A DNA stretch of 64,000 bases. It comes from Desulfuromonadaceae bacterium. GTDB taxonomy: Bacteria > Desulfobacterota > Desulfuromonadia > Desulfuromonadales > JAHYIW01. The notes beneath the pieces were generated by a model. The model was not told the origin of the DNA and did not search any database. It worked only from the letters and a program-made list of their open reading frames with translations. This document shows positions 1 to 64,000 of this stretch, one piece after another. Where the stretch lies: NCBI GenBank assembly GCA_019429445.1, contig JAHYIW010000002.1, positions 37,964-101,963 on the forward strand, written 5' to 3'. The position numbers and the translations under genes are program-made. Every line of letters begins with the position of its first letter. Positions within the stretch are counted from its first letter, which is position 1.

Positions 1-123
1 CAGAACTCTTATTATCCGATTTTTTTGAAGTAAATGTCAATCTAAAATTTGTCCGTAATTCTGTCTGTTCGCTTGACGCCCTGTGTGTCGTCAGGTACTC
101 TTCGACTCAATAAGGACAGGGCT

Positions 124-405
124 ATGACGGATCATATTGCGTGGGAAGAAAAGTGCCGGCGTTGCGGTCGCTGCTGCTTTGAAAAAATTGATTTTAATGG
201 TGCAATATACTACACCAACGAACCCTGTGCCATGCTTGATCTGGATACGCGCCTCTGTACCGTTTACCGCGAGCGGCACGAGCGGCGACCGGGTTGCATG
301 GCGTTGACTCCCGAAATGTTGCAACGCGGGATCTTGCCCGCCGATTGTCCCTATGTTGCAGATATCACCGATTATCGTGCACCATATCTGTATGAACCTG
401 ATTGA
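124..405 (+). CDS. YkgJ/UPF0153-family cysteine-cluster protein
   Basis: CRRCGRCC (CxxCxxCC) motif plus further Cys residues, typical of the YkgJ zinc/iron-chelating family. ATG at 124 follows AAGGA. The track ORF starts earlier, at 49. Confidence 0.65.
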   Translation: MTDHIAWEEKCRRCGRCCFEKIDFNGAIYYTNEPCAMLDLDTRLCTVYRERHERRPGCMALTPEMLQRGILPADCPYVADITDYRAPYLYEPD

Positions 406-481
406 TTGCCAAGTTGAACGGTGCCGCACAATGCGACGATGATTCAGAACACCACAATTTGCGGTGAAGGAGAAGATTGTT

Positions 482-1909
482 ATGCAGAGGAATATCATCT
501 TTGGAACGTCGGGCTGGCGTGGTTTGCTGGCGGACGATTTTACGTTCGGTAAGGTCAGAATAGTGACTCGGGCAATTGCCGATCATCTGTTGGCCCAAGG
601 GACGGCAGATGGCGGTGTGATAGTCGGTTGTGATGCCCGATTTCTGGGCAAAAACTTCGTTGCAGCTGCGGCACAAATTCTCGCTGCCGCAGGAATAAAA
701 GCGTTTGTTTGCGACCGTGATACGCCCACCCCGGTGATTGCACATGAAATCATTCGCCGGGGATGTAGTGGTGCGATTAATTTTACAGCAAGTCACAATC
801 CGTATGAATATAACGGACTCAAATTTTCTCCCGCATCAGGTGGGCCGGCGCTTCCTGGAACGACTGCCGATATCGAGCGCCGCGCCAATGAGATGAGCGT
901 GGTGGACAATGTTGATCAAATGACCGTAGAACAGGCGCGCTCGCATGGATTGTATGAGGAGATTGACCCGCGTCCGGCTTATGTTGAGTCGATACGCAAA
1001 TTGGTCAATTTTGATGCCATTCTTTCTTCAGGGCTAATCTTTGCGATCAACCCGCTCTATGGCACCGCTATCGGTTATCTCGACAAATTACTGGGTGACG
1101 CTGGGGTGACAGTGATGACAATCAATGACCATCGTGATCCGTATTTTGGTGGCTACCCCCCGGAACCGGCGCAAGCGAACATTGCTCAATTCATTGATCT
1201 TATCCGCAACGATTCGCGTCTCAGCCTGGGACTCGCTACAGACGGAGATGCTGATCGTTACGGGATTGTTGATAGTGACGGAACTTACATTGAACCCAAC
1301 TACATTCTGGCACTGCTGGCAGATTATATGCTGAGAAGTGGACGGCGTGGCGACCTGGCGCGTTCTGTTGCGACGTCGCATCTGCTCGATCGGGTTGCTG
1401 CGCATCATGGAGTCAATATTCTTGAAACACCGGTCGGCTTCAAATTTATTGGTGAATACATCGCTGCGGGAAAAATTCTTATCGGGGGGGAAGAAAGTGC
1501 CGGTTTGACAATCAGCGGGCATGTTCCTGACAAGGATGGCATCCTTGCCTGCCTGCTGGTGGCCGAAATGGTTGCAGTTGAGCAAAAGACCATAGCCGAG
1601 TTGCTGACTGACCTTTATCGCCGGGTCGGTGAAGTACATACCCGTCGCATCAATCTGCGCCTGACACCTGAACTTGAGACTTCTTTTGCTGAGAAAATGA
1701 GTGTGACGCCAGACGAGTTTGGTGGCAAGAAGGTGTGCGAAACGAACACCGTGGATGGTTACAAGTTTATTCTCGACGATGGATCGTGGTTGTTGTTTCG
1801 CAAATCAGGGACTGAGCCGGTCGTGCGACTTTACGGAGAGGCCAACTGCGAGGAACATTTGCAGGCGATCATCGATGCGGGACGGTCATTCGTTTTGGGC
1901 CTCCCGTAG
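482..1909 (+). CDS. phosphoglucomutase/phosphomannomutase family protein
   Basis: GTSGWRG N-terminus, active-site TASHNP, DGDADR metal loop and GEESAG sugar loop. ATG at 482 has a GGAG 8 nt upstream. The track start at 464 is a GTG. Confidence 0.85.
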   Translation: MQRNIIFGTSGWRGLLADDFTFGKVRIVTRAIADHLLAQGTADGGVIVGCDARFLGKNFVAAAAQILAAAGIKAFVCDRDTPTPVIAHEIIRRGCSGAINFTASHNPYEYNGLKFSPASGGPALPGTTADIERRANEMSVVDNVDQMTVEQARSHGLYEEIDPRPAYVESIRKLVNFDAILSSGLIFAINPLYGTAIGYLDKLLGDAGVTVMTINDHRDPYFGGYPPEPAQANIAQFIDLIRNDSRLSLGLATDGDADRYGIVDSDGTYIEPNYILALLADYMLRSGRRGDLARSVATSHLLDRVAAHHGVNILETPVGFKFIGEYIAAGKILIGGEESAGLTISGHVPDKDGILACLLVAEMVAVEQKTIAELLTDLYRRVGEVHTRRINLRLTPELETSFAEKMSVTPDEFGGKKVCETNTVDGYKFILDDGSWLLFRKSGTEPVVRLYGEANCEEHLQAIIDAGRSFVLGLP

Positions 1910-1943
1910 CAGCCGCGGTTTCCTGATTAGATGTGGATAGAAT

Positions 1944-1979
1944 AAAAACGGGGATAAGCGTGCGCTCATCCCCGTTTTT
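1944..1979. terminator. bidirectional intrinsic terminator between convergent pgm-like gene and rpmB
   Basis: aaaaacggggat...atccccgttttt: 9-bp GC-rich stem flanked by an A-run and a T-run. Confidence 0.6.
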
Positions 1980-2004
1980 GATGATTTCGATCAGGATGTA
2001 ACGA

Positions 2005-2196
2005 TCAGCCTGGTTTGACAATCGCTCCGGAACGAATACAGCGTGTACACGCCCTGACGGACATGACCGTGCCATTTTTGAGAGACCGAACTTTTTGCAG
2101 ATTCGGATCCCAGGTTTTCCGGGTTTTGTTGTGTGCGTGGCTGACATTATTCCCTGTTTGCGATTTCTTTCCGCAAATATCACATACTTTTGACAT
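2005..2196 (-). CDS. rpmB: 50S ribosomal protein L28
   Basis: [34 protein letters not shown] is a canonical L28 N-terminus. Confidence 0.95.
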
Positions 2197-2296
2197 AATT
2201 AAAGCTCCTCTTGGGATTCAAAGCCGTAGATATCTATCACAATTGCACGTGTGATGCAACTCATATTTAGGAATTTATGCATCTTTTTACACGGGT

Positions 2297-2749
2297 CTAA
2301 AAGTCCAGGTCATCCTCGCTTATGACTTCGATCTGCTGCCGTTTTAGTAGTGTCGTTGTGACCCCGTCACCACTGACCACCAGATTCTCCCGGTAAATCT
2401 CCCCGACACCGCATGACGGGCTGCGTTGTTTCAGGATCGCCCGTCGGCAATCCGTCAACCTGGCGATTTTCAGCACTTCTTGTGCACCGCGTATAAATGC
2501 CAGGTTCATCGATATATCAGCGTTTGTTATCTCACCGTTACCATCGAGGACAGCGGAACCATCACCGTTGACGAACCATGATCGCAGGCGGGGGGTTGGC
2601 AAGCCGCCGAGTTGTTCGGGACAAACCGGAATCGGAGTCAGCTTGTGCTGACGCAGATAATCAAGAACCCGATGATCGGCCTTTGTGTTCCCATCGTAGC
2701 GGGTGTTCAGGCCGAGTAAGCATGCACTGACCAGAACTGATCGTTCCAT
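2297..2749 (-). CDS. DUF523 (YbbK-like) domain protein
   Basis: VLVSACLLGLNTRYDG...SPSCG pattern typical of DUF523. Its ATG overlaps the purN stop (TGATG), suggesting translational coupling. Confidence 0.7.
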   Translation of the reverse strand: MERSVLVSACLLGLNTRYDGNTKADHRVLDYLRQHKLTPIPVCPEQLGGLPTPRLRSWFVNGDGSAVLDGNGEITNADISMNLAFIRGAQEVLKIARLTDCRRAILKQRSPSCGVGEIYRENLVVSGDGVTTTLLKRQQIEVISEDDLDF

Positions 2750-3411
2750 CAGTCGTCCAGAGCCGGGTTGACCAATACCCCTGAGGCAGGCTGTGGTGCC
2801 GGATCAATGTAAACATGTCGACCGGTGACCTTGACGCGGTTTTCCGCAAATAATTGAATGACACGCGGATAAATTTTGTGTTCCTGAACAAGAATTCGCG
2901 CTGCCAGGGTGTCCTCGTTATCATCAGTGAGAACCGGTACCACAGCCTGCATGATAATCGGTCCGGTATCGACCCCACCATCGACCAGGTGGACGGTACA
3001 GCCGGAAAAGCGCACGCCGTACTCAATCGCCTTGCGCTGCACGTTAAGTCCGGGGAAAGCGGGGAGGAGTGCCGGATGAATATTAATAATGCGGTTTGGA
3101 AATGCGCTGACAAACGTCTCCGTAATAATGCGCATGAACCCGGCCAGGACAACTAATTCAACCTGCGCTGATTGTAATGCGCTGACAACGGCCCGGTCGA
3201 ATTCATCACGCGCAGAAAAGTCGCGGTGGTTGATGATTTGTACAGGAATACCCGCATTTGATGCGCGGGCGAGCGCACCAGCATCGGGGTTATTGCTGAT
3301 TACGGTGACAATTTCAGCATCAAGAGATTTGGCGACGCAGTGGTCAATAATCGATTGCAGGTTAGTGCCACCCCCTGAAGCGAGTATACCGAGACGCAGT
3401 TTTTCAGTCAT
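2749..3411 (-). CDS. purN: phosphoribosylglycinamide formyltransferase
   Basis: LGILASGGGTNLQ, NIHPALLP and later Asp motifs. Start moved to the ATG at 3411, preceded by GAGGAG. The track ORF extends to 3507 across the purM stop. Confidence 0.9.
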   Translation of the reverse strand: MTEKLRLGILASGGGTNLQSIIDHCVAKSLDAEIVTVISNNPDAGALARASNAGIPVQIINHRDFSARDEFDRAVVSALQSAQVELVVLAGFMRIITETFVSAFPNRIINIHPALLPAFPGLNVQRKAIEYGVRFSGCTVHLVDGGVDTGPIIMQAVVPVLTDDNEDTLAARILVQEHKIYPRVIQLFAENRVKVTGRHVYIDPAPQPASGVLVNPALDD

Positions 3412-3427
3412 CCGCTCCTCCCGGCCC

Positions 3428-4477
3428 TCAGCTGATAACAACTCGCGGTTCTTCGCCCTTGCGAGCAGCGATCGTGCCGATAACAGTGGCACTTTCACCC
3501 AGACCATTGAGACGCATCATGATGTCATCGGTTTCTTGTTCGGGGACAATGACGATCAGGCCGATGCCGCAGTTGAAGGTACGATACATTTCATCCTTGG
3601 CAATATTGCCTTTTTCTTGCAGAAGTTTGAAGATTGCTGCTTTGGGCCATGATGTACCATCGATTTGCGCTTTACAATCGTGAGGCAGCACACGAGGAAG
3701 ATTCTCCGGAAGTCCGCCGCCAGTAATATGCGCAATGCCCCGCAGGTTGAAATCGCGCAGCAAATTGAGTATTGACTTAACGTAAATACGTGTCGGCGCA
3801 ATCAGGACCTCACCGAGCGGAGCCTCAAGTTCCGGCAACCTGGCATCAATGGCATAGCCCTCTTGCTCAAAAAGTATCTTGCGCGCCAAAGAATAACCGT
3901 TTGAGTGCAGTCCACTTGATGCCAGACCGATGACCTTGTCACCAACCGTTATCGAAGAACCGTCGATGATGTTGCTGTTGTCGACAACCCCCACAGTAAA
4001 CCCGGCCAGATCGTATTCTCCAGTGTTGTACATGCCGGGCATTTCCGCAGTTTCCCCGCCGAGCAGGGCGCAGCCAGCCTGTTTGCACCCCTCAACAATC
4101 CCCTTGACGATCTCAACGGCCTTTTCCGGGGACAATTGTCCGGTCGCAAGATAATCAAGGAAAAACAGGGGTTCGGCGCCCTGAACAATAATATCGTTGA
4201 CACACATGGCGACCAGATCAATGCCGACCGTATCATGTTTATCAAGCATAAAGGCGATCTTGAGCTTGGTGCCGACACCATCGGTTGAAGCAACCAGAGT
4301 CGGGCGCGCATATTTGTCAGGTGTCAGTGAAAAGAGGCCGCCGAACCCGCCAATGTCTGCCAGAACCTCAGGACGCGAACACGATTTAACCAGAGGTTTG
4401 ATCATCTGCACAAAACGATTTCCGGCATCGATATCGACACCGGCATCTTTATACGTTGTTGGTTTTTTTTGAGTCAC
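3428..4477 (-). CDS. purM: phosphoribosylformylglycinamidine cyclo-ligase (AIR synthetase)
   Basis: TYKDAGVDIDAGN, DGVGTK and GGETAEMPG motifs. GTG at 4477 lies 7 nt downstream of AGGAG. Confidence 0.9.
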   Translation of the reverse strand: MTQKKPTTYKDAGVDIDAGNRFVQMIKPLVKSCSRPEVLADIGGFGGLFSLTPDKYARPTLVASTDGVGTKLKIAFMLDKHDTVGIDLVAMCVNDIIVQGAEPLFFLDYLATGQLSPEKAVEIVKGIVEGCKQAGCALLGGETAEMPGMYNTGEYDLAGFTVGVVDNSNIIDGSSITVGDKVIGLASSGLHSNGYSLARKILFEQEGYAIDARLPELEAPLGEVLIAPTRIYVKSILNLLRDFNLRGIAHITGGGLPENLPRVLPHDCKAQIDGTSWPKAAIFKLLQEKGNIAKDEMYRTFNCGIGLIVIVPEQETDDIMMRLNGLGESATVIGTIAARKGEEPRVVIS

Positions 4478-4594
4478 GTTATTGCTCCTTTTCCCCGAAC
4501 ACAAGCGACCAAAGGTAATTTATCAATCGGGCGATGTCAAGGTAAACTCTTTGCGCTCAGGCGTTTTCGGAAACAGTTTTGAAAATCAAAGATG

Positions 4595-4740
4595 ATGCAC
4601 TCGCAAAAAAGAATTGGATGGCTAAACAAAAATTTCGTCCTCCAAGGCTTGGTGGTTTTTCAGGGGCGAAGGCCTACATCAGGTAGGTCGAGGTCTTGAA
4701 AAACCAGCGTAACGCCGTAGGGCGGACTTTTTGCGACGCC
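4595..4740. mobile_element. MITE-like hairpin element bracketed by a 10-bp direct repeat
   Basis: ATCAAAGATG occurs at 4585-4594 and 4741-4750. Inside are subterminal inverted cores tcgcaaaaag (4601-4610) / ctttttgcga (4727-4736) and an inner inverted pair ggtttttcagg / cttgaaaaacc. No ORF. Confidence 0.4.
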
Positions 4741-4862
4741 ATCAAAGATGGCTCAAATATCACCGACAGGCGCAGCCTTGCAGAGACCCAGAATACACCA
4801 CGGTTGCAGACGAGATGAACGCCCCATTATTTGGTGGAAGTGCCCTGACCATCGAGCTGCAA

Positions 4863-5354
4863 TCAGGATGAAAGACCGAATTTTTTTTTCAAAGCTGCAA
4901 CCACCGGCTGAGGAACAAATGCGCTGATATCTCCACCGAGGGAACAGACTTCCTTGACAATCGAAGAGCTCAAGAAGCTGTAGGGGACCGCAGTCATCAT
5001 GAAGAGGGTTTCAACGCGTTGTTCGACGTTGTGATTCATTTGCGCGATCTGTAGCTCGTACTCAAAGTCGGAGACCGCGCGCAAACCGCGCAGAATGACA
5101 CGCGCCCCCTGATTAACGACATAGTTGACCAGCAGACCGTCAAAGGTCTCGGTGCGCACCCGCGAATCATCGGCAACGGCAATACGAATCAACTCCAGAC
5201 GTTCAGCGACGGTGAAGAGTGAATTTTTTTCAGAATTACGCGCCACGGCAATGATCACCTCGTCAAAGACTTCCAGACCGCGTTGAATAATGTCAAGATG
5301 ACCATTGGTGATCGGATCGAACGATCCGGGATAAACGGCAATACTTTTTTTCAT
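4863..5354 (-). CDS. coaD: phosphopantetheine adenylyltransferase
   Basis: AVYPGSFDPITNGHLDII (T/HxGH nucleotidyltransferase motif), full-length 163 aa. Confidence 0.95.
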   Translation of the reverse strand: MKKSIAVYPGSFDPITNGHLDIIQRGLEVFDEVIIAVARNSEKNSLFTVAERLELIRIAVADDSRVRTETFDGLLVNYVVNQGARVILRGLRAVSDFEYELQIAQMNHNVEQRVETLFMMTAVPYSFLSSSIVKEVCSLGGDISAFVPQPVVAALKKKFGLSS

Positions 5355-5407
5355 TCGTGTGCCTCCATGGCAGTCTCGCTAATGGTGATTTTAAAAACCC
5401 TAGTTTG

Positions 5408-7012
5408 CTAATCTGCTAACTCGCTAAAGATATAATTAGAGCTGCCACTCACCTGAGGGTTCTGCTCTCTCCCATATTGCCGACGAGCCATGTAGGACAC
5501 TTCCAAGTCCAAGTAACGCTTTAGTTCAGCCAAGCTGACTTTGTTGTCAGCATTGCCTGACTTACCTTTATCAGCATCACCATTTATGCCTTTAAGGAAA
5601 TAGCTCGTGAACAGTCCATGTTTAGCTTCTGTGTCCCATGAAGCGACTTCACCGACATTGGTTGCTGTCAGGACATTTATCTTACTCGATGTCTTGGGCA
5701 TTGATATTGGTTTTAAAGATATGGATGACGCATTGCGAATAATTGTTCCTGCCTGGGAACTTCCAGAGAAGCATGCGTCCAGGACAACTGTAATGCTCTT
5801 TGCTGACAGCTTTTCTAGATTGGCGTATAAGGTGTCAATTGAGTAGCCATTGAGTTCTACCGTTGAAGGGTCTGCATTTACAGGCAGTAAGTATCCACTA
5901 CCATCTTTAAGGCTTGGTGCTCCGTGACCAGAGTAGTAGAAAAATACATCTGATTCGTTGGGTCGAACCCAGTTAAAGAGTTTTCCCATGTGAGATTCTT
6001 TGTTTCCAAGTGCAGATACCATTTGCGCCTGAGATGCGTTCTCAAGATAGAGAATATTGCCTTCCTTGTAGCCCTTAGCATTTACCAGATATTCTTTAAT
6101 CGCTGCTGCATCATTGATTGCGTAATCGACATCTGGCACTGAGTTTCCAGATTTAGAGTAGTCTTTGTTGCCTACAATCAGGGCTATAGAGGAGTCATTG
6201 TTAAAATTTTTGCTATTGAAGTTACTGTCTATTAATTTTTGAGCATAAAAATTTGGTTTCAGTTCTTGAATATTTTCTAGGCTGTATTTTTTCAATAAAG
6301 ACATGGCTTTCGCGGCATCTCTTTTTACGTTAGGGTGAGGATCATCAAATGCAGCATTTTGGATTAAGCTATAGATATCTTCTGTTACATATTTAGATCG
6401 CGAAAGGAGCTGAAAAACATGCCTTCTTCTGTTGGCTTTGCTCTGAGTAATCTCTGTAATAATGCCTGTTGAGGCACGTTCAATCACCTCACTGTGCAGG
6501 CTACGGTTGTTGACAAGGTATATTGAAAAGGAGGTTTTTATCAAATAGTCCATATTTTTAGACATTATTTTTGCGTAATTTATTAAGTCATCCGTGTAAT
6601 AGTCGTGATCAATTAGAGATGAAATTATCAGTGCAACGATATTTCTGTGCTTCTCCTCTTTCACATGGTCGGCAAGGAACTTTACAGCGTTTTCGTGTGG
6701 TGAATTAGCTAATAATTTTGCAATTTTAGCTCTTTCCCGATCTTGTGTCTCTTGGGGAAGAAGAAGCCCCAAACGCTCTATTAATTCATTATCTTCAAGA
6801 GAAAAAGGGTTGTTAATTGCCGTGCCAATCGCTTTTGAGAAGTGCCTATTTTTAGTGTCAAAAATAATCTTTTTTAGTACATCATTGCCAGCTTGTGTAT
6901 AAAGTTGGCTCTCTTTGGTGAGGCCATATTCCTCATACCAAGCACTACCAAAGAATCCACAGCAGAACATAAACACGAGCAGGCAAAATAGCAGGGATAA
7001 TAAGCGATTCAT
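5408..7012 (-). CDS. exported HEAT-repeat protein with C-terminal caspase-fold (peptidase C14) domain
   Basis: N-terminal hydrophobic signal/anchor (LLSLLFCLLVFMFCCGFFGS). HEAT-like helices (SPHENAVKFLADHV; DDPHPNVKRDAAKAMSLL). C14 His and Cys contexts FFYYSGHGAP and VVLDACFSGSS. AT-rich relative to neighbours. Confidence 0.8.
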   Translation of the reverse strand: MNRLLSLLFCLLVFMFCCGFFGSAWYEEYGLTKESQLYTQAGNDVLKKIIFDTKNRHFSKAIGTAINNPFSLEDNELIERLGLLLPQETQDRERAKIAKLLANSPHENAVKFLADHVKEEKHRNIVALIISSLIDHDYYTDDLINYAKIMSKNMDYLIKTSFSIYLVNNRSLHSEVIERASTGIITEITQSKANRRRHVFQLLSRSKYVTEDIYSLIQNAAFDDPHPNVKRDAAKAMSLLKKYSLENIQELKPNFYAQKLIDSNFNSKNFNNDSSIALIVGNKDYSKSGNSVPDVDYAINDAAAIKEYLVNAKGYKEGNILYLENASQAQMVSALGNKESHMGKLFNWVRPNESDVFFYYSGHGAPSLKDGSGYLLPVNADPSTVELNGYSIDTLYANLEKLSAKSITVVLDACFSGSSQAGTIIRNASSISLKPISMPKTSSKINVLTATNVGEVASWDTEAKHGLFTSYFLKGINGDADKGKSGNADNKVSLAELKRYLDLEVSYMARRQYGREQNPQVSGSSNYIFSELAD

Positions 7013-7195
7013 AGCTCTCTCCTGGGTATGTATATCATCAATAAAACAGTAAAGGCATGTACGCTCAGGAGGTTTAAGAATGGTAGGTAGGCAGGACTTC
7101 AGCCCTCCTGAAGTGACATTTAGGGAAACACGATACTAAAACATCTCTCATAATGCAAGAACACCCTGATATTCTGACTTTTAAGACAATAGTAT

Positions 7196-7756
7196 TCAAT
7201 TGGAATCGACAAACAAACGAAACCGGATAGCTCCATAACGGCGGTCGTCGCACAAGGTAAAGGCGCGGTTAACGACATCCAGCTTTTCTTTTGTCCCGGT
7301 TTCAACGCAGATGATACCGTTTCTGCCCAGCAGCTGCATTGCAGCAAGCATGGCCAGGGTGGCCTCCGCCAGCCCCTTGCCGTAGGGCGGATCGAGAAAG
7401 ATCAGGTCAAAGGGCGCTTTGTTCAAAACCTGTGGCGGTAAATGCAATACATTGCTGCGCACCAGGGTCACCTTGTCGGACAAGGCACAGCCAGCCATGT
7501 TACGGGTAATCAGTTCGATCGCCTGCGGATTATTGTCGACGCAGGTGGCACTGGCGGCACCGCGACTGACGGCTTCGAGAGCCAACGCCCCGCTCCCGGC
7601 AAAAAGATCAAGAACGCGTATACCGTTCAGGGAACGGCAGCGGCTGAGCAGAATACTGAAAAGGGCTTCACGGGCGCGGTCGCCGGTGGGGCGAATCTCC
7701 TTACCGGTAAACGTTGCCAGATGTTTTCCCCGGGCGCTACCGGAAATGATGCGCAT
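7196..7756 (-). CDS. rsmD: 16S rRNA (guanine966-N2)-methyltransferase
   Basis: MRIISGSARGKHL...RPTGDRAREALF...LDLFAGSGALALEA...DPPY motifs. Start placed at the internal ATG at 7756. Confidence 0.85.
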   Translation of the reverse strand: MRIISGSARGKHLATFTGKEIRPTGDRAREALFSILLSRCRSLNGIRVLDLFAGSGALALEAVSRGAASATCVDNNPQAIELITRNMAGCALSDKVTLVRSNVLHLPPQVLNKAPFDLIFLDPPYGKGLAEATLAMLAAMQLLGRNGIICVETGTKEKLDVVNRAFTLCDDRRYGAIRFRLFVDSN

Positions 7757-7796
7757 AAATAATTCTCTTGTAATTGCGGGAGGTTGCCTGTGGATA

Positions 7797-7825
7797 AAAT
7801 TAGCACGGGGAGGAACGTTGGTCAA
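7797..7825 (-). promoter_or_regulatory. candidate sigma-70 promoter for rsmD
   Basis: On the minus strand: TTGACC, 17-nt spacer, TAATTT, about 40 nt upstream of the rsmD ATG. It directly abuts MITE copy 1. Confidence 0.35.
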
Positions 7826-7844
7826 GTAACGCAGCGCGGGACTA

Positions 7845-8005
7845 GTACCCAGTAACCCATAATCTTTCGTATCTGGCTGGTTCTTTGGCGTGTCAGCTGC
7901 GTTGCGATTTTAGCTGTTTAACTCTGGCTAGGCAGCTGAAATCACGCCTTGCTGACCCGCCAAATCCCTGCGCCATCTTTCGAAATCCTATGGGTTACAG
8001 GGTAC
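7845..8005. mobile_element. 161-bp MITE, copy 1 (TA-flanked, about 17-bp terminal inverted repeats)
   Basis: Ends gtacccagtaacccata / tatgggttacagggtac. Flanked by TA on both sides. 138/161 positions match the copy at 50191-50351 by hand alignment. The two halves are extensively self-complementary. Confidence 0.7.
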
Positions 8006-8526
8006 TACTCTTTTTGGGCAACCTGCATGCTCTCCAGCAGGGCGCGTTCTTTGCGGATCGCGCTACTGCTGTATGCCCAGATATGATAATTTTCCAGCCC
8101 CATAACGCTGGTCCCGGAAAAAAAAACGGCCCAGAAATTATCCAGAAGGGCACCGGACAGATGGTAAAAGATATAGAAAGCGCAAAAAAAAGCGGTATGC
8201 ATCCATCCAAGGAAAGGCGTAATGTTATGGCTCATTCTTGCCAAGGTTCGGACAATGCTCGAAAAGGCATATATAACCAGGGCCAAGCTGATCATGGTTG
8301 CTGGCGGGGGGGTGCCGAGGAGTTGTCGCACCTCAGTACCGAGGGCAGGGAAGATTGAAAATTCATAAAAAGCGGACAAGCTCACCAGCAGAAACAGAAC
8401 CATTGCCCAAAGACCACTTCCGGCGATTCGTTCAAGGGTCTTGATGCGTTTTTCGATGCGTTCTCGCAACTTTTCCCGATCGGGAAAGGGACGCACCTCG
8501 CGGGGGGATTCCGCCTGGCTCATCAT
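8005..8526 (-). CDS. hypothetical integral membrane protein (about 4 predicted TM segments)
   Basis: AAGGAG precedes ATGATG. Four hydrophobic stretches. Last gene of the minus-strand operon. Its TAG stop (8005-8007) is built from the last base of the MITE plus the flanking TA. Confidence 0.55.
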   Translation of the reverse strand: MMSQAESPREVRPFPDREKLRERIEKRIKTLERIAGSGLWAMVLFLLVSLSAFYEFSIFPALGTEVRQLLGTPPPATMISLALVIYAFSSIVRTLARMSHNITPFLGWMHTAFFCAFYIFYHLSGALLDNFWAVFFSGTSVMGLENYHIWAYSSSAIRKERALLESMQVAQKE

Positions 8527-8588
8527 TAGCTCCTTCTGCCCACCACAGAGTGTTCAAAACTGAACCAACTGTAACATAACGATCAGTT

Positions 8589-9434
8589 TTAGGACAGAGA
8601 ATCTGGCGAATTAACACCCTGTTCCTTGTGTAACAAACGGTGTTCGAGATCTTTTACCTTGTGAGACATTTTTTGAAAGGCATGGGCCAGCCGGGCGATA
8701 TCACCGCTTACTTCCGGAAAATCATCCTCAAGCATGCCGTTCTGGGGGGTTTCAGTAAAGTTGGTCAGTTTTTTGATTGGCAAAAAAACCTGGTTGTACA
8801 GGATGGCAAAAACAGCCCCGACAGTCAGAATCAGAACCATCCCGCTGAATATAATCATGCGGTTTTTCAGCTGTCCGAGCGTCTGTTTGAGAGGGGACTG
8901 AGAGAGGCCAATATCGATTGTTCCAAGCAGTTTCTGGTCGGCATTATGTTCGTGGCAGGACGCGTTGGAACATTCCGGTTCATTGTAGATCGGTGCGGTG
9001 ATTGCCAATACGCTGTTGCCGGCGTCATTGGTAAATTGGCGTGCTTGTGACATGGTGCCAAGACTGTGTTTCGGTTCTTCTCCGACGTGACACTCCTTGC
9101 ATCCTGCTGCTGATTTGTTGATAAACTTGTACCGTTCCCCACTTTCGCGGGTAAACATGATCAACCCCTTTTTATTGAAAATACGTAAATGTTCCACCTG
9201 TTTTTGTCCGCCGATGCTGCTGATGATGTTGCTCAAAGTATCCCGGTCATCTTTAAGCATGGCGTAGCGGGTTGATTTGATCACCGTATCGGCAAGATCA
9301 GCCGCATGCTGAATTTCACCCTCGGTCAGGTCTTCCTTGACAAAGCTGTATAAAAGCACACAGCAGGCAATGACAAATCCGGTAACAGCGCAGGCGACCG
9401 GGATGATAGCACGACTGTTTATGCTGCTGAGCAT
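8589..9434 (-). CDS. kinase-less periplasmic sensor protein (haem-motif sensor domain, TM and HAMP only)
   Basis: TM1, a periplasmic domain of about 170 aa with CKECH (CxxCH) and PECSNASCHEH, TM2, a HAMP-like segment, then a stop. The periplasmic domain is homologous to that of the kinase at 15515-17233 (NKPTCYTASCHVH). ATG at 9434 follows GGAG. Confidence 0.65.
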   Translation of the reverse strand: MLSSINSRAIIPVACAVTGFVIACCVLLYSFVKEDLTEGEIQHAADLADTVIKSTRYAMLKDDRDTLSNIISSIGGQKQVEHLRIFNKKGLIMFTRESGERYKFINKSAAGCKECHVGEEPKHSLGTMSQARQFTNDAGNSVLAITAPIYNEPECSNASCHEHNADQKLLGTIDIGLSQSPLKQTLGQLKNRMIIFSGMVLILTVGAVFAILYNQVFLPIKKLTNFTETPQNGMLEDDFPEVSGDIARLAHAFQKMSHKVKDLEHRLLHKEQGVNSPDSLS

Positions 9435-9500
9435 GATGTGACTCCTTGCGCTATTCATATGACTGCGGGACCGCAACGGGCGGTCCCGCAGTCATGCTTT

Positions 9501-10841
9501 TTAATCGATCCGGCGATACAGGGCACCCGCCGGTAAGGGAGCTGTGGTGATCGTATTTGTCTTGACTGCTTCTGCGGCAAGGGCTTCTTGCGGTTGCTCT
9601 TTCCACGCATAAAGAATTGGCAGCCGATAGAGGATAAAGCGATAGACCACAACGTAGATTGCAAAGACCGTCACGGTGATGAGCACTTCAAATACGTGAG
9701 GGATCTCCTGATAGAGTTGCCAGTTGAAAGTGATGAGTGCGGTATTTAAACGATTCAGGACAATGCCAAAGACGGTGATAAATGCTCCCAGCCGGGCCAG
9801 ACCAACCATGCGATGACGAATCGCGTAGGCGAAGAGCACAATCGGCAGGACCACGCCGAAGCCGATTTCAGCCATAAACCAGGCGCCCCAGCCGGTGGCC
9901 AGATACCCCCACTCATTATCGTGGGCAATGCCGATCAATTTGATGGCCAGGTAGGTGATCAACGCCAGACTGGCCCCTTTGGCCAGACCCAGAGTACAGC
10001 GGTCGAGATTGTCGAGAAAGTTTCTGTCACAGCGCCAGCTCATGGTTTTTCTGACGATGGTGCTGACCGCGATCACCATGCAGAGCCCCGCCGGAATCGA
10101 CGAACAGAAGAAATGAATCCATTGAAACGACGCTGAATACCAGAGTGGGTGAACCTTTCCCGGTGCGTAAGTGAACAGCGCCCCCAACGCCCCCTGGTGA
10201 AGGGTTGAGAGAATGATACCGGCGATGGTCAGTCCGATGGCAATCCGGCGCACAAAGCGTTTACCCCCCAGCCACCCGATCCATTCGAAGAAGGCGACAG
10301 ATACTTCAGCGACCTGTACCGACAGATAGGTGGCGACGTGCCAGGCGACCAGAAAGAGCACTGCGGCCGGCCCGAAAGAAACCACCATCGGGTAGGGTAA
10401 TCGCCACGGCTGACCAAGATCAACCAGCAAGTAGACGACAGCAAAAAAGTACCCCAGCAGACCGTTAAGCAGGGCCAGGCGTTCAATCGGCTCGAAATCG
10501 TGGCGACCGAAGATTTCAACGGTTGTTCCGAGCATGAATCCTGACGCAGAAAGTGGCACCATTGCAAACAGACCAAAGCCCAGAAACAAACCCCAGGGAT
10601 AGTCGTTTGATGCATGAGTGACGACGCCGAGTCCGAACAGATAACGATAGGCGATCAATGGCAGTCCGATCGCGAAGATGATCCCCAGAATCCAATTGAA
10701 CGGATTGCGTAACGCCTGCCCGAAATACTGTCCTGGGGTCAGCCCGAAAAAGAGTTTTTGTTTTAGGCTCCAGCTATGGCGAGACTCTTTGTTGATCGGT
10801 GAATCAACGAGTTTCACCCCGCATTGAATCAGACTTTTCAT
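9501..10841 (-). CDS. NrfD/PsrC-family quinone-interacting integral membrane subunit
   Basis: 446 aa, highly hydrophobic with many TM helices. Overlaps the upstream FeS-subunit gene by 4 nt, as is typical of NrfD-type complexes. Confidence 0.8.
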   Translation of the reverse strand: MKSLIQCGVKLVDSPINKESRHSWSLKQKLFFGLTPGQYFGQALRNPFNWILGIIFAIGLPLIAYRYLFGLGVVTHASNDYPWGLFLGFGLFAMVPLSASGFMLGTTVEIFGRHDFEPIERLALLNGLLGYFFAVVYLLVDLGQPWRLPYPMVVSFGPAAVLFLVAWHVATYLSVQVAEVSVAFFEWIGWLGGKRFVRRIAIGLTIAGIILSTLHQGALGALFTYAPGKVHPLWYSASFQWIHFFCSSIPAGLCMVIAVSTIVRKTMSWRCDRNFLDNLDRCTLGLAKGASLALITYLAIKLIGIAHDNEWGYLATGWGAWFMAEIGFGVVLPIVLFAYAIRHRMVGLARLGAFITVFGIVLNRLNTALITFNWQLYQEIPHVFEVLITVTVFAIYVVVYRFILYRLPILYAWKEQPQEALAAEAVKTNTITTAPLPAGALYRRID

Positions 10842-11794
10842 TGTTCATCTCCCTCGTCGCCTGGTGTTGTGTCGGCGGTTTGGTCATGCCCCTCATGGCC
10901 GTCATGTTTTTTTGCAAGGAGGTGGAAACCGGCAAACATTGCGGGCCAGATGGCGAGAACCATCGGCACGGTGCCGAGGAAATCCTTCACCTGATTGATA
11001 ATTGGATCGTTCCCCGGATTCGGGTCGAAACCCACTTCGCTAAAGGGTACCGGGGACAGATACATCCAACTGGTTCCACCCAACTCGTTTTCTCCATAGA
11101 TTCGATTCACGTAGCGGCCTGGGTGTGTCTGAATGCGGTTATTTCCGATTTTGAGTAGTTCCTTGCGCTTGCCGAAGGTTAGTGCTTCCTGCGGGCAAAT
11201 CTCGACACAGGCCGGTGGCAGGCCATTCTTCAGCCGTGTTTCGTGGCAGAAAATACACTTTTTAACGACTGGATCAAAGGCGCTGGAGTAACTGTAGCCA
11301 GGGATGTGAAACGGGCAGGCAATCATACAGTTACGGCAGCCAACACAAACTTTGGAATTATAGATGACAGCCCCTTCCTTCGTTTTGGTATAGGCATTGA
11401 CAAAACAGGAGGTGAGGCAGGCAGGCTCGCTGCAATGATTGCACTGCACTTTGCGGTAAACGGGCTGATCGCTGCTGGCAGGTTGGTAGCGATTTACAAC
11501 CGTATAGGCATTTTCATCGGGACGCCGCAACTGTTTGCCGTCATGGAAAGTTTGGTCAAACACTGATTTGTCATCAAAAGGTAACTCCGGTGCTGGCAGC
11601 TGTTGCTCCTTGTTGCAGGCTGCTTCGCAGCTGCGGCAGCCGACGCAGCGCGTCAAATCGACCAATACCCCCATGCCCTCCGGGTAGCCGGAAAATGATC
11701 CGCTTGCCAGGGCTTTTTTTGTGCCGGCCAAAGTTGTGGCGGCACATCCTGCCACACTCGCGGCAAGAAATCTTCGTCGACTGATTCCACTCAT
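10838..11794 (-). CDS. Tat-exported 4x[4Fe-4S] ferredoxin-type subunit (NrfC/HybA-like) with C-terminal TM anchor
   Basis: Twin-arginine signal SRRRFLAAS. Four Cys clusters (CVGCRSCEAAC, CNHCSEPACLTSC, CVGCRNCMIACP, CIFCH...CVEICP). C-terminal hydrophobic helix and an acidic/His tail. ATG at 11794 follows AAGGAGAG. Confidence 0.85.
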   Translation of the reverse strand: MSGISRRRFLAASVAGCAATTLAGTKKALASGSFSGYPEGMGVLVDLTRCVGCRSCEAACNKEQQLPAPELPFDDKSVFDQTFHDGKQLRRPDENAYTVVNRYQPASSDQPVYRKVQCNHCSEPACLTSCFVNAYTKTKEGAVIYNSKVCVGCRNCMIACPFHIPGYSYSSAFDPVVKKCIFCHETRLKNGLPPACVEICPQEALTFGKRKELLKIGNNRIQTHPGRYVNRIYGENELGGTSWMYLSPVPFSEVGFDPNPGNDPIINQVKDFLGTVPMVLAIWPAMFAGFHLLAKKHDGHEGHDQTADTTPGDEGDEQ

Positions 11795-11834
11795 AACGAC
11801 TCTCCTTATCCTCAAAAACATGCTTCGGTGAATG

Positions 11835-12362
11835 TCATTTCAAATCAAACAACTGTTTGACCCAATTCGTGTCAACGGGGGACGCATCCGCGTGAAACAA
11901 GGCGTCGCCGTCCGGCGTTCTGGTATGACACGTCTGACATCCCGTTGGCCCATTCATCGTTTCATGGCAACCGACGCAGTTCCAGTGATACACCGCTTTC
12001 AGGCCGGGTTTGTCGATATGAAACTGGTAGCGGGACAGGGCTTTTTGATTAAGGTGTTCCGCAGAAAATGGATCGACGACATGGCAATCACGACATGCAA
12101 CGTTAGCGACACCGTCACTGTCAGTATGGCAGCTTACGCAACGTGAGTCGGTTGTTCCTGTTCCGGTGGTATGATGATGGCAGTGCGAGCAATCTTCCCC
12201 CAACTCGGTATGCATGGCATGATCAAATTTGACGCCGGAGAAATACTTGACCATGGTATCGAGCGACACTTGTTCAGGCATGTCGCCTGCCAGACTCAGG
12301 CTACCTGTCGCGAGGATCGACACCGCCATGATCAAGGTAACTCCGAATAACTTAGCGTTCAT
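11835..12362 (-). CDS. periplasmic pentahaem c-type cytochrome
   Basis: Signal peptide plus five CxxCH motifs (CSHCH, CVSCH, CRDCH, CVGCH, CQTCH). ATG at 12362 lies 8 nt after AGGGAG. Confidence 0.85.
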   Translation of the reverse strand: MNAKLFGVTLIMAVSILATGSLSLAGDMPEQVSLDTMVKYFSGVKFDHAMHTELGEDCSHCHHHTTGTGTTDSRCVSCHTDSDGVANVACRDCHVVDPFSAEHLNQKALSRYQFHIDKPGLKAVYHWNCVGCHETMNGPTGCQTCHTRTPDGDALFHADASPVDTNWVKQLFDLK

Positions 12363-12399
12363 AATTATCACTCCCTTTACTAAAGATCGCCCAGCAACA

Positions 12400-12570
12400 C
12401 TATTTGTTGGCGTCAGCGGAATTTGAATTCAAATACTTATAGTACATCGGGAAAGCGATGAAAAATGCCACACAGATCAGGTATTCAACGCCCTTGATAT
12501 ACTGATAGTAATCGACCAAGGTGTGAACACTCTGCCACTCACCTATCGATTGAAGTACCTGTTCAATCAT
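12400..12570 (-). CDS. 56-aa hypothetical membrane mini-protein (not in ORF track)
   Basis: Read by hand: GGGAGGAAAAA-ATG, MIEQVLQSIGEWQSVHTLVDYYQYIKGVEYLICVAFFIAFPMYYKYLNSNSADANK, one TM helix. It fits the 245-nt gap between the flanking operon genes. Confidence 0.5.
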   Translation of the reverse strand: MIEQVLQSIGEWQSVHTLVDYYQYIKGVEYLICVAFFIAFPMYYKYLNSNSADANK

Positions 12571-12615
12571 TTTTTCCTCCCATAAATTCGTTACAATTAG
12601 CGGTTCCTGATCAGA

Positions 12616-12858
12616 TCAGTTTTTTTTGCCACTATATGCCGCCTGCTTTCCTTCTCCCTTGATCAGTCCCTTGATAAACCCGACCAGCAAGATGATTGTT
12701 GGCATCAGCTGCACCAGAATAATCAAGGCACAAAAGGCCAGGAAAGAACCAACCAAAATTCCGCTGGAGTAAGTCTTGGTTGTGTCCACGGCAAAGGCTG
12801 GTTCTATCATCAGTGCCAACATCGAGAGTCCCATCAGTAAACTTCTGAACTTTTTCAT
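12616..12858 (-). CDS. small exported/membrane protein, paralogue B
   Basis: MKKFRSLLMGLSMLALMIEPAFA signal, then GILVGSFLAFCALIILVQLMPTIILLVGFIKGLIKGEGK. Paralogous to 13354-13578. ATG at 12858 follows GGAGG. Confidence 0.6.
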   Translation of the reverse strand: MKKFRSLLMGLSMLALMIEPAFAVDTTKTYSSGILVGSFLAFCALIILVQLMPTIILLVGFIKGLIKGEGKQAAYSGKKN

Positions 12859-12898
12859 AACGCCTCCGTTAAGTTGTTGACTCATGTCATTATTGCAG

Positions 12899-13300
12899 TC
12901 ACACGTCTGCAGAATCGTGAGTCACTTTTTCAAACGCACATTTGACCGCCTGACGTAACTCTTCCTCATCGCCCGGACGGATCGGCTTGAGGGCGTGGTA
13001 GAAAATTCCCTCACTGCGCGCCTTGCGAATTAATGCTAAGGGGAGTTCGCTGGCAACCAGAATGATGGTCAGATTGCGGTTACACTTTTTAAGGATCGGA
13101 ATTAATTCAGTTGCCAATAATTCATCAAAGCGGGGGCTAAGCAGGACAACCTGGGCGGTTTTTTTAAGGATCCCGTAAAGAGCTCCCGCCGCTGAGTTGG
13201 GCACAGATACTTGATAACCCGCTTTGATGAATAGATCTGCCATACGTTTTCTCGACAACACGTCTTCGTCTGCGATCAGTAATCCTGGCATGTGCATCAT
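12899..13300 (-). CDS. stand-alone receiver-fold protein lacking the phospho-acceptor Asp
   Basis: The CheY-like pattern LLIADED...VVLLSPRF...IILVAS...HALKP keeps the acidic pocket and the Lys-Pro. The position normally Asp (LLD) is Ser. ATG at 13300 follows GGGAG. Confidence 0.65.
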   Translation of the reverse strand: MMHMPGLLIADEDVLSRKRMADLFIKAGYQVSVPNSAAGALYGILKKTAQVVLLSPRFDELLATELIPILKKCNRNLTIILVASELPLALIRKARSEGIFYHALKPIRPGDEEELRQAVKCAFEKVTHDSADV

Positions 13301-13353
13301 TGTTATTCTCCCACCCAAGGCCAGACGGTATTGGTTCACCCGACGTGTTGCGG

Positions 13354-13578
13354 TTAGCTCTTATTGACCGTTGTTTTTGCTTCTTTGGAGAACAATCCCC
13401 TGATCAAACCGAAAAAAAGAATCATCGCCGGAATTAATTGGGACACAACGATCAATGCAAAGAATCCAATGAAAAAATAAGTCAGAATTCCTGTTTCTCC
13501 TTCTGGTGTACCAGCTGCGGCATAAGCGGCTGAAGCTGATCCAGCCATCATCGTTGCCATCATTCTCAGTGTTTTCAT
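13354..13578 (-). CDS. small exported/membrane protein, paralogue A
   Basis: Signal-like N-terminus, then GILTYFFIGFFALIVVSQLIPAMILFFGLIRGLFSKEAK. GAAGGAGG RBS. First gene after the sigma-54-type promoter. Confidence 0.6.
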   Translation of the reverse strand: MKTLRMMATMMAGSASAAYAAAGTPEGETGILTYFFIGFFALIVVSQLIPAMILFFGLIRGLFSKEAKTTVNKS

Positions 13579-13652
13579 AACGGCCTCCTTCTCGGGTTGT
13601 TGAACATATTCCGTCGCCGGAGATTCTTGCTCCGGCTTTGAGTAAGGACTTG

Positions 13653-13668
13653 TGCAGGATTTGAACCA
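13653..13668 (-). promoter_or_regulatory. candidate sigma-54 (-24/-12) promoter
   Basis: Minus strand reads TGGTTCAAATCCTGCA. GG and GC have the canonical TGG-N9-TGC spacing. It lies about 75 nt upstream of the 13578 start and downstream of a sigma-54 activator gene. An AT-rich region with palindromes lies 150-250 bp further upstream. Confidence 0.5.
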
Positions 13669-14062
13669 AAATTTGAAAAACTTAATAAAAAGCGCAATTA
13701 GCTGTTTTTTAAGGATTTATTCAATGGTCATAAAATGGAACGCGATTCAGAAAAGATGCAGGTGTATAAATAAAATATGCGTCTGGAAGTGGCCGGTTGC
13801 CACGTTTGAGCGGGAAATGCTTATAACTTGCTGAAAATAAATACGTTTTTTTAAGCATATAAAAAATAATAAAAATATACGGTATGTATAAATATTACAT
13901 ATATGCAGGAAGGTGGGTGTCTGTGAGAAAGATTTGTGCGGCTGCTATCGATGAATGGACGGACAGCTACCGACACCGGATAGAATGTAACACAGCGCAA
14001 TATTGATGGCGTTTTACGGGGCTGGCTGCTGTCTGGCCCGGTAAAAAAGTAAAAGCGAGATA

Positions 14063-15493
14063 TTACCTCACTACCCGAGCATTGATGCTGATCCCCTGTT
14101 TTTTGAGCATCGCCTGAAAATTCGTCCGCAGCATTCCGACCTCCTCTGCGGCCTTGGTGATATTCCAGTCGTTGCGATCCATGGCATTGAGGAGGAATGC
14201 TCGCTCCAACGGCAGAACCGCTTGTTCACGCAGCAATTGTTTGCGTTCCTTGAGTTCATTGGCATCCAGCGGAACAGTTCCGGAAACGTCCGTTGCCACG
14301 ACAACGCGATTATCATTGTCCTCCGGGATCTCCAGATCCTGACACTGAATAAGGTCAGATTGGGTCAGGACCACGGCCCGTTCAATAATGTTTTCCAGCT
14401 CGCGCACATTGCCGGGGAAGTCGTACTGTTCCAGCCGTTTGCAGACATCAGGGCTGAACCCTCTTATCTCTTTTCCGTTTTCTTCAGCAAAACGTCTGAG
14501 AAAATGGCTTGCCAACAACATCAGATCCGCGCGGTGTTCACGTAATGCAGGGAGTTCAATGGGGATAATATTAAGCCGAAAAAACAGATCCTCACGGAAA
14601 GTGCCCTGCTTGACCATCGCCCGCAGGTTGGCATTGGTGGCGGCAACCAGGCGAATGTCAATAGCGACCAACTCTGTTCCACCGAGGGGGGTAATGACGC
14701 GTTCTTGCAGCACGCGCAGTAATTTAGCTTGTGTCGTCAGGCTGATATTGCCGATCTCGTCGAGCAGCAGTGTGCCCCCTTCGGCGACTTCAAACAAGCC
14801 TCGTTTGGTTTGTGTTGCTCCGGTAAAGGAACCTTTCACATGCCCAAATAATTCACTTTCGAGCAAGCTTTCTGCCAGAGAAGTGCAATCGATCGCAACA
14901 AACGGATGTGAACGTCTGGGGCTGTGGGTGTGAATCGCGCGTGCGACCAGCTCTTTGCCGGTACCACTTTCTCCGCTGATTAATACCGTGCTGTCGGTCG
15001 GAGCCACTTGCAGGATACGTTGATAAAGCCGTTTCATTTGGCGGCTGTTGCCGATCAGGCGATCGAAACCGCCGGTTTCAGTCATCTCGCGTCGCAGACA
15101 AATATCGTCGATCAGTACCGCTCTGCTTTCAATGGCGTTCTTGATCTTGTCGATTAATTCCTCGTTGGTAAATGGTTTGGCCAGATAATCCGTCGCACCG
15201 TTTTTAATTGCCTCCACAGCATTTTCTATCGCGGCGTAACCGGTAATCAGCACTACCGGGAGTTCCGGCTGACAGTTGCGGATCGCCTTCAATACATCAA
15301 GACCGCTCATTCCGGGCATCTTAAGATCGGTGACCAGGAGCCTGAACTGTTTTTGCTGTAAACGATCGAGAGCGGCACGACCGTTGCTGACCGCTTCTAC
15401 TTCGTACCCTTGCGCAGAAAGAATGCGTATCAATCCTTTGCGAATGACCGCATCATCATCGGCAACCAGAATCGTATCAATTTCGCCATTCAT
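14063..15493 (-). CDS. sigma-54-dependent response regulator (NtrC family: REC-AAA+-HTH)
   Basis: REC (LVADDD...LLVTDLKMPGMSG...KP), Walker A GESGTGKE, GSFTGA (GAFTGA variant), ELFGH and a C-terminal Fis-type HTH. Confidence 0.9.
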   Translation of the reverse strand: MNGEIDTILVADDDAVIRKGLIRILSAQGYEVEAVSNGRAALDRLQQKQFRLLVTDLKMPGMSGLDVLKAIRNCQPELPVVLITGYAAIENAVEAIKNGATDYLAKPFTNEELIDKIKNAIESRAVLIDDICLRREMTETGGFDRLIGNSRQMKRLYQRILQVAPTDSTVLISGESGTGKELVARAIHTHSPRRSHPFVAIDCTSLAESLLESELFGHVKGSFTGATQTKRGLFEVAEGGTLLLDEIGNISLTTQAKLLRVLQERVITPLGGTELVAIDIRLVAATNANLRAMVKQGTFREDLFFRLNIIPIELPALREHRADLMLLASHFLRRFAEENGKEIRGFSPDVCKRLEQYDFPGNVRELENIIERAVVLTQSDLIQCQDLEIPEDNDNRVVVATDVSGTVPLDANELKERKQLLREQAVLPLERAFLLNAMDRNDWNITKAAEEVGMLRTNFQAMLKKQGISINARVVR

Positions 15494-15514
15494 ATTGCCT
15501 CGCATTGTGAAGAT

Positions 15515-17233
15515 TCAGACTGTCGAAAGTGTGGCTGGGTTGTTGCCAATGTCACTGCTGTGCGGAAAGACTTGTTCCAATGACTCCTCGTTGTCGAGAA
15601 AAAACTGTTCATCAGCATGAGCGATGGTGTGAATTGGCAACTCAATAGTAAACACAGTCCCCTGATCAACAACGCTTTCAACCGCCACCTGACCACCGTG
15701 GTTCTGGATAATCCCGTAAGAGACGGAAAGGCCGAGTCCCGTTCCTGCCACACCGTTCAGTTCCTGATTCTTCGTCGTGAAGAATGGATCAAAAATCCTG
15801 CCCAGATTCTCTTCGGGAATCCCATGCCCGGTGTCAGCGATCGTAGTAATGAGTCGGTCACGTTTTAAATCGGTGCAAATGGCAATTTTCAGGCATCCGC
15901 CCTGCGGCATTGCGTGACAGGAATTGACCAGCAAGTTAATAAAAACCTGTTCCACTTGATTCGGATCAACGTCAATTTCAGGCAAGTCAGCACTGTAGTC
16001 GCGCTCAATTAATATATTGTTAACTTCAGCATGGTGCTTCACCAGTGATACGGTTTGTTCCATGATATGCACCAGGGATCGGGGTTGTTTTTCAGGGATT
16101 GATGTTCGCGAAAAGTCAAGCAGACGCTTAACAATATCGGCACATCGCTTTGTCTCATGCACTATGGTGAGAGCGTCATCGCGCTGCATTGCATCGAGTC
16201 GCGGATCAGCAGAAAAAATGTTGGCAAACATCAGGATGCCGGTCAGTGGATTATTGATTTCATGGGCGATACCAGCGACCAGCTGCCCCAGCGAGGCGAG
16301 TTTTTCAGATTGCACCAGTTGATCGCTGACCTTGGCGATTTCCTTGGTCCGTTCCAGCACTTTTGCTTCGAGTGTCTCAGTCAGTTCGCTGTATTCATCG
16401 CGGGATTGTTTCAAGTTAGCTGTCATATCGTTAAATGCATCAGCAAGCTCGCCAATTTCGTCGTTCGACTGCAGGCTGATGTGACTGTCGAGTTCCATGT
16501 TGGAAACTTTGCGCGCATGCAAAAGAAGATTATGTACCGGGCTGACGACCATGCTCTGTGTCATCCAGCTCAGACAAACAATCACCAGCATCAACAAGGC
16601 GACACCAAAGGTAGCAATACTGTTGCGGTAGGCGCTCTCCTGCACGCCGGTTTTGGCCAGTGAACCCTGGATTTCGAGAAAACCAAGGGTCGTGGTGTCT
16701 GCTTGATGGACATGACAGCTTGCTGTGTAACAGGTCGGTTTGTTTTCGATTTTTGTTGTGACACTGAGAATTTTTACGCCACTGTCGGTTTCGAAAATTT
16801 TTCTGCTGTCGTTGTGAAAAAGAAATTCGTCACTGTAGATGTCGATGTCATCATCATGGTATGTGTTGGTCGTATAAATCGGGTTTCCAATTTCTTGCTC
16901 GGTGGTGGAAAAATGGATCAGTCCGTCGTTGCCGATAAGGCGGATCCGTTCAATTTTTTCATGGGAACAGACTTCAGTCATTATCTCATAGACGCGCTGC
17001 CGATTGTCTTCCAGCATCTGAAAGTGTGTTGTGTGCAGGATAATTTCACTGATTGTCTCAATATCATCCTTGGCATCGTTTAAAAAAATTTTGCTGAGTG
17101 TTTTAAGGTTGAAAAAAGCAAAAATTGAGATGGTGATGAGCAGCACGACGCCGGTGCGAAAGGTAAATTTGCTGATAATGCTTTGACGAAGAGTCTTGAA
17201 GAGCGCCATGTCCAGCAATCTCGCAACCTTCAT
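15515..17233 (-). CDS. sensor histidine kinase with periplasmic Cys/His-motif sensor domain
   Basis: Two TMs flank a periplasmic domain with TCYTASCHVH. HAMP, HisKA (AHEINNPL) and HATPase (N, G1, G2 boxes) follow. The start is ambiguous (17233 or 17209; the track gives 17299). Confidence 0.85.
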   Translation of the reverse strand: MKVARLLDMALFKTLRQSIISKFTFRTGVVLLITISIFAFFNLKTLSKIFLNDAKDDIETISEIILHTTHFQMLEDNRQRVYEIMTEVCSHEKIERIRLIGNDGLIHFSTTEQEIGNPIYTTNTYHDDDIDIYSDEFLFHNDSRKIFETDSGVKILSVTTKIENKPTCYTASCHVHQADTTTLGFLEIQGSLAKTGVQESAYRNSIATFGVALLMLVIVCLSWMTQSMVVSPVHNLLLHARKVSNMELDSHISLQSNDEIGELADAFNDMTANLKQSRDEYSELTETLEAKVLERTKEIAKVSDQLVQSEKLASLGQLVAGIAHEINNPLTGILMFANIFSADPRLDAMQRDDALTIVHETKRCADIVKRLLDFSRTSIPEKQPRSLVHIMEQTVSLVKHHAEVNNILIERDYSADLPEIDVDPNQVEQVFINLLVNSCHAMPQGGCLKIAICTDLKRDRLITTIADTGHGIPEENLGRIFDPFFTTKNQELNGVAGTGLGLSVSYGIIQNHGGQVAVESVVDQGTVFTIELPIHTIAHADEQFFLDNEESLEQVFPHSSDIGNNPATLSTV

Positions 17234-17507
17234 AAATGGGGTCGAGGGTCGGGGGCACCCCCCAGCCAAACGGTCTTGCACATAAAACCTGCATCTCACC
17301 TTCGTCGTAACGAAACAATTTCAGTAGAATTTTGTGTTAATTTCTTTTAATTGTATATACTAAGGTGTAATTTTTGTCAAAGATTTGTTTCCAACTGAAT
17401 AAAGAACAGGAATATCTCGAAAAATTCTGGTTATTACCTCAAGTTTCTCAGCTGTGCCCGGAGCAACGCGTTTTTTTCAGCGATAAATTCGGACCATCAT
17501 CCCTTGA

Positions 17508-17536
17508 TTGACATGCGTCGTCGCTGTTGCTAAATT
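17508..17536 (+). promoter_or_regulatory. candidate sigma-70 promoter
   Basis: TTGACA, 17-nt spacer, TAAATT, about 40 nt upstream of the M50 protease gene. Confidence 0.4.
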
Positions 17537-17577
17537 GAGCGGCATTTAAGTAAACTGACGGGGAACTCAAAAAATTC

Positions 17578-18267
17578 ATGGAACAGATTTTTGTCAAAAT
17601 TTCAATTATGCTCGTTCCGGCGCTGTTGGCGGTGACCGTGCACGAGGTGATGCACGGCTTTGTTGCCGACAAACTGGGCGATCCGACGGCGCGCTTACTG
17701 GGACGTCTGACGCTTAATCCGATCAAACATCTTGACCCGATCGGCACCGCTGCGTTGCTTTTTTTCGGCTTCGGCTGGGCACGCCCGGTGCCGGTGAATT
17801 TTGCTAATCTGCGTCGCACCAAACATGACATGGTCTGGGTCGCGCTCGCTGGACCGTTGTCGAATCTGGCGCTGGCACTGGCATGTGCCCTGGTGCTGCG
17901 CGGTCTGGCATTGCTGGTCTCTGCCACGGCGATCATGGAAACTGTCATCGGGGCATCGATTGAACCGCTGGCATTGATGGCCGCTTTTGGTCTTTATATC
18001 AATTTGATTCTTGCGGTCTTCAACCTGATCCCGTTGCCACCGCTTGACGGCGGGCGGGTTATGGTCGGGCTGTTGCCACCGCAACAGGCCGCCGCACTGG
18101 CGCGGGTCGAGCCGTTCGGATTCGTCATTATTCTCTTTCTGATTTTTTTCACCAAGGGGTGGGAACTGGTGCTGTCGCCGATTATCTCTTTTTTGGTAAC
18201 CCTTTTCGCTGGCCCGCAAGCCTATGTCGTGCATCAGGCGATGTCGTTCCTTTTTGCCCAGGGGTGA
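17578..18267 (+). CDS. site-2 protease family (M50) membrane metalloprotease
   Basis: HEVMHG (HExxH) in TM1, multiple TM helices, and NLIPLPPLDGG with the distal Asp motif. Confidence 0.8.
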   Translation: MEQIFVKISIMLVPALLAVTVHEVMHGFVADKLGDPTARLLGRLTLNPIKHLDPIGTAALLFFGFGWARPVPVNFANLRRTKHDMVWVALAGPLSNLALALACALVLRGLALLVSATAIMETVIGASIEPLALMAAFGLYINLILAVFNLIPLPPLDGGRVMVGLLPPQQAAALARVEPFGFVIILFLIFFTKGWELVLSPIISFLVTLFAGPQAYVVHQAMSFLFAQG

Positions 18268-18269
18268 TC

Positions 18270-19037
18270 ATGGCGGGCTACGAGGTTAAGCTTGATCAGT
18301 TTGAGGGTCCGCTCGATTTGCTGCTGCACCTGATCCGAAAACATGAGATGGACATTTGCAATATCCAGATGGTTGAGATCACCAAACAATATCTGGCATA
18401 TATTGCATCGTTCAAAGAGCTGAATCTTGATCTGGCTGGCGAGTTTCTGCTGATGGCGGCGACCCTGCTGCATATTAAATCGAAGCTGCTGCTCCCGGTC
18501 AGTGATGACGCTGAAGATGAAGAGGGGGAAGAGGACGACCCGCGCGCCGAACTGGTGCGGCGGTTGCTTGAATACCAGAAATATAAGGATGCGGCCAATA
18601 CTCTCAACGAACGTCCGCTGCTTGATCGCGATGTCTTTACCCGGTCGTTGCCGTCGTTCGCTGCCAGCGAGACGGAGAGTGAGGAACTGGTGCCGGTCGG
18701 GTTGTTCGAACTGGTTGCGGCGATGCAGGAACTACTGTCCCGCAGTGGCGCACCCCTCGCTCACGAAATTGATGTTGAACGGTTGTCCGTCGCCGAGAGT
18801 ATCAATCTGATTATGGAACGTCTGGAGGGGCGGGAGAGCGTTTCTTTTGCCGAGCTCTTTACCGGCAAGCCGCGGCGCCAGGATGTGGTCGTCAACTTTT
18901 TGGCGACCCTGGAACTGGTCAAGCTGCGGTTGCTGCGTATCATGCAAAATACCCGCTGTGGCACCCTTTGGCTCTTTGGCATCAGTGGCGAGGATGATGG
19001 AGGTAGCACGACGGAGGACGGACTTGACTACGCCTGA
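18270..19037 (+). CDS. scpA: segregation and condensation protein A
   Basis: VKLDQFEGPLDLLLHLIRKHEMDI is a canonical ScpA N-terminus. Start at the ATG at 18270. Confidence 0.9.
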   Translation: MAGYEVKLDQFEGPLDLLLHLIRKHEMDICNIQMVEITKQYLAYIASFKELNLDLAGEFLLMAATLLHIKSKLLLPVSDDAEDEEGEEDDPRAELVRRLLEYQKYKDAANTLNERPLLDRDVFTRSLPSFAASETESEELVPVGLFELVAAMQELLSRSGAPLAHEIDVERLSVAESINLIMERLEGRESVSFAELFTGKPRRQDVVVNFLATLELVKLRLLRIMQNTRCGTLWLFGISGEDDGGSTTEDGLDYA

Positions 19038-19635
19038 TTTGAAAATGATCGTCGAAGCGCTTGTCTTTGCTGCCGATGTTCCGCTCAAGGTTGACCGGCT
19101 GATCTCATTGCTGGAGGTGGAACGCGCTGCACTAACGACGATTCTTGGTGAGTTGCAGGCTGACTATCAGAAAAGTGAACATGCGTTTGAACTGCTGGAG
19201 GTTGGCGGAGGCTATCAGTTTCGTACCCGCCCCGAACTCGCCGAATATGTCCAGCGTCTCGATCCGGGACGCGCTTTCAGGTTGTCGCGGGCGGCGCTGG
19301 AAAGTTTGGCGATTGTCGCCTATCGTCAGCCGATTACTCGTGCTGAGGTTGATTACCTGCGCGGTGTCGATTCTGGCCGCGTTGTCAAAACACTTTTGGA
19401 AAAGCGCCTGATTCGCATCCTTGGCAAAAAGGAAGTGCCGGGGCGTCCGTTGATTTATGGCACCTCGCGCGACTTTCTGGAGTTCTTCGGCCTGAAAGAT
19501 CTGTCCGACCTGCCCTCACTCAAGGAGTTCAGTGAACTCACCCCCGACCAGCTTGCCGGGGGGCGTCAGCAGGAATTGGCAGTGCAGGACCCTGCGGAGC
19601 TTTCGCTCACATCAGTGACTGACTTGTCTGATTGA
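19024..19635 (+). CDS. scpB: segregation and condensation protein B
   Basis: IVEALVFAADVPL...GGYQFRT...AALESLAIVAYRQPITRAEVD motifs. The start is uncertain: TTG at 19024 after GGAGGA, or ATG at 19045. It overlaps the end of scpA. Confidence 0.85.
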   Translation: MTTPDLKMIVEALVFAADVPLKVDRLISLLEVERAALTTILGELQADYQKSEHAFELLEVGGGYQFRTRPELAEYVQRLDPGRAFRLSRAALESLAIVAYRQPITRAEVDYLRGVDSGRVVKTLLEKRLIRILGKKEVPGRPLIYGTSRDFLEFFGLKDLSDLPSLKEFSELTPDQLAGGRQQELAVQDPAELSLTSVTDLSD

Positions 19636-19689
19636 CACATCCAGGGCAGTAGTCGTGTCCCTTAATTTGAACCCGGAATTGATTTTTTT

Positions 19690-20412
19690 ATGCAACAGCG
19701 TCTGCAAAAACTTCTGGCCCAGACCGGCTTGGCCTCACGTCGTGAAGCGGAAAAATGGATTGAAAGCGGTCGAGTCATGCTTAACGGTGCCGTTGCCTCT
19801 ATCGGGATGTCCGCCGATCCGGCTGTTGACGAGATCGTCGTTGATGGTCGGCCCCTGCCGCGCGCCGAACAGCACCGTTATCTCATGCTCAACAAACCGG
19901 TCGGTTATGTGACCACGATGAGCGATCCCGAGGGACGTCAGACAGTGCGCGAGCTGGTCACTGCCCTGCCGGAACGTCTCTATCCGGTCGGTCGACTCGA
20001 TCTGACCACCGAGGGGTTGCTGCTGCTGACCAATGATGGCGATTTTGCCCAGCAGCTGGCGCACCCGCGGCATCAGATCGACAAAACCTATCTGGTGCGG
20101 GTGCGGGGGAAAGTCGATTATGCGATGCTCCGGCAGCTTGAAGTGGGGGTGATGCTCGAAGATGGCATGACCGCCCCCGCCAGGATCGGTGGTGTACGCT
20201 CCACCGGCAGTCATGGCTGGTTCAATTTGACGCTCCGCGAAGGGCGCAATCGTCAGGTGCGTCGCATGTGTGAAGCTGTCGGCTTTCCGGTCAGTCGGCT
20301 TAAGCGGACCAACTATGCGTTTTTAACCCTGGGCGACTTGGCGGAGGGCCAGTGGCGCGAACTGACCCGCGACGAAGTCGCCCGCTTGAAAAAGTTGGCT
20401 TATCGGGCATAA
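19690..20412 (+). CDS. rluB: RsuA/RluB-family pseudouridine synthase
   Basis: S4 domain (RLQKLLAQTGLASRREAE) followed by the catalytic GRLDLTTEGLLLLTNDG motif. Confidence 0.8.
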   Translation: MQQRLQKLLAQTGLASRREAEKWIESGRVMLNGAVASIGMSADPAVDEIVVDGRPLPRAEQHRYLMLNKPVGYVTTMSDPEGRQTVRELVTALPERLYPVGRLDLTTEGLLLLTNDGDFAQQLAHPRHQIDKTYLVRVRGKVDYAMLRQLEVGVMLEDGMTAPARIGGVRSTGSHGWFNLTLREGRNRQVRRMCEAVGFPVSRLKRTNYAFLTLGDLAEGQWRELTRDEVARLKKLAYRA

Positions 20413-20469
20413 TTGCGCCATCCGCCATTTATCAGTAACCTCGATTATCCTGAACCTTGGAGTAAAGCG

Positions 20470-21828
20470 ATGCTTGAGCTTGATTATGACAATATGCTGG
20501 CTACCGCTGTTGGCGAAGAATATGGTATCGCGCCGACGGAACTTGCGGCACTGATGCCGCGCTGTGCGCGTATTCATGCTGACTTGATGGCGCGTCATGC
20601 TGCCGGTGAGTTGCCGTTTTACGATCTGCCCACCGACCAAGCCATGCTGACAACGGTGCAAAAGCTGGCGGATGAACTCCGGGGGCGCTTTGAAAATGTT
20701 GTCGTTCTCGGTATCGGTGGATCGGCGCTCGGGACAACGGCAGCATTTCGGGCGCTTGGTGCTTTGCACCATAATTTACTTTCCAGAAAAAAGCGGGGTG
20801 GAGCTCCGCGCCTTTTCGTTCAGGATAATGTTGACCCTGCCGGGTTCGGGGCCACGTTGGAGTTGCTTGAGCCGCACGAAACGCTTTTTCTTGTAATCAG
20901 CAAGTCGGGAGCGACGGTTGAAACCGGGAGTCAGTTTGCCATTGCGCGTCACTGGGTTGAAGAGCATCAGGGGGACGCGTGGCAGGATCATTTTGTATTG
21001 ATTACTGACCCGGAGCAGGGAGCGTTGCGGCGCCTGGCCAATGACAGCGGGATGCGCTCCTGTGCGATCCCTTCCGGCGTCGGTGGGCGCTTCACTGTGT
21101 TTACCCCGGTTGCACTGTTGCCACTGGCTCTGGCCGGGGTCGATATTGCCGCGTTACTGGCCGGTGCGGCGGAATTCATGACGCAGGCGATGGATGCCGA
21201 TCTGCTGGCGAATCCGGCTTACCTGAACGGGGCGTTGCAGTATCTTGCTTATCAGAAGGGGCTGCGCATTTCGGTGATGATGCCGTACAGTGATCGACTG
21301 CGCGATGTGGCAGACTGGTACCGTCAGCTGTGGGCCGAAAGTCTCGGTAAGCGTCAATCGTTGACCGGGGAGGAGGTTTTTGTCGGGCCGACACCGATCA
21401 AGGCCCTCGGAGCGACAGATCAGCATTCGCAGGTACAACTTTACATGGAAGGCCCGTTCGACAAGACGGTGACCTTTATCGCGCCGCGCGATTATGGGCT
21501 GAAAGTGCCGATCCCCGCCTTCGCGCAGTTGCCGGAACTCGCTTATTTAACAGGTCGCGGGATGGATGAACTGCTCCGCTGTGAACACCAGGCAACCGCG
21601 CAGGCGCTGACGCGTAATCATCGGCCAAATTGCACGATCTGGCTGACGGAGGTCAGCCCGCGCACGGTTGGTGCGCTGTTTTATTTGTTTGAGGTGCAAA
21701 CACTCTTTGCCGGTGCGCTCTTCAACGTCAACCCGCTCGATCAGCCAGGCGTTGAGCTTGGCAAGCAATTGACCAAAAAATTACTGCTGCATGGGGGCGC
21801 TGATACCGCTGCCGGGAGTTCTGCCTGA
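20470..21828 (+). CDS. pgi: glucose-6-phosphate isomerase
   Basis: SIS-domain motifs GIGGSALG and ISKSGAT.E. Start at ATG 20470 after GGAG. Confidence 0.85.
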   Translation: MLELDYDNMLATAVGEEYGIAPTELAALMPRCARIHADLMARHAAGELPFYDLPTDQAMLTTVQKLADELRGRFENVVVLGIGGSALGTTAAFRALGALHHNLLSRKKRGGAPRLFVQDNVDPAGFGATLELLEPHETLFLVISKSGATVETGSQFAIARHWVEEHQGDAWQDHFVLITDPEQGALRRLANDSGMRSCAIPSGVGGRFTVFTPVALLPLALAGVDIAALLAGAAEFMTQAMDADLLANPAYLNGALQYLAYQKGLRISVMMPYSDRLRDVADWYRQLWAESLGKRQSLTGEEVFVGPTPIKALGATDQHSQVQLYMEGPFDKTVTFIAPRDYGLKVPIPAFAQLPELAYLTGRGMDELLRCEHQATAQALTRNHRPNCTIWLTEVSPRTVGALFYLFEVQTLFAGALFNVNPLDQPGVELGKQLTKKLLLHGGADTAAGSSA

Positions 21829-21990
21829 AGCAGACTTTACCCTTGTTTTTAACAATCATTTGTGTTATCTACAGGCGCTGTCTCAAAACACACGTCCGTT
21901 GATCCGTGTATGGGTGCCTAACCGTCGGTCGGGTCATGCTGGAGCAGATGCGGGCGGAGGAAACTAAACCCCTGAAGGAGAAAAAGAAGA

Positions 21991-22830
21991 ATGGCTGCAC
22001 AAATCGCAATGAAGCAACTCCTGGAGGCCGGTGTTCACTTCGGTCACCAAACAAAGCGCTGGAATCCGAAGATGAAACCGTATATTTTCGGTGCGCGCAA
22101 CGGTATTTACATTATTGATTTGCAAAAGACGGTTCGTTATTTCAAAAATGCCTACACCTTTCTCAGTGATGTTACAAAGAACGGTGATAAGGTTCTTTTT
22201 GTCGGTACCAAGAAACAGGCGCAGGATGCGATCGTTGAAGAGGCCGGCCGTGCCGATCAATACTACGTCAACAACCGCTGGCTTGGTGGTATGTTGACCA
22301 ACTTTTCGACGATCAAGGCCAGTATTGACCGGCTTAAAAAAATTGAGTTGATGTCAACCGATGGTACCTATGATTTGATTACCAAGAAAGAAGCGTTGCA
22401 GCTTGAGCGCGAACGCATCAAACTGGAGAAAAACCTTGGTGGTATCAAGCATATGACCAAGTTGCCCGGTGCAATCTTTATTATCGATCCGAAACGTGAA
22501 ACGATTGCCGTCAAGGAAGCTGTCAAACTTGGTATTCCGGTTGTTGCCGTGGTTGACACCAACTGTGATCCCGACGGTATCGACTATATCATCCCCGGTA
22601 ATGATGACGCGATCCGTGCAATCCGTCTCTTTGCCGCCAAGATGGCGGATGCCTGTGAAGAAGGTGTCCAGGCGCGTGAGATTGCTCTGCGGACCGATGC
22701 CGAAGGGGCCGATGTCAAAGAGGCGACCCCGGTTGCGAAGGCGACCCCGGCTGAAGAAAAAACAACCCCGGTTGCAGACGTCGCTCCGGTTGCGGAAACA
22801 GCTGAAACATCGGTTGCAACTGAAGCCTGA
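21991..22830 (+). CDS. rpsB: 30S ribosomal protein S2
   Basis: [22 protein letters not shown], with an acidic/Ala-Pro-rich C-terminal tail. Confidence 0.97.
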
Positions 22831-22854
22831 TTTTGTTGTTTTGGTTAAATTATA

Positions 22855-22885
22855 AAAGGCGACCGGCATTCGGTCGCCTTTTTTC
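22855..22885 (+). terminator. intrinsic terminator/attenuator between rpsB and tsf
   Basis: aaaaggcgaccg-gcat-tcggtcgcctttttt: 10-bp stem followed by a T-run. Confidence 0.6.
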
Positions 22886-22971
22886 CGAACCAACAATTGC
22901 TTCCACGAATGGGACAATTTAAATAAGGAAACTTTTATTACACCGTCGCACGGCGGTGTCAGGAGGACATT

Positions 22972-23880
22972 GTGGCACAGATTACAGCAAAACTGGTCGC
23001 TGAATTGCGCGCCAAGACGGGCGCGGGAATGATGGATTGCAAAAAAGCTCTGAATGAAACCGATGGTGACTTGCAGGAAGCTATCGACTTTCTCCGCAAA
23101 AAAGGTCTTTCCGCAGCCGCGAAAAAAGCGGGACGTGTGGCTGCCGAAGGTGCCGTTGTCAGTGCCAACAAGGGGAATATCGGCGTGCTGGTCGAAGTCA
23201 ACGCTGAAACGGACTTTGTTGCTAAAAATGAAGCGTTTCAGGCTTTCAGTGCCGGAGTTGCGCAAGCTGTTATCGAGGCAAATCCGGCAGATCTGGATGC
23301 TTTGTTGGCAACAGCTTTTCCGGAGACTGGTCGTACCGTTGGTGAAGAACAGAACCATCAGATAGCCACAATTGGTGAAAATATTAATGTTCGTCGCTTT
23401 ACACGCTTCGAATCAAGCGGCGTTGTGACCTCGTATGTCCACGCCGGGGGCAAGATTGGTGTTCTGGTTGAATTGCAGTCGACCGTTGCTGCTGACCGTG
23501 TTGCTGAAACCGCGCGGCTGCTGGCCATGCATGTTGCCGCTGCCAATCCACAGTTCCTGAAACGGGACGATGTCCCGGCGGATGTGGTCGATAAAGAAAA
23601 AGAGATCATGTGGGCCAAAGCCAAGGAAAGTGGTAAACCAGACGAGATTATCGAGAAGATCATTGTAGGACAGATCAATAAATATTTTGGCGAAGTTTGT
23701 CTTCTCGAACAAGCCTATGTTATCGATCCCGATCTGAAAGTGGCCAAGGTCGTCGAAGCTTTGGCCAAGGAAATTGGCGGAGCGGTTGAGTTGACTCGTT
23801 ATGCTCGATATCAACTGGGTGAGGGAATCGAAAAAAGGACCGATGATTTCGCTGCTGAAGTCGCGGCAATGACGAAGTAA
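22972..23880 (+). CDS. tsf: elongation factor Ts
   Basis: ITAKLVAELRAKTGAGMMDCKKAL (UBA-like N-terminus). GTG start after AGGAGG. Confidence 0.95.
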   Translation: MAQITAKLVAELRAKTGAGMMDCKKALNETDGDLQEAIDFLRKKGLSAAAKKAGRVAAEGAVVSANKGNIGVLVEVNAETDFVAKNEAFQAFSAGVAQAVIEANPADLDALLATAFPETGRTVGEEQNHQIATIGENINVRRFTRFESSGVVTSYVHAGGKIGVLVELQSTVAADRVAETARLLAMHVAAANPQFLKRDDVPADVVDKEKEIMWAKAKESGKPDEIIEKIIVGQINKYFGEVCLLEQAYVIDPDLKVAKVVEALAKEIGGAVELTRYARYQLGEGIEKRTDDFAAEVAAMTK

Positions 23881-24612
<732 letters not shown>

Positions 24613-24615
24613 TTC

Positions 24616-25173
24616 ATGTACAATGAAACGCTTGCCGACTCCAAACGAAGGATGGAGAAGGCGGTTGAAGCTCTGAAAAAAGAGATGAACAAGGTGCGCA
24701 CCGGTCGGGCAACAACATCACTTCTTGACAATATCAGCGTCGATTACTATGGCACCCCGACCCCGCTGAATCAAGTCGGAACGTTATCCGTTCCGGAGCC
24801 GCGGATGATTACCATTCAGCCGTGGGAAAAGAACCTGATTCCTGCAATCGAAAAAGCGATTTTACGTTCTGATCTGGGCTTGAATCCGAATTCCGATGGT
24901 CAGTTGATCCGTATTTCGTTCCCGCCATTGACCGAAGAACGGCGTAAAGAAATGGCCAAGGTCATCAAACGGATGGGGGAAGATGCCAAGGTTGCGGTGC
25001 GGAATATTCGTCGCGATGCGAACGAAAGTCTGAAAAAAATGGAGAAAGAGAAGGCACTTTCCGCCGATGACCTGAAACGTGGTGAAAAGGAAGTCCAGGA
25101 TTTAACGGATAGATTCATTGTCAAGGTTGATGAGGTTGTCAGTAATAAGGAAGCGGAGGTCATGGAGATCTGA
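24616..25173 (+). CDS. frr: ribosome recycling factor
   Basis: Full-length 185 aa with ...RTGRA...LLD.I.VDYYG..TPL... Confidence 0.95.
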
Positions 25174-25200
25174 AGATCCCGCGTCGCCAAGGAGGAAAAA

Positions 25201-25365
25201 ATGGCATTGAGAATCAATGAAGAATGTATTGCCTGTGGAACCTGTGTTGATACCTGTCCCCTGGGCGCAATTGTTGAATCAGGAGATTCCTATACAATTA
25301 CCGATGATTGCACGGAATGTCGCGCTTGCACTGAAAGTTGTCCGGTCGACGCCATCGTTGACTGA
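25201..25365 (+). CDS. 54-aa 2x[4Fe-4S] ferredoxin (not in ORF track)
   Basis: Hand translation gives MALRINEECIACGTCVDTCPLGAIVESGDSYTITDDCTECRACTESCPVDAIVD. Two CxxCxxCxxxCP motifs. AAGGAGGAAAAA RBS. A terminator follows. The track's 25217-25414 ORF is in the wrong frame. Confidence 0.75.
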   Translation: MALRINEECIACGTCVDTCPLGAIVESGDSYTITDDCTECRACTESCPVDAIVD

Positions 25366-25368
25366 GTT

Positions 25369-25402
25369 AAAGGGGCGCCTTGTGGCGCCCTTTTTATTTT
25401 TT
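25369..25402 (+). terminator. intrinsic terminator after the ferredoxin gene
   Basis: aaggggcgcc-ttgt-ggcgccctt followed by tttatttttttc. Confidence 0.65.
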
Positions 25403-25449
25403 TCAACAGGTTGAATCCGCTCACCATGCTTGTCGCGACACGATGAAAT

Positions 25450-26220
25450 GTGCTAGATTACCGACATCTTTTGTCAACCGGATTCCATGTGAATGACATG
25501 ATCCCAGAGCATATTGCTATCATTATGGATGGCAACGGTCGTTGGGCGGAGGCGCGAAACCTGCCGCGCATTGCCGGTCATCAGCGCGGCGTCGAAACGG
25601 TGCGCGTGATCGTCGAGGCGTGTCACGGACTCGGCGTTCGTTATCTGACCCTTTATGCCTTCAGCTCGGAAAACTGGCAACGTCCATCGGCTGAAGTTGG
25701 TGGCCTGATGGAGCTTCTCGGGTATTTTCTGGAAGCGATGTTGCCTGAAATGATGGAAAAGGGAATCCAGCTGCGGGTTATAGGTGATCTGGCGCGATTG
25801 CCGGAACGTGCTCGTCGAACGGTTACTGATGCTGTTGCACAAACTGCCGAAAATAGTGCGATGACTCTGGTCCTGGCACTGTCGTACGGATCGCGGGGGG
25901 AGTTGAGCAACGCCTGTCGCACTTTGGCGAAAGATGTTCTGGATGGTGGTTTGTCTGTTGAGGATATTACTGAAGAGCTTTTTGCGAGTCGACTCGATAC
26001 TGCCGGGTTGCCCGATCCTGACCTGCTGATTCGCACCAGCGGTGAAATGCGCATCAGTAATTTTCTCCTCTGGCAACTGGCTTATGCAGAACTTTATTTC
26101 ACGGAGATTTGTTGGCCCGCTTTCACTGCCGACGAGTTGAACAAAGCGTTGGTCGAATTTTCTCGCCGTGAACGTCGTTTTGGTTTGACCGGAGCACAAA
26201 TGGAAAAGAGTCGGTTTTAA
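25450..26220 (+). CDS. uppS: undecaprenyl-diphosphate synthase (isoprenyl transferase)
   Basis: HIAIIMDGNGRWA, YLTLYAFSSENW and RTSGE.R.SNFLLWQ. The start is uncertain: GTG at 25450 per the track, or ATG at 25498, which gives the usual short N-terminus. Confidence 0.9.
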   Translation: MLDYRHLLSTGFHVNDMIPEHIAIIMDGNGRWAEARNLPRIAGHQRGVETVRVIVEACHGLGVRYLTLYAFSSENWQRPSAEVGGLMELLGYFLEAMLPEMMEKGIQLRVIGDLARLPERARRTVTDAVAQTAENSAMTLVLALSYGSRGELSNACRTLAKDVLDGGLSVEDITEELFASRLDTAGLPDPDLLIRTSGEMRISNFLLWQLAYAELYFTEICWPAFTADELNKALVEFSRRERRFGLTGAQMEKSRF

Positions 26221-26281
26221 AAATAACTATCTGGGTGTTGCTGGAAGGACCCAGTTACTGCTTGAATTCCGGAGGATTAAC

Positions 26282-27082
26282 ATTAAACAACGACTGATAA
26301 CCGCTGGTATCGGCCTGCCGCTGCTGGTCCTCTTTATTGTCTATGCAAATTATTTTTTCTTCAGCCTGCTGATTGGTGGTGTCATCTGTCTGGCCCTCCA
26401 TGAATTCTTCGCCATGACCCTGCCCGGAGAACGCCGCGCTGAAAAATTCGCTGCCTGCCTCTTTGCACTCGGTTTGCTGAGTGCGATGATTCAGCAGTCA
26501 CCTCTCCTGCTGGTCGGGCTATTGACCTTGATGACGCTTGGTTTCGCCTGCTGGTTTTTGCTGCGTTTCAATAATCTGGGAAAAGTTACCGGACAACTGG
26601 CGATCCTCTTTTTCGGCATTCTTTATATTACACTTTTACTTGGACACGTACCGCTGCTGCGCGGGGTGCCGGATGGGCGTGAGTGGATTTTTCTGGTTCT
26701 TTTTATTATCATGTTTTGTGACACCTGCGCCTATTTTGTAGGCAGCGCCATTGGCTGCCGACGTCTTTATCCATCAATCAGCCCGAAAAAAAGTATTGAA
26801 GGCGCCTGTGGTGGCCTGCTCGGTAGTATCCTCGGTGCAGTGTTGGTCAAATTCTGGTTCTTCGGCCATCTGCGGCTGGTTGATGCCGTTATTCTTGGCA
26901 TTCTGCTTGGCATTGTCGGTCAACTTGGCGATCTTTTTGAGTCGATGTTGAAACGCGGGGCTAACGTGAAAGATTCAGGGACGTTGATCCCTGGGCACGG
27001 TGGCGTACTTGATCGTCTGGACAGTTTACTCTTTGCATTTCCTGTTGCCTATTATTATGCGCTGTGGGCGGGGTACGGATAA
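26282..27082 (+). CDS. cdsA: phosphatidate cytidylyltransferase, probable non-canonical ATT start
   Basis: C-terminal signature SxxKRxxxxKDxGxxxPGHGGxxDRxDS is present. The conserved N-terminal helix (I)KQRLITAGIGLPLLVLFIV is in frame upstream of the first ATG (26414). It has no ATG/GTG/TTG, but an ATT at 26282 lies 5 nt after GGAGGA. Confidence 0.75.
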   Translation: MKQRLITAGIGLPLLVLFIVYANYFFFSLLIGGVICLALHEFFAMTLPGERRAEKFAACLFALGLLSAMIQQSPLLLVGLLTLMTLGFACWFLLRFNNLGKVTGQLAILFFGILYITLLLGHVPLLRGVPDGREWIFLVLFIIMFCDTCAYFVGSAIGCRRLYPSISPKKSIEGACGGLLGSILGAVLVKFWFFGHLRLVDAVILGILLGIVGQLGDLFESMLKRGANVKDSGTLIPGHGGVLDRLDSLLFAFPVAYYYALWAGYG

Positions 27083-27097
27083 CGTGTTGCACTACCC

Positions 27098-28270
27098 ATG
27101 AAGAAACTAGCAATCCTCGGGTCCACCGGATCAATCGGCGTCAGTACCCTCGAAGTTGTCGCGGCTTATCCCGCCAGATTTTCTGTTATAACGCTCACCG
27201 GCGGGGCGAATCTGACGTTGCTGATCGAGCAGATTCGGCGCTTTTCGCCGCAGATGGTCGCGGTGTGTGAGGAAGTCGATGCGCGCCGGTTACGTGACAC
27301 CCTCGGGGAAAATGCCCCGAAAATTCTTTTCGGCGTCGAAGGCCTTTCCGCCTGTGCCTCCCATCCAGATGTAGAAATGGTCGTATCGGCGATTGTCGGT
27401 GCGGCCGGTTTACGCCCGACTATGGCAGCGATTGTCGCCGGGAAAGATATTGCCCTGGCTAACAAGGAAACGCTGGTGACAGCCGGTTCGCTATTCATGG
27501 AGGCGATCACCGCTGCCGGCGTCGATCTTTTCCCGGTCGACAGCGAGCATTCCGCCATATTTCAATCGTTGCGCGGGCATCGCCAGCAGGATGTTCGACG
27601 CTTGATTCTGACGGCTTCCGGCGGTCCGTTTCTGCACCGTTCCAGTGACGATTTTCACTCGGTGCGACCGCTTGATGCACTGGCTCACCCGAACTGGACC
27701 ATGGGGCGGAAAATTTCGATTGATTCTGCGACGATGATGAACAAAGGGCTGGAGGTGATCGAGGCGCACTGGTTGTTTGCTCTGCCTGCCGAGCGCATTG
27801 CCGTTCATGTTCATCCGCAGAGTGTTGTTCATTCAATGGTTGAATATGTGGATGGCTCGGTGATTGCGCAACTCGGCATTCCTGACATGAAAACACCGAT
27901 CGCCTATGCTCTTTCCTGGCCGGAACGACTGGCTCTTGATTTACCTCCACTTGACTTATGCCAGTATGGGGCGTTGACATTTCATGCCCCGGACGTTGAA
28001 AAGTTTCCGTGTCTGCCCCTTGCTTACACGGCACTGGCGATTGGCGGTACCGCGCCGGCAGTGATGAATGCTGCCAACGAGGTTGCAGTTGAAGCATTCC
28101 TTGCAGAACGAATTTCCTTCTCTGATATTGCGCAGATTATCGCTGTGGTGCTGAATGGTCATGTTGCCCAGCCACTCGATACACTTGAAACTGTCTTTGC
28201 GGCTGACAAGATGGGGCGTAAGGCTGCGTATGACCTGATCGATCAACGTGCTGCGGAGGCTTTATGCTGA
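27098..28270 (+). CDS. dxr: 1-deoxy-D-xylulose-5-phosphate reductoisomerase
   Basis: [14 protein letters not shown] and NKGLE..EA..LF motifs. Confidence 0.95.
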
Positions 28271-29592
28271 CTGTTTTTTCGGGGATCATCCTCCTTGGTA
28301 TTCTGGTTTTTATCCACGAACTGGGACATTTTGGGGTCGCCAAGGCCACGGGCGTGCGCGTGCTGAAGTTTTCCCTCGGATTCGGCCCAAAACTGTTTTC
28401 CAAACAGTGGGGGGAGACCGAATATCTGCTTTGTGCAATCCCGCTGGGGGGGTACGTCCAGATGCTCGGCGAGGGGATCGGTGAACAGGGCGAAGTCGTG
28501 GAGCTGACGCCTGAAGAGCGGCAGCACTCCTTTGCAGATAAAACGATCGCCCAGCGCACGGCAATTATTGCGGCCGGCCCGATTATGAATCTGCTGCTCC
28601 CTTTTATTGTCCTGCCGATTGCCTATATGGTCGGGGTGAACCTGCCCGCTTATGTTGAAAATGCACCGCGAGCCGGTTATGTGGTTGACGCGTCGCCAGC
28701 AGCAGCTGCCGGTTTGCAGCGCAATGATTTGATCGTCGCGGTCAATGGCGATGCCGTCTCCAGCTGGGACGGTACGAACAAGACACTCCTCTCCCATGTC
28801 GGTGCGCCACTGGAATTCACAATCCTTCGGAGTGGTGACACCCTGCTGATCACACTGGAACCGGAAAACGGCGGGATTGAAGGGTTGCAATCGATCGGCA
28901 TAATGCCGGATGTTGCGCCTCTGGTCGGCGGATTGGCACCGGGAATGCCGGCGTTGGCCGCCGGTTTTGAAGTGGGTGATCAGATCGTTGCGATTGAATC
29001 AACCCCGATCAACTCCTGGTATGATCTGCGCGACGTCATTCAGAATTACGGAAAGCGACCACAACAGTTTCACCTCATTCGCGACGGCAGGGAACTTTCA
29101 GTCGAGGTTCTGCCGATCCAGCGTGATGGCAAAGATGATCTGCTGATCGGTATTGCACCACACCAGGAAACCCTTTTTAAACGCTTCGGTTTTATTGACG
29201 CGGTGCGTGCTGGCGCTGACCGAACTGTTGAGCTGATCGAATTGACGCTGACGTTCATGCAAAAGATGTTCGCCGGACAAATCTCATCGAAAAATATCGG
29301 TGGCCCGATCACGGTTATTCAGATTGCAGGTCAGGCAGCGCAGACCGACCTGTCGAGTATTTGCACGGTGCTGGCTTTTCTCAGTATCCAGTTGGGGATT
29401 TTGAATCTGTTGCCGATCCCGATTCTTGATGGTGGGCATCTCTTTTTTAATTTTTTCGAAATGTTGATGCGCCGACCGGTGCCGTTGCGGACGCGCGAGA
29501 TTGCCCAGCAGGTCGGGTTAATTATGTTGTTGATGTTGATGGTTCTGGCATTTTATAACGATATCGTTCGTATTTTTGTCGGGGGCGCGTAA
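28264..29592 (+). CDS. rseP: RIP metalloprotease RseP (M50 with PDZ)
   Basis: HELGHF in TM1, PDZ-like central region, and C-terminal [11 protein letters not shown]. Confidence 0.9.
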
Positions 29593-30309
29593 ATGGTCAA
29601 GTCTCCACGGTTGCTGGCTGTTTGCACCGCAACCCGCTGTACCAGTATTGCGGTCATTGAAGACGGTCGTGTGTTTGGCGAGATGGTGATGCGCTCCCCC
29701 CGTACCCACACAGATCTGCTGCTGCCGAATGTTCGCCAGATGCTCGCCGGGCTGGAACAGGATATCCCTGATTTTGACGCCTTTGTTGCGGTCGTTGGAC
29801 CAGGGGCATTTACCGGCTTGCGCGTCGGTGTCGCAACGGTGAAGGGATTGGCCACGGCGGCCAATCGACCGACCATCGCTATTTCATCATTGCTGACCCT
29901 GGCTGCCCAGTTTCCGGCCAGTCACTTGCCGATTTGCGCACTTCTCGATGCACGTAAAAGTGAAGTCTATGTCGGTCGTTATTGCCGACAACTGGATGAA
30001 CCGGTCTTGTCCCACCCTGAACGCGTGATGACACCGGAACAGTTGCTGGACGAAATTGACGAGGAAACCCTTTTTGTCGGCGATGGTGCCACTGTTTATC
30101 GACCGTTGATTGAGGCCCGGCTCGGTCGACGTGCTCATTTTGCGCCGGTTTCTCTGGCTGAACCACGTGCGGCTCTTGCTGCGGCTCTTGCCGATCGTGA
30201 ATACCGGGCGAAACGCACGCTCTCATCCGGGCAATTAACTCCGGTTTATATTCGTCGTTCCGAGGCTGAAATTATGTGGGAAAAAAGCGGTCGAACACTG
30301 CCCCAATGA
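29593..30309 (+). CDS. tsaB: tRNA t6A biosynthesis protein TsaB
   Basis: YeaZ-type GPGAFTGLRVGVATVKGLA motif. Confidence 0.85.
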   Translation: MVKSPRLLAVCTATRCTSIAVIEDGRVFGEMVMRSPRTHTDLLLPNVRQMLAGLEQDIPDFDAFVAVVGPGAFTGLRVGVATVKGLATAANRPTIAISSLLTLAAQFPASHLPICALLDARKSEVYVGRYCRQLDEPVLSHPERVMTPEQLLDEIDEETLFVGDGATVYRPLIEARLGRRAHFAPVSLAEPRAALAAALADREYRAKRTLSSGQLTPVYIRRSEAEIMWEKSGRTLPQ

Positions 30310-30398
30310 CATGATAGACTGTTGACAAGGTTGGCCCCATTGGTTATTTTAAAATGGCAGTTCGGTGTATTCATTAACCCTATCCCGGGAGGTCCTTG

Positions 30399-30623
30399 AT
30401 GGAGGAAGCAGATTTGACCGTCGTTGAAGAGTTGTGCAATAATAACCCACGCTTCCGTATGTTGTATGAAGAACACCTGATCCTGGAAAAAGAATTGACC
30501 GATTTTGAAGAGAAGGTTTATCTGACGCCCGATGAAGAAATTGCGCGGAAGAAGGTACAAAAGCTGAAGTTGGTAGGAAAAGATGAAATGCAGAAGATTC
30601 TGCATAACTTTCGTGAGGTCTAG
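30399..30623 (+). CDS. DUF465 (YdcH-like) protein
   Basis: The pattern F..L..EH..LE.EL......YLTPDEE...KKLKL..KDE is typical of DUF465. ATG at 30399 follows GGAGG. Confidence 0.7.
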   Translation: MEEADLTVVEELCNNNPRFRMLYEEHLILEKELTDFEEKVYLTPDEEIARKKVQKLKLVGKDEMQKILHNFREV

Positions 30624-30647
30624 TCCTCTTCACCCGAGAGAATCTGA

Positions 30648-30675
30648 GGGGTTCGGGCCTCCGGACCCCTTTTTA
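30648..30675 (+). terminator. intrinsic terminator after the DUF465 gene
   Basis: ggggttcgg-gcct-ccggacccc followed by ttttt. Confidence 0.6.
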
Positions 30676-30772
30676 TCTGTGCGGCGCCGGGATTTTATCG
30701 CGGCGCCGTTTTATACATCCGGCAGCGACAGGGGCACTTGTCGATTGATCATCAGAAGGAACGAATTAAACC

Positions 30773-32452
30773 ATGAAAAAACGCAGTTCTGCCATCACTG
30801 AGGGTTTTGAACGAACACCGCACCGTGCCCTGCTGATGGGAACCGGAGTTCCGCGGAGTCAGATGAAACAGCCCTTTATCGGCATCGCCAGCTCTTTTAC
30901 CGACCTGATCCCCGGTCACATCGGCATGCGTGATTTGGAACGGCAGATTGAAAAAGGCGTTCACACCGGTGGCGGGCACGCATTTATGTTTGGTATCCCC
31001 GGCGTGTGTGACGGAATCGCCATGGGACATCGTGGCATGCACTATTCATTGCCGACCCGTGAACTGATCGCCGACATGATTGAGTCGGTTGCCGAAGCCC
31101 ACCGTCTTGACGGTCTGGTGTTGTTGACCAACTGTGACAAGATTACCCCAGGGATGTTGATGGCGGCAGCACGTTTGGATATTCCTGCAATTGTTGTCAC
31201 CGCCGGACCGATGCTCGCCGGGCGCGGTGCTCAAGGGCGGCAATATTCGTTTGTGACCGATACTTTCGAGGCGATGGGGCAGTATAAAGCGGGGAATATG
31301 ACCGAGGCGCAGCTGTGCACCTGTGAAGAAAATGCCTGCCCCTCTGCCGGATCGTGTCAGGGACTTTTTACCGCCAACACGATGGCGATCCTGACTGAAA
31401 CCCTCGGTATGAGCCTGATCGGATGTGGTACCGCACTGGCGGTTTCCTCGTTGAAGCGGCGCATTGCTTTCACGTCCGGTGAACGGATTGTTGCCCTGGT
31501 AAATGACAATATCACGCCACGTTCCATCCTCACCCGCGCCGCCTTTGAAAACGCCGTGCGGGTCGATCTGGCCCTCGGTGGTTCGAGCAACACCGTCTTG
31601 CATCTGCTGTCGATTGCGCGTGAAGCCGGAGTCGAACTGCCGCTGGAAATTTTCGACGCACTCAGTCGCACCACGCCGCAGCTGGCCTCAATGAATCCTG
31701 GTGGTATCCATTTCATGGAAGATCTGGATGCGGCGGGGGGGGTTCCTGGCGTGCTCCACGAGCTGGGCGACAAGATTCTCGATAATCCAACCCTGACCGG
31801 TCTGTCTGTCAGAGAGATTGCTGCGGCGATCAAGCATGTTGATCACGCCGTGATCCATCCACGCAGTAACCCGGTGCGGGCTGAAGGGGGGATTGCCATT
31901 CTGCACGGCAATATTGCGCCGGACGGGGCGGTTGTCAAACAGTCCGGGGTGTCGGAGAAGATGATGACCTTCGAAGGCACGGCACGCTGCTTCGATGCGG
32001 AGGAGGCCGCGATGGCCGCGTTGATGGACGGAACCGTCGTGGCGGGCGATGTGGTCGTGATTCGCTACGAAGGACCGAAAGGCGGGCCGGGGATGCGTGA
32101 AATGCTCGCTCCGACCGCGACGTTGATGGGGCTGGGGCTGGGGGACAGTGTGGCATTGATTACCGATGGTCGTTTTTCCGGCGGTACCCGCGGGCCCTGC
32201 ATCGGTCACATTTCGCCGGAAGCCGCCGTCGGTGGCCCGATCGCCCTGATTGCCGACGGTGACCGGATTAAACTCGATATTCCGCAGCGTTCGCTTGAAT
32301 TGCTGGTTGATGCAACGGTTCTGGCAGAACGTCGTGCCGTCTGGCAGGCTCCGGAACCGAAGATCAGAACCGGCTGGCTGGCACGTTATGCCCAGGTTGT
32401 CACCTCGGCCAATACGGGCGCAATTTGTCAAGCGACAGCTCCACTGAAATAA
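30773..32452 (+). CDS. ilvD: dihydroxy-acid dehydratase
   Basis: Motifs across the full length: [20 protein letters not shown] and others. Confidence 0.95.
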
Positions 32453-32501
32453 CGCGCAACCACTTGCCAGGGAACGAAAAGTTTCAACTGAGGAGGAATT
32501 G

Positions 32502-34199
32502 GTGAAAAAGACCGGATCACAGATTTTACTTGAATGTCTGCGCCTCGAAGGCGTTGATACCGTTTTCGGCTACCCAGGGGGGACGGTCATCAATATCTAT
32601 GATGACTTGATGGATTCGCCGATCAAACATATTCTCAATCGCCATGAACAGGCTGCGGTTCATGCCGCTGACGGTTATGCGCGGGCCACCGGCAAGGTCG
32701 GTGTTGCCATCGCTACGAGTGGTCCCGGTGCAACCAATACGGTCACCGGTATTGCTACTGCCTACATGGATTCGATTCCGATGGTCATTATTACCGGACA
32801 GGTCCCGACGCCGCTGATCGGTAACGACGCATTTCAGGAAGCCGACATGATCGGTATTACGCGCCCGATCACCAAACACAATTATCTGGTCAGGGATATC
32901 AAGGATCTGGCCCGAATCATCAAACAGGCCTTTTATATCGCCCGCACCGGTCGTCCCGGCCCGGTCCTCGTTGACCTGCCGAAAGACATCCAGATGGCCA
33001 CACATAAATTTGAGTACCCGGACAAAGTTGAACTGCGCGGCTATAAACCGAATTACAGCGGCAACTCGCGGCAGATAGAAAAATCGATCAAGATGATTCT
33101 GGCGGCCCGTAAACCGGTTATCTATGTTGGTGGCGGAGCAGCGCTGTCGAATTCCAATCTGGAACTGAAACAATTTACTGAAATGATTCAGGCGCCGCTG
33201 ACCATGACCCTGATGGGGCTGTCATCATTTCCGAACACGCATCCGCTGTCACTCGGGATGCTCGGCATGCACGGCACCTATCACGCCAATATGGCAGTGA
33301 CCGATGCTGATCTGCTGATCGCTATCGGGGCCCGTTTTGATGATCGCGTCACCGGAAAGATTGCGACCTTTGCACCCCATGCCAAGATTATCCATATTGA
33401 CATCGATCCGACTTCGATCAAAAAGAATGTGCGCGTCGATTTGCCGATCGTTGGCGATCTCAAGGATGTCCTGAAAAAAATGCTCAAACAACTCGCCGAA
33501 TACGACGCGCAAGTGGCAACCCTGCGGGACGAACTTGCGCCGTGGCGCGCGAAGATTGAGGTGTGGAAGAAAGAGCAGCCGCTCGGATACAAGAGTTCGA
33601 ATAAGGAGATCAAACCGCAGTTTGTCATTGAGAAACTGTGTGAATTGTCCGACGAAGACGCGATTATTACGACGGAAGTCGGTCAACATCAGATGTGGAC
33701 TGCCCAGTTCTATGATTTTATTCAGCCGCGGACCTTTCTGACTTCAGGCGGGCTCGGCACGATGGGCTACGGTCTGCCCGCCGCGCTCGGTGCCCAGGCG
33801 GCATTCCCCACGCGGCAGGTCATTGATATCTCTGGTGACGGCTCGTTCCAGATGAACTCTCAGGAGTTGGCGACCTTGGTGCAATATCGCCTGCCGGTCA
33901 AGATTGCCATTCTGAACAACAATTTTCTCGGCATGGTCCGGCAGTGGCAGCAACTGTTCTTCAATCGCCGCTACAGCCAGACGTGTATGGAACTGCCGAT
34001 TGATTTCAAGAAGCTGGCAGAAGCTTACGGGGCGACCGGCTTACAAGCCACTACCCCGGATGAAGTCGAGGCAGTGATCAAACAGGCCTTTGCCACGCCG
34101 GGGCCAGTCATCATGGAATTCAAGGTTTGCCGTGAAGAAAATGTGTTGCCGATGGTTCCGGCTGGTGCGGGTATCAATGAAATGGTGCTGGCGTCCTGA
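32502..34199 (+). CDS. ilvB: acetolactate synthase large subunit
   Basis: ThDP-enzyme motifs (GYPGG, GPGATN, GLGTMG...GDGSFQMN). GTG at 32502 lies 5 nt after GGAGGA. The track uses the TTG at 32499. Confidence 0.93.
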
Positions 34200-34227
34200 T
34201 GACAGCCAGGTGCTGAGGAGTGATTGA

Positions 34228-34725
34228 ATGATGAAACATACCATTTCGGTTTTGGTGGAAAATGAATTTGGCGTGCTGCCACGAGTTTCTGGGCTTTTTT
34301 CGGGACGCGGCTTTAATATTGAAAGCCTTTCCGTGGCGCCAACGATCGATCCGACTATTTCACGGATGACTATTGTCACCAGCGGCGACGAACGGATTCT
34401 GGAGCAGATCAACAAGCAACTCAACAAGTTGATTGATGTGATCAAGGTGATCGATTTCACCGGTCAGGATTATACCGAACGGGAGATGGGGCTGATCAAG
34501 GTCAATGCCGAGGAATCGACCCGTGCTGAAGTGCTGCGTATCGTAGATATCTTTCGAGCCAAGGTCGTCGATGTGACCCAGAGCTCGTATACGGTAGAAG
34601 TCACCGGAGCACCGGGGAAAATCGATGCCGTTGTTGAATTGCTGCGGCCGATGGGGATCAAGGAGCTGATTCGCTCCGGTCCGGTGGTTTTGGGACGCGG
34701 CGCAAAGGGGTGGAAGACGCAGTAA
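34228..34725 (+). CDS. ilvN: acetolactate synthase small (regulatory) subunit
   Basis: ACT domain HTISVLVENEFGVL.RV.GLFS.RGFNIESL. Confidence 0.9.
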   Translation: MMKHTISVLVENEFGVLPRVSGLFSGRGFNIESLSVAPTIDPTISRMTIVTSGDERILEQINKQLNKLIDVIKVIDFTGQDYTEREMGLIKVNAEESTRAEVLRIVDIFRAKVVDVTQSSYTVEVTGAPGKIDAVVELLRPMGIKELIRSGPVVLGRGAKGWKTQ

Positions 34726-34820
34726 TGACGGTTTTTTCCCGACCCTGATTGCCTGAAAAAGATGGAATAAACAACCTGAATGTGTTACATGAATTGACCA
34801 CACAAAAATGACCCTGCTGA

Positions 34821-35840
<1,020 letters not shown>

Positions 35841-35845
35841 TCGAT

Positions 35846-35876
35846 CTGCCGGGGCGTGTCCCCGGCAGTTTCTTTT
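35846..35876 (+). terminator. intrinsic terminator after ilvC
   Basis: ctgccgggg-cgtgt-ccccggcag followed by tttctttt. Confidence 0.65.
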
Positions 35877-35903
35877 AATCCTGGATAAAGGATGTGATGA
35901 TTC

Positions 35904-36548
35904 ATGCGTAATCAACATCAACCGGTGGCCGTCGAGGGTTTTCCTTTTATCGCGCTGTTTGCCTTCGTTACACTGATTTTTGCGTTGCTTGACTGGGGTT
36001 GTCTGGCGACCATCATGCTCGCGCTGACCCTTTTTACGGTCTATTTTTTTCGTAATCCGGAACGCTTCCCGCCGACTGATGCCAATGCCATCGTCGCGCC
36101 TGCGGATGGCAAGGTGATTTTTGTCGGTGACGTGATGGAAGAGCGCTATTTTGGCGAAGAGGTGAAAAAAATCAGCATCTTCATGAACGTGTTCAATGTC
36201 CATGTCAACCGTGCCCCTTTTTCAGGGAAGGTGCTTGCCCGGTTTTATAATCGTGGAGAATTTTTTAACGCTTCGCTCGACAAGGCCAGTCTCCAGAATG
36301 AACAAGCCGGACTTTTTGTCGAAAGTGACAGAGGCAAGATCCTCTTCGTTCAGATCGCCGGCCTGATCGCACGACGGATTGTCACTTACCCGGTCGTGGG
36401 GGATTTGTTGACCCGTGGTATGCGTTTTGGTCTGATTCGATTTGGTTCGCGGGTTGACATTTATTTACCGAAAGGGACCGAAATCACTGTTCGCATTGGT
36501 GACCGTACCGTTGCGGGGGAATCGGTCATCGGGTATTGGCATGAGTAA
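35904..36548 (+). CDS. psd: phosphatidylserine decarboxylase proenzyme (short form)
   Basis: 214 aa with N-terminal TMs and an FGSR processing-site motif near the C-terminus. Overlaps pssA. Confidence 0.85.
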   Translation: MRNQHQPVAVEGFPFIALFAFVTLIFALLDWGCLATIMLALTLFTVYFFRNPERFPPTDANAIVAPADGKVIFVGDVMEERYFGEEVKKISIFMNVFNVHVNRAPFSGKVLARFYNRGEFFNASLDKASLQNEQAGLFVESDRGKILFVQIAGLIARRIVTYPVVGDLLTRGMRFGLIRFGSRVDIYLPKGTEITVRIGDRTVAGESVIGYWHE

Positions 36549-37347
36549 AGATCGGTTGCAAGGTCGGCACGAAAATCTGCGTAAGGGTGTCTACATCCTG
36601 CCAAACCTCTTTACCACCGGGGGGCTTTTTTCCGGTTTCTACGGGATTGTCGCCACGATGAACGGCGATTATCATATCGCCGCATGGTTTGTGCTGATTG
36701 CTGCAATTTTTGACACCATTGACGGAAAAGTCGCCCGTCTGACCGGGACCACCAGCAATTTTGGCGTCGAGTATGATTCACTTGCCGATCTTGTTGCCTT
36801 CGGTGTTGCTCCTGGTCTTTTGATGTATTCCTGGGCCCTCAAGCCTTTCGGCAAGCTGGGCTGGCTGGCGGCATTTCTCTATGTTGTCTGCGGCGCATTG
36901 CGGCTGGCGCGGTTTAACGTGCAGGTCAATACTGTCGAATCGAAACGATTTGTCGGCCTGCCGATTCCCGCGGCGGCGAGCATGGTCGCCGCGTGTGTCC
37001 TGCTCTTTTACCATCTTGGTGGTTCCGGGCCGCTGCTTAAAAAAGTTTCGGTGCTCCTCCTTATCTATATTCTGGCTGCACTGATGGTGAGCAACTTCAG
37101 CTATTATTCCTTTAAAGACCCCGAACTGTTCAGACGGCAGCCTTTCGGTATTCTGGTCGGTGCGATCATGTTGCTTATCGTTATCGTTGCCGAGCCGCAG
37201 ATCATGTTTTTCAGTATTTTTCTTGCTTATACTTTCTCCGGCCCGGTTGGTTATCTGCTCGGAAAGTTGCGGCGAAAAAACAAGGACCCGGAAAAAGATC
37301 CACCGGTAACAACGGAAGAACTTCCGCCAGACCAAAACAACGTCTGA
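36541..37347 (+). CDS. pssA: CDP-diacylglycerol--serine O-phosphatidyltransferase
   Basis: CDP-alcohol phosphotransferase motif DxxDGxxAR...G...D...D (FDTIDGKVARLT...GVEYDSLADLV). ATG at 36541. Confidence 0.85.
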   Translation: MSKDRLQGRHENLRKGVYILPNLFTTGGLFSGFYGIVATMNGDYHIAAWFVLIAAIFDTIDGKVARLTGTTSNFGVEYDSLADLVAFGVAPGLLMYSWALKPFGKLGWLAAFLYVVCGALRLARFNVQVNTVESKRFVGLPIPAAASMVAACVLLFYHLGGSGPLLKKVSVLLLIYILAALMVSNFSYYSFKDPELFRRQPFGILVGAIMLLIVIVAEPQIMFFSIFLAYTFSGPVGYLLGKLRRKNKDPEKDPPVTTEELPPDQNNV

Positions 37348-37393
37348 TCCGCTGAAAAAACGGACGGTTCACCCTGGTCTTTACAAAAAAAGG

Positions 37394-37422
37394 TTGACGA
37401 TAACGTTTTGCCCGGCTTTAAT
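37394..37422 (+). promoter_or_regulatory. candidate sigma-70 promoter of the leu leader
   Basis: TTGACG, 17-nt spacer, TTTAAT. Confidence 0.5.
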
Positions 37423-37429
37423 GTCTGAA

Positions 37430-37690
37430 CATTGTCACAGGCTGTGATGAGGAAGAGTACGCGGATGGTTTCGTTACAGAGAGTCGGCGGTTGCTGCAAG
37501 CCGGTACGAAATCCCGCCGAACTGGCCTCGGAGCCGCATGCGCGAACCGGTTTAGCGACCGCAGTAGTTCATGCCGTCAGTCCACGTAACGGACCAACGA
37601 AGGATCTCGCAAGAGATTAAAACAGGGTGGTACCGCGAAGCTTCAGCTCTCGCCCCTGCATTTAATGGGTGAGGGCTTTTTTTTGTTGTG
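37430..37690 (+). promoter_or_regulatory. T-box leader (tRNA-sensing riboswitch), probable Leu specifier
   Basis: Canonical T-box sequence AGGGTGGTACCGCG at 37624-37637. Downstream terminator: 10-bp stem 37646-37655/37667-37676 plus a T8 run. Stem-I-like GATGA / AGAGTA / AGAGAG elements. GAA-CTG-G at 37519-37525 is the candidate specifier (CUG = Leu). Confidence 0.8.
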
Positions 37691-37809
37691 AACAGGGGGG
37701 ATGGCGTGGCAAATGACTTGATGGAGCGCCGCCCCTCGCAGAAAAGATATTCAACTGGAATTGTGTCACATTGTTGTTACACAGACCGAACGATCAGGGG
37801 AGAATCATC

Positions 37810-39348
37810 ATGAGTGAACCGACCAGAATCAAGATTTTTGATACGACTTTGCGTGACGGCGAGCAATCGCCCGGCGCGAGTATGAACATTGATGAAAAAT
37901 TGCGCATTGCCCATGTCCTCGAAAAGATGAACGTCGATGTCATCGAGGCCGGGTTTCCGATCGCTTCGATCGGAGATTTTGAGGCGGTCAAAAAGATTGC
38001 GCAAACGATCAAGGGGCCGGAAATTGCCGGACTGTGCCGCTCGAGTTTCAAAGATATCGATCGTGCCTGGGAGGCGCTGCACCATGCCGGTGAACGCGGC
38101 CGCATTCATACCTTTATCGCCACTTCCGACATTCATATGCAGCGCAAACTTCAAATGGCTCCGGAGAAGGTCCTTGAAGCCGCTGTGGCTGCGGTAAAAC
38201 ATGCCGCTGGTTATACCGCGAACGTTGAATTTTCGTGTGAGGACGCGGTGCGCACCCGACTCGAATTTCTTGCCGAAGTCGTCGAGGCGGTCATTGCCGC
38301 AGGGGCACGAACGGTGAATATCCCGGATACCGTCGGTTATGCCATGCCGTTCGAGTTTTACAATATTATCAAATATCTCAAAGACAATGTGCCGAATATC
38401 AATGACACAGTCATCTCGGTTCACTGTCATAACGATCTCGGACTCGCCGTTGCCAACTCCCTTGCTGCGTTACAGGCCGGCGCCGGGCAGGTTGAATGCA
38501 CTATCAACGGGATCGGCGAGCGTGCCGGCAACTGTTCTCTCGAAGAAGTGGTGATGGGACTTCGCACCCGTCGCGATATCATGCCGTTCACGACCGGTAT
38601 CAACACCGAGTATATCCACGGTATCAGCCGTTTGCTTTCGACTGTCACCGGAATCGTCGTGCAGCAGAACAAGGCGATTGTCGGGGCCAACGCTTTTGCT
38701 CATGAAGCCGGTATCCATCAGCATGGGGTGATGATGGATGCGCAGACCTACGAGATCATGACCCCTGAGTCAATCGGTCTCAACCGCAACAAGCTGGTGC
38801 TTGGCAAGCATTCCGGACGCCACGCATTTATTGAGCGGCTGAAGGATCTCGGCTATGAGTTGGACAAGGAAGATATTGAGAAGGCTTTCGTCCGGTTCAA
38901 GGCGCTGGCTGATCAAAAGAAAGAAATCTTCGACGAAGACATCGACGCAATCGTTGCCGACGAGGTCATTCGTATGGAGGAACGCTACAAACTGGTACAA
39001 ATCAATGTGTCCTCCGGGACCTTTGCCGCGCCGACCGCCACCGTCGAGATGGACGTCAACGGCAAAGTCAAGAAGGCTGCCGTTACCGGTGCCGGGCCGG
39101 TCGATGCCGCCTTCAAGGCGATCAAGAAACTGACCGGCAGCGGGGCAGAACTTAAACAGTTCAGTGTCGGGGCGATCACCGGTGGGACCGATGCCCAGGG
39201 CGAATGCACCGTACGGCTTGTAGAAAATGGCCGTGAAGTCCTCGGCCAGGGGGCGCACGAAGATATCATTGTCGCCAGCGCCAAGGCGTATATCAACGCC
39301 CTCAACAAAATGGCTTCGGTGATCGAGCGCACGCACATTTCTTTGTAA
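37810..39348 (+). CDS. leuA: 2-isopropylmalate synthase
   Basis: [25 protein letters not shown] and a C-terminal LeuA dimerisation/regulatory domain. Confidence 0.95.
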
Positions 39349-39418
39349 ACAGCAATCGTTGAGCGCCTCGTGAAGCTGCGGGGGCCGCGTTATTTTGATG
39401 GAAACACAAGGAGAGGTT

Positions 39419-40699
39419 ATGGGACAAACCACCGCAGAAAAAATCTTCGCCGCACATTTGCGTGACGAGCCGTTTCCGGGAACCCGGGTACTCGATATCG
39501 ATCGGGTGCTCTGTCATGAAATTACCACCCCGGTGGCAATCGCTGATCTTGAAGCACGCGGCAAGGACCGGGTTTTTGATAACACCAGGATCAAGGCGGT
39601 CATCGATCACGTCACCCCGGCCAAGGACAGCAAGACCGCCCTGCAGGCAAAGATGTTGCGCGACTGGACACGGCGTCACGCGATCAAGGATTTCTTTGAT
39701 GTCGGTCGCAACGGTGTCTGTCACGCGATCTTCCCGGAAAAAGGCTATATCCGTCCCGGTTTTACCGTCATTATGGGGGACAGCCATACCTGCACCCACG
39801 GCGCCTTCGGGGCCTTTGCCGCCGGTGTTGGCACCACCGACCTCGAAGTCGGCATGCTCAAAGGGGTCTGCGCTTTCCGCGAGCCGCAATCGATCCGTGT
39901 TAATCTTAACGGCGCCCTGAGTAACGGCGTTTACGCCAAGGACGTGATCCTCTACGTCATCGGCCAGCTCGGCGTCAACGGCGCCACTGACCGGGTCATC
40001 GAATTTCACGGCCCGGTTGTTGCCGCGATGGATATGGATGCCCGCATGACGTTGTGCAATATGGCCATCGAAGCAGGCGGCACCAGCGGTATCTGCCAAC
40101 CCGATATGGTCACCGTTGATTACCTCTGGCCCTTTATTCAACAGGAGTTCACCTCCAAAGAAGCTGCGCTCAACGAGTACAGCACCTGGTGCGCTGACGT
40201 CGATGCCGACTACGACAAGGTTTTTGATTTTGACATCAGCAAGATTGGCCCGCAGTGTACCTACAACTACAAACCTGACTGTGTCAAACCGGTGACCGAG
40301 ATGGCTGGCACCAGGGTCGATCAGATCTACATCGGCAGCTGCACCAACGGGCGCATTGAAGACCTGCGCCAGGCCGCCGCGATCCTCAAGGGGAGGAAGA
40401 TTACCGATGCGGTCCGTGGTATCGTCTCCCCGGCGACCCCGGTGATCTTCAAACAGGCGATGGATGAGGGGTTGCTGGATATTTTTATGGACGCCGGGTT
40501 CTGTGTCACCAACCCGACCTGCGGCGCCTGCCTCGGCATGAGTAACGGGGTTCTCGCCGAAGGGGAAGCCTGCGCCTCGACCACCAACCGCAACTTTGCC
40601 GGACGGATGGGCAAGGGGGGGATGGTGCATCTGATGAGTCCGGCGAGTGCGGCAGCGGCGGCCATCACCGGAGTTATCACCGATCCGCGTGATTATTGA
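39419..40699 (+). CDS. leuC: 3-isopropylmalate dehydratase large subunit
   Basis: Aconitase-family motifs and cluster Cys residues (GDSHT, GSCTNGR, CGACLG). ATG at 39419 follows AAGGAGAGG. Confidence 0.93.
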   Translation: MGQTTAEKIFAAHLRDEPFPGTRVLDIDRVLCHEITTPVAIADLEARGKDRVFDNTRIKAVIDHVTPAKDSKTALQAKMLRDWTRRHAIKDFFDVGRNGVCHAIFPEKGYIRPGFTVIMGDSHTCTHGAFGAFAAGVGTTDLEVGMLKGVCAFREPQSIRVNLNGALSNGVYAKDVILYVIGQLGVNGATDRVIEFHGPVVAAMDMDARMTLCNMAIEAGGTSGICQPDMVTVDYLWPFIQQEFTSKEAALNEYSTWCADVDADYDKVFDFDISKIGPQCTYNYKPDCVKPVTEMAGTRVDQIYIGSCTNGRIEDLRQAAAILKGRKITDAVRGIVSPATPVIFKQAMDEGLLDIFMDAGFCVTNPTCGACLGMSNGVLAEGEACASTTNRNFAGRMGKGGMVHLMSPASAAAAAITGVITDPRDY

Positions 40700-40716
40700 G
40701 TAAGGGAGAATTGACG

Positions 40717-41247
40717 ATGAAAAAAGTTTTTGGCGGTCCGGCGATTGTCCTCGACCGGTCCGATATCAATACCGATGAGATCATTCCGGCCAAGTACCTG
40801 ACCGAGGTGACCAAGGAAGCCCTCAAGCCGTATATTCTCGAAGACCTCAGCCTCGGTGATTTCGATCCCAAAGGGGCTTTGCTGCAGAACGCGACAGTTG
40901 TTGTTTCGCGGGAGAATTTCGGCTGCGGTTCGTCACGCGAGCACGCCCCGTGGGTCTTTGAAGTCAACGACATTCACACCATTATTGCCGAAAGTTATGC
41001 GCGCATCTTCCGCCAGAACATGTTCAACTGCGGAATGCTGGCGATTGAACTGCCCAAAGCCGCTATCGAAAAGATCATTGCGCTGGAGACCCGAGGAGCG
41101 CTGCGTGTCGCTGTCGACCTCCCCGCGCAGATGGTCACCGCCTCGGCGGGAAGCGCCCAGGAGTCCTTCTCCTTCGAGATCAGCCCGTTCGACAAGGCAC
41201 TGGTCGAAGCCGGTGGGTGGGTGGAGTTTGCCGACGCCCGCTATTGA
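40717..41247 (+). CDS. leuD: 3-isopropylmalate dehydratase small subunit
   Basis: NTDEIIPAKYL...NFGCGSSREHAPW. Confidence 0.9.
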   Translation: MKKVFGGPAIVLDRSDINTDEIIPAKYLTEVTKEALKPYILEDLSLGDFDPKGALLQNATVVVSRENFGCGSSREHAPWVFEVNDIHTIIAESYARIFRQNMFNCGMLAIELPKAAIEKIIALETRGALRVAVDLPAQMVTASAGSAQESFSFEISPFDKALVEAGGWVEFADARY

Positions 41248-41267
41248 TTCATCTGGGTGAGAAACCG

Positions 41268-41304
41268 CAGAACAGGGCCGGGCAGATTGTCCGGCCCTGT
41301 TCTG
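41268..41304. terminator. bidirectional terminator between convergent leuD and yciH-like gene
   Basis: cagaacagggccgg-gcagattgt-ccggccctgttctg: perfect 14-bp stem. Confidence 0.65.
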
Positions 41305-41366
41305 ATTCATGGGTCGCCGTGTCCAAACACGAGGTGATATCGACCGGTACGGAGATTTGCAGCTAG

Positions 41367-41708
41367 CTAGCTCCCCGCCAGTTTGACCGTCCACCCCTTT
41401 TTAACCAACTCGGCCTGTAGCACGGTGCGGTGGTCGCCCTGAATCTCAATGACACCATCCTTGAGCGTCCCGCCGCTGCCGCATTTCTGTTTCAATTCCT
41501 TCGCCAGTTGCTTCAACGCCTCACCGCTCAGCGGGACGCCGTAAATCAGCGTCACCCCTTTCCCCTTGCGCCCCTTGGTTTTGCGACCGATGCGGACGAT
41601 ACCGTCATGCGGGACGGGGGGAGCCGTGTCGGCGGAACGGCGGTTTTTTTCGGGACGTGTGCGCCCCTGACCATCGGACCAGACGGTGCGGAACTCGTCA
41701 CTGCTCAT
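41367..41708 (-). CDS. yciH: SUI1/YciH-family translation initiation factor
   Basis: GRKGKGVT.I.G......L..LAKELK.KCG.GG......IEIQGD.R.. Confidence 0.8.
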   Translation of the reverse strand: MSSDEFRTVWSDGQGRTRPEKNRRSADTAPPVPHDGIVRIGRKTKGRKGKGVTLIYGVPLSGEALKQLAKELKQKCGSGGTLKDGVIEIQGDHRTVLQAELVKKGWTVKLAGS

Positions 41709-41710
41709 CG

Positions 41711-42373
41711 TTACTCAAATTCCTTGCGAAAGGTGGCGAACTCCTGGCGCAGGGTTGCCAGTTCTTCTCTGAGCTCGGTCAGCTGCTGCTCCAGTGCGGC
41801 GCTGCGCTCATCTTCCGCCTGGAGCTTCAGGCGGGCGGCTGCGGGGGGTGCCGCGACGGTTTCCAGCTCCGGCTCACCGGCGAGCAGCTGGGCATAGCGT
41901 GATTCCTTGCGTCCCGCCTGGCGGGGGAGCTTAACGATCAATGCCTTGTCGCGCTCCATCATCTCGGCGATAACATCTTCGACCGCGTTGAGGTCAGCGA
42001 AGGGGCGCATTCGGTTGGCGCGCGTGCGCAGCTCGCCGGGGGTCTGCGGACCGCGCAGCAGCAGCTCCGCCAGCAACGCCAGTTCGTCGGGATCGAGATG
42101 CAGTTTGGCGTCGACGGAATGAGCATATTTAGTCGCCCGTCCCCCTTCGCCCGCCTCCATGGCGAAGCCCTTGAAACGCAAGGTGTCGAGCGCCCTGAGC
42201 ACGTCAGTGTCTGCCAGGGCCATGACCGGGTCGCGATTCGATTTCTGGTTACACGCGTTGGTCAGGGCGTTGAGGGTCAACGGGTAGTATTCCGGGGTTG
42301 CCAGATCTTTTTCAACGAGGCAGCCAAGGACCCGCACTTCAATGTCATTCAGTAACATATTCATTGAACTCAT
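41711..42373 (-). CDS. DUF480/YceH-family (UPF0502) protein
   Basis: L...E.RVLGCL.EK..TTPE.YPLTLNAL..ACNQKSNRDPVM, with a C-terminal coiled coil. Confidence 0.75.
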   Translation of the reverse strand: MSSMNMLLNDIEVRVLGCLVEKDLATPEYYPLTLNALTNACNQKSNRDPVMALADTDVLRALDTLRFKGFAMEAGEGGRATKYAHSVDAKLHLDPDELALLAELLLRGPQTPGELRTRANRMRPFADLNAVEDVIAEMMERDKALIVKLPRQAGRKESRYAQLLAGEPELETVAAPPAAARLKLQAEDERSAALEQQLTELREELATLRQEFATFRKEFE

Positions 42374-43269
42374 CCTTCTCCACGTTCCTGATCACGGTAG
42401 CGTTTCAGGATGTCCTGGTAGGCATCAATCCGACGATCACGCAAAAACGGCCAGATCTGGCGAACTTTTTCGCTGCGATTGAAGTCGATGGCGGCGATCA
42501 CGACTTCCGGGTCGCCCCCCGCAGCAGAGAGCAGTTCACCTTGTGGCCCGGCAACAAAACTGTTCCCCCAGAACTGTGCCCCGGCGGTTGCGCCACTTGG
42601 ATCAGTTTCGAATCCGGTCCGGTTAACGGCGACGACCGGCAGCCCGTTGGCAATGGCGTGACCGCGTTGCACGGTGCGCCAGGCGTCAAGCTGACGTTGC
42701 TGTTCATCCTCGTCGTCATGTGGGTCCCAGCCGATAGCGGTGGGATAAATCAGCATATCTGCTCCGGCCAGGGCCATCAGGCGGGCCGCTTCAGGGTACC
42801 ATTGATCCCAGCACACAAGGACGCCGAGGGTGCCGACGGAGGTTTTGATTGGCGAAAAGTCAGGATCACCGGGGGTGAAATAAAATTTTTCATGATAGCC
42901 GGGATCGTCGGGGATATGCATCTTGCGATAGGTGCCAGCGATGGTGCCGTCACTGTCGATGACGACGGCGGTGTTGTGATAAATCCCCGCTGCCCGTTTC
43001 TCAAACAGCGAAATCACCAGAACCACGCCAAGTTCCAGCGCCAGTTCGCCAAAGCGGTCGGTCGACGGTCCGGGGATTGTTTCGGCCCGATCGAAGTGCG
43101 TCAGGTCTTCGGTCTGACAGAAATAAAGGCCGTTGTGCAGTTCCGGAAGAACGACCAGTTGTGCTCCCTGGGTAACCGCGTGATGAATCTGTTGCTCCAG
43201 TAAATGCATATTGTCGATGCGATTTTCCTTGCAGGTGGTCTGAATTAACGCGACGTTCAAGGTGTTCAT
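42370..43269 (-). CDS. aguB: N-carbamoylputrescine amidase (carbon-nitrogen hydrolase)
   Basis: Nitrilase-superfamily Glu/Lys/Cys contexts (LVVLPELH, YRKMHIP, VCWDQW). Paired with agmatine deiminase. Start at ATG 43269. Confidence 0.85.
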   Translation of the reverse strand: MNTLNVALIQTTCKENRIDNMHLLEQQIHHAVTQGAQLVVLPELHNGLYFCQTEDLTHFDRAETIPGPSTDRFGELALELGVVLVISLFEKRAAGIYHNTAVVIDSDGTIAGTYRKMHIPDDPGYHEKFYFTPGDPDFSPIKTSVGTLGVLVCWDQWYPEAARLMALAGADMLIYPTAIGWDPHDDEDEQQRQLDAWRTVQRGHAIANGLPVVAVNRTGFETDPSGATAGAQFWGNSFVAGPQGELLSAAGGDPEVVIAAIDFNRSEKVRQIWPFLRDRRIDAYQDILKRYRDQERGEG

Positions 43270-44285
43270 CGTAGCACTCCTCGGGGTAGTTGCATTGTCA
43301 CGCAATGCAGTGAACCGTGCTGGCGGATCAGCGCACAGCAGTCGATGCCGATAATTTCGTGATCCGGAAACGCAGCGGCGACAACCGCCAGTGCCACCTC
43401 ATCAGCCGGATCCGCGTAGGTCGGCACCAGTACCGCACCGTTGATGATCAGGAAGTTGGCGTAGGTGGCCGGGAGGCGGTCGCCCGCGTCGTATCGGGGG
43501 CGCGGCCAGGGGAGGGGGAGCAGCCGATAGGGCGCGCCCTCCAGCGTGCGAAATCCCCGCAACTCTGCCGCCATCGCCTGGAGAGCGGCGTAGTGCTCGT
43601 CGGTCGGGTCGGTGCACGATTGATAGATGATCGTGTCTTCCGGGGTCAGGCGTGCCAGGGTGTCGATATGCGAATCGGTGTCGTCACCGGCCAGATAACC
43701 GTGATTGAGCCAGAGTATCCGCTTGGCACCGAAGTATCGCGTCAGCTCCACCTCGACCGCCGCGCGATCCAGCCGCGCATTGCGATTCGGATTGAGCAGA
43801 CACTCGGTCGTGGTCAGCAGGGTGCCGTGACCGTCACTCTCAATGCCGCCCCCCTCCAGAATCAGATCGACCGTTTCCAGTGGCAGCAAAGCAAATGCGT
43901 TTTGCTTTGCTAACGCGCGGGTGACGGCGTTGTCCTTAGCGGCGGGGAATTTCCCCCCCCAGCCGGTGAAGGTGAAATCAAGCAGGCGCGGGGCGTTGTC
44001 GATAACGGTGAGGGGACCGAAGTCGCGTGCCCAGGTGTCGTCGGTCGGGATTTCGTAGAGACGCACCTGGTCGAGATCGATCCCGGCGCTTTGCAGTTTG
44101 ACGCTGACGGTTGGCGCACAGTCGACAACCAGCAACACCGTCTCAAAGCGCATGATCGTTGCGATGATCGCGGAGTAAGTGGCCTCGACGTCGGCGAGCA
44201 GCGGTTCCCAGTCGGTATTTTTATGCGGCCAGGCAAGCAGGACTCCATCCTGTGCTTCCCATTCGGCAGGTAATCGGCGTGACAT
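43266..44285 (-). CDS. aguA: agmatine deiminase
   Basis: RLPAEWE.Q......WPH...DW, DTW.RD.GP, and a C-terminal GS.HC.T catalytic Cys. ATG at 44285 follows AGGAG. Confidence 0.88.
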   Translation of the reverse strand: MSRRLPAEWEAQDGVLLAWPHKNTDWEPLLADVEATYSAIIATIMRFETVLLVVDCAPTVSVKLQSAGIDLDQVRLYEIPTDDTWARDFGPLTVIDNAPRLLDFTFTGWGGKFPAAKDNAVTRALAKQNAFALLPLETVDLILEGGGIESDGHGTLLTTTECLLNPNRNARLDRAAVEVELTRYFGAKRILWLNHGYLAGDDTDSHIDTLARLTPEDTIIYQSCTDPTDEHYAALQAMAAELRGFRTLEGAPYRLLPLPWPRPRYDAGDRLPATYANFLIINGAVLVPTYADPADEVALAVVAAAFPDHEIIGIDCCALIRQHGSLHCVTMQLPRGVLR

Positions 44286-44492
44286 GCAGTGCTCCTGATC
44301 GGTCAGCAAGGCCTTGGATTCTAGCAGAATTGACCGGTGAAGCAACGGCTTTTTCGACATTTTTTGCTGCCTTGCCGGTTGATGTTGTTTTGTAATCGTG
44401 CTGAATTTGCATCTCGCGGGTAGAATCATTGACGCAGCGATGAGGTTGGACTAGATTGATGAAACAAACTCACTCCCACTGGAGCAACCACA

Positions 44493-45362
44493 ATGCTAAA
44501 GCTGATTTCATGCCTGATCCTGGCCCTGTTCTTCCCCCTGTTTGCCGGGTTCAGCGCTGTAGCAGCGGAGCAGGGCGCTGACCGGTCGACACGCCTTTTC
44601 CCGGTGGATTCCCTCTTTGTCAATTCGTTGTCCAGCGCCAAGGAGCCACGTACCCATGTCACCTGGCTGCGGCTTAATCTCCCCGTCAGCAGCTTCAATG
44701 TCGGTTCAGTCGGCTTTGGCGACAGCTTTGGTCTGGTGCGTGTGCCTGGATGGGGTGAAGCCGATGCCTGGCAGATCGGTATCAGCGGGGCAGTCCTTGC
44801 CCAATTCAACATGGACGCCGAGTCCCTCGACCTGATCAACGCCGACTATATTATCGGCTTTCCGCTCGGCTATCGAAATGGTGTCTGGTCCGCCCGGGTG
44901 CGTCTCTTCCATCAGTCCTCTCACTTGGGGGACGAGTTTCTGCTGCTGCCCCAGAATGCTGAACTGAAGGAACCGCGTATCAATTTAAGCTTCGAAACGG
45001 TCGAACTGCTCGCCGGCTGGGATTGGAAAGGTCTCCGCCTTACTGCTGGCCCCTCCTTCATTATCCATACCTCCACCCCGCTCAAGCGTTACAGCGCTCA
45101 GGCGGGAATCGATTACCTGCGTACCAAGCCTGTCGTCACCTCAACCGCTTACCCCTTTGCCAGCTTTCTCTGGCACGCCTGGGAGGAAACCGACTGGGAC
45201 ACGGATCTCACGGTCAAGGCCGGGGTCAACATCCGCAGCCCCTATGCCGAGAAACGTTCGATCCAGATATTCGGTGAGTATTATCACGGTAACTTGCCCT
45301 TCGGCCAATTCTACGCTTTGCGCTCCGAGTATTTTGGCGGGGGGATCAATATCTCTTTTTGA
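44493..45362 (+). CDS. DUF1207-like exported protein
   Basis: Signal peptide, LFP...LF......AKEPR and HQSSHLGDE motifs that I associate with DUF1207. The family assignment is from memory. Confidence 0.55.
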   Translation: MLKLISCLILALFFPLFAGFSAVAAEQGADRSTRLFPVDSLFVNSLSSAKEPRTHVTWLRLNLPVSSFNVGSVGFGDSFGLVRVPGWGEADAWQIGISGAVLAQFNMDAESLDLINADYIIGFPLGYRNGVWSARVRLFHQSSHLGDEFLLLPQNAELKEPRINLSFETVELLAGWDWKGLRLTAGPSFIIHTSTPLKRYSAQAGIDYLRTKPVVTSTAYPFASFLWHAWEETDWDTDLTVKAGVNIRSPYAEKRSIQIFGEYYHGNLPFGQFYALRSEYFGGGINISF

Positions 45363-45400
45363 AAAAATACCGAAAGAAAGTCGTTCTACATGGGATTCCG

Positions 45401-45512
45401 GGGGGATTTCGGGGACAGTTTATAGAATTGGGGGATTTCGGGGACAGTTTATAGAATTAAAATTCAAGGTTGCGTATACTGTCCCCGGAATGTTTACTGT
45501 CCCCGGAATGTG
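45401..45512. repeat. composite palindromic tandem repeat (2 x 29 bp, then 2 x 18 bp in inverted orientation)
   Basis: gggggatttcggggacagtttatagaatt occurs twice exactly (45401-45429, 45430-45458). After a 16-18 nt spacer come tactgtccccggaatgtt and tactgtccccggaatgtg (45477-45494, 45495-45512). Their core actgtcccc is the reverse complement of ggggacagt. Confidence 0.85.
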
Positions 45513-45690
45513 ATGCTGCCATGAAACCCGGCTATAGAAATTTTCAACGCCAACGGGGCCCCATAAGAAGAGGCCCCGTCCCGGTGCAGACCGGTAAAAT
45601 CTGGGCATTCGTTCTCCCCTGATTAAAATCACAGCGATACGCGACCACCATGCCCGCTGCGAGCGCAGGCACTTTTGCATCCTTTTGCTG
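45511..45690. repeat. 180-bp dispersed repeat, copy A
   Basis: Differs at 6 of 180 positions (hand alignment) from copy B, 361 bp downstream. Contains the hairpin acggggcc-ccataagaaga-ggccccgt. Confidence 0.85.
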
Positions 45691-45871
45691 GCCCAAAAGA
45701 GTAAGCAGAAAAGGGCCTGCCATTGCATGGAGCATGTCGGATTCGCAGGGGGAGGAATTCAAGAAGCTGTGTACGAGGGACGCGGTCGGTGCGCATCTGC
45801 CGCGTCTAACGGGGCTGTTCTTTTCGCCCCGTGCCTGTCGGCGTCTTCGTAGCGAACGGGGCGTGTTGTAT

Positions 45872-46051
45872 TGATGCCGCCATGAAACCCGGCTATAGAA
45901 ATTTTCAACGCCAACGGGGCCCCATAAGAAGAGGCCCCGTCCCGGTGCAGACCGGTAAAATCTGGGCACTCGTTCTCCCCTGATTGAAATCACAGAGATA
46001 CGCAACCACCATGCCCGCTGCAAGCGCAGGCACTTTTGCATCCTTTTGCTG
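45872..46051. repeat. 180-bp dispersed repeat, copy B
   Basis: See copy A. Its 3' end forms a perfect 11-bp hairpin, catccttttgc-tgccgg-gcaaaaggatg (46039-46066). Confidence 0.85.
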
Positions 46052-46144
46052 CCGGGCAAAAGGATGTCGGCTGGCGGGACGAAACCCGCCGGTTCAAAAA
46101 GTCTTTGGGCTTCGAAGATTGAAAGATTCGGATAATCTTTTCGC

Positions 46145-46255
46145 ATGGCACGCAAATCCCGCATTCATTTTTCCGGCGCACTTTATCACGTCATGCAGCG
46201 TGGCAACGGCAAGAACGATTGCGATCCCGATAGCGATTTTGATTTGGACAAATAA
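46145..46255 (+). pseudogene. truncated IS200/RAYT-like (Y1) transposase remnant
   Basis: MARKSRIHFSGALYHVMQRGNGKNDC matches the conserved N-terminus of COG1943/REP-associated tyrosine transposases (..R....G..YHV..RGN). The frame ends after 36 codons. Confidence 0.5.
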
Positions 46256-46591
46256 AACCCAAGGGCAGCAAAGACGATGGGGTCCGGCTCCTAAGTTGTC
46301 AAGATGGTTCAATGTTATCATCCTGAAATCCCGACCGGGTGCAGTTCTATGACCACGATTCTATTCGGGGGGTTCCGGATTCGACAAATCCAAAGAGGTT
46401 ACAGGGGAGAGTCATTGATTTTGACGAAGACGCGAAGATATTGAAAAATGTTGAGAGAAATGCCATAACAACAACCGACATGATCAACCCGGCTGCACGG
46501 AGCTGTGTTTGAGTGCCTCCGGTAACACTGCGGCAACTCAATAACCATTCCCGGAGCTGCCCGACCAGCTTCGGAAGAAAGAATCTTCAGC

Positions 46592-47806
46592 ATGTTGTTA
46601 TTTTTGAAAAAGTTCCTTGCGAAAGAATCGTCGACCGGTATCCTCCTGATGATTGCAACTGTCCTTGCGATGCTGCTCGCCAACTCGCCGTTGCATGGAG
46701 TTTATGACTACTTTCTTGAGACCCCCCTTGAAGTCCACCTGGGACGTCAGCTCCACATTGCAAAACCGCTGATCCTCTGGGTCAACGACGGACTTATGGC
46801 GGTTTTTTTCTTGCTGATCGGTCTTGAGGTCAAACGCGAGGTCCTGATCGGCGAGCTTTCCAGCAGGGAACAGGTCATCCTCCCTGGAATCGCTGCGCTG
46901 GGCGGGATGTTGGCCCCGGCAGTGGTTTATGTCCTGATCAACCTGGGCGATGTGCATGCATTGAATGGCTGGGCCATTCCGGCGGCAACCGATATTGCTT
47001 TTGCTCTCGGAGTCCTCGCCTTGCTCGGCAACCGGGTTCCGTCATCACTCAAGATATTTCTGCTGGCCCTTGCGATCATGGACGATCTTGGTGCCATCGT
47101 CATCATCGCCCTGTTTTATTCCAGCGATCTTTCCTCGACCATGCTGATCCTTTCGGTGATTTGTCTGGCCCTCCTCTTCGTTTTCAATCGCCTTGGTATC
47201 GAGCGGACCGCCCCTTACCTGTGGGTAGGGATATTTCTCTGGATCTTTGTCCTCAAATCCGGCGTGCATGCGACGTTGGCCGGGGTCGCCCTGGCCTTTG
47301 CCATCCCGCTTAAAAGCCGCAAGGATCCTGAGCATTCACCCCTTGAACACCTTGAACATGACCTGCACCCATGGGTCAGTTATCTGATCCTGCCCCTCTT
47401 CGCTTTTGCCAATGCGGGAATCTCTCTGGCCGACATGTCGTTTGGCGACCTGTTTCACCCGGTGCCTCTCGGTATCATGCTCGGGCTGGTCGTTGGCAAA
47501 CTGACCGGTGTCTACGGGTTCTCTATCATCGCGATCAAGCTGGGATTCGCGCGTATGCCCGACCGCGCCAGATGGCCCCATCTGCTCGGTGTCGCCGCAC
47601 TCTGTGGCATCGGTTTTACGATGAGCCTTTTCATTGGTGGCCTGGCTTTTGAACACACTGGCGGAGAGCCCGTCTCTTACCTGACCACCCACCGCCTGGG
47701 GATTCTCTCCGGGTCGATAATCTCTGGAATCATCGGTTTTTTAATATTGTTTGTTACGGGAAACAAAGGCACCCCGGATCCGCCAGCTCCTGGTCTCCAG
47801 AGGTAG
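46592..47806 (+). CDS. nhaA: Na+/H+ antiporter NhaA
   Basis: ESSTGILLMIATVLAMLLANSP...WVNDGLMAVFFLLIGLEVKRE...AIMDDLGAI (the DD pair). Confidence 0.93.
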   Translation: MLLFLKKFLAKESSTGILLMIATVLAMLLANSPLHGVYDYFLETPLEVHLGRQLHIAKPLILWVNDGLMAVFFLLIGLEVKREVLIGELSSREQVILPGIAALGGMLAPAVVYVLINLGDVHALNGWAIPAATDIAFALGVLALLGNRVPSSLKIFLLALAIMDDLGAIVIIALFYSSDLSSTMLILSVICLALLFVFNRLGIERTAPYLWVGIFLWIFVLKSGVHATLAGVALAFAIPLKSRKDPEHSPLEHLEHDLHPWVSYLILPLFAFANAGISLADMSFGDLFHPVPLGIMLGLVVGKLTGVYGFSIIAIKLGFARMPDRARWPHLLGVAALCGIGFTMSLFIGGLAFEHTGGEPVSYLTTHRLGILSGSIISGIIGFLILFVTGNKGTPDPPAPGLQR

Positions 47807-47835
47807 GATCAGTCTCTGCCGGTAGAGCTTATGGA

Positions 47836-47867
47836 AAGGGTCTACAGTGAAAAAACTGTAGACCCTT
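47836..47867. terminator. bidirectional terminator between convergent nhaA and hsp20
   Basis: aagggtctacagt-gaaaaa-actgtagaccctt: perfect 13-bp stem. Confidence 0.6.
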
Positions 47868-47980
47868 GAAGTTGTTGGCGATTCCTTGCTTCCTGTTTCC
47901 GGGCAATCGTTCGGGGATCTTGCGAAAAATCAAGACTTGTCGTGTACCTCCCGGTCAGTATCTCTCCCGCGACAGGTTTT

Positions 47981-48364
47981 TTATGAGGTCATGATTTCAA
48001 TCCGCCGGGGTTTGGCTGCTTCAGCCTTGGGCAACAGAAGAGTCAGAACCCCGTCTTTTACGTCCGCGGCAATCTTCTCGGAATCGATTTCGTCCGGCAA
48101 CTGAAACTGGCGATAGTAGCTTCCATGTAAAAATTCACGGCGCACCGGCTCTCCAAGTACGTGTGATTTGCCTTTGGCCTGGACGGTCAAGAGTCCCCGA
48201 TCTATATCGATTTGCAGGTTTTCTTTGGTCACTCCCGGCAAATCAGCCATCAAGGTCAAACCCTCGTCGGATTCAAAAATATCGACGGCGGGTCTGATGA
48301 AAAAATCACGCGTCTCTTCGCGGCCTTTATTGTCGCTGCTTACGGAGATATCTTTTTGTCCCAT
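47981..48364 (-). CDS. Hsp20/alpha-crystallin small heat-shock protein
   Basis: Alpha-crystallin domain (PAVDIFE..EGL.L.ADLPGV.KE...I......L.........F.LP..ID...I.A...DGVL.L.LPK). Confidence 0.9.
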   Translation of the reverse strand: MGQKDISVSSDNKGREETRDFFIRPAVDIFESDEGLTLMADLPGVTKENLQIDIDRGLLTVQAKGKSHVLGEPVRREFLHGSYYRQFQLPDEIDSEKIAADVKDGVLTLLLPKAEAAKPRRIEIMTS

Positions 48365-48390
48365 GATGTCACCTCCTCAATTCATGAAGT

Positions 48391-48834
48391 CTAGTGTGCC
48401 TTGATGCTGATTTTCTTTGGTTTGGCTTTCTCATGGATGGGGAGCGTTACCAGCAAGATGCCGTCGTTGTACTTGGCGACAACCTTGTCGGCATCGACTT
48501 CGCAAGGCAGTTCTATGGTACGCATGAATTTTCCATGGCCGCGTTCGCGACGATGCCAGGTTTTTTTGCCGTCGGTCTGATCCTTGCGTTCTCCAGAGAG
48601 GGTTAAAACTCCCCGCATCACGGTCAATTCAAGATCTTTGGAATCAACACCCGGCATGAGAAATTCTGCGTAGACGTGATTCTCGTCCTGGGCAAGGTTG
48701 ACCTGTGGAAATCTTTGCAAGCCGACGCCCGGAATAAATGAGGGTTCGAGTAAGCCCCTCGCTCCATAGCCCTTGAAGACACCATCAATTTCTCGGCGCA
48801 GATCTTCCATTTCTCGAAAAATATCTATGGCCAT
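48391..48834 (-). CDS. Hsp20/alpha-crystallin small heat-shock protein
   Basis: Alpha-crystallin domain (GKF.R...LP..VD.DKV.A.Y.DGIL.VTLP). ATG at 48834 follows GAGGAGGAG. Confidence 0.9.
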   Translation of the reverse strand: MAIDIFREMEDLRREIDGVFKGYGARGLLEPSFIPGVGLQRFPQVNLAQDENHVYAEFLMPGVDSKDLELTVMRGVLTLSGERKDQTDGKKTWHRRERGHGKFMRTIELPCEVDADKVVAKYNDGILLVTLPIHEKAKPKKISIKAH

Positions 48835-49106
48835 TGTGATCTCCTCCTCTCGTCGTTTTGGTGGGTCAAGGTGCACCACCTCGTTATGTTTTGATATTAA
48901 GACTTACCAATGGGGCCGAAAATATCATGCGCCTGGCAGGAAATCTGTTAAGCACATTTGTCAAAACAATAATTATGATTTTATGGTTGTCAAGACCCTG
49001 TAATGGCATTTTTTAAAAGCAATATTTTTGAGAAATTCCATCTCTCCTGTTCTCGATTCGGTGACGTTTGTTGCGCATCACGAGGGGTTACGGACAAAGA
49101 AGAACG

Positions 49107-50069
49107 TCAGTTCCCCAGTGGGCTTAACAGGTCGAGTAACGACTGATCGATCGGCTTCAGCCCGGAGTCCAGAACCTTGTTGAGATCGACCCTCACCAAC
49201 TGCGTGCAGCTGAGCGCGAGCATTATTCCCGATTCCCCCTGGATCAGTGCCTCGACCGCCGCTACTCCGAACCGCGCGGCGAGCAGCCGATCAAAGGTCG
49301 AGGGTGAACCACCGCGCTGGTAGTGCCCCAGAACCATGATGCGGGTTTCGAAACCGACGCAGTCCTTGATCTGGTCGGCGATCTCCCGCGCGCTGGCGAC
49401 CCCCTCGGAAACCAGAATCAATGAATTGTCACGCCCTTCCGTGAAGCGCTGGTTGAGTTTGCGGCATATTTCGTCAATGGCGTAGGGTTGCTCCGGGATC
49501 AGTGCGAACTCGGCACCGCAGGTGATGGCCGCCGCGATCGCCAGATAACCGCAGTTACGTCCCATCGTTTCGACGACAAAGGTACGGTCATGCGATGAAG
49601 CCGTGTCCTTCAAACAATCGACGGCGTAGCGGATATTGTTGAGGGCGGTATCGACGCCGAGGGACATGTCGGTGCAGGGGATATCATTATCGATCGAGGC
49701 GGGGATGCCGACGGTATGCACGCCGAGCTGGTGCAATACCCGCGCGCCGCGCAATGATCCGTCTCCGCCGATAATAACGAGCCCTTCCACCTCCAGGCGC
49801 CGCACAGTGGAAAGAGCCTGCTGCTGTCCCTCGGGGGTGAGCATCGCCGGACACCGGGCGCTCTGCAAAAAGGTGCCGCCGCGCTGGAGGATGCCACTGA
49901 CCGAGCGGGTGGTCAACGGTTCGTGAAGTCCCTCGATCAGCCCCGCATAGCCCTTCATGATGCCGATGACCTCCATGTCATTGGCCAGGGCGGTGCGGAC
50001 AACACCACGAATTGCCGCATTCATGCCCGAACAGTCGCCGCCACTGGTCAAAACTGCAATTCTTTTCAT
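49107..50069 (-). CDS. pfkA: ATP-dependent 6-phosphofructokinase
   Basis: IAVLTSGGDCSGMNAAIR, IGGDGS, PASIDND and MGR motifs. Confidence 0.93.
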   Translation of the reverse strand: MKRIAVLTSGGDCSGMNAAIRGVVRTALANDMEVIGIMKGYAGLIEGLHEPLTTRSVSGILQRGGTFLQSARCPAMLTPEGQQQALSTVRRLEVEGLVIIGGDGSLRGARVLHQLGVHTVGIPASIDNDIPCTDMSLGVDTALNNIRYAVDCLKDTASSHDRTFVVETMGRNCGYLAIAAAITCGAEFALIPEQPYAIDEICRKLNQRFTEGRDNSLILVSEGVASAREIADQIKDCVGFETRIMVLGHYQRGGSPSTFDRLLAARFGVAAVEALIQGESGIMLALSCTQLVRVDLNKVLDSGLKPIDQSLLDLLSPLGN

Positions 50070-50190
50070 GTTTATGGTTCTCCATTCGTATCAATGTGCG
50101 TCCCTACGAAGTTAACCAGCCCGCACACGGTTTGTCAAAAGTCCATGTACATTCAGTCTTGTGCACCCTATAATGATTACAATTACTATA

Positions 50191-50351
50191 GTACCCAGTC
50201 ACCCATAATCTTTCGCATCTTGCTTGTTCTTTGCCGCGTCAGCTACGTTCCGATTTCAGCTGCTTAGCTACGGCTAGGCAACAGAAATCGCGCCTTGCTG
50301 ACACGTCAAAGCCCTGCGCAATCCCTCGAAATCCTATGGGTTGCAGGGTAC
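50191..50351. mobile_element. 161-bp MITE, copy 2 (TA-flanked)
   Basis: Ends gtacccagtcacccata / tatgggttgcagggtac, with TA on both flanks. Same length as copy 1 and about 86% identical. Ends 19 nt upstream of the M16 peptidase ATG. Confidence 0.7.
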
Positions 50352-50370
50352 TAACCGGAGGAAAGGACAT

Positions 50371-51867
50371 ATGTTGAAAATGTGCAGAATCGGAGCGATG
50401 GCTGTCGTATTGCTCCTCGGAGGACTTTCACTGGCCACGGCAGCGACCCTGGCAGAGAAGGTTCGTGAGTTTAACTTTGCGAATGGCCTGACGCTGCTGG
50501 TTGTCGAGCGTCACGATGTACCGACGATCAGTGCTTATATGACCATCGGTATCGGGTCTGTGGATGAAACCAGTGCCGAGCGTGGTGTTGCCCACTTGCT
50601 TGAACACATGCTTTTCAAAGGGACCAAAACCCTTGGCACGACTGATTACGCCAAAGAAAAACCACTGCTGGAAAAAATTGAGGCCGTCGGAGAGCAACTT
50701 GATCGCCTGCGCCGTGATCCCCGCAGCGATCCGCAGAAAGTTGCCGCGCTGGCCGATCAGCGCAGTCAGTTGCAACGGGAACATAAGAAATATGTTGTTA
50801 AAGACGAGTTCTCGCGCATTTACGCAGAAAATGGTGGCGTCGGGTATAACGCCTTTACCAGTACCGATCTGACCACCTATATGATCTCGCTGCCGTCCAA
50901 CAAGATTGAACTGTGGGCGGCGATTGAATCCGACCGCATGAAACAGCCGGTGTTGCGTGAATTCTACACCGAACGCGATGTCATCCTCGAAGAGCGTCGT
51001 CGTTCCTACGAATCGAACCCCGAGCGCCTGCTCTACAGCACACTGGTCAACAGCGCTTACGCGATGCACCCCTACGGTCAACCGATTATCGGCTGGGAAT
51101 CGGATGTCCGTGGTTTGACGCCGGAAAAGACCCGCAATTTTCTGCGGCACTATTATGCGCCGATCAATACTGTGATTGCGCTGGTCGGGGATATCGAGGC
51201 TGAATACGCGCGTGCCCTGGTCGATGATTATTTCGGCACGATTCCGTCCGGCACGCCGATTCCTCCGGTTGCCGCGCTGGAACCGGAGCAACGTGGTGAA
51301 AAGCGGGTAAACGTCCGTTTTGATGCCGAGCCGCAGGTGAAGATTGCCTTTCACAAAGAGACGCTCCCCGCCGCTGAGGATTATGTTTTTGATCTGATCG
51401 ATGCCATTCTCTCGCAGGGGCGTTTGTCGCGACTGTATCAATCGCTGGTTCTTGAACAGCAGTTGGTGACCTCGGTAGCAACTTACGGCGCTCCCGGTTC
51501 CCGTTATCCAAATCTGTTTGTGATCAGCGCCACCCCGCGTTATCCGCACACTGCCGCGGAGGTTGAGGCGGCGATTTATCGTGAACTGCAACGACTTAAG
51601 GAGGAACTTGTCCCCGCTGCGGAGCTGGAAAGGGTCAAACGCCGTCTGGAGGTTGATCAGTTGCGCCACTTGCAGAGTAATTCCGGACTGGCCCGGTTGT
51701 TGACCAGCTATCAGACGATTGCAGGTGACTGGCGCTATCTGGTTGACTATGACCAGCGTCTGGCGGAAATTACTGCTGAACAGATCCGGGATGTCGCCCG
51801 CCAGCGGCTGACCGTTGAAAATCGCACCGTTGCGACGCTGGTGAAAGATGCAGGAGAAAAAGAATGA
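50371..51867 (+). CDS. M16-family (pitrilysin/insulinase-like) zinc peptidase, catalytic subunit
   Basis: Signal peptide. The inverted zinc motif HLLEH (HxxEH) is followed by a downstream Glu. ATG at 50371 follows GGAGGAAAGG. Confidence 0.88.
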   Translation: MLKMCRIGAMAVVLLLGGLSLATAATLAEKVREFNFANGLTLLVVERHDVPTISAYMTIGIGSVDETSAERGVAHLLEHMLFKGTKTLGTTDYAKEKPLLEKIEAVGEQLDRLRRDPRSDPQKVAALADQRSQLQREHKKYVVKDEFSRIYAENGGVGYNAFTSTDLTTYMISLPSNKIELWAAIESDRMKQPVLREFYTERDVILEERRRSYESNPERLLYSTLVNSAYAMHPYGQPIIGWESDVRGLTPEKTRNFLRHYYAPINTVIALVGDIEAEYARALVDDYFGTIPSGTPIPPVAALEPEQRGEKRVNVRFDAEPQVKIAFHKETLPAAEDYVFDLIDAILSQGRLSRLYQSLVLEQQLVTSVATYGAPGSRYPNLFVISATPRYPHTAAEVEAAIYRELQRLKEELVPAAELERVKRRLEVDQLRHLQSNSGLARLLTSYQTIAGDWRYLVDYDQRLAEITAEQIRDVARQRLTVENRTVATLVKDAGEKE

Positions 51868-53273
51868 AACGGCTGCTTATTACCCTTGTTGTACTGCTTG
51901 TGCTTGCTGCGTGTCTGCCCGCAGCGTCTCCCGTCGATCCGCGCCAGCTGACTTTTGCTCCAATGGCATTTACTGTTCCACCGGTTGACCAGATAACCCT
52001 GCCGAACGGTATGCGTCTCTATCTGCGCGAAGATCACGAACTGCCGATGGTACGGATCAGCGGCATGTTTGACGGCGGAGCTCTCAGCGAACCGGATGAC
52101 AAGGTTGGCCTGACCGACCTTTTCGGGAGTACTTTGCGCATCGGTGGTGCCGGGGAACGCGGTCCTGAAGAATTTGATCAGGCGCTGGAGGAGCTGGCCA
52201 TCAACCTGTCGGCAAGTGTCGACAGTTACGCCACGAATTTCAGTCTTTCGGCCCGTGCCGCTGATCTGGAACCGGCCCTTGAGCTTCTCGCGGACATGGT
52301 ACGACGGCCGCAATTCGCGCCGCAACGGATCGAAATTACGCGGCAGCAGATGCTCGAGGGCATCCGGCGGCGTAACGATCAGCCCGGTGCCGTGGCCAGC
52401 CGCCTGTTCCGCGAAACCCTCTATGCCGGCCATCCGTTCGGACGAACGCCGAGTGTCGCAAGCGTCACGGCCATCGAACGCGCTGATCTGCTTGCGTTTC
52501 AGCAACGATTTTTTCATCCGGACAATCTTTGGCTGGCGATTTCAGGTGACTTCGAGCGCGCCGATCTGCTCCGCAAGCTGACGGCGGTTTTTGGTGATTG
52601 GGCCACCGGAGCGCCAAAGAAGCAGGTTGTTCCAGCAGTTACCACCCAGGCACAAGGGCGGGTGTTAGTCACGGACAAAGACTTGCCGCAGACGACGGTG
52701 ATGATCGGCGAACTCGGTATCCGCAAAGATAACCCGGATGTGTATGCCGTACAGGTAATGAACTTTATTCTTGGCGGCGGCGGGTTCAATTCACGGTTGA
52801 TGCGTGAAATCCGTTCCAATCGTGGTCTGGCCTATTCCGTCTATTCCGGTTTTCGCCCCGGACGACGCTTGCCCGGTGTTTTTTATGCTGGCTGCGAAAC
52901 GAAAAGTGCCTCAACCCTGGAGGCCATTGACCTGCTGCGTGCCGAACTGCGGTTGATGCGTGACCAGCCGGTCGGTAGTGAAGAATTGGTGCTGGCACAG
53001 GAAAGTTTGATCAATTCCTTTGTGTTCAGTTTTGATGATAGTCACGCGGTGGTTTCACAGTCGATGCAACTTGATTTTTATGACTATCCCCCCGACTACC
53101 TGTCGCGCTATCGGGAACGCATTGCCGCAGTGAGTATTACTGATGTGCAGCGGGTGGCGCAAACTTATTTACACCCCGATCAACAACTGCTGGTGCTGGT
53201 CGGCAAGGTGGATAGTTTTGATCGTGCGCCAGAGAGTTTGAATCTGCCAGTCACCAACGTGTCACTCGACTGA
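51864..53273 (+). CDS. M16-family peptidase-like subunit lacking HxxEH (probable lipoprotein)
   Basis: LVLAAC lipobox-like signal. M16 fold pattern without the zinc motif. Overlaps the upstream gene by 4 nt. Confidence 0.8.
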   Translation: MKRLLITLVVLLVLAACLPAASPVDPRQLTFAPMAFTVPPVDQITLPNGMRLYLREDHELPMVRISGMFDGGALSEPDDKVGLTDLFGSTLRIGGAGERGPEEFDQALEELAINLSASVDSYATNFSLSARAADLEPALELLADMVRRPQFAPQRIEITRQQMLEGIRRRNDQPGAVASRLFRETLYAGHPFGRTPSVASVTAIERADLLAFQQRFFHPDNLWLAISGDFERADLLRKLTAVFGDWATGAPKKQVVPAVTTQAQGRVLVTDKDLPQTTVMIGELGIRKDNPDVYAVQVMNFILGGGGFNSRLMREIRSNRGLAYSVYSGFRPGRRLPGVFYAGCETKSASTLEAIDLLRAELRLMRDQPVGSEELVLAQESLINSFVFSFDDSHAVVSQSMQLDFYDYPPDYLSRYRERIAAVSITDVQRVAQTYLHPDQQLLVLVGKVDSFDRAPESLNLPVTNVSLD

Positions 53274-53375
53274 AGCAGTATCAGTTTCGTTCAAATCGCC
53301 ATTGCAATTCCAAGCGATTGTGCTCTAATTAGTGTGCTAGCATTAATTTTTCAGTGCACCGAGGGAGATTCTTTC

Positions 53376-53762
53376 ATGCAGACAGATGTTATTTTAATAA
53401 TTGCGGTGGTGTTGGCGGCGGTGCTGGTTGCCTTTATTATTCCAACCCTCATTCAATTAAAAAAAACCCTGGCGAAAGTTGCTGACCTGACTGAGGATAC
53501 GCGTTGCGAGTTGACGCCGATCCTGAGTGAATTGCGGACAACGACGGCACGCCTGAACCAGATGCTCGACCAGGCTGAGAAAGGGCTGGGGAAGGCACAG
53601 GGACTCTTTCAGGCGGTCGGGGAGATTGGCGACTCGGTACGCACGATGCACAATTTTGTCCGCTGTGATCTCAACAGACACCTGGGCAGTGCCGTCGGGG
53701 TGTGGATGGGGATCAGGGCCGCAGCAAAGGTTATCGCGAAAGAACGCGAGCGAAAGGAGTAG
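53376..53762 (+). CDS. DUF948-like membrane-anchored protein
   Basis: An N-terminal TM followed by a long helix (L..L..T....N.....). ATG at 53376 follows GAGGGAG. The family assignment is from memory. Confidence 0.6.
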   Translation: MQTDVILIIAVVLAAVLVAFIIPTLIQLKKTLAKVADLTEDTRCELTPILSELRTTTARLNQMLDQAEKGLGKAQGLFQAVGEIGDSVRTMHNFVRCDLNRHLGSAVGVWMGIRAAAKVIAKERERKE

Positions 53763-53766
53763 GGAT

Positions 53767-54075
53767 ATGTCTGATCATAATCACGGTGGTGCTTCATTGC
53801 TGGCTTTTCTGGCGGGGGCGGCGGTGGGTGGCGTTGCCGCGCTGTTACTGGCTCCTCGCAGTGGCGCTGAGACGCGGCAAAAGGTTCTCGATGCGGCGGA
53901 AGAGTTGAAAGTTCGGTCGCAGGCGCTCGTCACCGAGGCTGAAAACCGGGTACGTGAAGTTGTCGAGGAAGGAAAGGGGGTCCTTGATCAGAACAAGGAA
54001 GTTTTTCTTTCGGCGGTAGCGGCCGGGAAAGAAGCGTTCGAGAAGGTAAAACCGACAGCGGGGAAAAAATCCTGA
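53767..54075 (+). CDS. YtxH-domain protein
   Basis: FLAGAAVGGVAALLLAPRSGAETRQKV is the YtxH signature. ATG at 53767 follows AAGGAG. Confidence 0.7.
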   Translation: MSDHNHGGASLLAFLAGAAVGGVAALLLAPRSGAETRQKVLDAAEELKVRSQALVTEAENRVREVVEEGKGVLDQNKEVFLSAVAAGKEAFEKVKPTAGKKS

Positions 54076-54236
54076 CAACGGTAAAATCGGGACCGGTTTG
54101 TTAGTTGTTCACAAAGCCGCCGGGGAAATCGTTCAGGTTTCTCTTGCGGCTTCGTGGTTCAGAAGATGACCTGTGCGGGTTTTTTTGTTTAATGGCGCAC
54201 GGACCTCAACGAACTGCGTGATGAAAGCGATCATCG

Positions 54237-55598
54237 ATGTTGAACGCGACTGAATTGTGCGAAAAAATCAAAAATTACTTTGATCGTTTGTTCTGCGAGG
54301 TCGATCATCAACAGTCCAGTAGGGTGCGACTGTTTTTTCTCCGTCAGATACAGATTGCCGTACTGGTTTTTCGCGATTTTTTTGCCGACCGATGCATGTT
54401 GCGCGCCTCGGCGTTGACCTATGCCACGTTGCTCTCGATCGTGCCGCTGCTGACATTGATGTTTTCGCTGTTAAAAGGCGTGGGGGCGCAGGAAACGCTG
54501 GGGCGTTTTTTGCTGAAACAACTGACGCTCGGCTCGGAAGAAATTGTTGCCGCGATTTTGCTCTATATCGATAATACCCGCTTTGGCCAGCTTGGCCTGG
54601 TCGGATTGGTGATCCTGGTGCTCACCGTTTTGATGCTTCTTTCCAATATCGAAGAGAGTTTCAATCATATCTGGGGGGTCAGGGAAACACGCTCGATCTT
54701 TCGGCGTTTTGCCGACTATTCTTCGGTCGTGATTGTCGGGCCGGTTTTTTTGCTGGCGGCAATTTCGATGACCACGACTCTGGAGAGCCAGCACCTGCTG
54801 AACTGGTTGCTCAATGTTGAGTATCTCGGCGACGCTCTGCTGGTTCTGTTCAACTATCTGCCTTATCTGGTCATGTGGGCGGCATTTACTTCGCTCTATA
54901 TTTTTATGCCCAATATCAAGGTGCGCTTTCGTGCCGCACTGGTCGGCGGCATTGTCGGGGGAACCCTGTGGCAGTTCGCGCAGTGGCTATGTATCTACTT
55001 TCAGTTTGGTGTGGCGCGTTACAATGCCATTTACGGAGCGCTGGCGGCGTTGCCGATCTTTATGGTGTGGATTTATGTGTCCTGGTTGATTGTACTGCTG
55101 GGGCTGGAATTGACCTACGCCTGGCAAAATATGTCGATTATTCGCCTGGAAGTGCGCGGTGAAGCGCTCAGCTTCGCCAGCCGTGAAGTCGCTGCACTGA
55201 CGATTTTACTGACGGTGGCCGATAATTTTCAACGCAGTTTGCCGCCGCTGACACTGGAGAATATTTGTCGGCGACTGGGCATCCCCCCGCGCCTGGGGCG
55301 TGAACTGTTGCGGATGCTGTGTGAGCTGGGGTTTCTTTCCGAAGTTCGCAAAGGGAACGAAGAGACGGCCTTTCTGCCGTTGTGTGACCCGGCAACGTTG
55401 TCTCTTGACGGGATCGTTAACGCGTTACGTCATGATGGTCTTGATTTTACCAAACTCGGCAAACGACCCGTCTGGGCGGTTGCGCGTAAATTGGAAGAGC
55501 AACTTGCCACGGTAGCACAGACAGCGTTTTTCGGGTTGACCCTGGAGACGCTGGCGCGCGAGTTGAACAGTGACGAGGATGATCAGTCTGTGGCCTGA
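54237..55598 (+). CDS. YihY/BrkB-family inner membrane protein with C-terminal cytoplasmic extension
   Basis: ASALTYATLLSIVPLL...YG.LAA.P.FM.W.Y. pattern and six TM segments. Confidence 0.8.
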   Translation: MLNATELCEKIKNYFDRLFCEVDHQQSSRVRLFFLRQIQIAVLVFRDFFADRCMLRASALTYATLLSIVPLLTLMFSLLKGVGAQETLGRFLLKQLTLGSEEIVAAILLYIDNTRFGQLGLVGLVILVLTVLMLLSNIEESFNHIWGVRETRSIFRRFADYSSVVIVGPVFLLAAISMTTTLESQHLLNWLLNVEYLGDALLVLFNYLPYLVMWAAFTSLYIFMPNIKVRFRAALVGGIVGGTLWQFAQWLCIYFQFGVARYNAIYGALAALPIFMVWIYVSWLIVLLGLELTYAWQNMSIIRLEVRGEALSFASREVAALTILLTVADNFQRSLPPLTLENICRRLGIPPRLGRELLRMLCELGFLSEVRKGNEETAFLPLCDPATLSLDGIVNALRHDGLDFTKLGKRPVWAVARKLEEQLATVAQTAFFGLTLETLARELNSDEDDQSVA

Positions 55599-56305
55599 CA
55601 GGTATGGAGGGAGAGCTCTGCGTTGCTGCATTCTGCATAGGAATACTGCGTGATCCAGTCCCCCACGACCAGCCATTCCCCCCCCGCTACCTGTCCTCGA
55701 CACGGATTGTGAAAGTGCCCGGTAACCACGACATCCGCCCCGTTGCTGCATTGCTTGCGGGTGTACGGTTCAATAAACTGACGCGGGTCGCGCGGAGTGA
55801 AATCCGGTTGCTGGTAGCGGTCACTGCGCAGGCTCCAGCGGTAGCCAAGCTGCCAGGTCAAATCCGGTGGCAGCAGCGACTGGATGGCGCGCCGCAGCGG
55901 ACTGCGCAGCAGGCGGCGCAACAGGCGATAACCAATGTCGGCGGGATCAAGCAAATCACCGTGTGTGAGATGGAAGGTGCGACCGTCAAGCGTAATCTCT
56001 GCACTGTTCGGAATCAGTTGACACTTGAGGACGTCGCTGAAATACGGGCCAGGGTCGAAATCGTGATTGCCCTCGACGAAGATCAGCTGTGTCCCCGATG
56101 TTTGAAGTTTGTTCAAGGCGTCAAGTAGCGGGATGTAATGTGCAAAGACCACATGGCGATAACCGGCCCAGAATTCGAAAATATCTCCCAACATCACCAA
56201 GGTTGTTGTATTGCCGCGCAACGTATTGAGAAAAGACACCAGCCGGCGGTAATTTTCGTCGGCAGGATCACGCAGGTGGGCATCGGCGATAAATATGTGG
56301 CGCAT
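55583..56305 (-). CDS. lpxH: UDP-2,3-diacylglucosamine diphosphatase
   Basis: Calcineurin-like motifs FIADAHL, LGDIFEFW, GNHD and GH.H. The start could be 56305 or 56317. The 3' end overlaps the convergent yihY-like gene by 16 nt. Confidence 0.85.
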   Translation of the reverse strand: MRHIFIADAHLRDPADENYRRLVSFLNTLRGNTTTLVMLGDIFEFWAGYRHVVFAHYIPLLDALNKLQTSGTQLIFVEGNHDFDPGPYFSDVLKCQLIPNSAEITLDGRTFHLTHGDLLDPADIGYRLLRRLLRSPLRRAIQSLLPPDLTWQLGYRWSLRSDRYQQPDFTPRDPRQFIEPYTRKQCSNGADVVVTGHFHNPCRGQVAGGEWLVVGDWITQYSYAECSNAELSLHTCQATD

Positions 56306-56333
56306 GGTTGTTGTCATTAGCGGCGACCGGAGA

Positions 56334-57047
56334 TTAACGACACTGACTCATCCAAAACGGCATGAAGAGATAGTCGAGTTTGTCGAGGAAGGTTTTTAAT
56401 GCGTACGGCAGAATCTGCGCGTGAATGTCGAGCAGTACCAGGGCGTTCAAGGCCGAGTCCGTTTTTGTCGCGGCGCGCAGACGAGCGGCAACCGAGAGGT
56501 TGATCGTTTTAATCTCTTCATAAATTGCTTCAAGTCCGCTGAGGTCGAAGTCAGGTTCGTGTCCCTGGCGCTGGCGCAGATATTGTCCGAGAAGGTAGGT
56601 TCCGGTGGAACGGAAGAGCGTTTCTTCCTGGGTGGCAAAAGGGAGGTGAAAACGCGCCATCGGTCTGAAAAAATCCATATGTGGACAGCCGCTGGTAGCG
56701 AAGATCAGGCCCATCATGGCGCTGATTGCCATTTCTGCTTTGGTGTGAACCGATATCTTTCGTTCACTGGTGACGACTTCAACATCAACTTCGTCGTACG
56801 AAATCAGTTTATTGCAGGAGGGTAAAATCTGTACCAGATGTGCCGCCACTGGACAGATCGCTGAGGTTTGCGCATCAAGAGTACAGTTGGGGCATTGGTG
56901 AAAACCAAGCATGGTCCAGGAAGGCAGTGGCCTGGGCAGCTCATTGAGCAGGTTAAGCTGCTCCGCGTCAATGCAAAGCTCCACCGTTGTCGCAGAATGA
57001 TCCGGCAAGGTGAAATGATAAATGATCTCGAACGATGCAGCATTCAT
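56334..57047 (-). CDS. hypothetical protein (no family recognised)
   Basis: 237-aa ORF, co-oriented with lpxH and ending about 16-28 nt upstream of its start (depending on which lpxH start is used). Coding-like composition. Contains CPNC...C...C. No motif I can assign. Confidence 0.5.
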   Translation of the reverse strand: MNAASFEIIYHFTLPDHSATTVELCIDAEQLNLLNELPRPLPSWTMLGFHQCPNCTLDAQTSAICPVAAHLVQILPSCNKLISYDEVDVEVVTSERKISVHTKAEMAISAMMGLIFATSGCPHMDFFRPMARFHLPFATQEETLFRSTGTYLLGQYLRQRQGHEPDFDLSGLEAIYEEIKTINLSVAARLRAATKTDSALNALVLLDIHAQILPYALKTFLDKLDYLFMPFWMSQCR

Positions 57048-57232
57048 AGCTGTCTCCGCGGTGCAAGAACGTGTAATTTTAATCGGCTGATCAGCACTTT
57101 AACCTAGCTTCGTCCCCTCGTCAAGATTGGTGAGAGGGGGAAGAACAGAAACGAATCGGTAGACAAAACGGGTGCTGCGCGATATTCTGCAATACTTGTT
57201 TGTTTCTACTTTGCCAGGAAGGGACCGACGGT

Positions 57233-60200
57233 ATGAATGCGGCGGCCATCATCTACTCTTCACGTCGAATGATTTTGCTCCTGCTTTATCTTGTGTGCAC
57301 GGCTTTTCCCGTCTTTGCCGGGCATCATGGTGAGGTGAACGTTCTGCTCTTGCATTCGTACCATGCGGAGCTGCAATGGACTGCCGATATTGAGACGGGG
57401 TTCCGCAAGGCGTTTGCCGCTGCGGGGCAGGCGGTTAACTTGCACACCGAATTCCTTGACGCCAAGCGCTTCCAGCTTGATCCGGAAATGCAATCCCATC
57501 TCGATCGTCTGTTGAGTTACAAACTGAATCAGCTGCAATTTGATCTGGTCATGCTCTCCGATAACGATGCCTTTAATTTTTCCCTCAATCATCGTTCCGA
57601 TCTGTTACGCGACAAGCCGATTGTTTTCTGTGGTGTCAACGGTTTTACCCCGCAGCTCATTGCCGGTGTCAGCGCTATAACCGGGGTTGCGGAATCTCCG
57701 CAGGCCGCAGCCACGCTGGCGCTGGCCCAGGGCTTTCATCCTGATCTGGAAGAAGTGATTGTGATCGGCAGTGAAAAGAGCGTCACCGGTCGCTTGAATT
57801 ATGCCCTGTTTCTGGAGTTGGCACCGGATTTCCCCGCGCTGCGCTTCAGCTACTGGAACGACCTGCCGCTGGAAATTTTGCGTGAGCGTCTCGCCACGCT
57901 GGGGGGGGGACGGATTCTTTATCTCAATAGTGTGATCAGTGATCGTTCCGGTCGCATTTACTCCTTTGAAGAGACCGCCGATCATCTGCGCGATGCAACA
58001 CTTCTTCCGCTCTACGGCTCGTGGGATTTTTTTCTCGGGCATGGCATTGTTGGTGGCAAGCTGATCAATGGTGAAGCACAGGGGAAGATGGCGGCACAAC
58101 AGGCCATTGAAATTTTACGCGGTGCCCGGCCTGAGGATTTACCGGTAATTTACGCCGAGGGGGCCCGCTATCTTTTTGATGATCGTGAGTTACGGCGGTT
58201 TAATATTTCGGCATCGTTGTTGCCGAAGGGAAGCGAGGTGCGCTTTGGTCCGTCCTCAATCTATAAAATCGATAAAAAATATCTGTTAGCTTCTACTGTT
58301 GCATTTACCATTCTGGCGACGACGACCATTCTCCTCGTCTTGAATATCCTCTATCGACGACGCTCGGAGAAGGCCTTGCGTTCGAGCCAGAGCTTGTTGA
58401 AATCATTTTGTGATGCGTTGCCGGATCTGGCGTTCATTGTCGATGAGCACGGCACTATTGTGACGGTTTTATCTGTTAATAGCGAACTGTCATACGTCAA
58501 CATTGGTGAAATTACGGGGCGTTCCCTGACGGAGATTTTCCCCCCGTTTATGGCGGCTCTTTTCCAAAGCAAGCTGGATGATGCGCTGAACGCTGCAGGT
58601 TTAATCGTGTTTGAATACCCTTTGACCGTTCCGGCGGGTGAAAAATATTTTGAGGCGCGAATCATGCCGATGCCTGAAATCAAGGAGCAGGCGCGCATGC
58701 TGGTCTGGATTGCGCGGGATATTACCGAGCGGCGTGAGTCGGAGGTTCGTCTTGAAGAACGGGCACGTTTGGCCGACCTGGAAGCGGAAATTGGTATCGC
58801 ACTGGCCGAAGGAAGAATCATGGAAACAACGTTCGATCGATGCTGCGCCGCGCTTATTGATTACTCCGGCGCGGTTTTCGGACGTTTCTGGGATTTTAAT
58901 GCTACTGATAATGACTTGCAGCTCAGGTGCAGTGTCGGGCATTCACGTTATCTTGACGGAGCCCCAGCGCGACTTTCCGTTGATCAGTTGAAAATCGACG
59001 ACGTCATCAAGGGCCAACGCCCTTACTTGACGAACGCTGCAATGAGTGATGCGTTGATCAGCGATCCCGACTGGATACGGGAGCAGGGGATCGTTGCTTA
59101 CGCCGGGTTTCCGCTTTTGGTAAAAGGGGAGCTGGTGGGTGCGGTTGCCCTGTTTTTCAGCGAGAAGGTGAGCAAGTCTACCTTTGAGGTGATTGGGTCA
59201 GTGATGAATAAACTGGCGATCGGACTGGCACGTTTCCATACCGAGGCGCAATTGCTGGTAGCGCTCAACGATGTCAGTCAATCGCGTGAGCGGCTCGATA
59301 CCATTCTGCGTTCAGTCGCGGATGGCCTGATCGTTACCGATACCACCAATCATGTGGTCATGATTAACCGCGCGGCTGAGCGGTTAATCGGGGCGATGTC
59401 CAGCGAAGTTGTCGGCCAATCGATTGAAACGGTGCTGAGTGATACCAGTATACTGGGTGGTTTGACTTCGGTTTTGCTTGGAGAGAAGCCGTTTTTGACG
59501 ATAGTTGTTGAGATGGAAGGGGGTGAGCGCGATGAAGCCTGTTTGGTTGAGGCGCGTATCGCACCAGTGCGGAGAAAATCCGGAAATTATTCCGGAGCAG
59601 TGACAATTTTGCGTGACGTGACGCGCGAACGCGAGATTGATCGCATGAAGAGCGAGTTCGTTTCGATTGCTGCTCACGAGTTACGCACCCCGCTGACAAC
59701 GGTGCTCGGCTATGCTGAACTGTTGCTCAATGAAGCGGATACAGACGGTTTTGATCGTGAACAAAAACGCGAATTTCTGGGTTACATCTATGATAAGGGT
59801 GAAATTTTAAAACGGATTATCGATGACATGCTCGACCTCGGACGGATTGAGTCTCGCCGCCCGATTATCCTTGAAAAATCCGATTGTGAAATGGTCCAGC
59901 TGATGCGCAGTACGCTGGAACATTTACGTAAGGAAAATCCCCGTTATCGTTTTGCAATGGATTGTCATAGCGACGGGTTGGTGATCAATATCGATCAGCA
60001 GAAAATCAGTCAGGTGTTCGATAACGTGCTCAGCAATGCCGTCAAATACTCTCCCGCCGGTGGTCTGATCAACGTGGTCGGCAAGGTTGAGGGAGAGGTG
60101 TTGCTTATTTCGGTCACCGATCAGGGCATCGGTATGACGGCAGGGCAGATGGCGCGTGCATTCGAAAAGTTTTATCGGGCGGACAGCAGTGATACGGCGG

Positions 60201-60325
60201 TCGGGGGGTTAGGACTCGGATTGAGTATCTGTAAAAATATTGTTGAGGCACACGGCGGCAAGATCTGGATGGAGAGTGCTCCCGGCGAGGGCACGACGGT
60301 GCATTTTTCCTTGCCACTCACATAA
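57233..60325 (+). CDS. multidomain sensor histidine kinase (periplasmic SBP-like domain, TM, PAS, GAF, PAS, HisKA, HATPase)
   Basis: N-terminal signal/TM. VLLLHSYHAELQWT is typical of ABC-substrate-binding-like sensor domains. HisKA H-box SIAAHELRTPL. HATPase boxes NAVKYS, DQGIGM and GGLGLGLSI. Confidence 0.88.
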   Translation: MNAAAIIYSSRRMILLLLYLVCTAFPVFAGHHGEVNVLLLHSYHAELQWTADIETGFRKAFAAAGQAVNLHTEFLDAKRFQLDPEMQSHLDRLLSYKLNQLQFDLVMLSDNDAFNFSLNHRSDLLRDKPIVFCGVNGFTPQLIAGVSAITGVAESPQAAATLALAQGFHPDLEEVIVIGSEKSVTGRLNYALFLELAPDFPALRFSYWNDLPLEILRERLATLGGGRILYLNSVISDRSGRIYSFEETADHLRDATLLPLYGSWDFFLGHGIVGGKLINGEAQGKMAAQQAIEILRGARPEDLPVIYAEGARYLFDDRELRRFNISASLLPKGSEVRFGPSSIYKIDKKYLLASTVAFTILATTTILLVLNILYRRRSEKALRSSQSLLKSFCDALPDLAFIVDEHGTIVTVLSVNSELSYVNIGEITGRSLTEIFPPFMAALFQSKLDDALNAAGLIVFEYPLTVPAGEKYFEARIMPMPEIKEQARMLVWIARDITERRESEVRLEERARLADLEAEIGIALAEGRIMETTFDRCCAALIDYSGAVFGRFWDFNATDNDLQLRCSVGHSRYLDGAPARLSVDQLKIDDVIKGQRPYLTNAAMSDALISDPDWIREQGIVAYAGFPLLVKGELVGAVALFFSEKVSKSTFEVIGSVMNKLAIGLARFHTEAQLLVALNDVSQSRERLDTILRSVADGLIVTDTTNHVVMINRAAERLIGAMSSEVVGQSIETVLSDTSILGGLTSVLLGEKPFLTIVVEMEGGERDEACLVEARIAPVRRKSGNYSGAVTILRDVTREREIDRMKSEFVSIAAHELRTPLTTVLGYAELLLNEADTDGFDREQKREFLGYIYDKGEILKRIIDDMLDLGRIESRRPIILEKSDCEMVQLMRSTLEHLRKENPRYRFAMDCHSDGLVINIDQQKISQVFDNVLSNAVKYSPAGGLINVVGKVEGEVLLISVTDQGIGMTAGQMARAFEKFYRADSSDTAVGGLGLGLSICKNIVEAHGGKIWMESAPGEGTTVHFSLPLT

Positions 60326-60361
60326 CTCAGCGGGATTCCCCCTGTCAAATGGATCAATCGT

Positions 60362-60407
60362 ACCATCAAACGGGCGGATGACTTTAATCATCCGCCCGTT
60401 TGATGGT
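60362..60407. terminator. bidirectional terminator hairpin (perfect 20-bp stem)
   Basis: accatcaaacgggcggatga-ctttaa-tcatccgcccgtttgatggt, between convergent genes. Confidence 0.7.
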
Positions 60408-60426
60408 TTGCGTCTTGCTGTGAAGA

Positions 60427-60855
60427 TCAGCTGATAGCGACCAACTCCAGGTCGAAGGTCAGGTCTTTCCCCGCCAACGGGTGATTGGCGTCAATGGTGA
60501 TGGTCTTGTCATCCATTTCAGTGACCGTGACGATCAGCGGTTCGCCTGCTTCCTGCATCATCTGTAATTGCATTCCCAGTTCAGGGGTCAGATCTTCAGG
60601 CAGTTGTTCACGGTCAACCTGCGCGATCAGTTGATCCATCAGCGGACCGTAGGCGTCTTCCGCGGCAATGGTGACGGTCTTTTTTCCATTGATTGACATA
60701 CCGATCACCGCTTTTTCAAAACCGGGGATAACTTGTTGTTCACCGATCCTGAATTCAAGTGGGTCACGGTCCCTGGATGAGTCGAACAGCTCGCCATCGC
60801 TCAAAGTGCCCTGATAATGAATTTTGACGGAATCCCCTTGTTTAGCATAGGTCAT
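60427..60855 (-). CDS. FKBP-type peptidyl-prolyl cis-trans isomerase (SlyD-like, no His-rich tail)
   Basis: V.IHY.GTL.DG..FDSS.....PLEF..G..Q.IPGFE.A..GM plus an inserted IF-like segment. Confidence 0.88.
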   Translation of the reverse strand: MTYAKQGDSVKIHYQGTLSDGELFDSSRDRDPLEFRIGEQQVIPGFEKAVIGMSINGKKTVTIAAEDAYGPLMDQLIAQVDREQLPEDLTPELGMQLQMMQEAGEPLIVTVTEMDDKTITIDANHPLAGKDLTFDLELVAIS

Positions 60856-61008
60856 GTTTTCTTCTTTCTTTCAAGGTTGTTGGATCACACCGGAGCAGCC
60901 ACACCTCGCTCATGGCTGAGGCGGTCAGGAACAGCCGGCGGTGGAGAGGAATGGGGACTATAACGTTTTTTCGTCATTTGTAAAATTCAGGCCCGCAGCC
61001 CCAACAGT

Positions 61009-61824
61009 TTACGTCTGATTCCCGTCGATCCGTGGCTGTTGCGGATCAGGGCGCAATTGTTTGGCGTGCGTGAAGTACCCTCGATAACCGAGCAGGACGA
61101 TAAGCAACGAGGTCACGCCAACGCTGCCGACAATGGCACACATGATCACGATCTGGTAGCGGACCGCAATCATCGGTTCAATGCCCGAAAGAATCTGCCC
61201 GGTCATCATCCCCGGCATAGCGACGATCCCCATCGCTGCCATGGTGTTGGTCGAAGGGATCAGCGCGGCGCGAAACGCCTCACGGATCGCTTCACGGCAG
61301 GCGCGTCGGGGCGTGGCACCAAGACACAGCCAGCACTCGATTTCTTCCCGGCGGTTGCGAATTTCACTCGCCAGTCGTTCGGCGGCAAGGCTGGCAGCGT
61401 TCATGGTGTTGCCGATAATCATTCCGGCCAGCGGGATCAGGTATTGGGGGTCATACCAGGGGGTAAAGCCGACGATCGCGATGCAGAGGATAAAGGTTAC
61501 CGCGCCGCAGCCGACCAGCAAAGAACCACCGATAATGCGATAAAAACGCGGCATGCGATCTTTGACCCGCTCGCCGATGACTTGCATGGCAAAGCCGAGC
61601 ATCACCAGCAGGATGAGCAGGATCGCACCGGGATGGGGGATGGCGAAGACCAGATGAAGGACATAACCGACCGCCAGCAATTGGGCGACCATGCGAAATG
61701 ATGCCCAGAGCAGTTGACGTTCACGACCGATACGTTGCCAGCGTGACAGGGCGAGGCTGACCAGAATCAGGGTATAGGCCAGTGCAAGGTCAGAGAGACT
61801 GAGATCGACGATGGCATTATTCAT
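61009..61824 (-). CDS. fetB: ABC transporter permease, FetB/YbbM (UPF0014) family
   Basis: Multi-TM protein with the YbbM-like pattern (R...Q...VGY.L..F....). Overlaps the ATPase gene. Confidence 0.75.
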   Translation of the reverse strand: MNNAIVDLSLSDLALAYTLILVSLALSRWQRIGRERQLLWASFRMVAQLLAVGYVLHLVFAIPHPGAILLILLVMLGFAMQVIGERVKDRMPRFYRIIGGSLLVGCGAVTFILCIAIVGFTPWYDPQYLIPLAGMIIGNTMNAASLAAERLASEIRNRREEIECWLCLGATPRRACREAIREAFRAALIPSTNTMAAMGIVAMPGMMTGQILSGIEPMIAVRYQIVIMCAIVGSVGVTSLLIVLLGYRGYFTHAKQLRPDPQQPRIDGNQT

Positions 61825-62554
61825 CGGCGACCTTCACTGTTGCGGGCTCGGCCAGAAAGTCGCGAAGCGCGACGCTTCGCGGATGGTTCAGTAATCGCGT
61901 TGGCGGCCCGGTTTCAATCAGCTTGCCGTTTTCAAGATAGAGTAGTTGCGTGGCGACACGTTCACACAGCCGCAGGTCGTGACTGATCATCACGACCGTC
62001 AGGCCGCTCTCGATCAGCAGATTCGCAAGGCGATCCGCCGTGCGCCGGTCGAGGGCGCCGGTCGGTTCGTCGAGGAGCAGCACCTGTGGTTCAAGGAGCA
62101 GGGTTCGGGCGAGGGCGACACGTTGCTGTTGGCCGATTGAGAGAGTCTGGGCAATTTGCCCGAGCAGCTCCGGTTCGAGCTGGCAGCGACGGAGAAGCTC
62201 GCCTTGTTGCGTGTCGGTCTTTTGCGGCCGTCCGTGCAGGGCCAGGGGAATCCGCAGGTTGTCGCGGACAGTGCCGGGAAACATCAGCGGTTTTTGCGGC
62301 AGCAGGGAGACGGTGCGGCGCAGCAGCAGCGGGTCGATGGTGGTGATATCTTGTTCGTCGAGAAATATTTTTCCGGAGGTCGGATCGTCGAGACGGTTAA
62401 GCAGGCGCAGCAGGGTGGTCTTCCCCCCTCCGGACGGACCGATCAGAGCGCTAATGGTGCCGCTTGGGATGCTCGCGGAAATATCGTCGAGAACGACCTT
62501 CAAGCCGTAAGGCAGGGGGCAGGTTTTAGAGATATTTGTAAAACGCAGGGTCAT
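61817..62554 (-). CDS. fetA: ABC transporter ATP-binding protein, FetA/YbbL-like
   Basis: Walker A GPSGGGKTT, signature LSIGQQQR, Walker B LLLDEPT. Confidence 0.85.
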   Translation of the reverse strand: MTLRFTNISKTCPLPYGLKVVLDDISASIPSGTISALIGPSGGGKTTLLRLLNRLDDPTSGKIFLDEQDITTIDPLLLRRTVSLLPQKPLMFPGTVRDNLRIPLALHGRPQKTDTQQGELLRRCQLEPELLGQIAQTLSIGQQQRVALARTLLLEPQVLLLDEPTGALDRRTADRLANLLIESGLTVVMISHDLRLCERVATQLLYLENGKLIETGPPTRLLNHPRSVALRDFLAEPATVKVADE

Positions 62555-63309
62555 GTCAGCGGCTTATGATCTTTGTGACTGAAACGTTCTCCGTTTTCTC
62601 GCAACCGCCGTATCACCTGTTTCATGTCCTCCCAAACCTCACGCTTGGATGAGGGATTGCGCAGCAGGTACGCCGGATGAAAAGTTGGCATTAGTGGAAT
62701 CCCTGCGTACTCCTCCCAATGTCCGCGTAACTGGCTGATCGGGATCGTCTTACGCAACAAACTCTGGGCGGCAAATTTCCCCAGTGCAACAATCATCTCT
62801 GGTTGAATTGCAGCCAGTTGCCGGCGCAGAAATACTTCACACGTCGCGATTTCTTCAGGGTGTGGATCGCGATTGCCGGGGGGGCGGCACTTGACGACAT
62901 TGCAGATGTAGACCTCCGCCCGACTCAGGCCGATGGCGGCAATGATGCGGTCAAGGAGCTGCCCCGCTTCACCGACAAACGGTTCGCCACGTTGATCCTC
63001 TTCGCGCCCCGGGCCCTCGCCGACAAAAACCAGCCGCGCATTCGGGTCGCCGACGCCAAAGACCAGTCTGGTGCGTTTTTCACAGAGCGGACAACGTTGA
63101 CAATCTCCGAGCTCAACGGTAATTTCTTCAAGCGTTTCTTGCCGACAAGGGACGCCGTTGTGAGAGATGGATTCTCCCGGTGGGCAAGGGGCTGGTTCGC
63201 GTGGTGCGGAAGCGATAAACTCAGTGACCCCGTAATCATGTAACTGGGTCAAGAGCGCACGCGCCGCGCCGACCGCTTCATACATGTCGTTGCTGATTTG
63301 ATCGGGCAT
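62551..63309 (-). CDS. family 4 uracil-DNA glycosylase with N-terminal extension
   Basis: C..C.LC, GEGPGREED..G.PFVG.AG.LL and HP..LLR motifs. Confidence 0.88.
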   Translation of the reverse strand: MPDQISNDMYEAVGAARALLTQLHDYGVTEFIASAPREPAPCPPGESISHNGVPCRQETLEEITVELGDCQRCPLCEKRTRLVFGVGDPNARLVFVGEGPGREEDQRGEPFVGEAGQLLDRIIAAIGLSRAEVYICNVVKCRPPGNRDPHPEEIATCEVFLRRQLAAIQPEMIVALGKFAAQSLLRKTIPISQLRGHWEEYAGIPLMPTFHPAYLLRNPSSKREVWEDMKQVIRRLRENGERFSHKDHKPLT

Positions 63310-63532
63310 GGTCCTTTACAACTCCCGTGTGCTGAACTATTCTCTAAGGAGCTGCAAACAAATAACATGGGCATCTTGCATCTCATCTTCAGGCCATCTT
63401 TAGCCGAACTTCAATCGTCAAATCCTCGACGTAACCCTGCTACGTCTGTGGTTTGGCTCAATCAGTGCGGCCAAATCTGACCTGAATCTGAGCGCAATCT
63501 TGAACCATATTATTCATTTACAACGCCTGAGC

Positions 63533-64000
63533 ATGAAAGGTAACGTGCTGAAAATATTATTTATCCTCGTTTTACTGCTATTGTCTCCCGACTGCGTCTG
63601 GGCCTGGGGGGTCGGTGCGCACTTGCAGTTCGGCGCGGAAATTCTCGGTGCCTTGGATGCCCTGCCTGAGGCGACGGCGGCGTTGTTGCGTGCCTGGCCG
63701 CACGATTTTCTCTATGGCTGTATCAGCGCCGATATCACCCTTGCCAAAAAATATACCCATCATTCGAAGCATTGTCATTCGTGGCGGATGGGAAGAAAAA
63801 TTCTTGCTGCTGCGAAAAACGATGCGCAACGCGCTTGTGGCTACGGTTACCTGGCTCACCTGGCCGCCGATTCGGTTGCTCATTGCTACTTTGTGCCGTA
63901 CAAACTGGTGCGGACGTACAACACCGTTATCCATCGTCACGCTTATTGGGAAATGCGCTTTGAAAGTCGGGTTCCTGCAGCAATCTGGGAGCTGGCACGC
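63533..64000 (+). CDS. zinc-dependent phospholipase C-like family protein (3' end beyond window)
   Basis: Hand-read frame (absent from the track because there is no stop in the window): signal peptide, then WGVGAHLQFG...D...HLAADSVAH. This resembles the N-terminal Trp/His zinc ligands of the PLC-like fold. The frame stays open to the window edge. Confidence 0.55.
   Translation, partial: MKGNVLKILFILVLLLLSPDCVWAWGVGAHLQFGAEILGALDALPEATAALLRAWPHDFLYGCISADITLAKKYTHHSKHCHSWRMGRKILAAAKNDAQRACGYGYLAHLAADSVAHCYFVPYKLVRTYNTVIHRHAYWEMRFESRVPAAIWELAR

Follow-up and report, generated by a model that had tools for sequence, protein, structure and literature searches.

A foreign gene for a predicted exported caspase-family peptidase with a HEAT-related region lies between rsmD and coaD in a Desulfuromonadaceae bacterium

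To our knowledge, bacterial caspase homologues are abundant, yet substrates are known for hardly any of them, and they are mostly discussed on the assumption of a cytoplasmic role in cell death or defence. In the window, the 64,000-nt stretch of a Desulfuromonadaceae metagenome-assembled genome (MAG) analysed here, a gene of this kind has rsmD, coaD and purM as its flanking genes. How did it come to stand in a housekeeping operon, and what might its product do there? A preliminary description, made from the DNA letters, had read it as an exported HEAT-repeat/caspase-fold protein encoded by a horizontally acquired island. The features of the locus are collected in Table 1. The encoded protein is 100% identical to the NCBI entry P0001, 'MAG: caspase family protein [Desulfuromonadaceae bacterium]'.

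Table 1. Features of the rsmD–coaD locus, in window coordinates
Feature	Position	Strand	Description	Evidence
coaD	4863..5354	-	pantetheine-phosphate adenylyltransferase	TIGR01510, 195.8 bits (cut-off 103.3)
Foreign segment	5377..7207	.	1,831 nt, missing from near-conspecific L006	blastn break and junction reading
534-aa ORF	5408..7012	-	signal peptide, WYxxYG motif, HEAT-related helices, C14
Peptidase_C14 domain	5411..6190	-	aa 275-534, caspase/hemoglobinase fold	Pfam, AF2
Low-complexity linker	6191..6259	-	aa 252-274, Asn/Ser/Lys, predicted disordered	pLDDT 39-68
All-helical region	6260..6919	-	aa 32-251, PBS-lyase-type HEAT related	AF2, hhalign
WYEEYGL	6920..6940	-	aa 25-31, conserved W[YF]xxYG[IL] motif, opens predicted mature protein
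Putative Sec-type signal peptide or signal anchor	6941..7012	-	aa 1-24	heuristic hydrophobicity call
Shine-Dalgarno AGGAGAG	7017..7023	-	4 nt upstream of ATG at 7012..7010	sequence reading
rsmD	7196..7825	-	16S rRNA m2G966 methyltransferase	TIGR00095, 148 bits (cut-off 117.5)

Comparison with the genome L006 (Desulfuromonadales bacterium C14-02), which is collinear with the window over 14 kb at 96–97% DNA identity, revealed the limits of the inserted DNA. L006 is without the caspase gene, and its rsmD and coaD overlap via ATGA. The blastn alignment of L006 against the window is interrupted at 7208 and 5376; reading the junctions base by base showed that at the ancestral junction, GTC-A-AGACTGCC, a single A has been swapped for the 1,831-nt segment. 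The insertion site is 23 nt 5′ of the coaD start codon, within the 3′ end of rsmD. The limits first given for the insertion, 5355..7195, are corrected by this comparison to those in Table 1: the 22 nt at 5355..5376 are native coaD leader, and the final rsmD codons and stop are now encoded by 12 foreign nt, 7196..7207. The segment consists of a single complete ORF and 226 nt of flanking DNA; 3′ of the caspase stop codon, 31 nt of foreign DNA are followed by the native coaD leader. As a result of the insertion, the ancestral ATGA overlap is destroyed and the RsmD tail is recoded, the last eight codons of the L006 gene (KTAMEAHE, then stop) being replaced by DSN and a stop from the inserted DNA. 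The RsmD catalytic domain is intact, with positions 1–181 of the 182 in the Pfam Cons_hypoth95 profile covered, and coaD still has its own leader and Shine-Dalgarno sequence (5355..5376). The locus shows that insertion of a caspase gene into an overlapping housekeeping operon can be tolerated.

The near-conspecific empty site is that of L006 alone, and more distant genomes extend the comparison. The eight next relatives (L007–L014) all have rsmD and coaD contiguous, with the ATGA overlap in five and gaps of 2–13 nt in three. Among the nine Desulfuromonadales relatives including L006 (CoaD identity 64–98%), the pair is therefore contiguous in 9/9 and joined by the 4-nt overlap in 6/9, and in none is the caspase gene at this site; whether close relatives have the pair contiguous was a check suggested beforehand. 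More widely, rsmD lies directly upstream of coaD at 65 of the 80 retrieved coaD loci, and a caspase homologue was found at 0 of these 80. Hence, 1,831 nt of low-GC foreign DNA with one complete gene were gained after the split from the ~96%-identical lineage. The original proposal that the gene came by horizontal transfer and split a conserved pair is strongly supported, and the insertion is recent. As the gain of a single gene it can be dated, the empty site serving as control, and it shows that such genes move as naked cassettes.

The suggested check of GC and codon usage singled out the same gene. The ORF has a GC content of 0.401, with 0.367 in its N-terminal and 0.435 in its C-terminal half. 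The window as a whole stands at 0.528, and the ORF is the lowest-GC 1.6-kb stretch in the 64 kb. Compared with the 56 other long ORFs, it ranks 1/57 for deviation on every measure: GC (0.40 vs 0.54, z = -4.1), GC3 (0.393 vs 0.600, z = -3.7) and codon-usage log-likelihood (z = -3.7). Amino-acid composition accounts for about half of the GC deficit (0.470 would be expected with host codons) and codon choice for the other half. The spacers had been called AT-rich, and they are, at 0.40 upstream (7013..7195) and 0.45 downstream (5355..5407); the figure of about 55% G+C for the neighbouring genes suits rsmD (0.55) and is slightly high for coaD (0.50). The step between the two halves of the ORF might suggest a mosaic origin, which was ruled out by an equal gradient in the homologues L001, L005 and L086. 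Low GC as a trait of the whole family was ruled out as well. Only the window's closest sub-clade lies below its hosts: the three nearest homologues for which flanking DNA was available stand in unrelated contexts, 0.10–0.14 GC below their own contigs, and canonical HEAT-caspases have host-like GC.

Of the features of a classical genomic island, the segment has an unusual composition and is missing from the corresponding site of a close relative; an integrase or transposase, a tRNA/att target and flanking direct repeats are not there. The insert holds one ORF and neither an integrase nor a transposase gene, and no terminal inverted or direct repeats and no target duplication were found at 5377 and 7207. 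A search of 4400..8200 against Rfam at E up to 1 matched none of its families; a tRNA or other RNA target is thus absent from that stretch. The insert DNA had no match in plasmid and phage DNA collections. The name 'island' was therefore generous for one gene with 226 nt, and what stands of it is a foreign segment. The segment resembles genomic islets in conserved operons in its atypical GC and codon usage and its empty site in a near-conspecific genome; unlike them, it has no integrase, tRNA target, flanking direct repeats or IS element, and its single gene splits an overlapping, translationally coupled pair and rewrites the C-terminus of the upstream gene. Since the ends bear no transposon, integrase or attachment-site hallmarks, the segment probably entered by illegitimate recombination or by recombination of a variant allele.

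At the N-terminus of the protein, MNRLLSLLFCLLVFMFCCGFFGSA is followed by WY: a hydrophobic core, about 19 residues long and peaking at 3.10 on the Kyte-Doolittle scale (aa 7–18), follows a basic n-region, and the predicted cleavage falls after G-S-A24, where G-S-A fits the -3/-1 rule. The signal and cleavage calls are heuristic, based on hydrophobicity and the -3/-1 rule, and at that level the signal or anchor first ascribed to this 534-aa ORF is borne out. The same heuristic finds an N-terminal hydrophobic signal in 61 of 65 aligned family members, which is evidence for predicted export across a whole clade of C14 peptidases. The W[YF]xxYG[IL] motif stands directly after the signal in 33 of the 65, every one HEAT-bearing, and alignment A2 shows no variation at W25 and Y29.

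The AF2 model is helical over aa 34–251, with a pLDDT of 82–96 at aa 180–245 and 43–63 at aa 70–180; over aa ~60–180 it is a low-confidence model of the HEAT region. HEAT likeness is recognisable at both ends of the region, and aa ~97–184 (~90 residues) are unmatched in the compact HEAT form. Comparison by hhalign with the N-termini of canonical HEAT-caspases gave a probability of 99.1% (E = 1.1e-18), and a search of the PDB with the family profile was dominated by HEAT/alphaRep entries, with alphaRep HEAT proteins at E = 5.7e-32. Foldseek matched the model to ARM/HEAT structures at E = 2e-3 to 9e-3. The 'HEAT-like helices' seen at first hold at the level of the family profile, but Pfam HEAT_2 on the single protein stays sub-threshold (20.7 bits vs 27.7, aa 196–241 only). 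Profile-level homology and a predicted alpha-solenoid structure, both marks of HEAT repeat proteins, are present, and at the profile level these comparisons show the N-terminal region to be a HEAT-related alpha-solenoid in the predicted model.

The C-terminal half matches Pfam Peptidase_C14 over aa 275–524 (E = 1.7e-17, 64.3 bits vs a cut-off of 21.4). The dyad lies in the motifs YYSGHG (His363, nt 5924..5926) and DACFSG (Cys414, nt 5771..5773), and both residues are invariant in 65/65 aligned homologues, confirming that the His and Cys contexts are intact. Across the C14 domain the AF2 model has pLDDT >90; on its strands E355–366 and E406–414, His363 is near and Cys414 at the C-terminal end. 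Foldseek retrieved MALT1 (3v4o_A, E = 1.4e-9, TM 0.70) and the metacaspases Yca1 and CgMca1 (TM 0.55), both TM values being target-normalised; when the single protein was searched against PDB sequences, only marginal metacaspase matches came up (E ~1e-3). The structural check proposed in the preliminary description thus favours both the C14 fold and the placement of the dyad. Given the Pfam score, the dyad and the predicted caspase/hemoglobinase fold, the protein falls in peptidase family C14 (clan CD); the features of eukaryote-type metacaspases, a Pro-rich/zinc-finger prodomain (type I) and a long p20-p10 linker (type II), are not seen in Pfam or AF2. Three acidic residues are conserved (D301 in 65/65, D412 in 63/65 and D460 in 61/65), at motif positions that we equate with those of the acidic S1 pocket in metacaspases and MALT1. 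Because of this conservation, the protein is probably an endopeptidase cutting after Arg or Lys. We infer this S1 specificity from motif analogy, and the signal-peptide cleavage from heuristics. A basic loop follows Cys414, G422-x3-[RK]426-N-A-S-S-I-S-L-[KR]434, in which [RK]426 and [KR]434 are each conserved in 56/65; flexible and conserved, it is likely an autoprocessing or regulatory site.

The first reading had also been unable to tie this architecture to a described function. If taken to mean that nothing like it has been described, this is not supported: the protein was already in NCBI and belongs to an already catalogued family. It holds in that no member of the family has a described function. 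Pfam HEAT and Peptidase_C14 occur together in 31 of its 120 best matches, and signal-HEAT-C14 proteins are common in Desulfuromonadales metagenomes. HEAT_2 N-terminal to Peptidase_C14 has been catalogued as the 'Type V' orthocaspase architecture in cyanobacteria (PMC8283722), and a NACHT-HEAT_PBS-metacaspase has been listed (PMC3501461). With orthocaspases, or bacterial metacaspases, the window protein shares a p20-type C14 domain with a His/Cys dyad (PMC8283722, PMC3501461, PMC5756287), an N-terminal hydrophobic helix that is a possible signal peptide in many bacterial members (PMC3501461) and a scattered distribution ascribed to horizontal transfer; with 'Type V' members it shares interaction repeats on the same chain, HEAT being N-terminal to the protease. 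Its HEAT region, however, is degenerate by comparison and carries ~90 extra residues (aa ~97–184). In contrast to the cyanobacterial orthocaspases, the window's family is one of Desulfuromonadales, with a clear export signal and W[YF]xxYG[IL] opening the predicted mature protein; for the cyanobacterial HEAT examples no export has been reported, and one of them is linked to NACHT. The best structural matches, the MALT1 paracaspase and the fungal type I metacaspases Yca1 and CgMca1, have the caspase/hemoglobinase fold in common with the window protein (Foldseek E 1e-9 to 1e-7). They also share with it an Asp at the second position ahead of the catalytic Cys and other conserved acidic residues, consistent with Arg/Lys at P1. 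They are only 13–22% identical to it in sequence, and the window protein has no death, Ig or prodomain modules and is predicted to be extracytoplasmic, not cytosolic.

The best relative overall, P0002, lies in an unrelated context on a 1.8-kb contig; its caspase half is 80% identical and its N-terminal domain is different, indicating module shuffling. A metagenome scan for the donor with the whole protein yielded only relatives ≤41% identical, and the donor was not found. Relatives of the caspase domain occur on 20 plasmids, of which 10 are conjugative or mobilizable.

Taken together, we consider it fairly probable that the locus represents a foreign-gene insertion encoding a Sec-exported, periplasm-facing accessory cysteine endopeptidase with a HEAT docking module. 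After Sec export, the protein would act at the periplasmic side of the inner membrane, free or anchored, and its HEAT solenoid would dock a protein partner or substrate. A scan of the 195 nt upstream of the gene gave no sigma-70-like promoter, and a scan from its stop codon to coaD gave no terminator-like site; since the insert yielded neither signal, the rsmD–coaD operon transcript probably includes the gene. Its role would be accessory, envelope-directed proteolysis rather than cytoplasmic programmed cell death. Should the functional part of this reading fail entirely, an ordinary accessory gene gained by horizontal transfer would be left.

Two other accounts would remove the insertion itself or its meaning. 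A gene ancestral at this site and deleted in L006 and the other relatives would be compatible with an empty site shown in a single near-conspecific genome, but the deletion would have had to restore both the overlap and the RsmD tail exactly, in a pair contiguous in all nine relatives and ATGA-linked in six; as the gene is also the composition and codon-usage outlier of the window, and its homologues elsewhere never occupy the rsmD–coaD locus, this account is barely credible and close to refuted. We regard as quite improbable an assembly chimera, or a passenger gene that is unexpressed or decaying, although the sequence is that of a MAG, only one contig is known to encode the exact protein and the 195 nt upstream offer no promoter of the sigma-70 kind. 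Against a chimera stand two clean junctions in one operon with collinear, 96–97% identical flanks on both sides, and against a decaying passenger a full-length ORF with a strong Shine-Dalgarno sequence and every invariant family residue kept; since the gene sits within a housekeeping operon and no terminator separates it from coaD, read-through transcription is expected.

The remaining alternatives concern function. Zhang et al. (2012) described toxins exported by Sec/T2SS that combine repeat regions with a caspase-like toxin domain at the C-terminus (PMC3482391), and the window protein resembles these exported clan CD peptidases or Tox-Caspase toxins in its signal peptide, repeats, C-terminal caspase-like domain and exchange of modules. 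It could thus be a Sec-exported antagonistic effector of this polymorphic-toxin kind, with a constant N-terminus and a swappable C-terminal toxin attacking competitors or predators. Its recent horizontal acquisition would suit such an effector, as would the shuffling of the halves, with the caspase behind another N-terminus in P0002 and the N-module joined to a glycine zipper in P0121, and the tandem arrays of four C14 paralogues in L089. Yet the 31 nt of foreign DNA between the stop codon and the coaD leader leave no candidate immunity gene, secretion-system and toxin-cassette genes are absent nearby, the N-terminal modules of relatives are ~30% identical rather than near-identical constant regions, and homologues adjoin lipoproteins and sensors, not immunity proteins, all of which makes this reading unlikely. 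A role against phage or in abortive infection, like that of the caspases in gasdermin-activating or CHAT/Craspase-type systems, appears highly improbable. The accessory gene has moved horizontally, and PADLOC returned its generic caspase HMM PDLC02987 (E = 1.3e-11), but neither a system-specific model nor partner genes; the match to the NCBIfam EACC1-associated caspase model NF047832 is weak, at 67.6 bits far under the cut-off of 140. Insert and flanks hold no sensor, gasdermin, NACHT/STAND, CRISPR or EACC1 partner, and a protein search against phages found no record encoding a relative. The described defence caspases that we know of act in the cytoplasm, while 61/65 members of this family are exported by the signal heuristic.

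A survey of homologue neighbourhoods, as had been recommended, bears further on the favoured reading of an exported accessory endopeptidase. Lipoproteins and sensors were found beside relatives: in two distant genomes, canonical HEAT-caspases adjoin DUF4384 and other lipoproteins, and in one of the two a FecR protein and a CHASE2 cyclase are adjacent as well. By tblastn, the 64-kb window encodes none of the searched partners, namely the DUF4384 protein, the 215-aa lipoprotein, the 537–602-aa protein and the FecR, LpoB-like and TPR partners of homologues. Among 1.84 billion representatives, the only match to the N-terminal module was P0121 (E = 1e-26), a lipoprotein-like WY-HEAT protein with a glycine-zipper C-terminus, ~30% identical over that module. 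Its gene lies in a tight operon, one cluster seen in two assemblies (L174/L175), with an LpoB-family lipoprotein, a TPR lipoprotein and a stand-alone exported C14 protein that is 35% identical to the window's C14 domain. A more specific reading, which we hold tentatively and think rather unlikely, is that the window protein represents, in fused form, a modular caspase system located in the cell envelope, outside the cytoplasm. The HEAT module would then recruit the caspase to an outer-membrane or peptidoglycan-associated complex, where cleavage might control envelope remodelling, signalling or regulated lysis; if so, this would be a caspase pathway that acts outside the cytoplasm and can be joined by one horizontally moved gene. 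The fusion/split (Rosetta-stone) link of HEAT module, exported caspase and envelope lipoproteins suggests where substrates might be sought.

Comparison with a near-conspecific genome, Desulfuromonadales bacterium C14-02 (JARGFI010000018.1, L006), revealed that the caspase gene occupies a site that is empty in this relative. L006, found by a CoaD scan of species-representative genomes, encodes CoaD, RsmD and PurM proteins 98%, 96% and 97% identical to those of the window, and its DNA is collinear with window positions 1..14348 at 96.1–97.0% identity, with three breaks, the largest of which is the caspase gene. At the L006 junction, ...TTTGTTTGTC-A-AGACTGCCATGGAGGCACACGAATGAAAA, the coaD ATG is overlapped by the rsmD TGA (ATGA), whereas the window reads ...TTTGTTTGTC/GATTCCAATTGA...(1,831 nt)...ATTAGCG/AGACTGCC.... 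With the insertion, one A of the ancestral junction was lost and the RsmD tail changed from KTAMEAHE-stop to DSN-stop through the inserted DNA; the coaD leader and its Shine-Dalgarno sequence (5355..5376) were left intact. The AT-rich segment of the preliminary description thus stands, with its boundaries corrected by these junctions from 5355-7195 to 5377..7207.

The contiguity of rsmD and coaD extends beyond L006. Of the eight Desulfuromonadales genomes next in relatedness (L007-L014), five (L007-L010 and L013) share the ATGA overlap and three have a gap of 2–13 nt. Among the 80 retrieved coaD loci, rsmD lies directly upstream in 65, and none carries a caspase homologue. If the gene were ancestral here and lost in the relatives, deletions would be needed in all their lineages, each restoring the overlap exactly. 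This is not credible and the ancestral reading is close to refuted; gain in the window's lineage is therefore the only reasonable reading. The horizontal insertion into a conserved pair, proposed earlier from sequence composition, is confirmed by the empty-site control. The insertion is recent, and provides a clean case of naked single-gene gain within an overlapping housekeeping pair.

Features of the rsmD-coaD interval and of the operon (L174) that holds the sole HMMER match to the N-terminal module
Feature	Coordinates	Strand	Basis or annotation
coaD	4863..5354	-	TIGR01510, 195.8 bits
Foreign segment, 1,831 nt	5377..7207		junction comparison with L006
Caspase ORF, 534 aa	5408..7012	-	sole ORF between coaD and rsmD
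rsmD	7196..7825	-	TIGR00095, 148.2 bits
L174 operon gene 1			WY-HEAT glycine-zipper lipoprotein-like P0121
L174 operon gene 2			LpoB-family lipoprotein, 206 aa; PF13036; TIGR02722 57 bits, below cut-off
L174 operon gene 3			TPR lipoprotein, 417 aa
L174 operon gene 4			exported stand-alone C14, 310 aa; 35% identical to the window's C14 domain

Compositional analysis showed that the caspase ORF, with a GC of 0.401 (0.367 and 0.435 in its N- and C-terminal halves) against a window mean of 0.528, is the lowest-GC 1.6-kb stretch of the whole 64 kb. Among the window's long, non-overlapping ORFs (this one and 56 others), it is the most deviant (1/57) on all measures: GC (z = -4.1), GC3 (0.393 versus a mean of 0.600; z = -3.7) and fit to host synonymous codon usage (z = -3.7). 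This deviation is real and far beyond chance. Given that its amino acids re-encoded with host codons yield a GC of 0.470, about half of the deficit comes from amino-acid composition, with abundant Lys, Asn, Ile and Ser, and about half from codon choice. The caspase genes of the nearest relatives (L001, L005 and L086) also lie 0.10–0.14 below their own contigs, whereas the canonical HEAT-caspases and the L174 operon have host-like GC (-0.03 to +0.02). Thus, low GC is the mark of a recently mobile sub-clade, not of the family in general. A second low-GC stretch of the window, at 13000..14000 (GC 0.43 across the 1 kb, falling to 0.337 at 13651..13950), is, unlike the caspase gene, collinear in L006 and hence not a recent gain.

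The insert consists of the caspase ORF, 195 nt upstream and 31 nt downstream, and nothing else. Its ends carry no inverted repeats, direct repeats or target duplication; Rfam over 4400..8200 gave no match, nor did the insert DNA against plasmid and phage records, and no donor was found among database homologues or in a metagenome scan. The two other differences between L006 and the window in this 14-kb stretch, of 146 nt (4595..4740) and 159 nt (7845..8003), look like small mobile elements, each with inverted repeats at its ends and short duplications alongside. The region is clearly open to insertions, and the caspase gene arrived by a different, unmarked route. The 159-nt MITE-like element, located between rsmD and a 173-aa ORF upstream of it, has 16-bp terminal inverted repeats, TACCC(T/A)GTAACCCATA, and is bordered by TAG; it is absent at the L006 empty site GAGTAG/TCC, and a second copy, 85.5% identical, lies at 50191..50349. 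The 146-nt insert, absent from L006 and single-copy in the window, lies between coaD and purM, has a 10-bp direct duplication, CATCTTTGAT, on either side and carries imperfect terminal inverted repeats GCGTCGCAAAAA / GCACTCGCAAAAAA; inside it, just downstream of coaD, is a terminator-like hairpin (4705..4717). Relatives of the caspase domain are encoded by 20 plasmids, of which half are conjugative or mobilizable; a protein search found none in phages. P0002, the nearest relative of the caspase half, is 80% identical to it in protein and 73% in DNA but has an unrelated N-terminal region; modules have therefore been exchanged.

The assignment of the ORF as a probably exported HEAT/caspase protein also holds. 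Pfam Peptidase_C14 matches aa 275-524 (E 1.7e-17; 64.3 bits versus a cut-off of 21.4), and the His and Cys contexts described as intact, YYSGHG (His363) and DACFSG (Cys414), are present, both residues being invariant in 65 sequences. In an AlphaFold2 model built from the 65-sequence alignment (mean pLDDT 78.9), the C14 domain (aa 270-534) exceeds 90, and His363, near the C-terminal end of strand E355-366, and Cys414, the last residue of E406-414, are modeled where expected for C14. Foldseek against the PDB matched this domain to MALT1 paracaspase (3v4o_A; E 1.4e-9, target-normalised TM 0.70) and to the fungal metacaspases Yca1 and CgMca1 (TM 0.55). The conserved acidic residues D301 (65/65), D412 (63/65; two residues N-terminal of Cys414) and D460 (61/65) occupy what we take, by motif, to be the acidic S1 pocket positions of metacaspases and MALT1, so that cleavage after Arg or Lys would be expected. 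Directly following Cys414 is the highly conserved G422-x3-[RK]426-N-A-S-S-I-S-L-[KR]434; its conservation, together with low model confidence at aa 419-430, makes this basic stretch a candidate autoprocessing or regulatory loop.

The N-terminus, MNRLLSLLFCLLVFMFCCGFFGSA followed by WY, has by heuristic reading a Sec-like charge, a hydrophobic core and small -3/-1 residues, and may be a Sec signal or possibly a signal anchor. By the same heuristic, an equivalent segment is found in 61 of 65 aligned relatives, and the remaining four seem to be fragments that lack their N-termini; the entire clade is therefore predicted to be extracytoplasmic. The motif W[YF]xxYG[IL] opens the mature chain in 33 of the 65, all HEAT-bearing. 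The earlier description of roughly 200 aa of HEAT-like helices is correct in kind. Pfam HEAT_2 gives a sub-threshold match at aa 196-241, and the model is all helical over aa 25-251, confident at aa 180-245 (82–96) and poorly defined at aa 70-180 (43–63). For this N-terminal region, Foldseek returned weak ARM/HEAT/TOG matches in the PDB (E 2e-3 to 9e-3), and the family profile matches designed alphaRep proteins (E 5.7e-32). Profile-profile comparison aligned the window's sub-group with canonical HEAT-caspase N-termini at 99.1% probability; the signal and WY motif match, as do the first and the final two repeats, whereas aa ~97-184 of the window's protein have no counterpart. The protein is thus a degenerate member.

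NCBI already lists the exact protein under the name 'MAG: caspase family protein [Desulfuromonadaceae bacterium]'. Of the 120 top database matches, 31 combine a Pfam HEAT-type domain with Peptidase_C14, mostly from Desulfuromonas/Desulfuromonadales genomes and metagenomes; in others the caspase domain is joined to SH3_3, Sel1/TPR, FGE-sulfatase, PG_binding or MORN. HEAT_2 N-terminal to Peptidase_C14 has been listed for cyanobacteria as the rare 'Type V' orthocaspase architecture (PMC8283722); a NACHT-HEAT_PBS-metacaspase has been catalogued, and many bacterial metacaspases begin with a helix, possibly a signal peptide (PMC3501461). The view that this architecture is undescribed is thus not upheld, and the protein adds one more member to a kind already known but unstudied; our literature search found no paper characterising an exported HEAT-caspase.

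Homologue neighbourhoods are mostly unrelated housekeeping genes, in agreement with stand-alone, mobile genes. One locus (L089 279..7908) holds four tandem Peptidase_C14 paralogues (459, 521, 449 and 635 aa) on one strand. Two contexts, however, are found repeatedly. The first, a DUF4384 cluster of Desulfuromonas carbonis (L087 6001..13413; L088) and a distant deltaproteobacterial MAG (L092/L093), joins a canonical HEAT-caspase to a DUF4384 lipoprotein of ~722 aa, a lipoprotein of ~215 aa and a protein of 537-602 aa; these three partners share 43%, 58% and 37% identity, respectively, between the two genomes. The DUF4384 protein has at its N-terminus the same fold as the ~215-aa lipoprotein (about 30% identity). 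L087 additionally has genes for FecR and a CHASE2 cyclase next to the cluster and one for a DDE transposase immediately upstream. Members of the 537-602-aa family are also encoded close to C14 genes at three further loci from metagenomes (L151-L153). For the second, the window's N-terminal module, searched exhaustively with HMMER against 1.84 billion representatives, gave a single match, P0121 (E 1e-26, 30% identity over aa 18-245, divergent middle included). This protein combines a lipoprotein-like signal, a WY motif and a HEAT-related region with a C-terminal glycine zipper in place of the caspase. Its gene is the first of a tight four-gene operon (L174 5001..9042; the same in a second assembly, L175) that can be read as the window's fused protein divided among separate genes. 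By the Rosetta-stone argument, modules fused in the window and encoded separately in one operon suggest that HEAT module and exported caspase cooperate, in the company of cell-envelope lipoproteins. None of the partners of the DUF4384 cluster or the L174 operon occurs within the 64-kb window. This split and fused pairing is a useful lead for a protease family without known substrate.

Taken together, the protein is probably an accessory C14 endopeptidase facing the periplasm, with probable Arg/Lys specificity and a HEAT solenoid that would dock an envelope partner or substrate. An AGGAGAG Shine-Dalgarno sequence lies 4 nt 5' of its ATG; a sigma-70-like promoter scan of the upstream DNA detected none, and a terminator scan of the interval to coaD gave none, so the simplest expectation is read-through expression from the rsmD-coaD operon in which the gene landed. 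Alternatively, the protein might be a secreted toxin, which is unlikely because no immunity gene is present, or serve anti-phage defence, likewise unlikely given its predicted export and the lack of partner genes. There is poor support for reading the insert as a chimera or as a silent passenger. Elsewhere in the window, an ORF of 295 aa (8589..9476), upstream of the rsmD region, has a distant same-strand paralogue about 8 kb away (16409..17155; 25% identity over 253 aa).

Follow-up and report, generated by a model that had tools for sequence, protein, structure and literature searches.

The closest described families, Hmc, Nhc and HybAB, reduce quinone, and Cbc5 of Geobacter pairs a dihaem b-type with a seven-haem c-type cytochrome. 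Cbc3 and Cbc6 have been described as Rieske/cytochrome b complexes (PMC10989804; PMC2825233), and Cbc4 has been published as an NrfH-like tetrahaem complex. In G. sulfurreducens, the cbcBA operon is controlled by sigma-54 and BccR (Joshi et al., bioRxiv 10.1101/2021.04.15.440034), and the same preprint reports that its sigma-54 induction depends on BccR and occurs when redox potential is low, with a terminator following cbcB. A sensor type and a 4-TM protein type have already been named CbcD and CbcE in Cbc5 of the same species (PMC7894505 supplement).

The locus analysed here lies in a 64-kb stretch of DNA (the window, taken as a whole) and comprises 11 genes, all on the minus strand. An earlier note had listed a histidine kinase, an NtrC-type activator, a ~480-bp AT-rich gap and nine tightly packed genes. 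The ORF list of the window contains every one of these genes in that order and on that strand, and the gap between the activator and miniA measures 484 bp (13579–14062; GC ~0.33–0.41). After the gap come miniA, the receiver, miniB, a 56-aa ORF, the cytochrome, the FeS subunit, the NrfD-type subunit, the sensor and the 4-TM protein; all nine are present, but they do not form one uniform block, as a conserved strong hairpin at 9458–9496 divides the first seven genes from the last two. Of 80 related Desulfuromonadales/Geobacteraceae loci, most keep the 11 genes in synteny, so the gene arrangement is not due to chance, and the accessory genes co-occur there with the cytochrome/FeS/NrfD trio. The locus is a real gene cluster, widely conserved in Desulfuromonadales; isolates that carry it include Geotalea sp. 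SG265, Desulfuromusa kysingii DSM 7343, Pelovirga terrestris and Geobacter sp. DSM 9736. Its haem-based periplasmic sensor kinase and its sigma-54 activator appear to induce a membrane electron-transfer complex of the Hmc/Nhc type. We regard it as probable that the whole constitutes an inducible inner-membrane electron-transfer module with a dedicated control circuit.

Four genes encode the electron-transfer core. The 56-aa protein (12400–12570), listed earlier only as a mini-protein, is not an orphan: present in 74 loci, it resembles the small membrane subunit HmcD (NCBIfam, E 0.0011), a match that recurs in 16 of 24 orthologues with a best value of 2e-05, all below the 34-bit cut-off. The adjacent gene (11835–12371) encodes the pentahaem cytochrome c proposed earlier, a periplasmic protein of the c3/c7 class with five CXXCH motifs in all 74 orthologues; in the PDB it best matches the HmcA C-terminus (1h29, 1gws; 2e-09), nine-haem cytochrome c (1duw, 1ofw) and PpcA/c7, and it also matches NCBIfam HmcA (4.4e-10). 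The Tat-exported 4x[4Fe-4S] subunit (10838–11821), which is HmcB/HybA-like and has a C-terminal TM anchor, has RRRF as its Tat motif and 16 cysteines for the clusters, matching Pfam Fer4_11 and TAT_signal, FdnH in the PDB (1kqf_B, 2e-25) and, in NCBIfam, HmcB (393 bits, cut-off 420), HybA (200), NrfC (89) and DsrO (85). The NrfD/HybB-type integral membrane quinone-interacting subunit (9501–10841), whose first 4 nt are shared with the FeS gene, is 67–97% identical in 80 loci and HmcC-like in NCBIfam (358 bits, cut-off 550; HybB 161, QrcD 41), and some of its homologues carry a precomputed PF03916 (NrfD) match. These profile and PDB matches agree with the proposed quinone-interacting cytochrome/FeS/NrfD-type module, with the HmcB, HmcC and HmcD scores falling below the NCBIfam equivalog cut-offs.

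The core shares with Hmc and Nhc the HmcD-, HmcB- and HmcC-like proteins and a c3/c7-type pentahaem cytochrome but lacks HmcE and HmcF, no gene resembling either being found in the locus by the ORF list or Pfam search. The four proteins are accordingly best modelled as a putative Hmc/Nhc-like complex without the cytoplasmic HmcE/F subunits, and a core of this composition would therefore couple the menaquinone pool to periplasmic c3/c7-type cytochromes. Within one such cluster, that of Geotalea SG265, lies the gene for a 9-haem 3xc7 cytochrome, suggesting that the periplasmic partners are of the c7 type. In these bacteria, which respire metals and sulfur, electrons most likely flow from quinol to the periplasm, although the direction cannot be read from sequence and quinone reduction by the closest families counts against it.

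The earlier note called Geobacter Cbc complexes modules of this kind, which holds for Cbc4 only and not for Cbc3, Cbc6 or Cbc5; the pentahaem core itself fits neither the published NrfH-like tetrahaem of Cbc4 nor the Rieske/cytochrome b architecture of Cbc3 and Cbc6. A sigma-54-controlled Geobacter cbc operon, as mentioned in the note, does exist, namely cbcBA with BccR (bioRxiv 10.1101/2021.04.15.440034). We found homologues of both mini-proteins, the Asp-less receiver and the 4-TM protein flanking cbcBA-type operons, some of which adjoin this locus, and the accessory layout matches the published one of G. sulfurreducens (GSU0597/0596/3489, CbcD, CbcE and BccR), where equivalence with GSU0590–0598 means a match to published descriptions and to cbcBA-type loci of other genomes. 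Judged by homology, the five accessory genes are of the same families as those accompanying the Geobacter cbcBA operon. They are not dedicated to the trio, contrary to the earlier note, since homologous mini-proteins, pseudo-receiver and 4-TM protein also occur in cbcBA-type operons, both adjacent and elsewhere, and the ensemble, put forward as the window's best candidate for an undescribed system, is a paralogous variant of an already described operon layout. The accessory families have been named or annotated rather than functionally characterised, and we found no functional study of them in the literature. Furthermore, the mini-REC-mini cassette is separable from the complex, because it is missing from Geopsychrobacteraceae loci, which keep the core, sensors and regulators, and is relocated to the opposite strand in Pelovirga loci.

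The Pfam domains of the two regulators confirm the identities first assigned to them. The sensor histidine kinase (15515–17233; likely start ATG 17233 or 17209, in an ORF extending to 17299) combines HAMP, HisKA and HATPase_c domains with a periplasmic haem-c PAS/Cache-like domain. A CX4CH motif is kept in the sensor domain of 43 of 44 orthologues, and a CXXCH motif, lost in the window's kinase, in 33 of 44; this domain most likely binds a covalent c-type haem, attachment at CX4CH being argued solely from the alignment and the loss of CXXCH counting against it. The NtrC-type sigma-54 enhancer-binding response regulator (14063–15505) contains Response_reg, Sigma54_activat (1.3e-69), AAA_lid_14 and HTH_8 in Pfam, corresponding to a REC domain with Asp60, an AAA+ domain with a GSFTGA loop and a Fis-type HTH; it is AtoC/NtrC-like in NCBIfam, under the equivalog cut-offs, and in 63 loci it accompanies the operon, either co-directional or divergent. 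The haem domain of the kinase is proposed to sense periplasmic redox state and, judging by the domains, the kinase would phosphorylate the activator at Asp60.

On the minus strand, 74 nt upstream of the miniA ATG, lies the sigma-54 -24/-12 element TGGTTCAAATCCTGCA (13653–13668), the promoter-like site previously noticed in the gap. Its GG and GC are in register, but it has three mismatches to TGGCAC-N5-TTGCW, which is why a promoter search at ≤2 mismatches missed it, and its degenerate -24 hexamer, TGGTTC, counts against a sigma-54 reading. An equivalent, TGG[CT]A[CT]-N5-xTGCA, nevertheless precedes the first operon gene at nearly every orthologous locus, mostly at ~30–75 nt and, in a minority of more distant loci, at 100–390 nt; this conserved architecture backs the proposed sigma-54/bEBP control. 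On the same strand, 112 nt upstream of the -24 element, the palindrome GCATATTTTATTTATAC (13764–13780; consensus GTATA-N7-TATAC) is the putative proximal upstream activator sequence (UAS) and the sole match with ≤1 mismatch in the window. In 52 of 72 loci such a palindrome lies ≤300 nt upstream of a -24/-12 match, usually at -113 to -117, against a total of 110 sites across 1.34 Mb of locus DNA. Orthologues often bear a second copy at -205 to -220; a possible degenerate distal site in the window, GTATATTTTTATTATTT (13864–13880, minus strand), is 212 nt upstream of the -24 element, and has two mismatches; its poor fit counts against the proposed circuit. Between the UAS and the promoter, AAAAACAGCTAATTG (13695–13709, minus strand) resembles the IHF consensus and is a putative IHF site, an AAAACA-N5-TTA block recurring at the same position in close orthologues.

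The promoter architecture is shown by conservation, and we infer that the activator binds the palindromes ~113 and ~215 nt upstream. With DNA bent at the IHF-like site, it would then open the sigma-54 promoter, driving transcription of miniA, the pseudo-receiver, miniB, the HmcD-like protein, the pentahaem cytochrome, the HmcB-like 4x[4Fe-4S] subunit and the HmcC-like quinone subunit. A weak terminator-like hairpin with a T-run (14054–14072, minus strand) directly follows the activator stop codon; it comes from a consensus scan only and carries limited weight.

Two of the accessory genes encode paralogous mini-proteins (38% identical), neither with a family match in Pfam or NCBIfam. MiniA (13354–13578, 74 aa), conserved in 61 loci and with homologues in cbcBA-type operons, has a signal peptide (AYA|A) and one TM helix with a conserved Q-L-x-P; miniB (12616–12858, ~80 aa; likely start ATG 12858, in an 89-aa ORF reaching 12885) has a signal peptide (AFA|V), one TM helix with Q-L-x-P and a conserved periplasmic motif, VDTTKTY-SG. 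The single-domain pseudo-receiver between them (12899–13291; Pfam Response_reg 3.8e-07; likely start ATG 13291, in an ORF reaching GTG 13339) has Ser in place of the phospho-acceptor, aligned with Asp60 of the neighbouring activator, and has lost the conserved Thr but kept the Lys. Across 56 orthologues this position is S, G or D in 40, 14 and 2 cases, bearing out the description of the receiver as Asp-less, which by this alignment is a family-wide trait. In close relatives no other protein of the locus is as well conserved (in L003, for example, 89% versus 84% for NrfD).

The CbcD-type sensor (8589–9434; likely start ATG 9434, 281 aa) consists of a TM helix, a periplasmic PAS/Cache-like domain, a second TM helix and HAMP, and a domain search found no kinase or other output domain, in keeping with its description as kinase-less. 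Its periplasmic domain carries CKECH and CSNASCH; orthologues match PF21563 (26 of 30) and sCache_4 (21 of 30), and in the PDB the profile matches the haem-c PAS sensors 3b42 (2e-05) and 3b47 (1e-03), with the family CX4CH aligning on the CXXCH motif of 3b42. An AF2 model (pLDDT 66), matched by Foldseek to the WalK, KinD and CitA sensor domains, has a sensor-kinase-type fold. With 24.5% identity to the N-terminal 250 aa of the kinase (E 3e-18), the sensor and the kinase sensor domain are paralogues in the haem-c PAS-like family of GSU0935/GSU0582. The CbcE-type protein (8005–8526), which begins with a charged cytoplasmic helix, is a membrane protein as described, but of its four supposed TM helices KD hydropathy shows only two clearly (about 34–59 and 74–96), and a low-confidence AF2 model has helices without settling the count. 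It matches no Pfam family above cut-off, an invariant His pair was not found in its family, and it has only 139 representatives among 1.84 billion, all ~170–190 aa, with cluster members named 'menaquinol oxidoreductase'. In the cbcBA-type loci where the region downstream of the CbcB gene is readable (L053, L030 and L081–L084), a homologue is found there.

One reading of the last two proteins is that they are subunits of the complex, as CbcD and CbcE are called in the G. sulfurreducens annotation (PMC7894505 supplement). Arguing from fold, distribution and analogy, we tentatively propose, at a little short of even confidence, that all five accessories instead serve as a signalling or feedback layer that is built into the operon and works on the two-component system, and are not catalytic subunits. 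In the membrane, the kinase would be the target of the small membrane peptides and of the kinase-less sensor paralogue; in the cytoplasm, the non-phosphorylatable receiver would target the kinase or the activator.

The 17-bp GC-rich hairpin that splits the operon (9458–9496, minus strand) begins 4 nt after the NrfD-type stop codon and has no U-tract on the sense strand, a U-tract being added in some distant loci. It is kept across loci in position, not in sequence: the 70 nt after this stop codon have a median MFE of -31 kcal/mol (≤-20 in 64 of 79 loci), versus -9 to -18 at other junctions. The hairpin is a candidate intra-operon attenuator or 3'-end stabiliser and may lower or stabilise expression relative to the genes for the haem-HAMP sensor paralogue and the CbcE-type protein. 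A dispersed palindromic repeat of ~165 nt (7843–8007, assigned to neither strand) abuts the stop codon of the CbcE-type gene and marks the 3' boundary of the locus. With 30-nt arms and an RNA fold of -88 kcal/mol (z -9.5), it may act as a transcription terminator, and a second copy, 88% identical, lies at 50189–50353.

ORF calling with Pfam and NCBIfam assignments placed all substantial ORFs between 8005 and 17299 on the minus strand and bore out the gene content and order that the earlier note had read from the sequence alone. In the direction of transcription, a histidine kinase (15515-17299; HAMP, HisKA and HATPase_c) and an NtrC-type activator (14063-15505) precede a 484-bp gap (13579-14062) in which GC content drops to 0.33-0.41. 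The gap is followed by miniA (13354-13578; 74 aa), a receiver domain protein (12899-13339; Response_reg, 3.8e-07), miniB (12616-12885; 89 aa), a 56-aa ORF with a weak HmcD match (12400-12570), a 178-aa cytochrome with five CXXCH motifs (11835-12371), a 327-aa FeS protein with an RRRF Tat motif and 16 cluster cysteines (10838-11821), a 446-aa HmcC/HybB-like membrane protein (9501-10841), a sensor combining a PF21563 sensor domain with a HAMP-like segment and no kinase (8589-9476), and a 173-aa membrane protein (8005-8526), here called the 4-TM protein; miniA, miniB and the 4-TM protein fell into no family. Because the flanks are rsmD (7196-7825, minus strand) on one side and an M50 peptidase gene followed by scpA (plus strand) on the other, the locus boundaries proposed earlier are right. 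The remainder of the window consists of housekeeping genes, with no other multihaem cytochrome gene anywhere in its 64 kb, and no hydrogenase, formate dehydrogenase or nitrite reductase gene was found at or near the locus. The comparative evidence makes it probable that kinase and activator control an Hmc/Nhc-type complex through a sigma-54 promoter: the kinase, with its predicted periplasmic haem, would do the sensing, the activator would then open the sigma-54 promoter of the core operon, and the resulting complex would connect menaquinone with periplasmic c-type cytochromes.

A genome scan with one genome per species, queried with an alignment of the membrane subunit, supplied the 80 loci compared here, the best of at least 526, all of them labelled Desulfuromonadales, Geobacteraceae, Geopsychrobacteraceae or related MAGs and isolates. 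Most of these 80 carry the complete 11-protein set in the same order, as scored in a tblastn matrix of the 11 window proteins, and the accessory genes (miniA, receiver, miniB, sensor and 4-TM protein) proved syntenic with the cytochrome/FeS/NrfD trio in most of them, as the earlier note had anticipated. One locus, in a Desulfuromonadales MAG (L001), is 94-99% identical throughout and has its flanks in common with the window; the flanking genes of the other loci differ from the window's. The window's NrfD-type protein has no exact match on record, its nearest public relative being the one at L001 (97% identical). Isolates with the cluster include Geotalea sp. SG265 (L064), Desulfuromusa kysingii DSM 7343 (L062), Pelovirga terrestris (L078) and strain IMCC39146 (L017). 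Departures from the common layout were also found: six Geopsychrobacteraceae loci are without miniA, receiver and miniB and keep all other genes, the Pelovirga loci have these three genes downstream on the opposite strand, and more distant loci have the activator gene oriented divergently to the operon.

The respiratory core is closest to Hmc proteins of sulfate reducers. Against NCBIfam models, the FeS protein scored 393 bits for HmcB (cut-off 420), 200 for HybA, 89 for NrfC (cut-off 378) and 85 for DsrO, and the membrane protein scored 358 bits for HmcC (cut-off 550), 161 for HybB and 41 for QrcD. The 56-aa protein matches HmcD weakly (E 0.0011), as do 16 of 24 orthologues (best 2e-05), and no family other than HmcD was found for the window protein or these 24 orthologues. 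All five CXXCH motifs of the pentahaem cytochrome are present in 74/74 orthologues; in PDB and NCBIfam searches it matched the C-terminal part of HmcA (1h29, 1gws; 2e-09), nine-haem cytochrome c and c7/PpcA, and its matches were to c3, c7 and HmcA with none to the NapC/NirT family. No ORF for HmcE (cytochrome b) or HmcF (HdrD-like) lies between 8005 and 17299. Since the core thus comprises a c3-family cytochrome, an FeS protein, an NrfD-like subunit and a small subunit with no HmcE/F, its composition is that of an Nhc-type complex, which links periplasmic cytochromes to the quinone pool and likewise has no cytoplasmic HmcE/F pair. By "Nhc-type" we mean that the predicted complex would work like Nhc, not that the two are orthologous, as haem number (5 versus 9) and gene order differ.

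Like the Hmc and Nhc complexes of Desulfovibrio, whose models are the best matches of the FeS, membrane, small and cytochrome subunits alike, the core has a Tat-exported FeS protein with a C-terminal anchor. It differs from them in its 178-aa cytochrome with 5 haems, against 16 in HmcA or 9 in NhcA, in its gene order (D-A-B-C), in its Desulfuromonadales host and in scores that all lie below the NCBIfam equivalog cut-offs. The hmc operon has rrf1/rrf2, and we know of no sigma-54 two-component control or accessory cassette for it. E. coli NrfBCD also combines a pentahaem cytochrome, a 4x[4Fe-4S] protein and an NrfD-type subunit without a catalytic molybdoenzyme, but the FeS protein reaches only 89 of the 378 bits required for NrfC, and the cytochrome is c3/c7-like, not NrfB-like; HybA/HybB of E. 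coli hydrogenase-2 gave the second-best family matches (200 and 161 bits). Alternative complex III, for which we required a large ActB (molybdopterin-like plus FeS), two NrfD-like proteins (ActC, ActF) and monohaem ActE, was rejected: the locus has one NrfD-type gene only and a 327-aa FeS protein. The cytochrome does match 6lod_A, which we take to be pentahaem ActA, weakly (6.6e-04). In the Geotalea sp. SG265 locus, an extra cytochrome gene (11406-12170 of L064) lies between the membrane-subunit and sensor genes and encodes 254 aa with nine CXXCH motifs in three c7-like repeats, which fits c7-type periplasmic partners for the core; at L060, a small c7-like ORF is inserted between the same two genes.

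As to the direction of electron flow, the host group and the linkage of the locus to cbcBA lead us to prefer oxidation of quinol, with electrons passing to the periplasm. A less likely but serious rival is that the core runs in the Hmc/Nhc/HybAB direction, taking electrons from periplasmic cytochromes (fed by a hydrogenase, a formate dehydrogenase, a syntrophic partner or a cathode) and reducing menaquinone rather than oxidising menaquinol. Several similarities would suit such a reversal: family scores are highest for HmcB/HmcC and HybA/HybB, the cytochrome most resembles HmcA and nine-haem cytochrome c, both of which deliver periplasmic electrons to the membrane in sulfate reducers, and HmcE/F are absent, as in Nhc, which is thought to reduce the quinone pool. 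However, in several genomes the locus adjoins cbcBA, a quinol oxidase of extracellular electron transfer, with which it has the accessory set and the sigma-54 logic in common, and no hydrogenase or formate dehydrogenase is encoded in the locus. Its Desulfuromonadales hosts, moreover, typically respire Fe(III) or S0 with menaquinol as the electron donor. NrfD-type modules are reversible in principle, and sequence therefore cannot decide the direction.

Both the kinase and the kinase-less sensor have a candidate haem-binding periplasmic domain. The sensor and the first 250 residues of the kinase are paralogous (E 3e-18). Single-sequence PDB searches with the sensor and the NrfD-type protein gave no matches, and the sensor's relatives were found only through a profile search, in which 30 aligned sensor orthologues matched 3b42 (GSU0935, 2e-05) and 3b47 (GSU0582, 1e-03). 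PF21563 scores 28.6-28.8 bits in the window sensor (cut-off 27) and is present in 26/30 orthologues. The family's N-E-x-x-C...C-H signature (C-x4-C-H) aligned on the CXXCH of 3b42 and 3b47, which in 3b42 is the haem attachment site. This CX4CH is conserved in 64/67 sensors and 43/44 kinases; an additional CXXCH, present in 45/67 sensors and 33/44 kinases, is absent from the window's kinase, which keeps CX4CH. Because of this loss (at about 16800-16900), the sensor domain of the window kinase may hold one haem instead of two. The likeness to the GSU0935 and GSU0582 chemoreceptors (3B42, 3B47) thus comprises the profile match and the aligned Cys-His motif, whereas the putative haem motif here is CX4CH instead of CXXCH, many members have a second motif of the CXXCH form, and, where the chemoreceptors have a methyl-accepting signalling domain as output, these proteins have a histidine kinase or nothing beyond HAMP. 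An AlphaFold2 model of the sensor (pLDDT 66) showed a TM helix, a PDC-type alpha/beta domain, a second TM helix and HAMP, and its Foldseek neighbours were the sensor domains of WalK, KinD, CitA and DctB.

Aligned to Asp60 of the activator, the receiver has Ser in place of the phospho-acceptor Asp, and 56 orthologues have S/G/D at this position in 40/14/2 cases; since the Asp at the end of beta-3 is missing, we class it as an aspartate-less pseudo-receiver. It is also the best-conserved protein of the locus among close relatives. MiniA and miniB are paralogous (38% identical), each with a cleavable-looking signal peptide and one TM helix containing an invariant Q-L-x-P. Three loci have a tandem duplication of the mini/pseudo-receiver unit ahead of the core genes (L026, 5984-8161; L032, 6365-8185; L045, 7044-7877). 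As short single-pass membrane proteins whose genes lie next to that of the kinase they would modulate or under its control, the minis recall MgrB with PhoQ and YycH/YycI with WalK, and the sensor model found its best structural match in a WalK-YycH model (9a5d). Homology in sequence is lacking; the analogy is functional only and the interaction here purely hypothetical. The 4-TM family is small; it has 139 representatives (50% identity) among 1.84 billion, each some 170-190 aa in length, and NCBI and UniRef give its cluster members the name "menaquinol oxidoreductase". Among 97 representatives neither His nor Cys forms an invariant pattern, and we rejected binding of haem b through a His pair because no His is invariant among them. 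An AlphaFold2 model of the 4-TM protein computed without an alignment (pLDDT 61) was too poor for a fold search.

This accessory set recurs in a described operon. The G. sulfurreducens cbcBA operon has a sigma-54 promoter upstream of GSU0597 (Joshi et al., bioRxiv 10.1101/2021.04.15.440034) and begins with genes for a hypothetical small protein, a "response receiver" and a hypothetical small protein, ahead of the quinone oxidoreductase genes (bioRxiv 10.1101/2021.04.15.440034; PMC10599522), the response regulator GSU0596 being the one annotated "response receiver" (PMC10599522). CbcA (7 haems, C-terminal anchor), CbcB (dihaem b) and a terminator follow in that order, and BccR is the divergent activator of the operon (bioRxiv 10.1101/2021.04.15.440034). 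Downstream in this Cbc5 cluster lie the genes for the HAMP-domain haem protein CbcD and the membrane protein CbcE (PMC7894505 supplement). The locus studied here resembles cbcBA/BccR in its sigma-54 promoter and in a REC-AAA+-HTH activator encoded beside the operon, divergent in many orthologous loci; in the small protein, receiver and small protein at the 5' end, a likeness to the GSU genes by description; and in the terminator or hairpin after the last core gene and the HAMP-haem and membrane protein genes at the 3' end. It differs in its core, which is unrelated to the 7-haem CbcA and PF01292 dihaem cytochrome b of cbcBA (the window locus has neither a PF01292 nor a 7-haem protein), and in lacking a gene for the 12-haem CbcC/OmcQ. 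Furthermore, its activator and the cbcBA-linked one share only about 35% identity, and its kinase has a predicted periplasmic haem sensor, whereas the kinases at L081 and L083, two of four cbcBA loci (L081-L084) that we fetched through cytochrome b, are cytoplasmic GAF/PAS hybrids.

Genomes other than that of G. sulfurreducens allowed a direct comparison. Genes of cbcBA type adjoin the Hmc-like cluster in six of the best 80 loci: L029, L030, L031, L048, L053 and L056. The full layout of this second cassette is kinase, receiver, activator, mini, pseudo-receiver, mini, cytochrome (348 aa, seven CXXCH motifs, C-terminal TM helix), cytochrome b (222 aa, PF01292) and 4-TM homologue. It is complete in L053 (7174-13709), and parts of it are present in the other five, several ending at the locus edge: L048 (10-5476), L030 (1811-3487), L056 (1161-1823) and upstream parts of L029 and L031. 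A kinase, receiver and activator of its own stand beside the cbcBA cassette in L029, L031, L048 and L053; upstream in L030 and L056, only cbcA/cbcB-like genes were detected. The four independent cbcBA loci contain the same accessory homologues. Because miniA, miniB, the receiver (with Gly at the phospho-acceptor position in the cbcBA-type copies) and the 4-TM protein all have detectable homologues in cbcBA-type operons of other genomes, four of the five accessory families are common to both; the sensor's link to these operons rests on the published description of CbcD. Two of the fetched loci, L083 and L084, have their cbcBA-type operon, with minis, pseudo-receiver and 4-TM homologue, on contigs encoding protein P0329 (NCBI: Tichowtungia sp., Kiritimatiellota), a label that could reflect horizontal transfer or a binning error. 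The earlier note had seen in the ensemble a candidate for an undescribed system; its sigma-54 layout and accessory synteny stand, but the locus follows the design of cbcBA/BccR, with a different core, which is Hmc/Nhc-like, and a periplasmic kinase that is predicted to be haem-based.

Within the operon, the last two genes are set apart from the others. A 17-bp GC-rich hairpin (9496-9458) begins four nt after the membrane-subunit stop codon, and across loci (L001-L078) it is kept in position, not in sequence: the 70 nt after this stop codon fold at a median of -31 kcal/mol, at or below -20 in 64/79 loci, versus -9 to -18 at other junctions. In the window and its close relatives no sense-strand U-tract follows the hairpin, the window's T-run being antisense only, and some distant loci do have a U-tract, which makes the hairpin there resemble an intrinsic terminator. 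The element has a parallel in the terminator reported after cbcB (bioRxiv 10.1101/2021.04.15.440034) and points to unequal expression of the first seven genes and the final two, sensor and 4-TM.

We tentatively assign the accessory genes a signalling or feedback role. Of the two inferred roles, we favour this one over that of subunits or assembly factors, because the accessory genes go with two unrelated cores, which argues for regulation rather than catalysis by the small proteins, pseudo-receiver, CbcD and CbcE; because their folds are signalling folds; because the mini-receiver-mini cassette can be lost or relocated while the core is kept; and because the sole output of the sensor paralogue is HAMP. 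The earlier note had thought of regulatory or assembly accessories. That they are structural subunits or assembly factors of the respiratory complex we regard as unlikely; in that case the haem-HAMP protein would act as an electron-passing cytochrome anchored in the membrane, and the 4-TM protein and minis would be extra membrane subunits. The tight operon linkage and strong conservation agree with a place in the complex, as do the one or two haem motifs of the sensor and the small hydrophobic subunit HmcD of the Hmc and Nhc complexes. Yet the two cores that these families accompany, NrfD-type and PF01292 dihaem cytochrome b, are structurally unrelated; the sensor is a sensor-kinase PDC fold with HAMP and a paralogue of the kinase input domain, the receiver has a cytoplasmic signalling fold, and no cofactor-ligand pattern is conserved in the 4-TM family. 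In Geopsychrobacteraceae loci the core persists without the minis and receiver, and the conserved hairpin sets the sensor and 4-TM genes apart from those of the core. We found no paper that assigns a function to any accessory family.

The locus bears on the question of how Geobacter-type bacteria sense the redox potential of external electron acceptors and match an inner-membrane oxidoreductase (ImcH, CbcL or CbcBA) to it. To our knowledge, the activator BccR is the only known regulator of cbcBA. The present locus is a second, widely conserved sigma-54-switched module of the same design, offering a candidate sensor (a kinase with a predicted periplasmic haem-c domain) and a defined DNA site, GTATA-N7-TATAC, and it adds an Hmc/Nhc-type complex to the candidate quinone:cytochrome oxidoreductases of Desulfuromonadales. 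It is conceivable, though on balance improbable, that the minis, Asp-less receiver, haem-HAMP sensor paralogue and CbcE-type protein together form a portable, operon-embedded feedback device, with the kinase as a direct sensor of periplasmic redox potential. Such a device would plug into sigma-54 two-component circuits, setting the redox threshold or the sharpness of switching, and would tune the turn-on of alternative inner-membrane quinone oxidoreductases in Desulfuromonadales, one device serving at least two unrelated cores, CbcBA and the Hmc/Nhc-like complex.

Compared by description, the core fits none of Cbc1 and Cbc3-6, because the published accounts of these Geobacter complexes differ from it. 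Cbc3 (CbcV, CbcW, CbcX) and Cbc6 are Rieske plus cytochrome b complexes (PMC10989804; PMC2825233; PMC11434368), as against a 4x[4Fe-4S] ferredoxin-type FeS protein and an NrfD/HybB-type membrane subunit here. Cbc3, with its pentahaem CbcX, was excluded on the description of CbcV as Rieske, the order V-W-X and fbp upstream (PMC10989804; PMC7894505 supplement); GSU1650, GSU1649 and GSU1648 run FeS, b, cytochrome with fbp adjacent (PMC7894505 supplement). Cbc6, with six genes (CbcMNOPQR), was excluded on its 10- and 12-haem cytochromes and Rieske/b core (PMC2825233). We found nothing relevant in the literature on "Cbc2" and "Cbc7-10". Protein searches with the sensor and with the CbcB-like protein of L053 returned metagenomic near-orthologues and no GSU entry among the best 120 matches.

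It is very improbable that the trio is the orthologue of G. sulfurreducens Cbc4 (CbcSTU, GSU0068-0070) and hence already named. Cbc4 encodes a cytochrome, a 4x[4Fe-4S] protein and a membrane subunit in that order (bioRxiv 10.1101/2025.04.14.648717), and it is the sole named Geobacter Cbc complex with a cytochrome c, a 4x[4Fe-4S] protein and a membrane subunit, so that gene order and general architecture are the same as here. CbcS, however, is a membrane-anchored tetrahaem NapC/NirT (NrfH/CymA-like) cytochrome (bioRxiv 10.1101/2025.04.14.648717), which by these descriptions sets it apart from a pentahaem c3/c7 protein with five haems in every one of 74 orthologues and matches to c3, c7 and HmcA. 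CbcT is reported to be homologous to DsrO (PMC11434368), whereas the FeS protein here scores 393 bits for HmcB and 85 for DsrO. The best 120 homologues, down to 69% identity, include no G. sulfurreducens, G. metallireducens or Geomonas protein, and in the literature that we found no accessory cassette or sigma-54 control is described for Cbc4.

The gap upstream of miniA carries the elements expected of an enhancer-dependent promoter. The -24/-12 promoter-like site noted earlier in this gap held up in a GG/GC-anchored scan and in comparison across loci, which replaced a strict sigma-54 consensus search that, at up to two mismatches, gave nothing in the gap and only chance-level matches overall. 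The element, TGGTTCAAATCCTGCA (13668-13653), has GG and GC in register at 10-nt spacing, and the ATG of miniA follows 74 nt downstream. In nearly every orthologous locus the first operon gene, also where it is the 56-aa ORF, is preceded by a better element, TGG[CT]A[CT]-N5-xTGCA, mostly at about 30-75 nt and in a minority of more distant loci at 100-390 nt. With the upstream regions anchored on this element, the palindrome GTATA-N7-TATAC emerged near -113, with a further copy near -215 in many loci. It is found at such distances in 52/72 loci; with up to one mismatch allowed, it occurs only 110 times across 1.34 Mb of locus DNA and a single time in the 64-kb window (13764-13780), whose distal copy is degenerate (13864-13880). 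An IHF-like AAAACA-N5-TTA block (13695-13709) sits between palindrome and promoter, and the activator has the matching domains (Sigma54_activat, 1.3e-69; AAA_lid_14; GSFTGA loop; HTH_8 DNA-binding domain; N-terminal Response_reg). The layout is that of a textbook enhancer-dependent sigma-54 promoter; its conservation was observed directly, and binding of the activator and dependence on RpoN are predicted from it. Sigma-70 promoter and terminator consensus scans were given little weight because they did no better than shuffles.

That the genes are chance neighbours or several independent units with a fortuitous -24/-12 match is scarcely credible and already contradicted by the comparative data: the window's promoter match does have three mismatches, the two-mismatch search returned 41 matches against 39.7 expected from shuffled sequence, with none in the gap, and promoter and terminator scans stayed at the level of shuffles, but gene order is kept in dozens of genomes despite differing flanks, promoter element and palindromes are conserved at fixed distances, and intergenic gaps are short or the genes overlap.

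Three further features were seen in and around the locus. A hairpin, CCGGAG-caagaat-CTCCGG (13617-13635), lies in the predicted 5' UTR between the sigma-54 promoter and the miniA ribosome-binding site. At the 3' end of the locus, a near-perfect palindrome of roughly 165 nt (7843-8007) abuts the 4-TM stop codon and folds at -88 kcal/mol (z -9.5); a second copy, 88% identical, lies at 50189-50353, and the two have the look of dispersed, REP/MITE-like intergenic repeats. In an Rfam scan of 7700-17500 the copy at 7843-8007 matched no family, the sole match of the scan being a chance one below threshold. Beyond rsmD, between this gene and a 163-aa ORF that looks like coaD (putative), a 534-aa ORF (5408-7012, minus strand) with a caspase (Peptidase_C14) domain and a weak HEAT repeat occupies a low-GC stretch (0.35-0.39 versus about 0.5 nearby) and is possibly a small inserted island.
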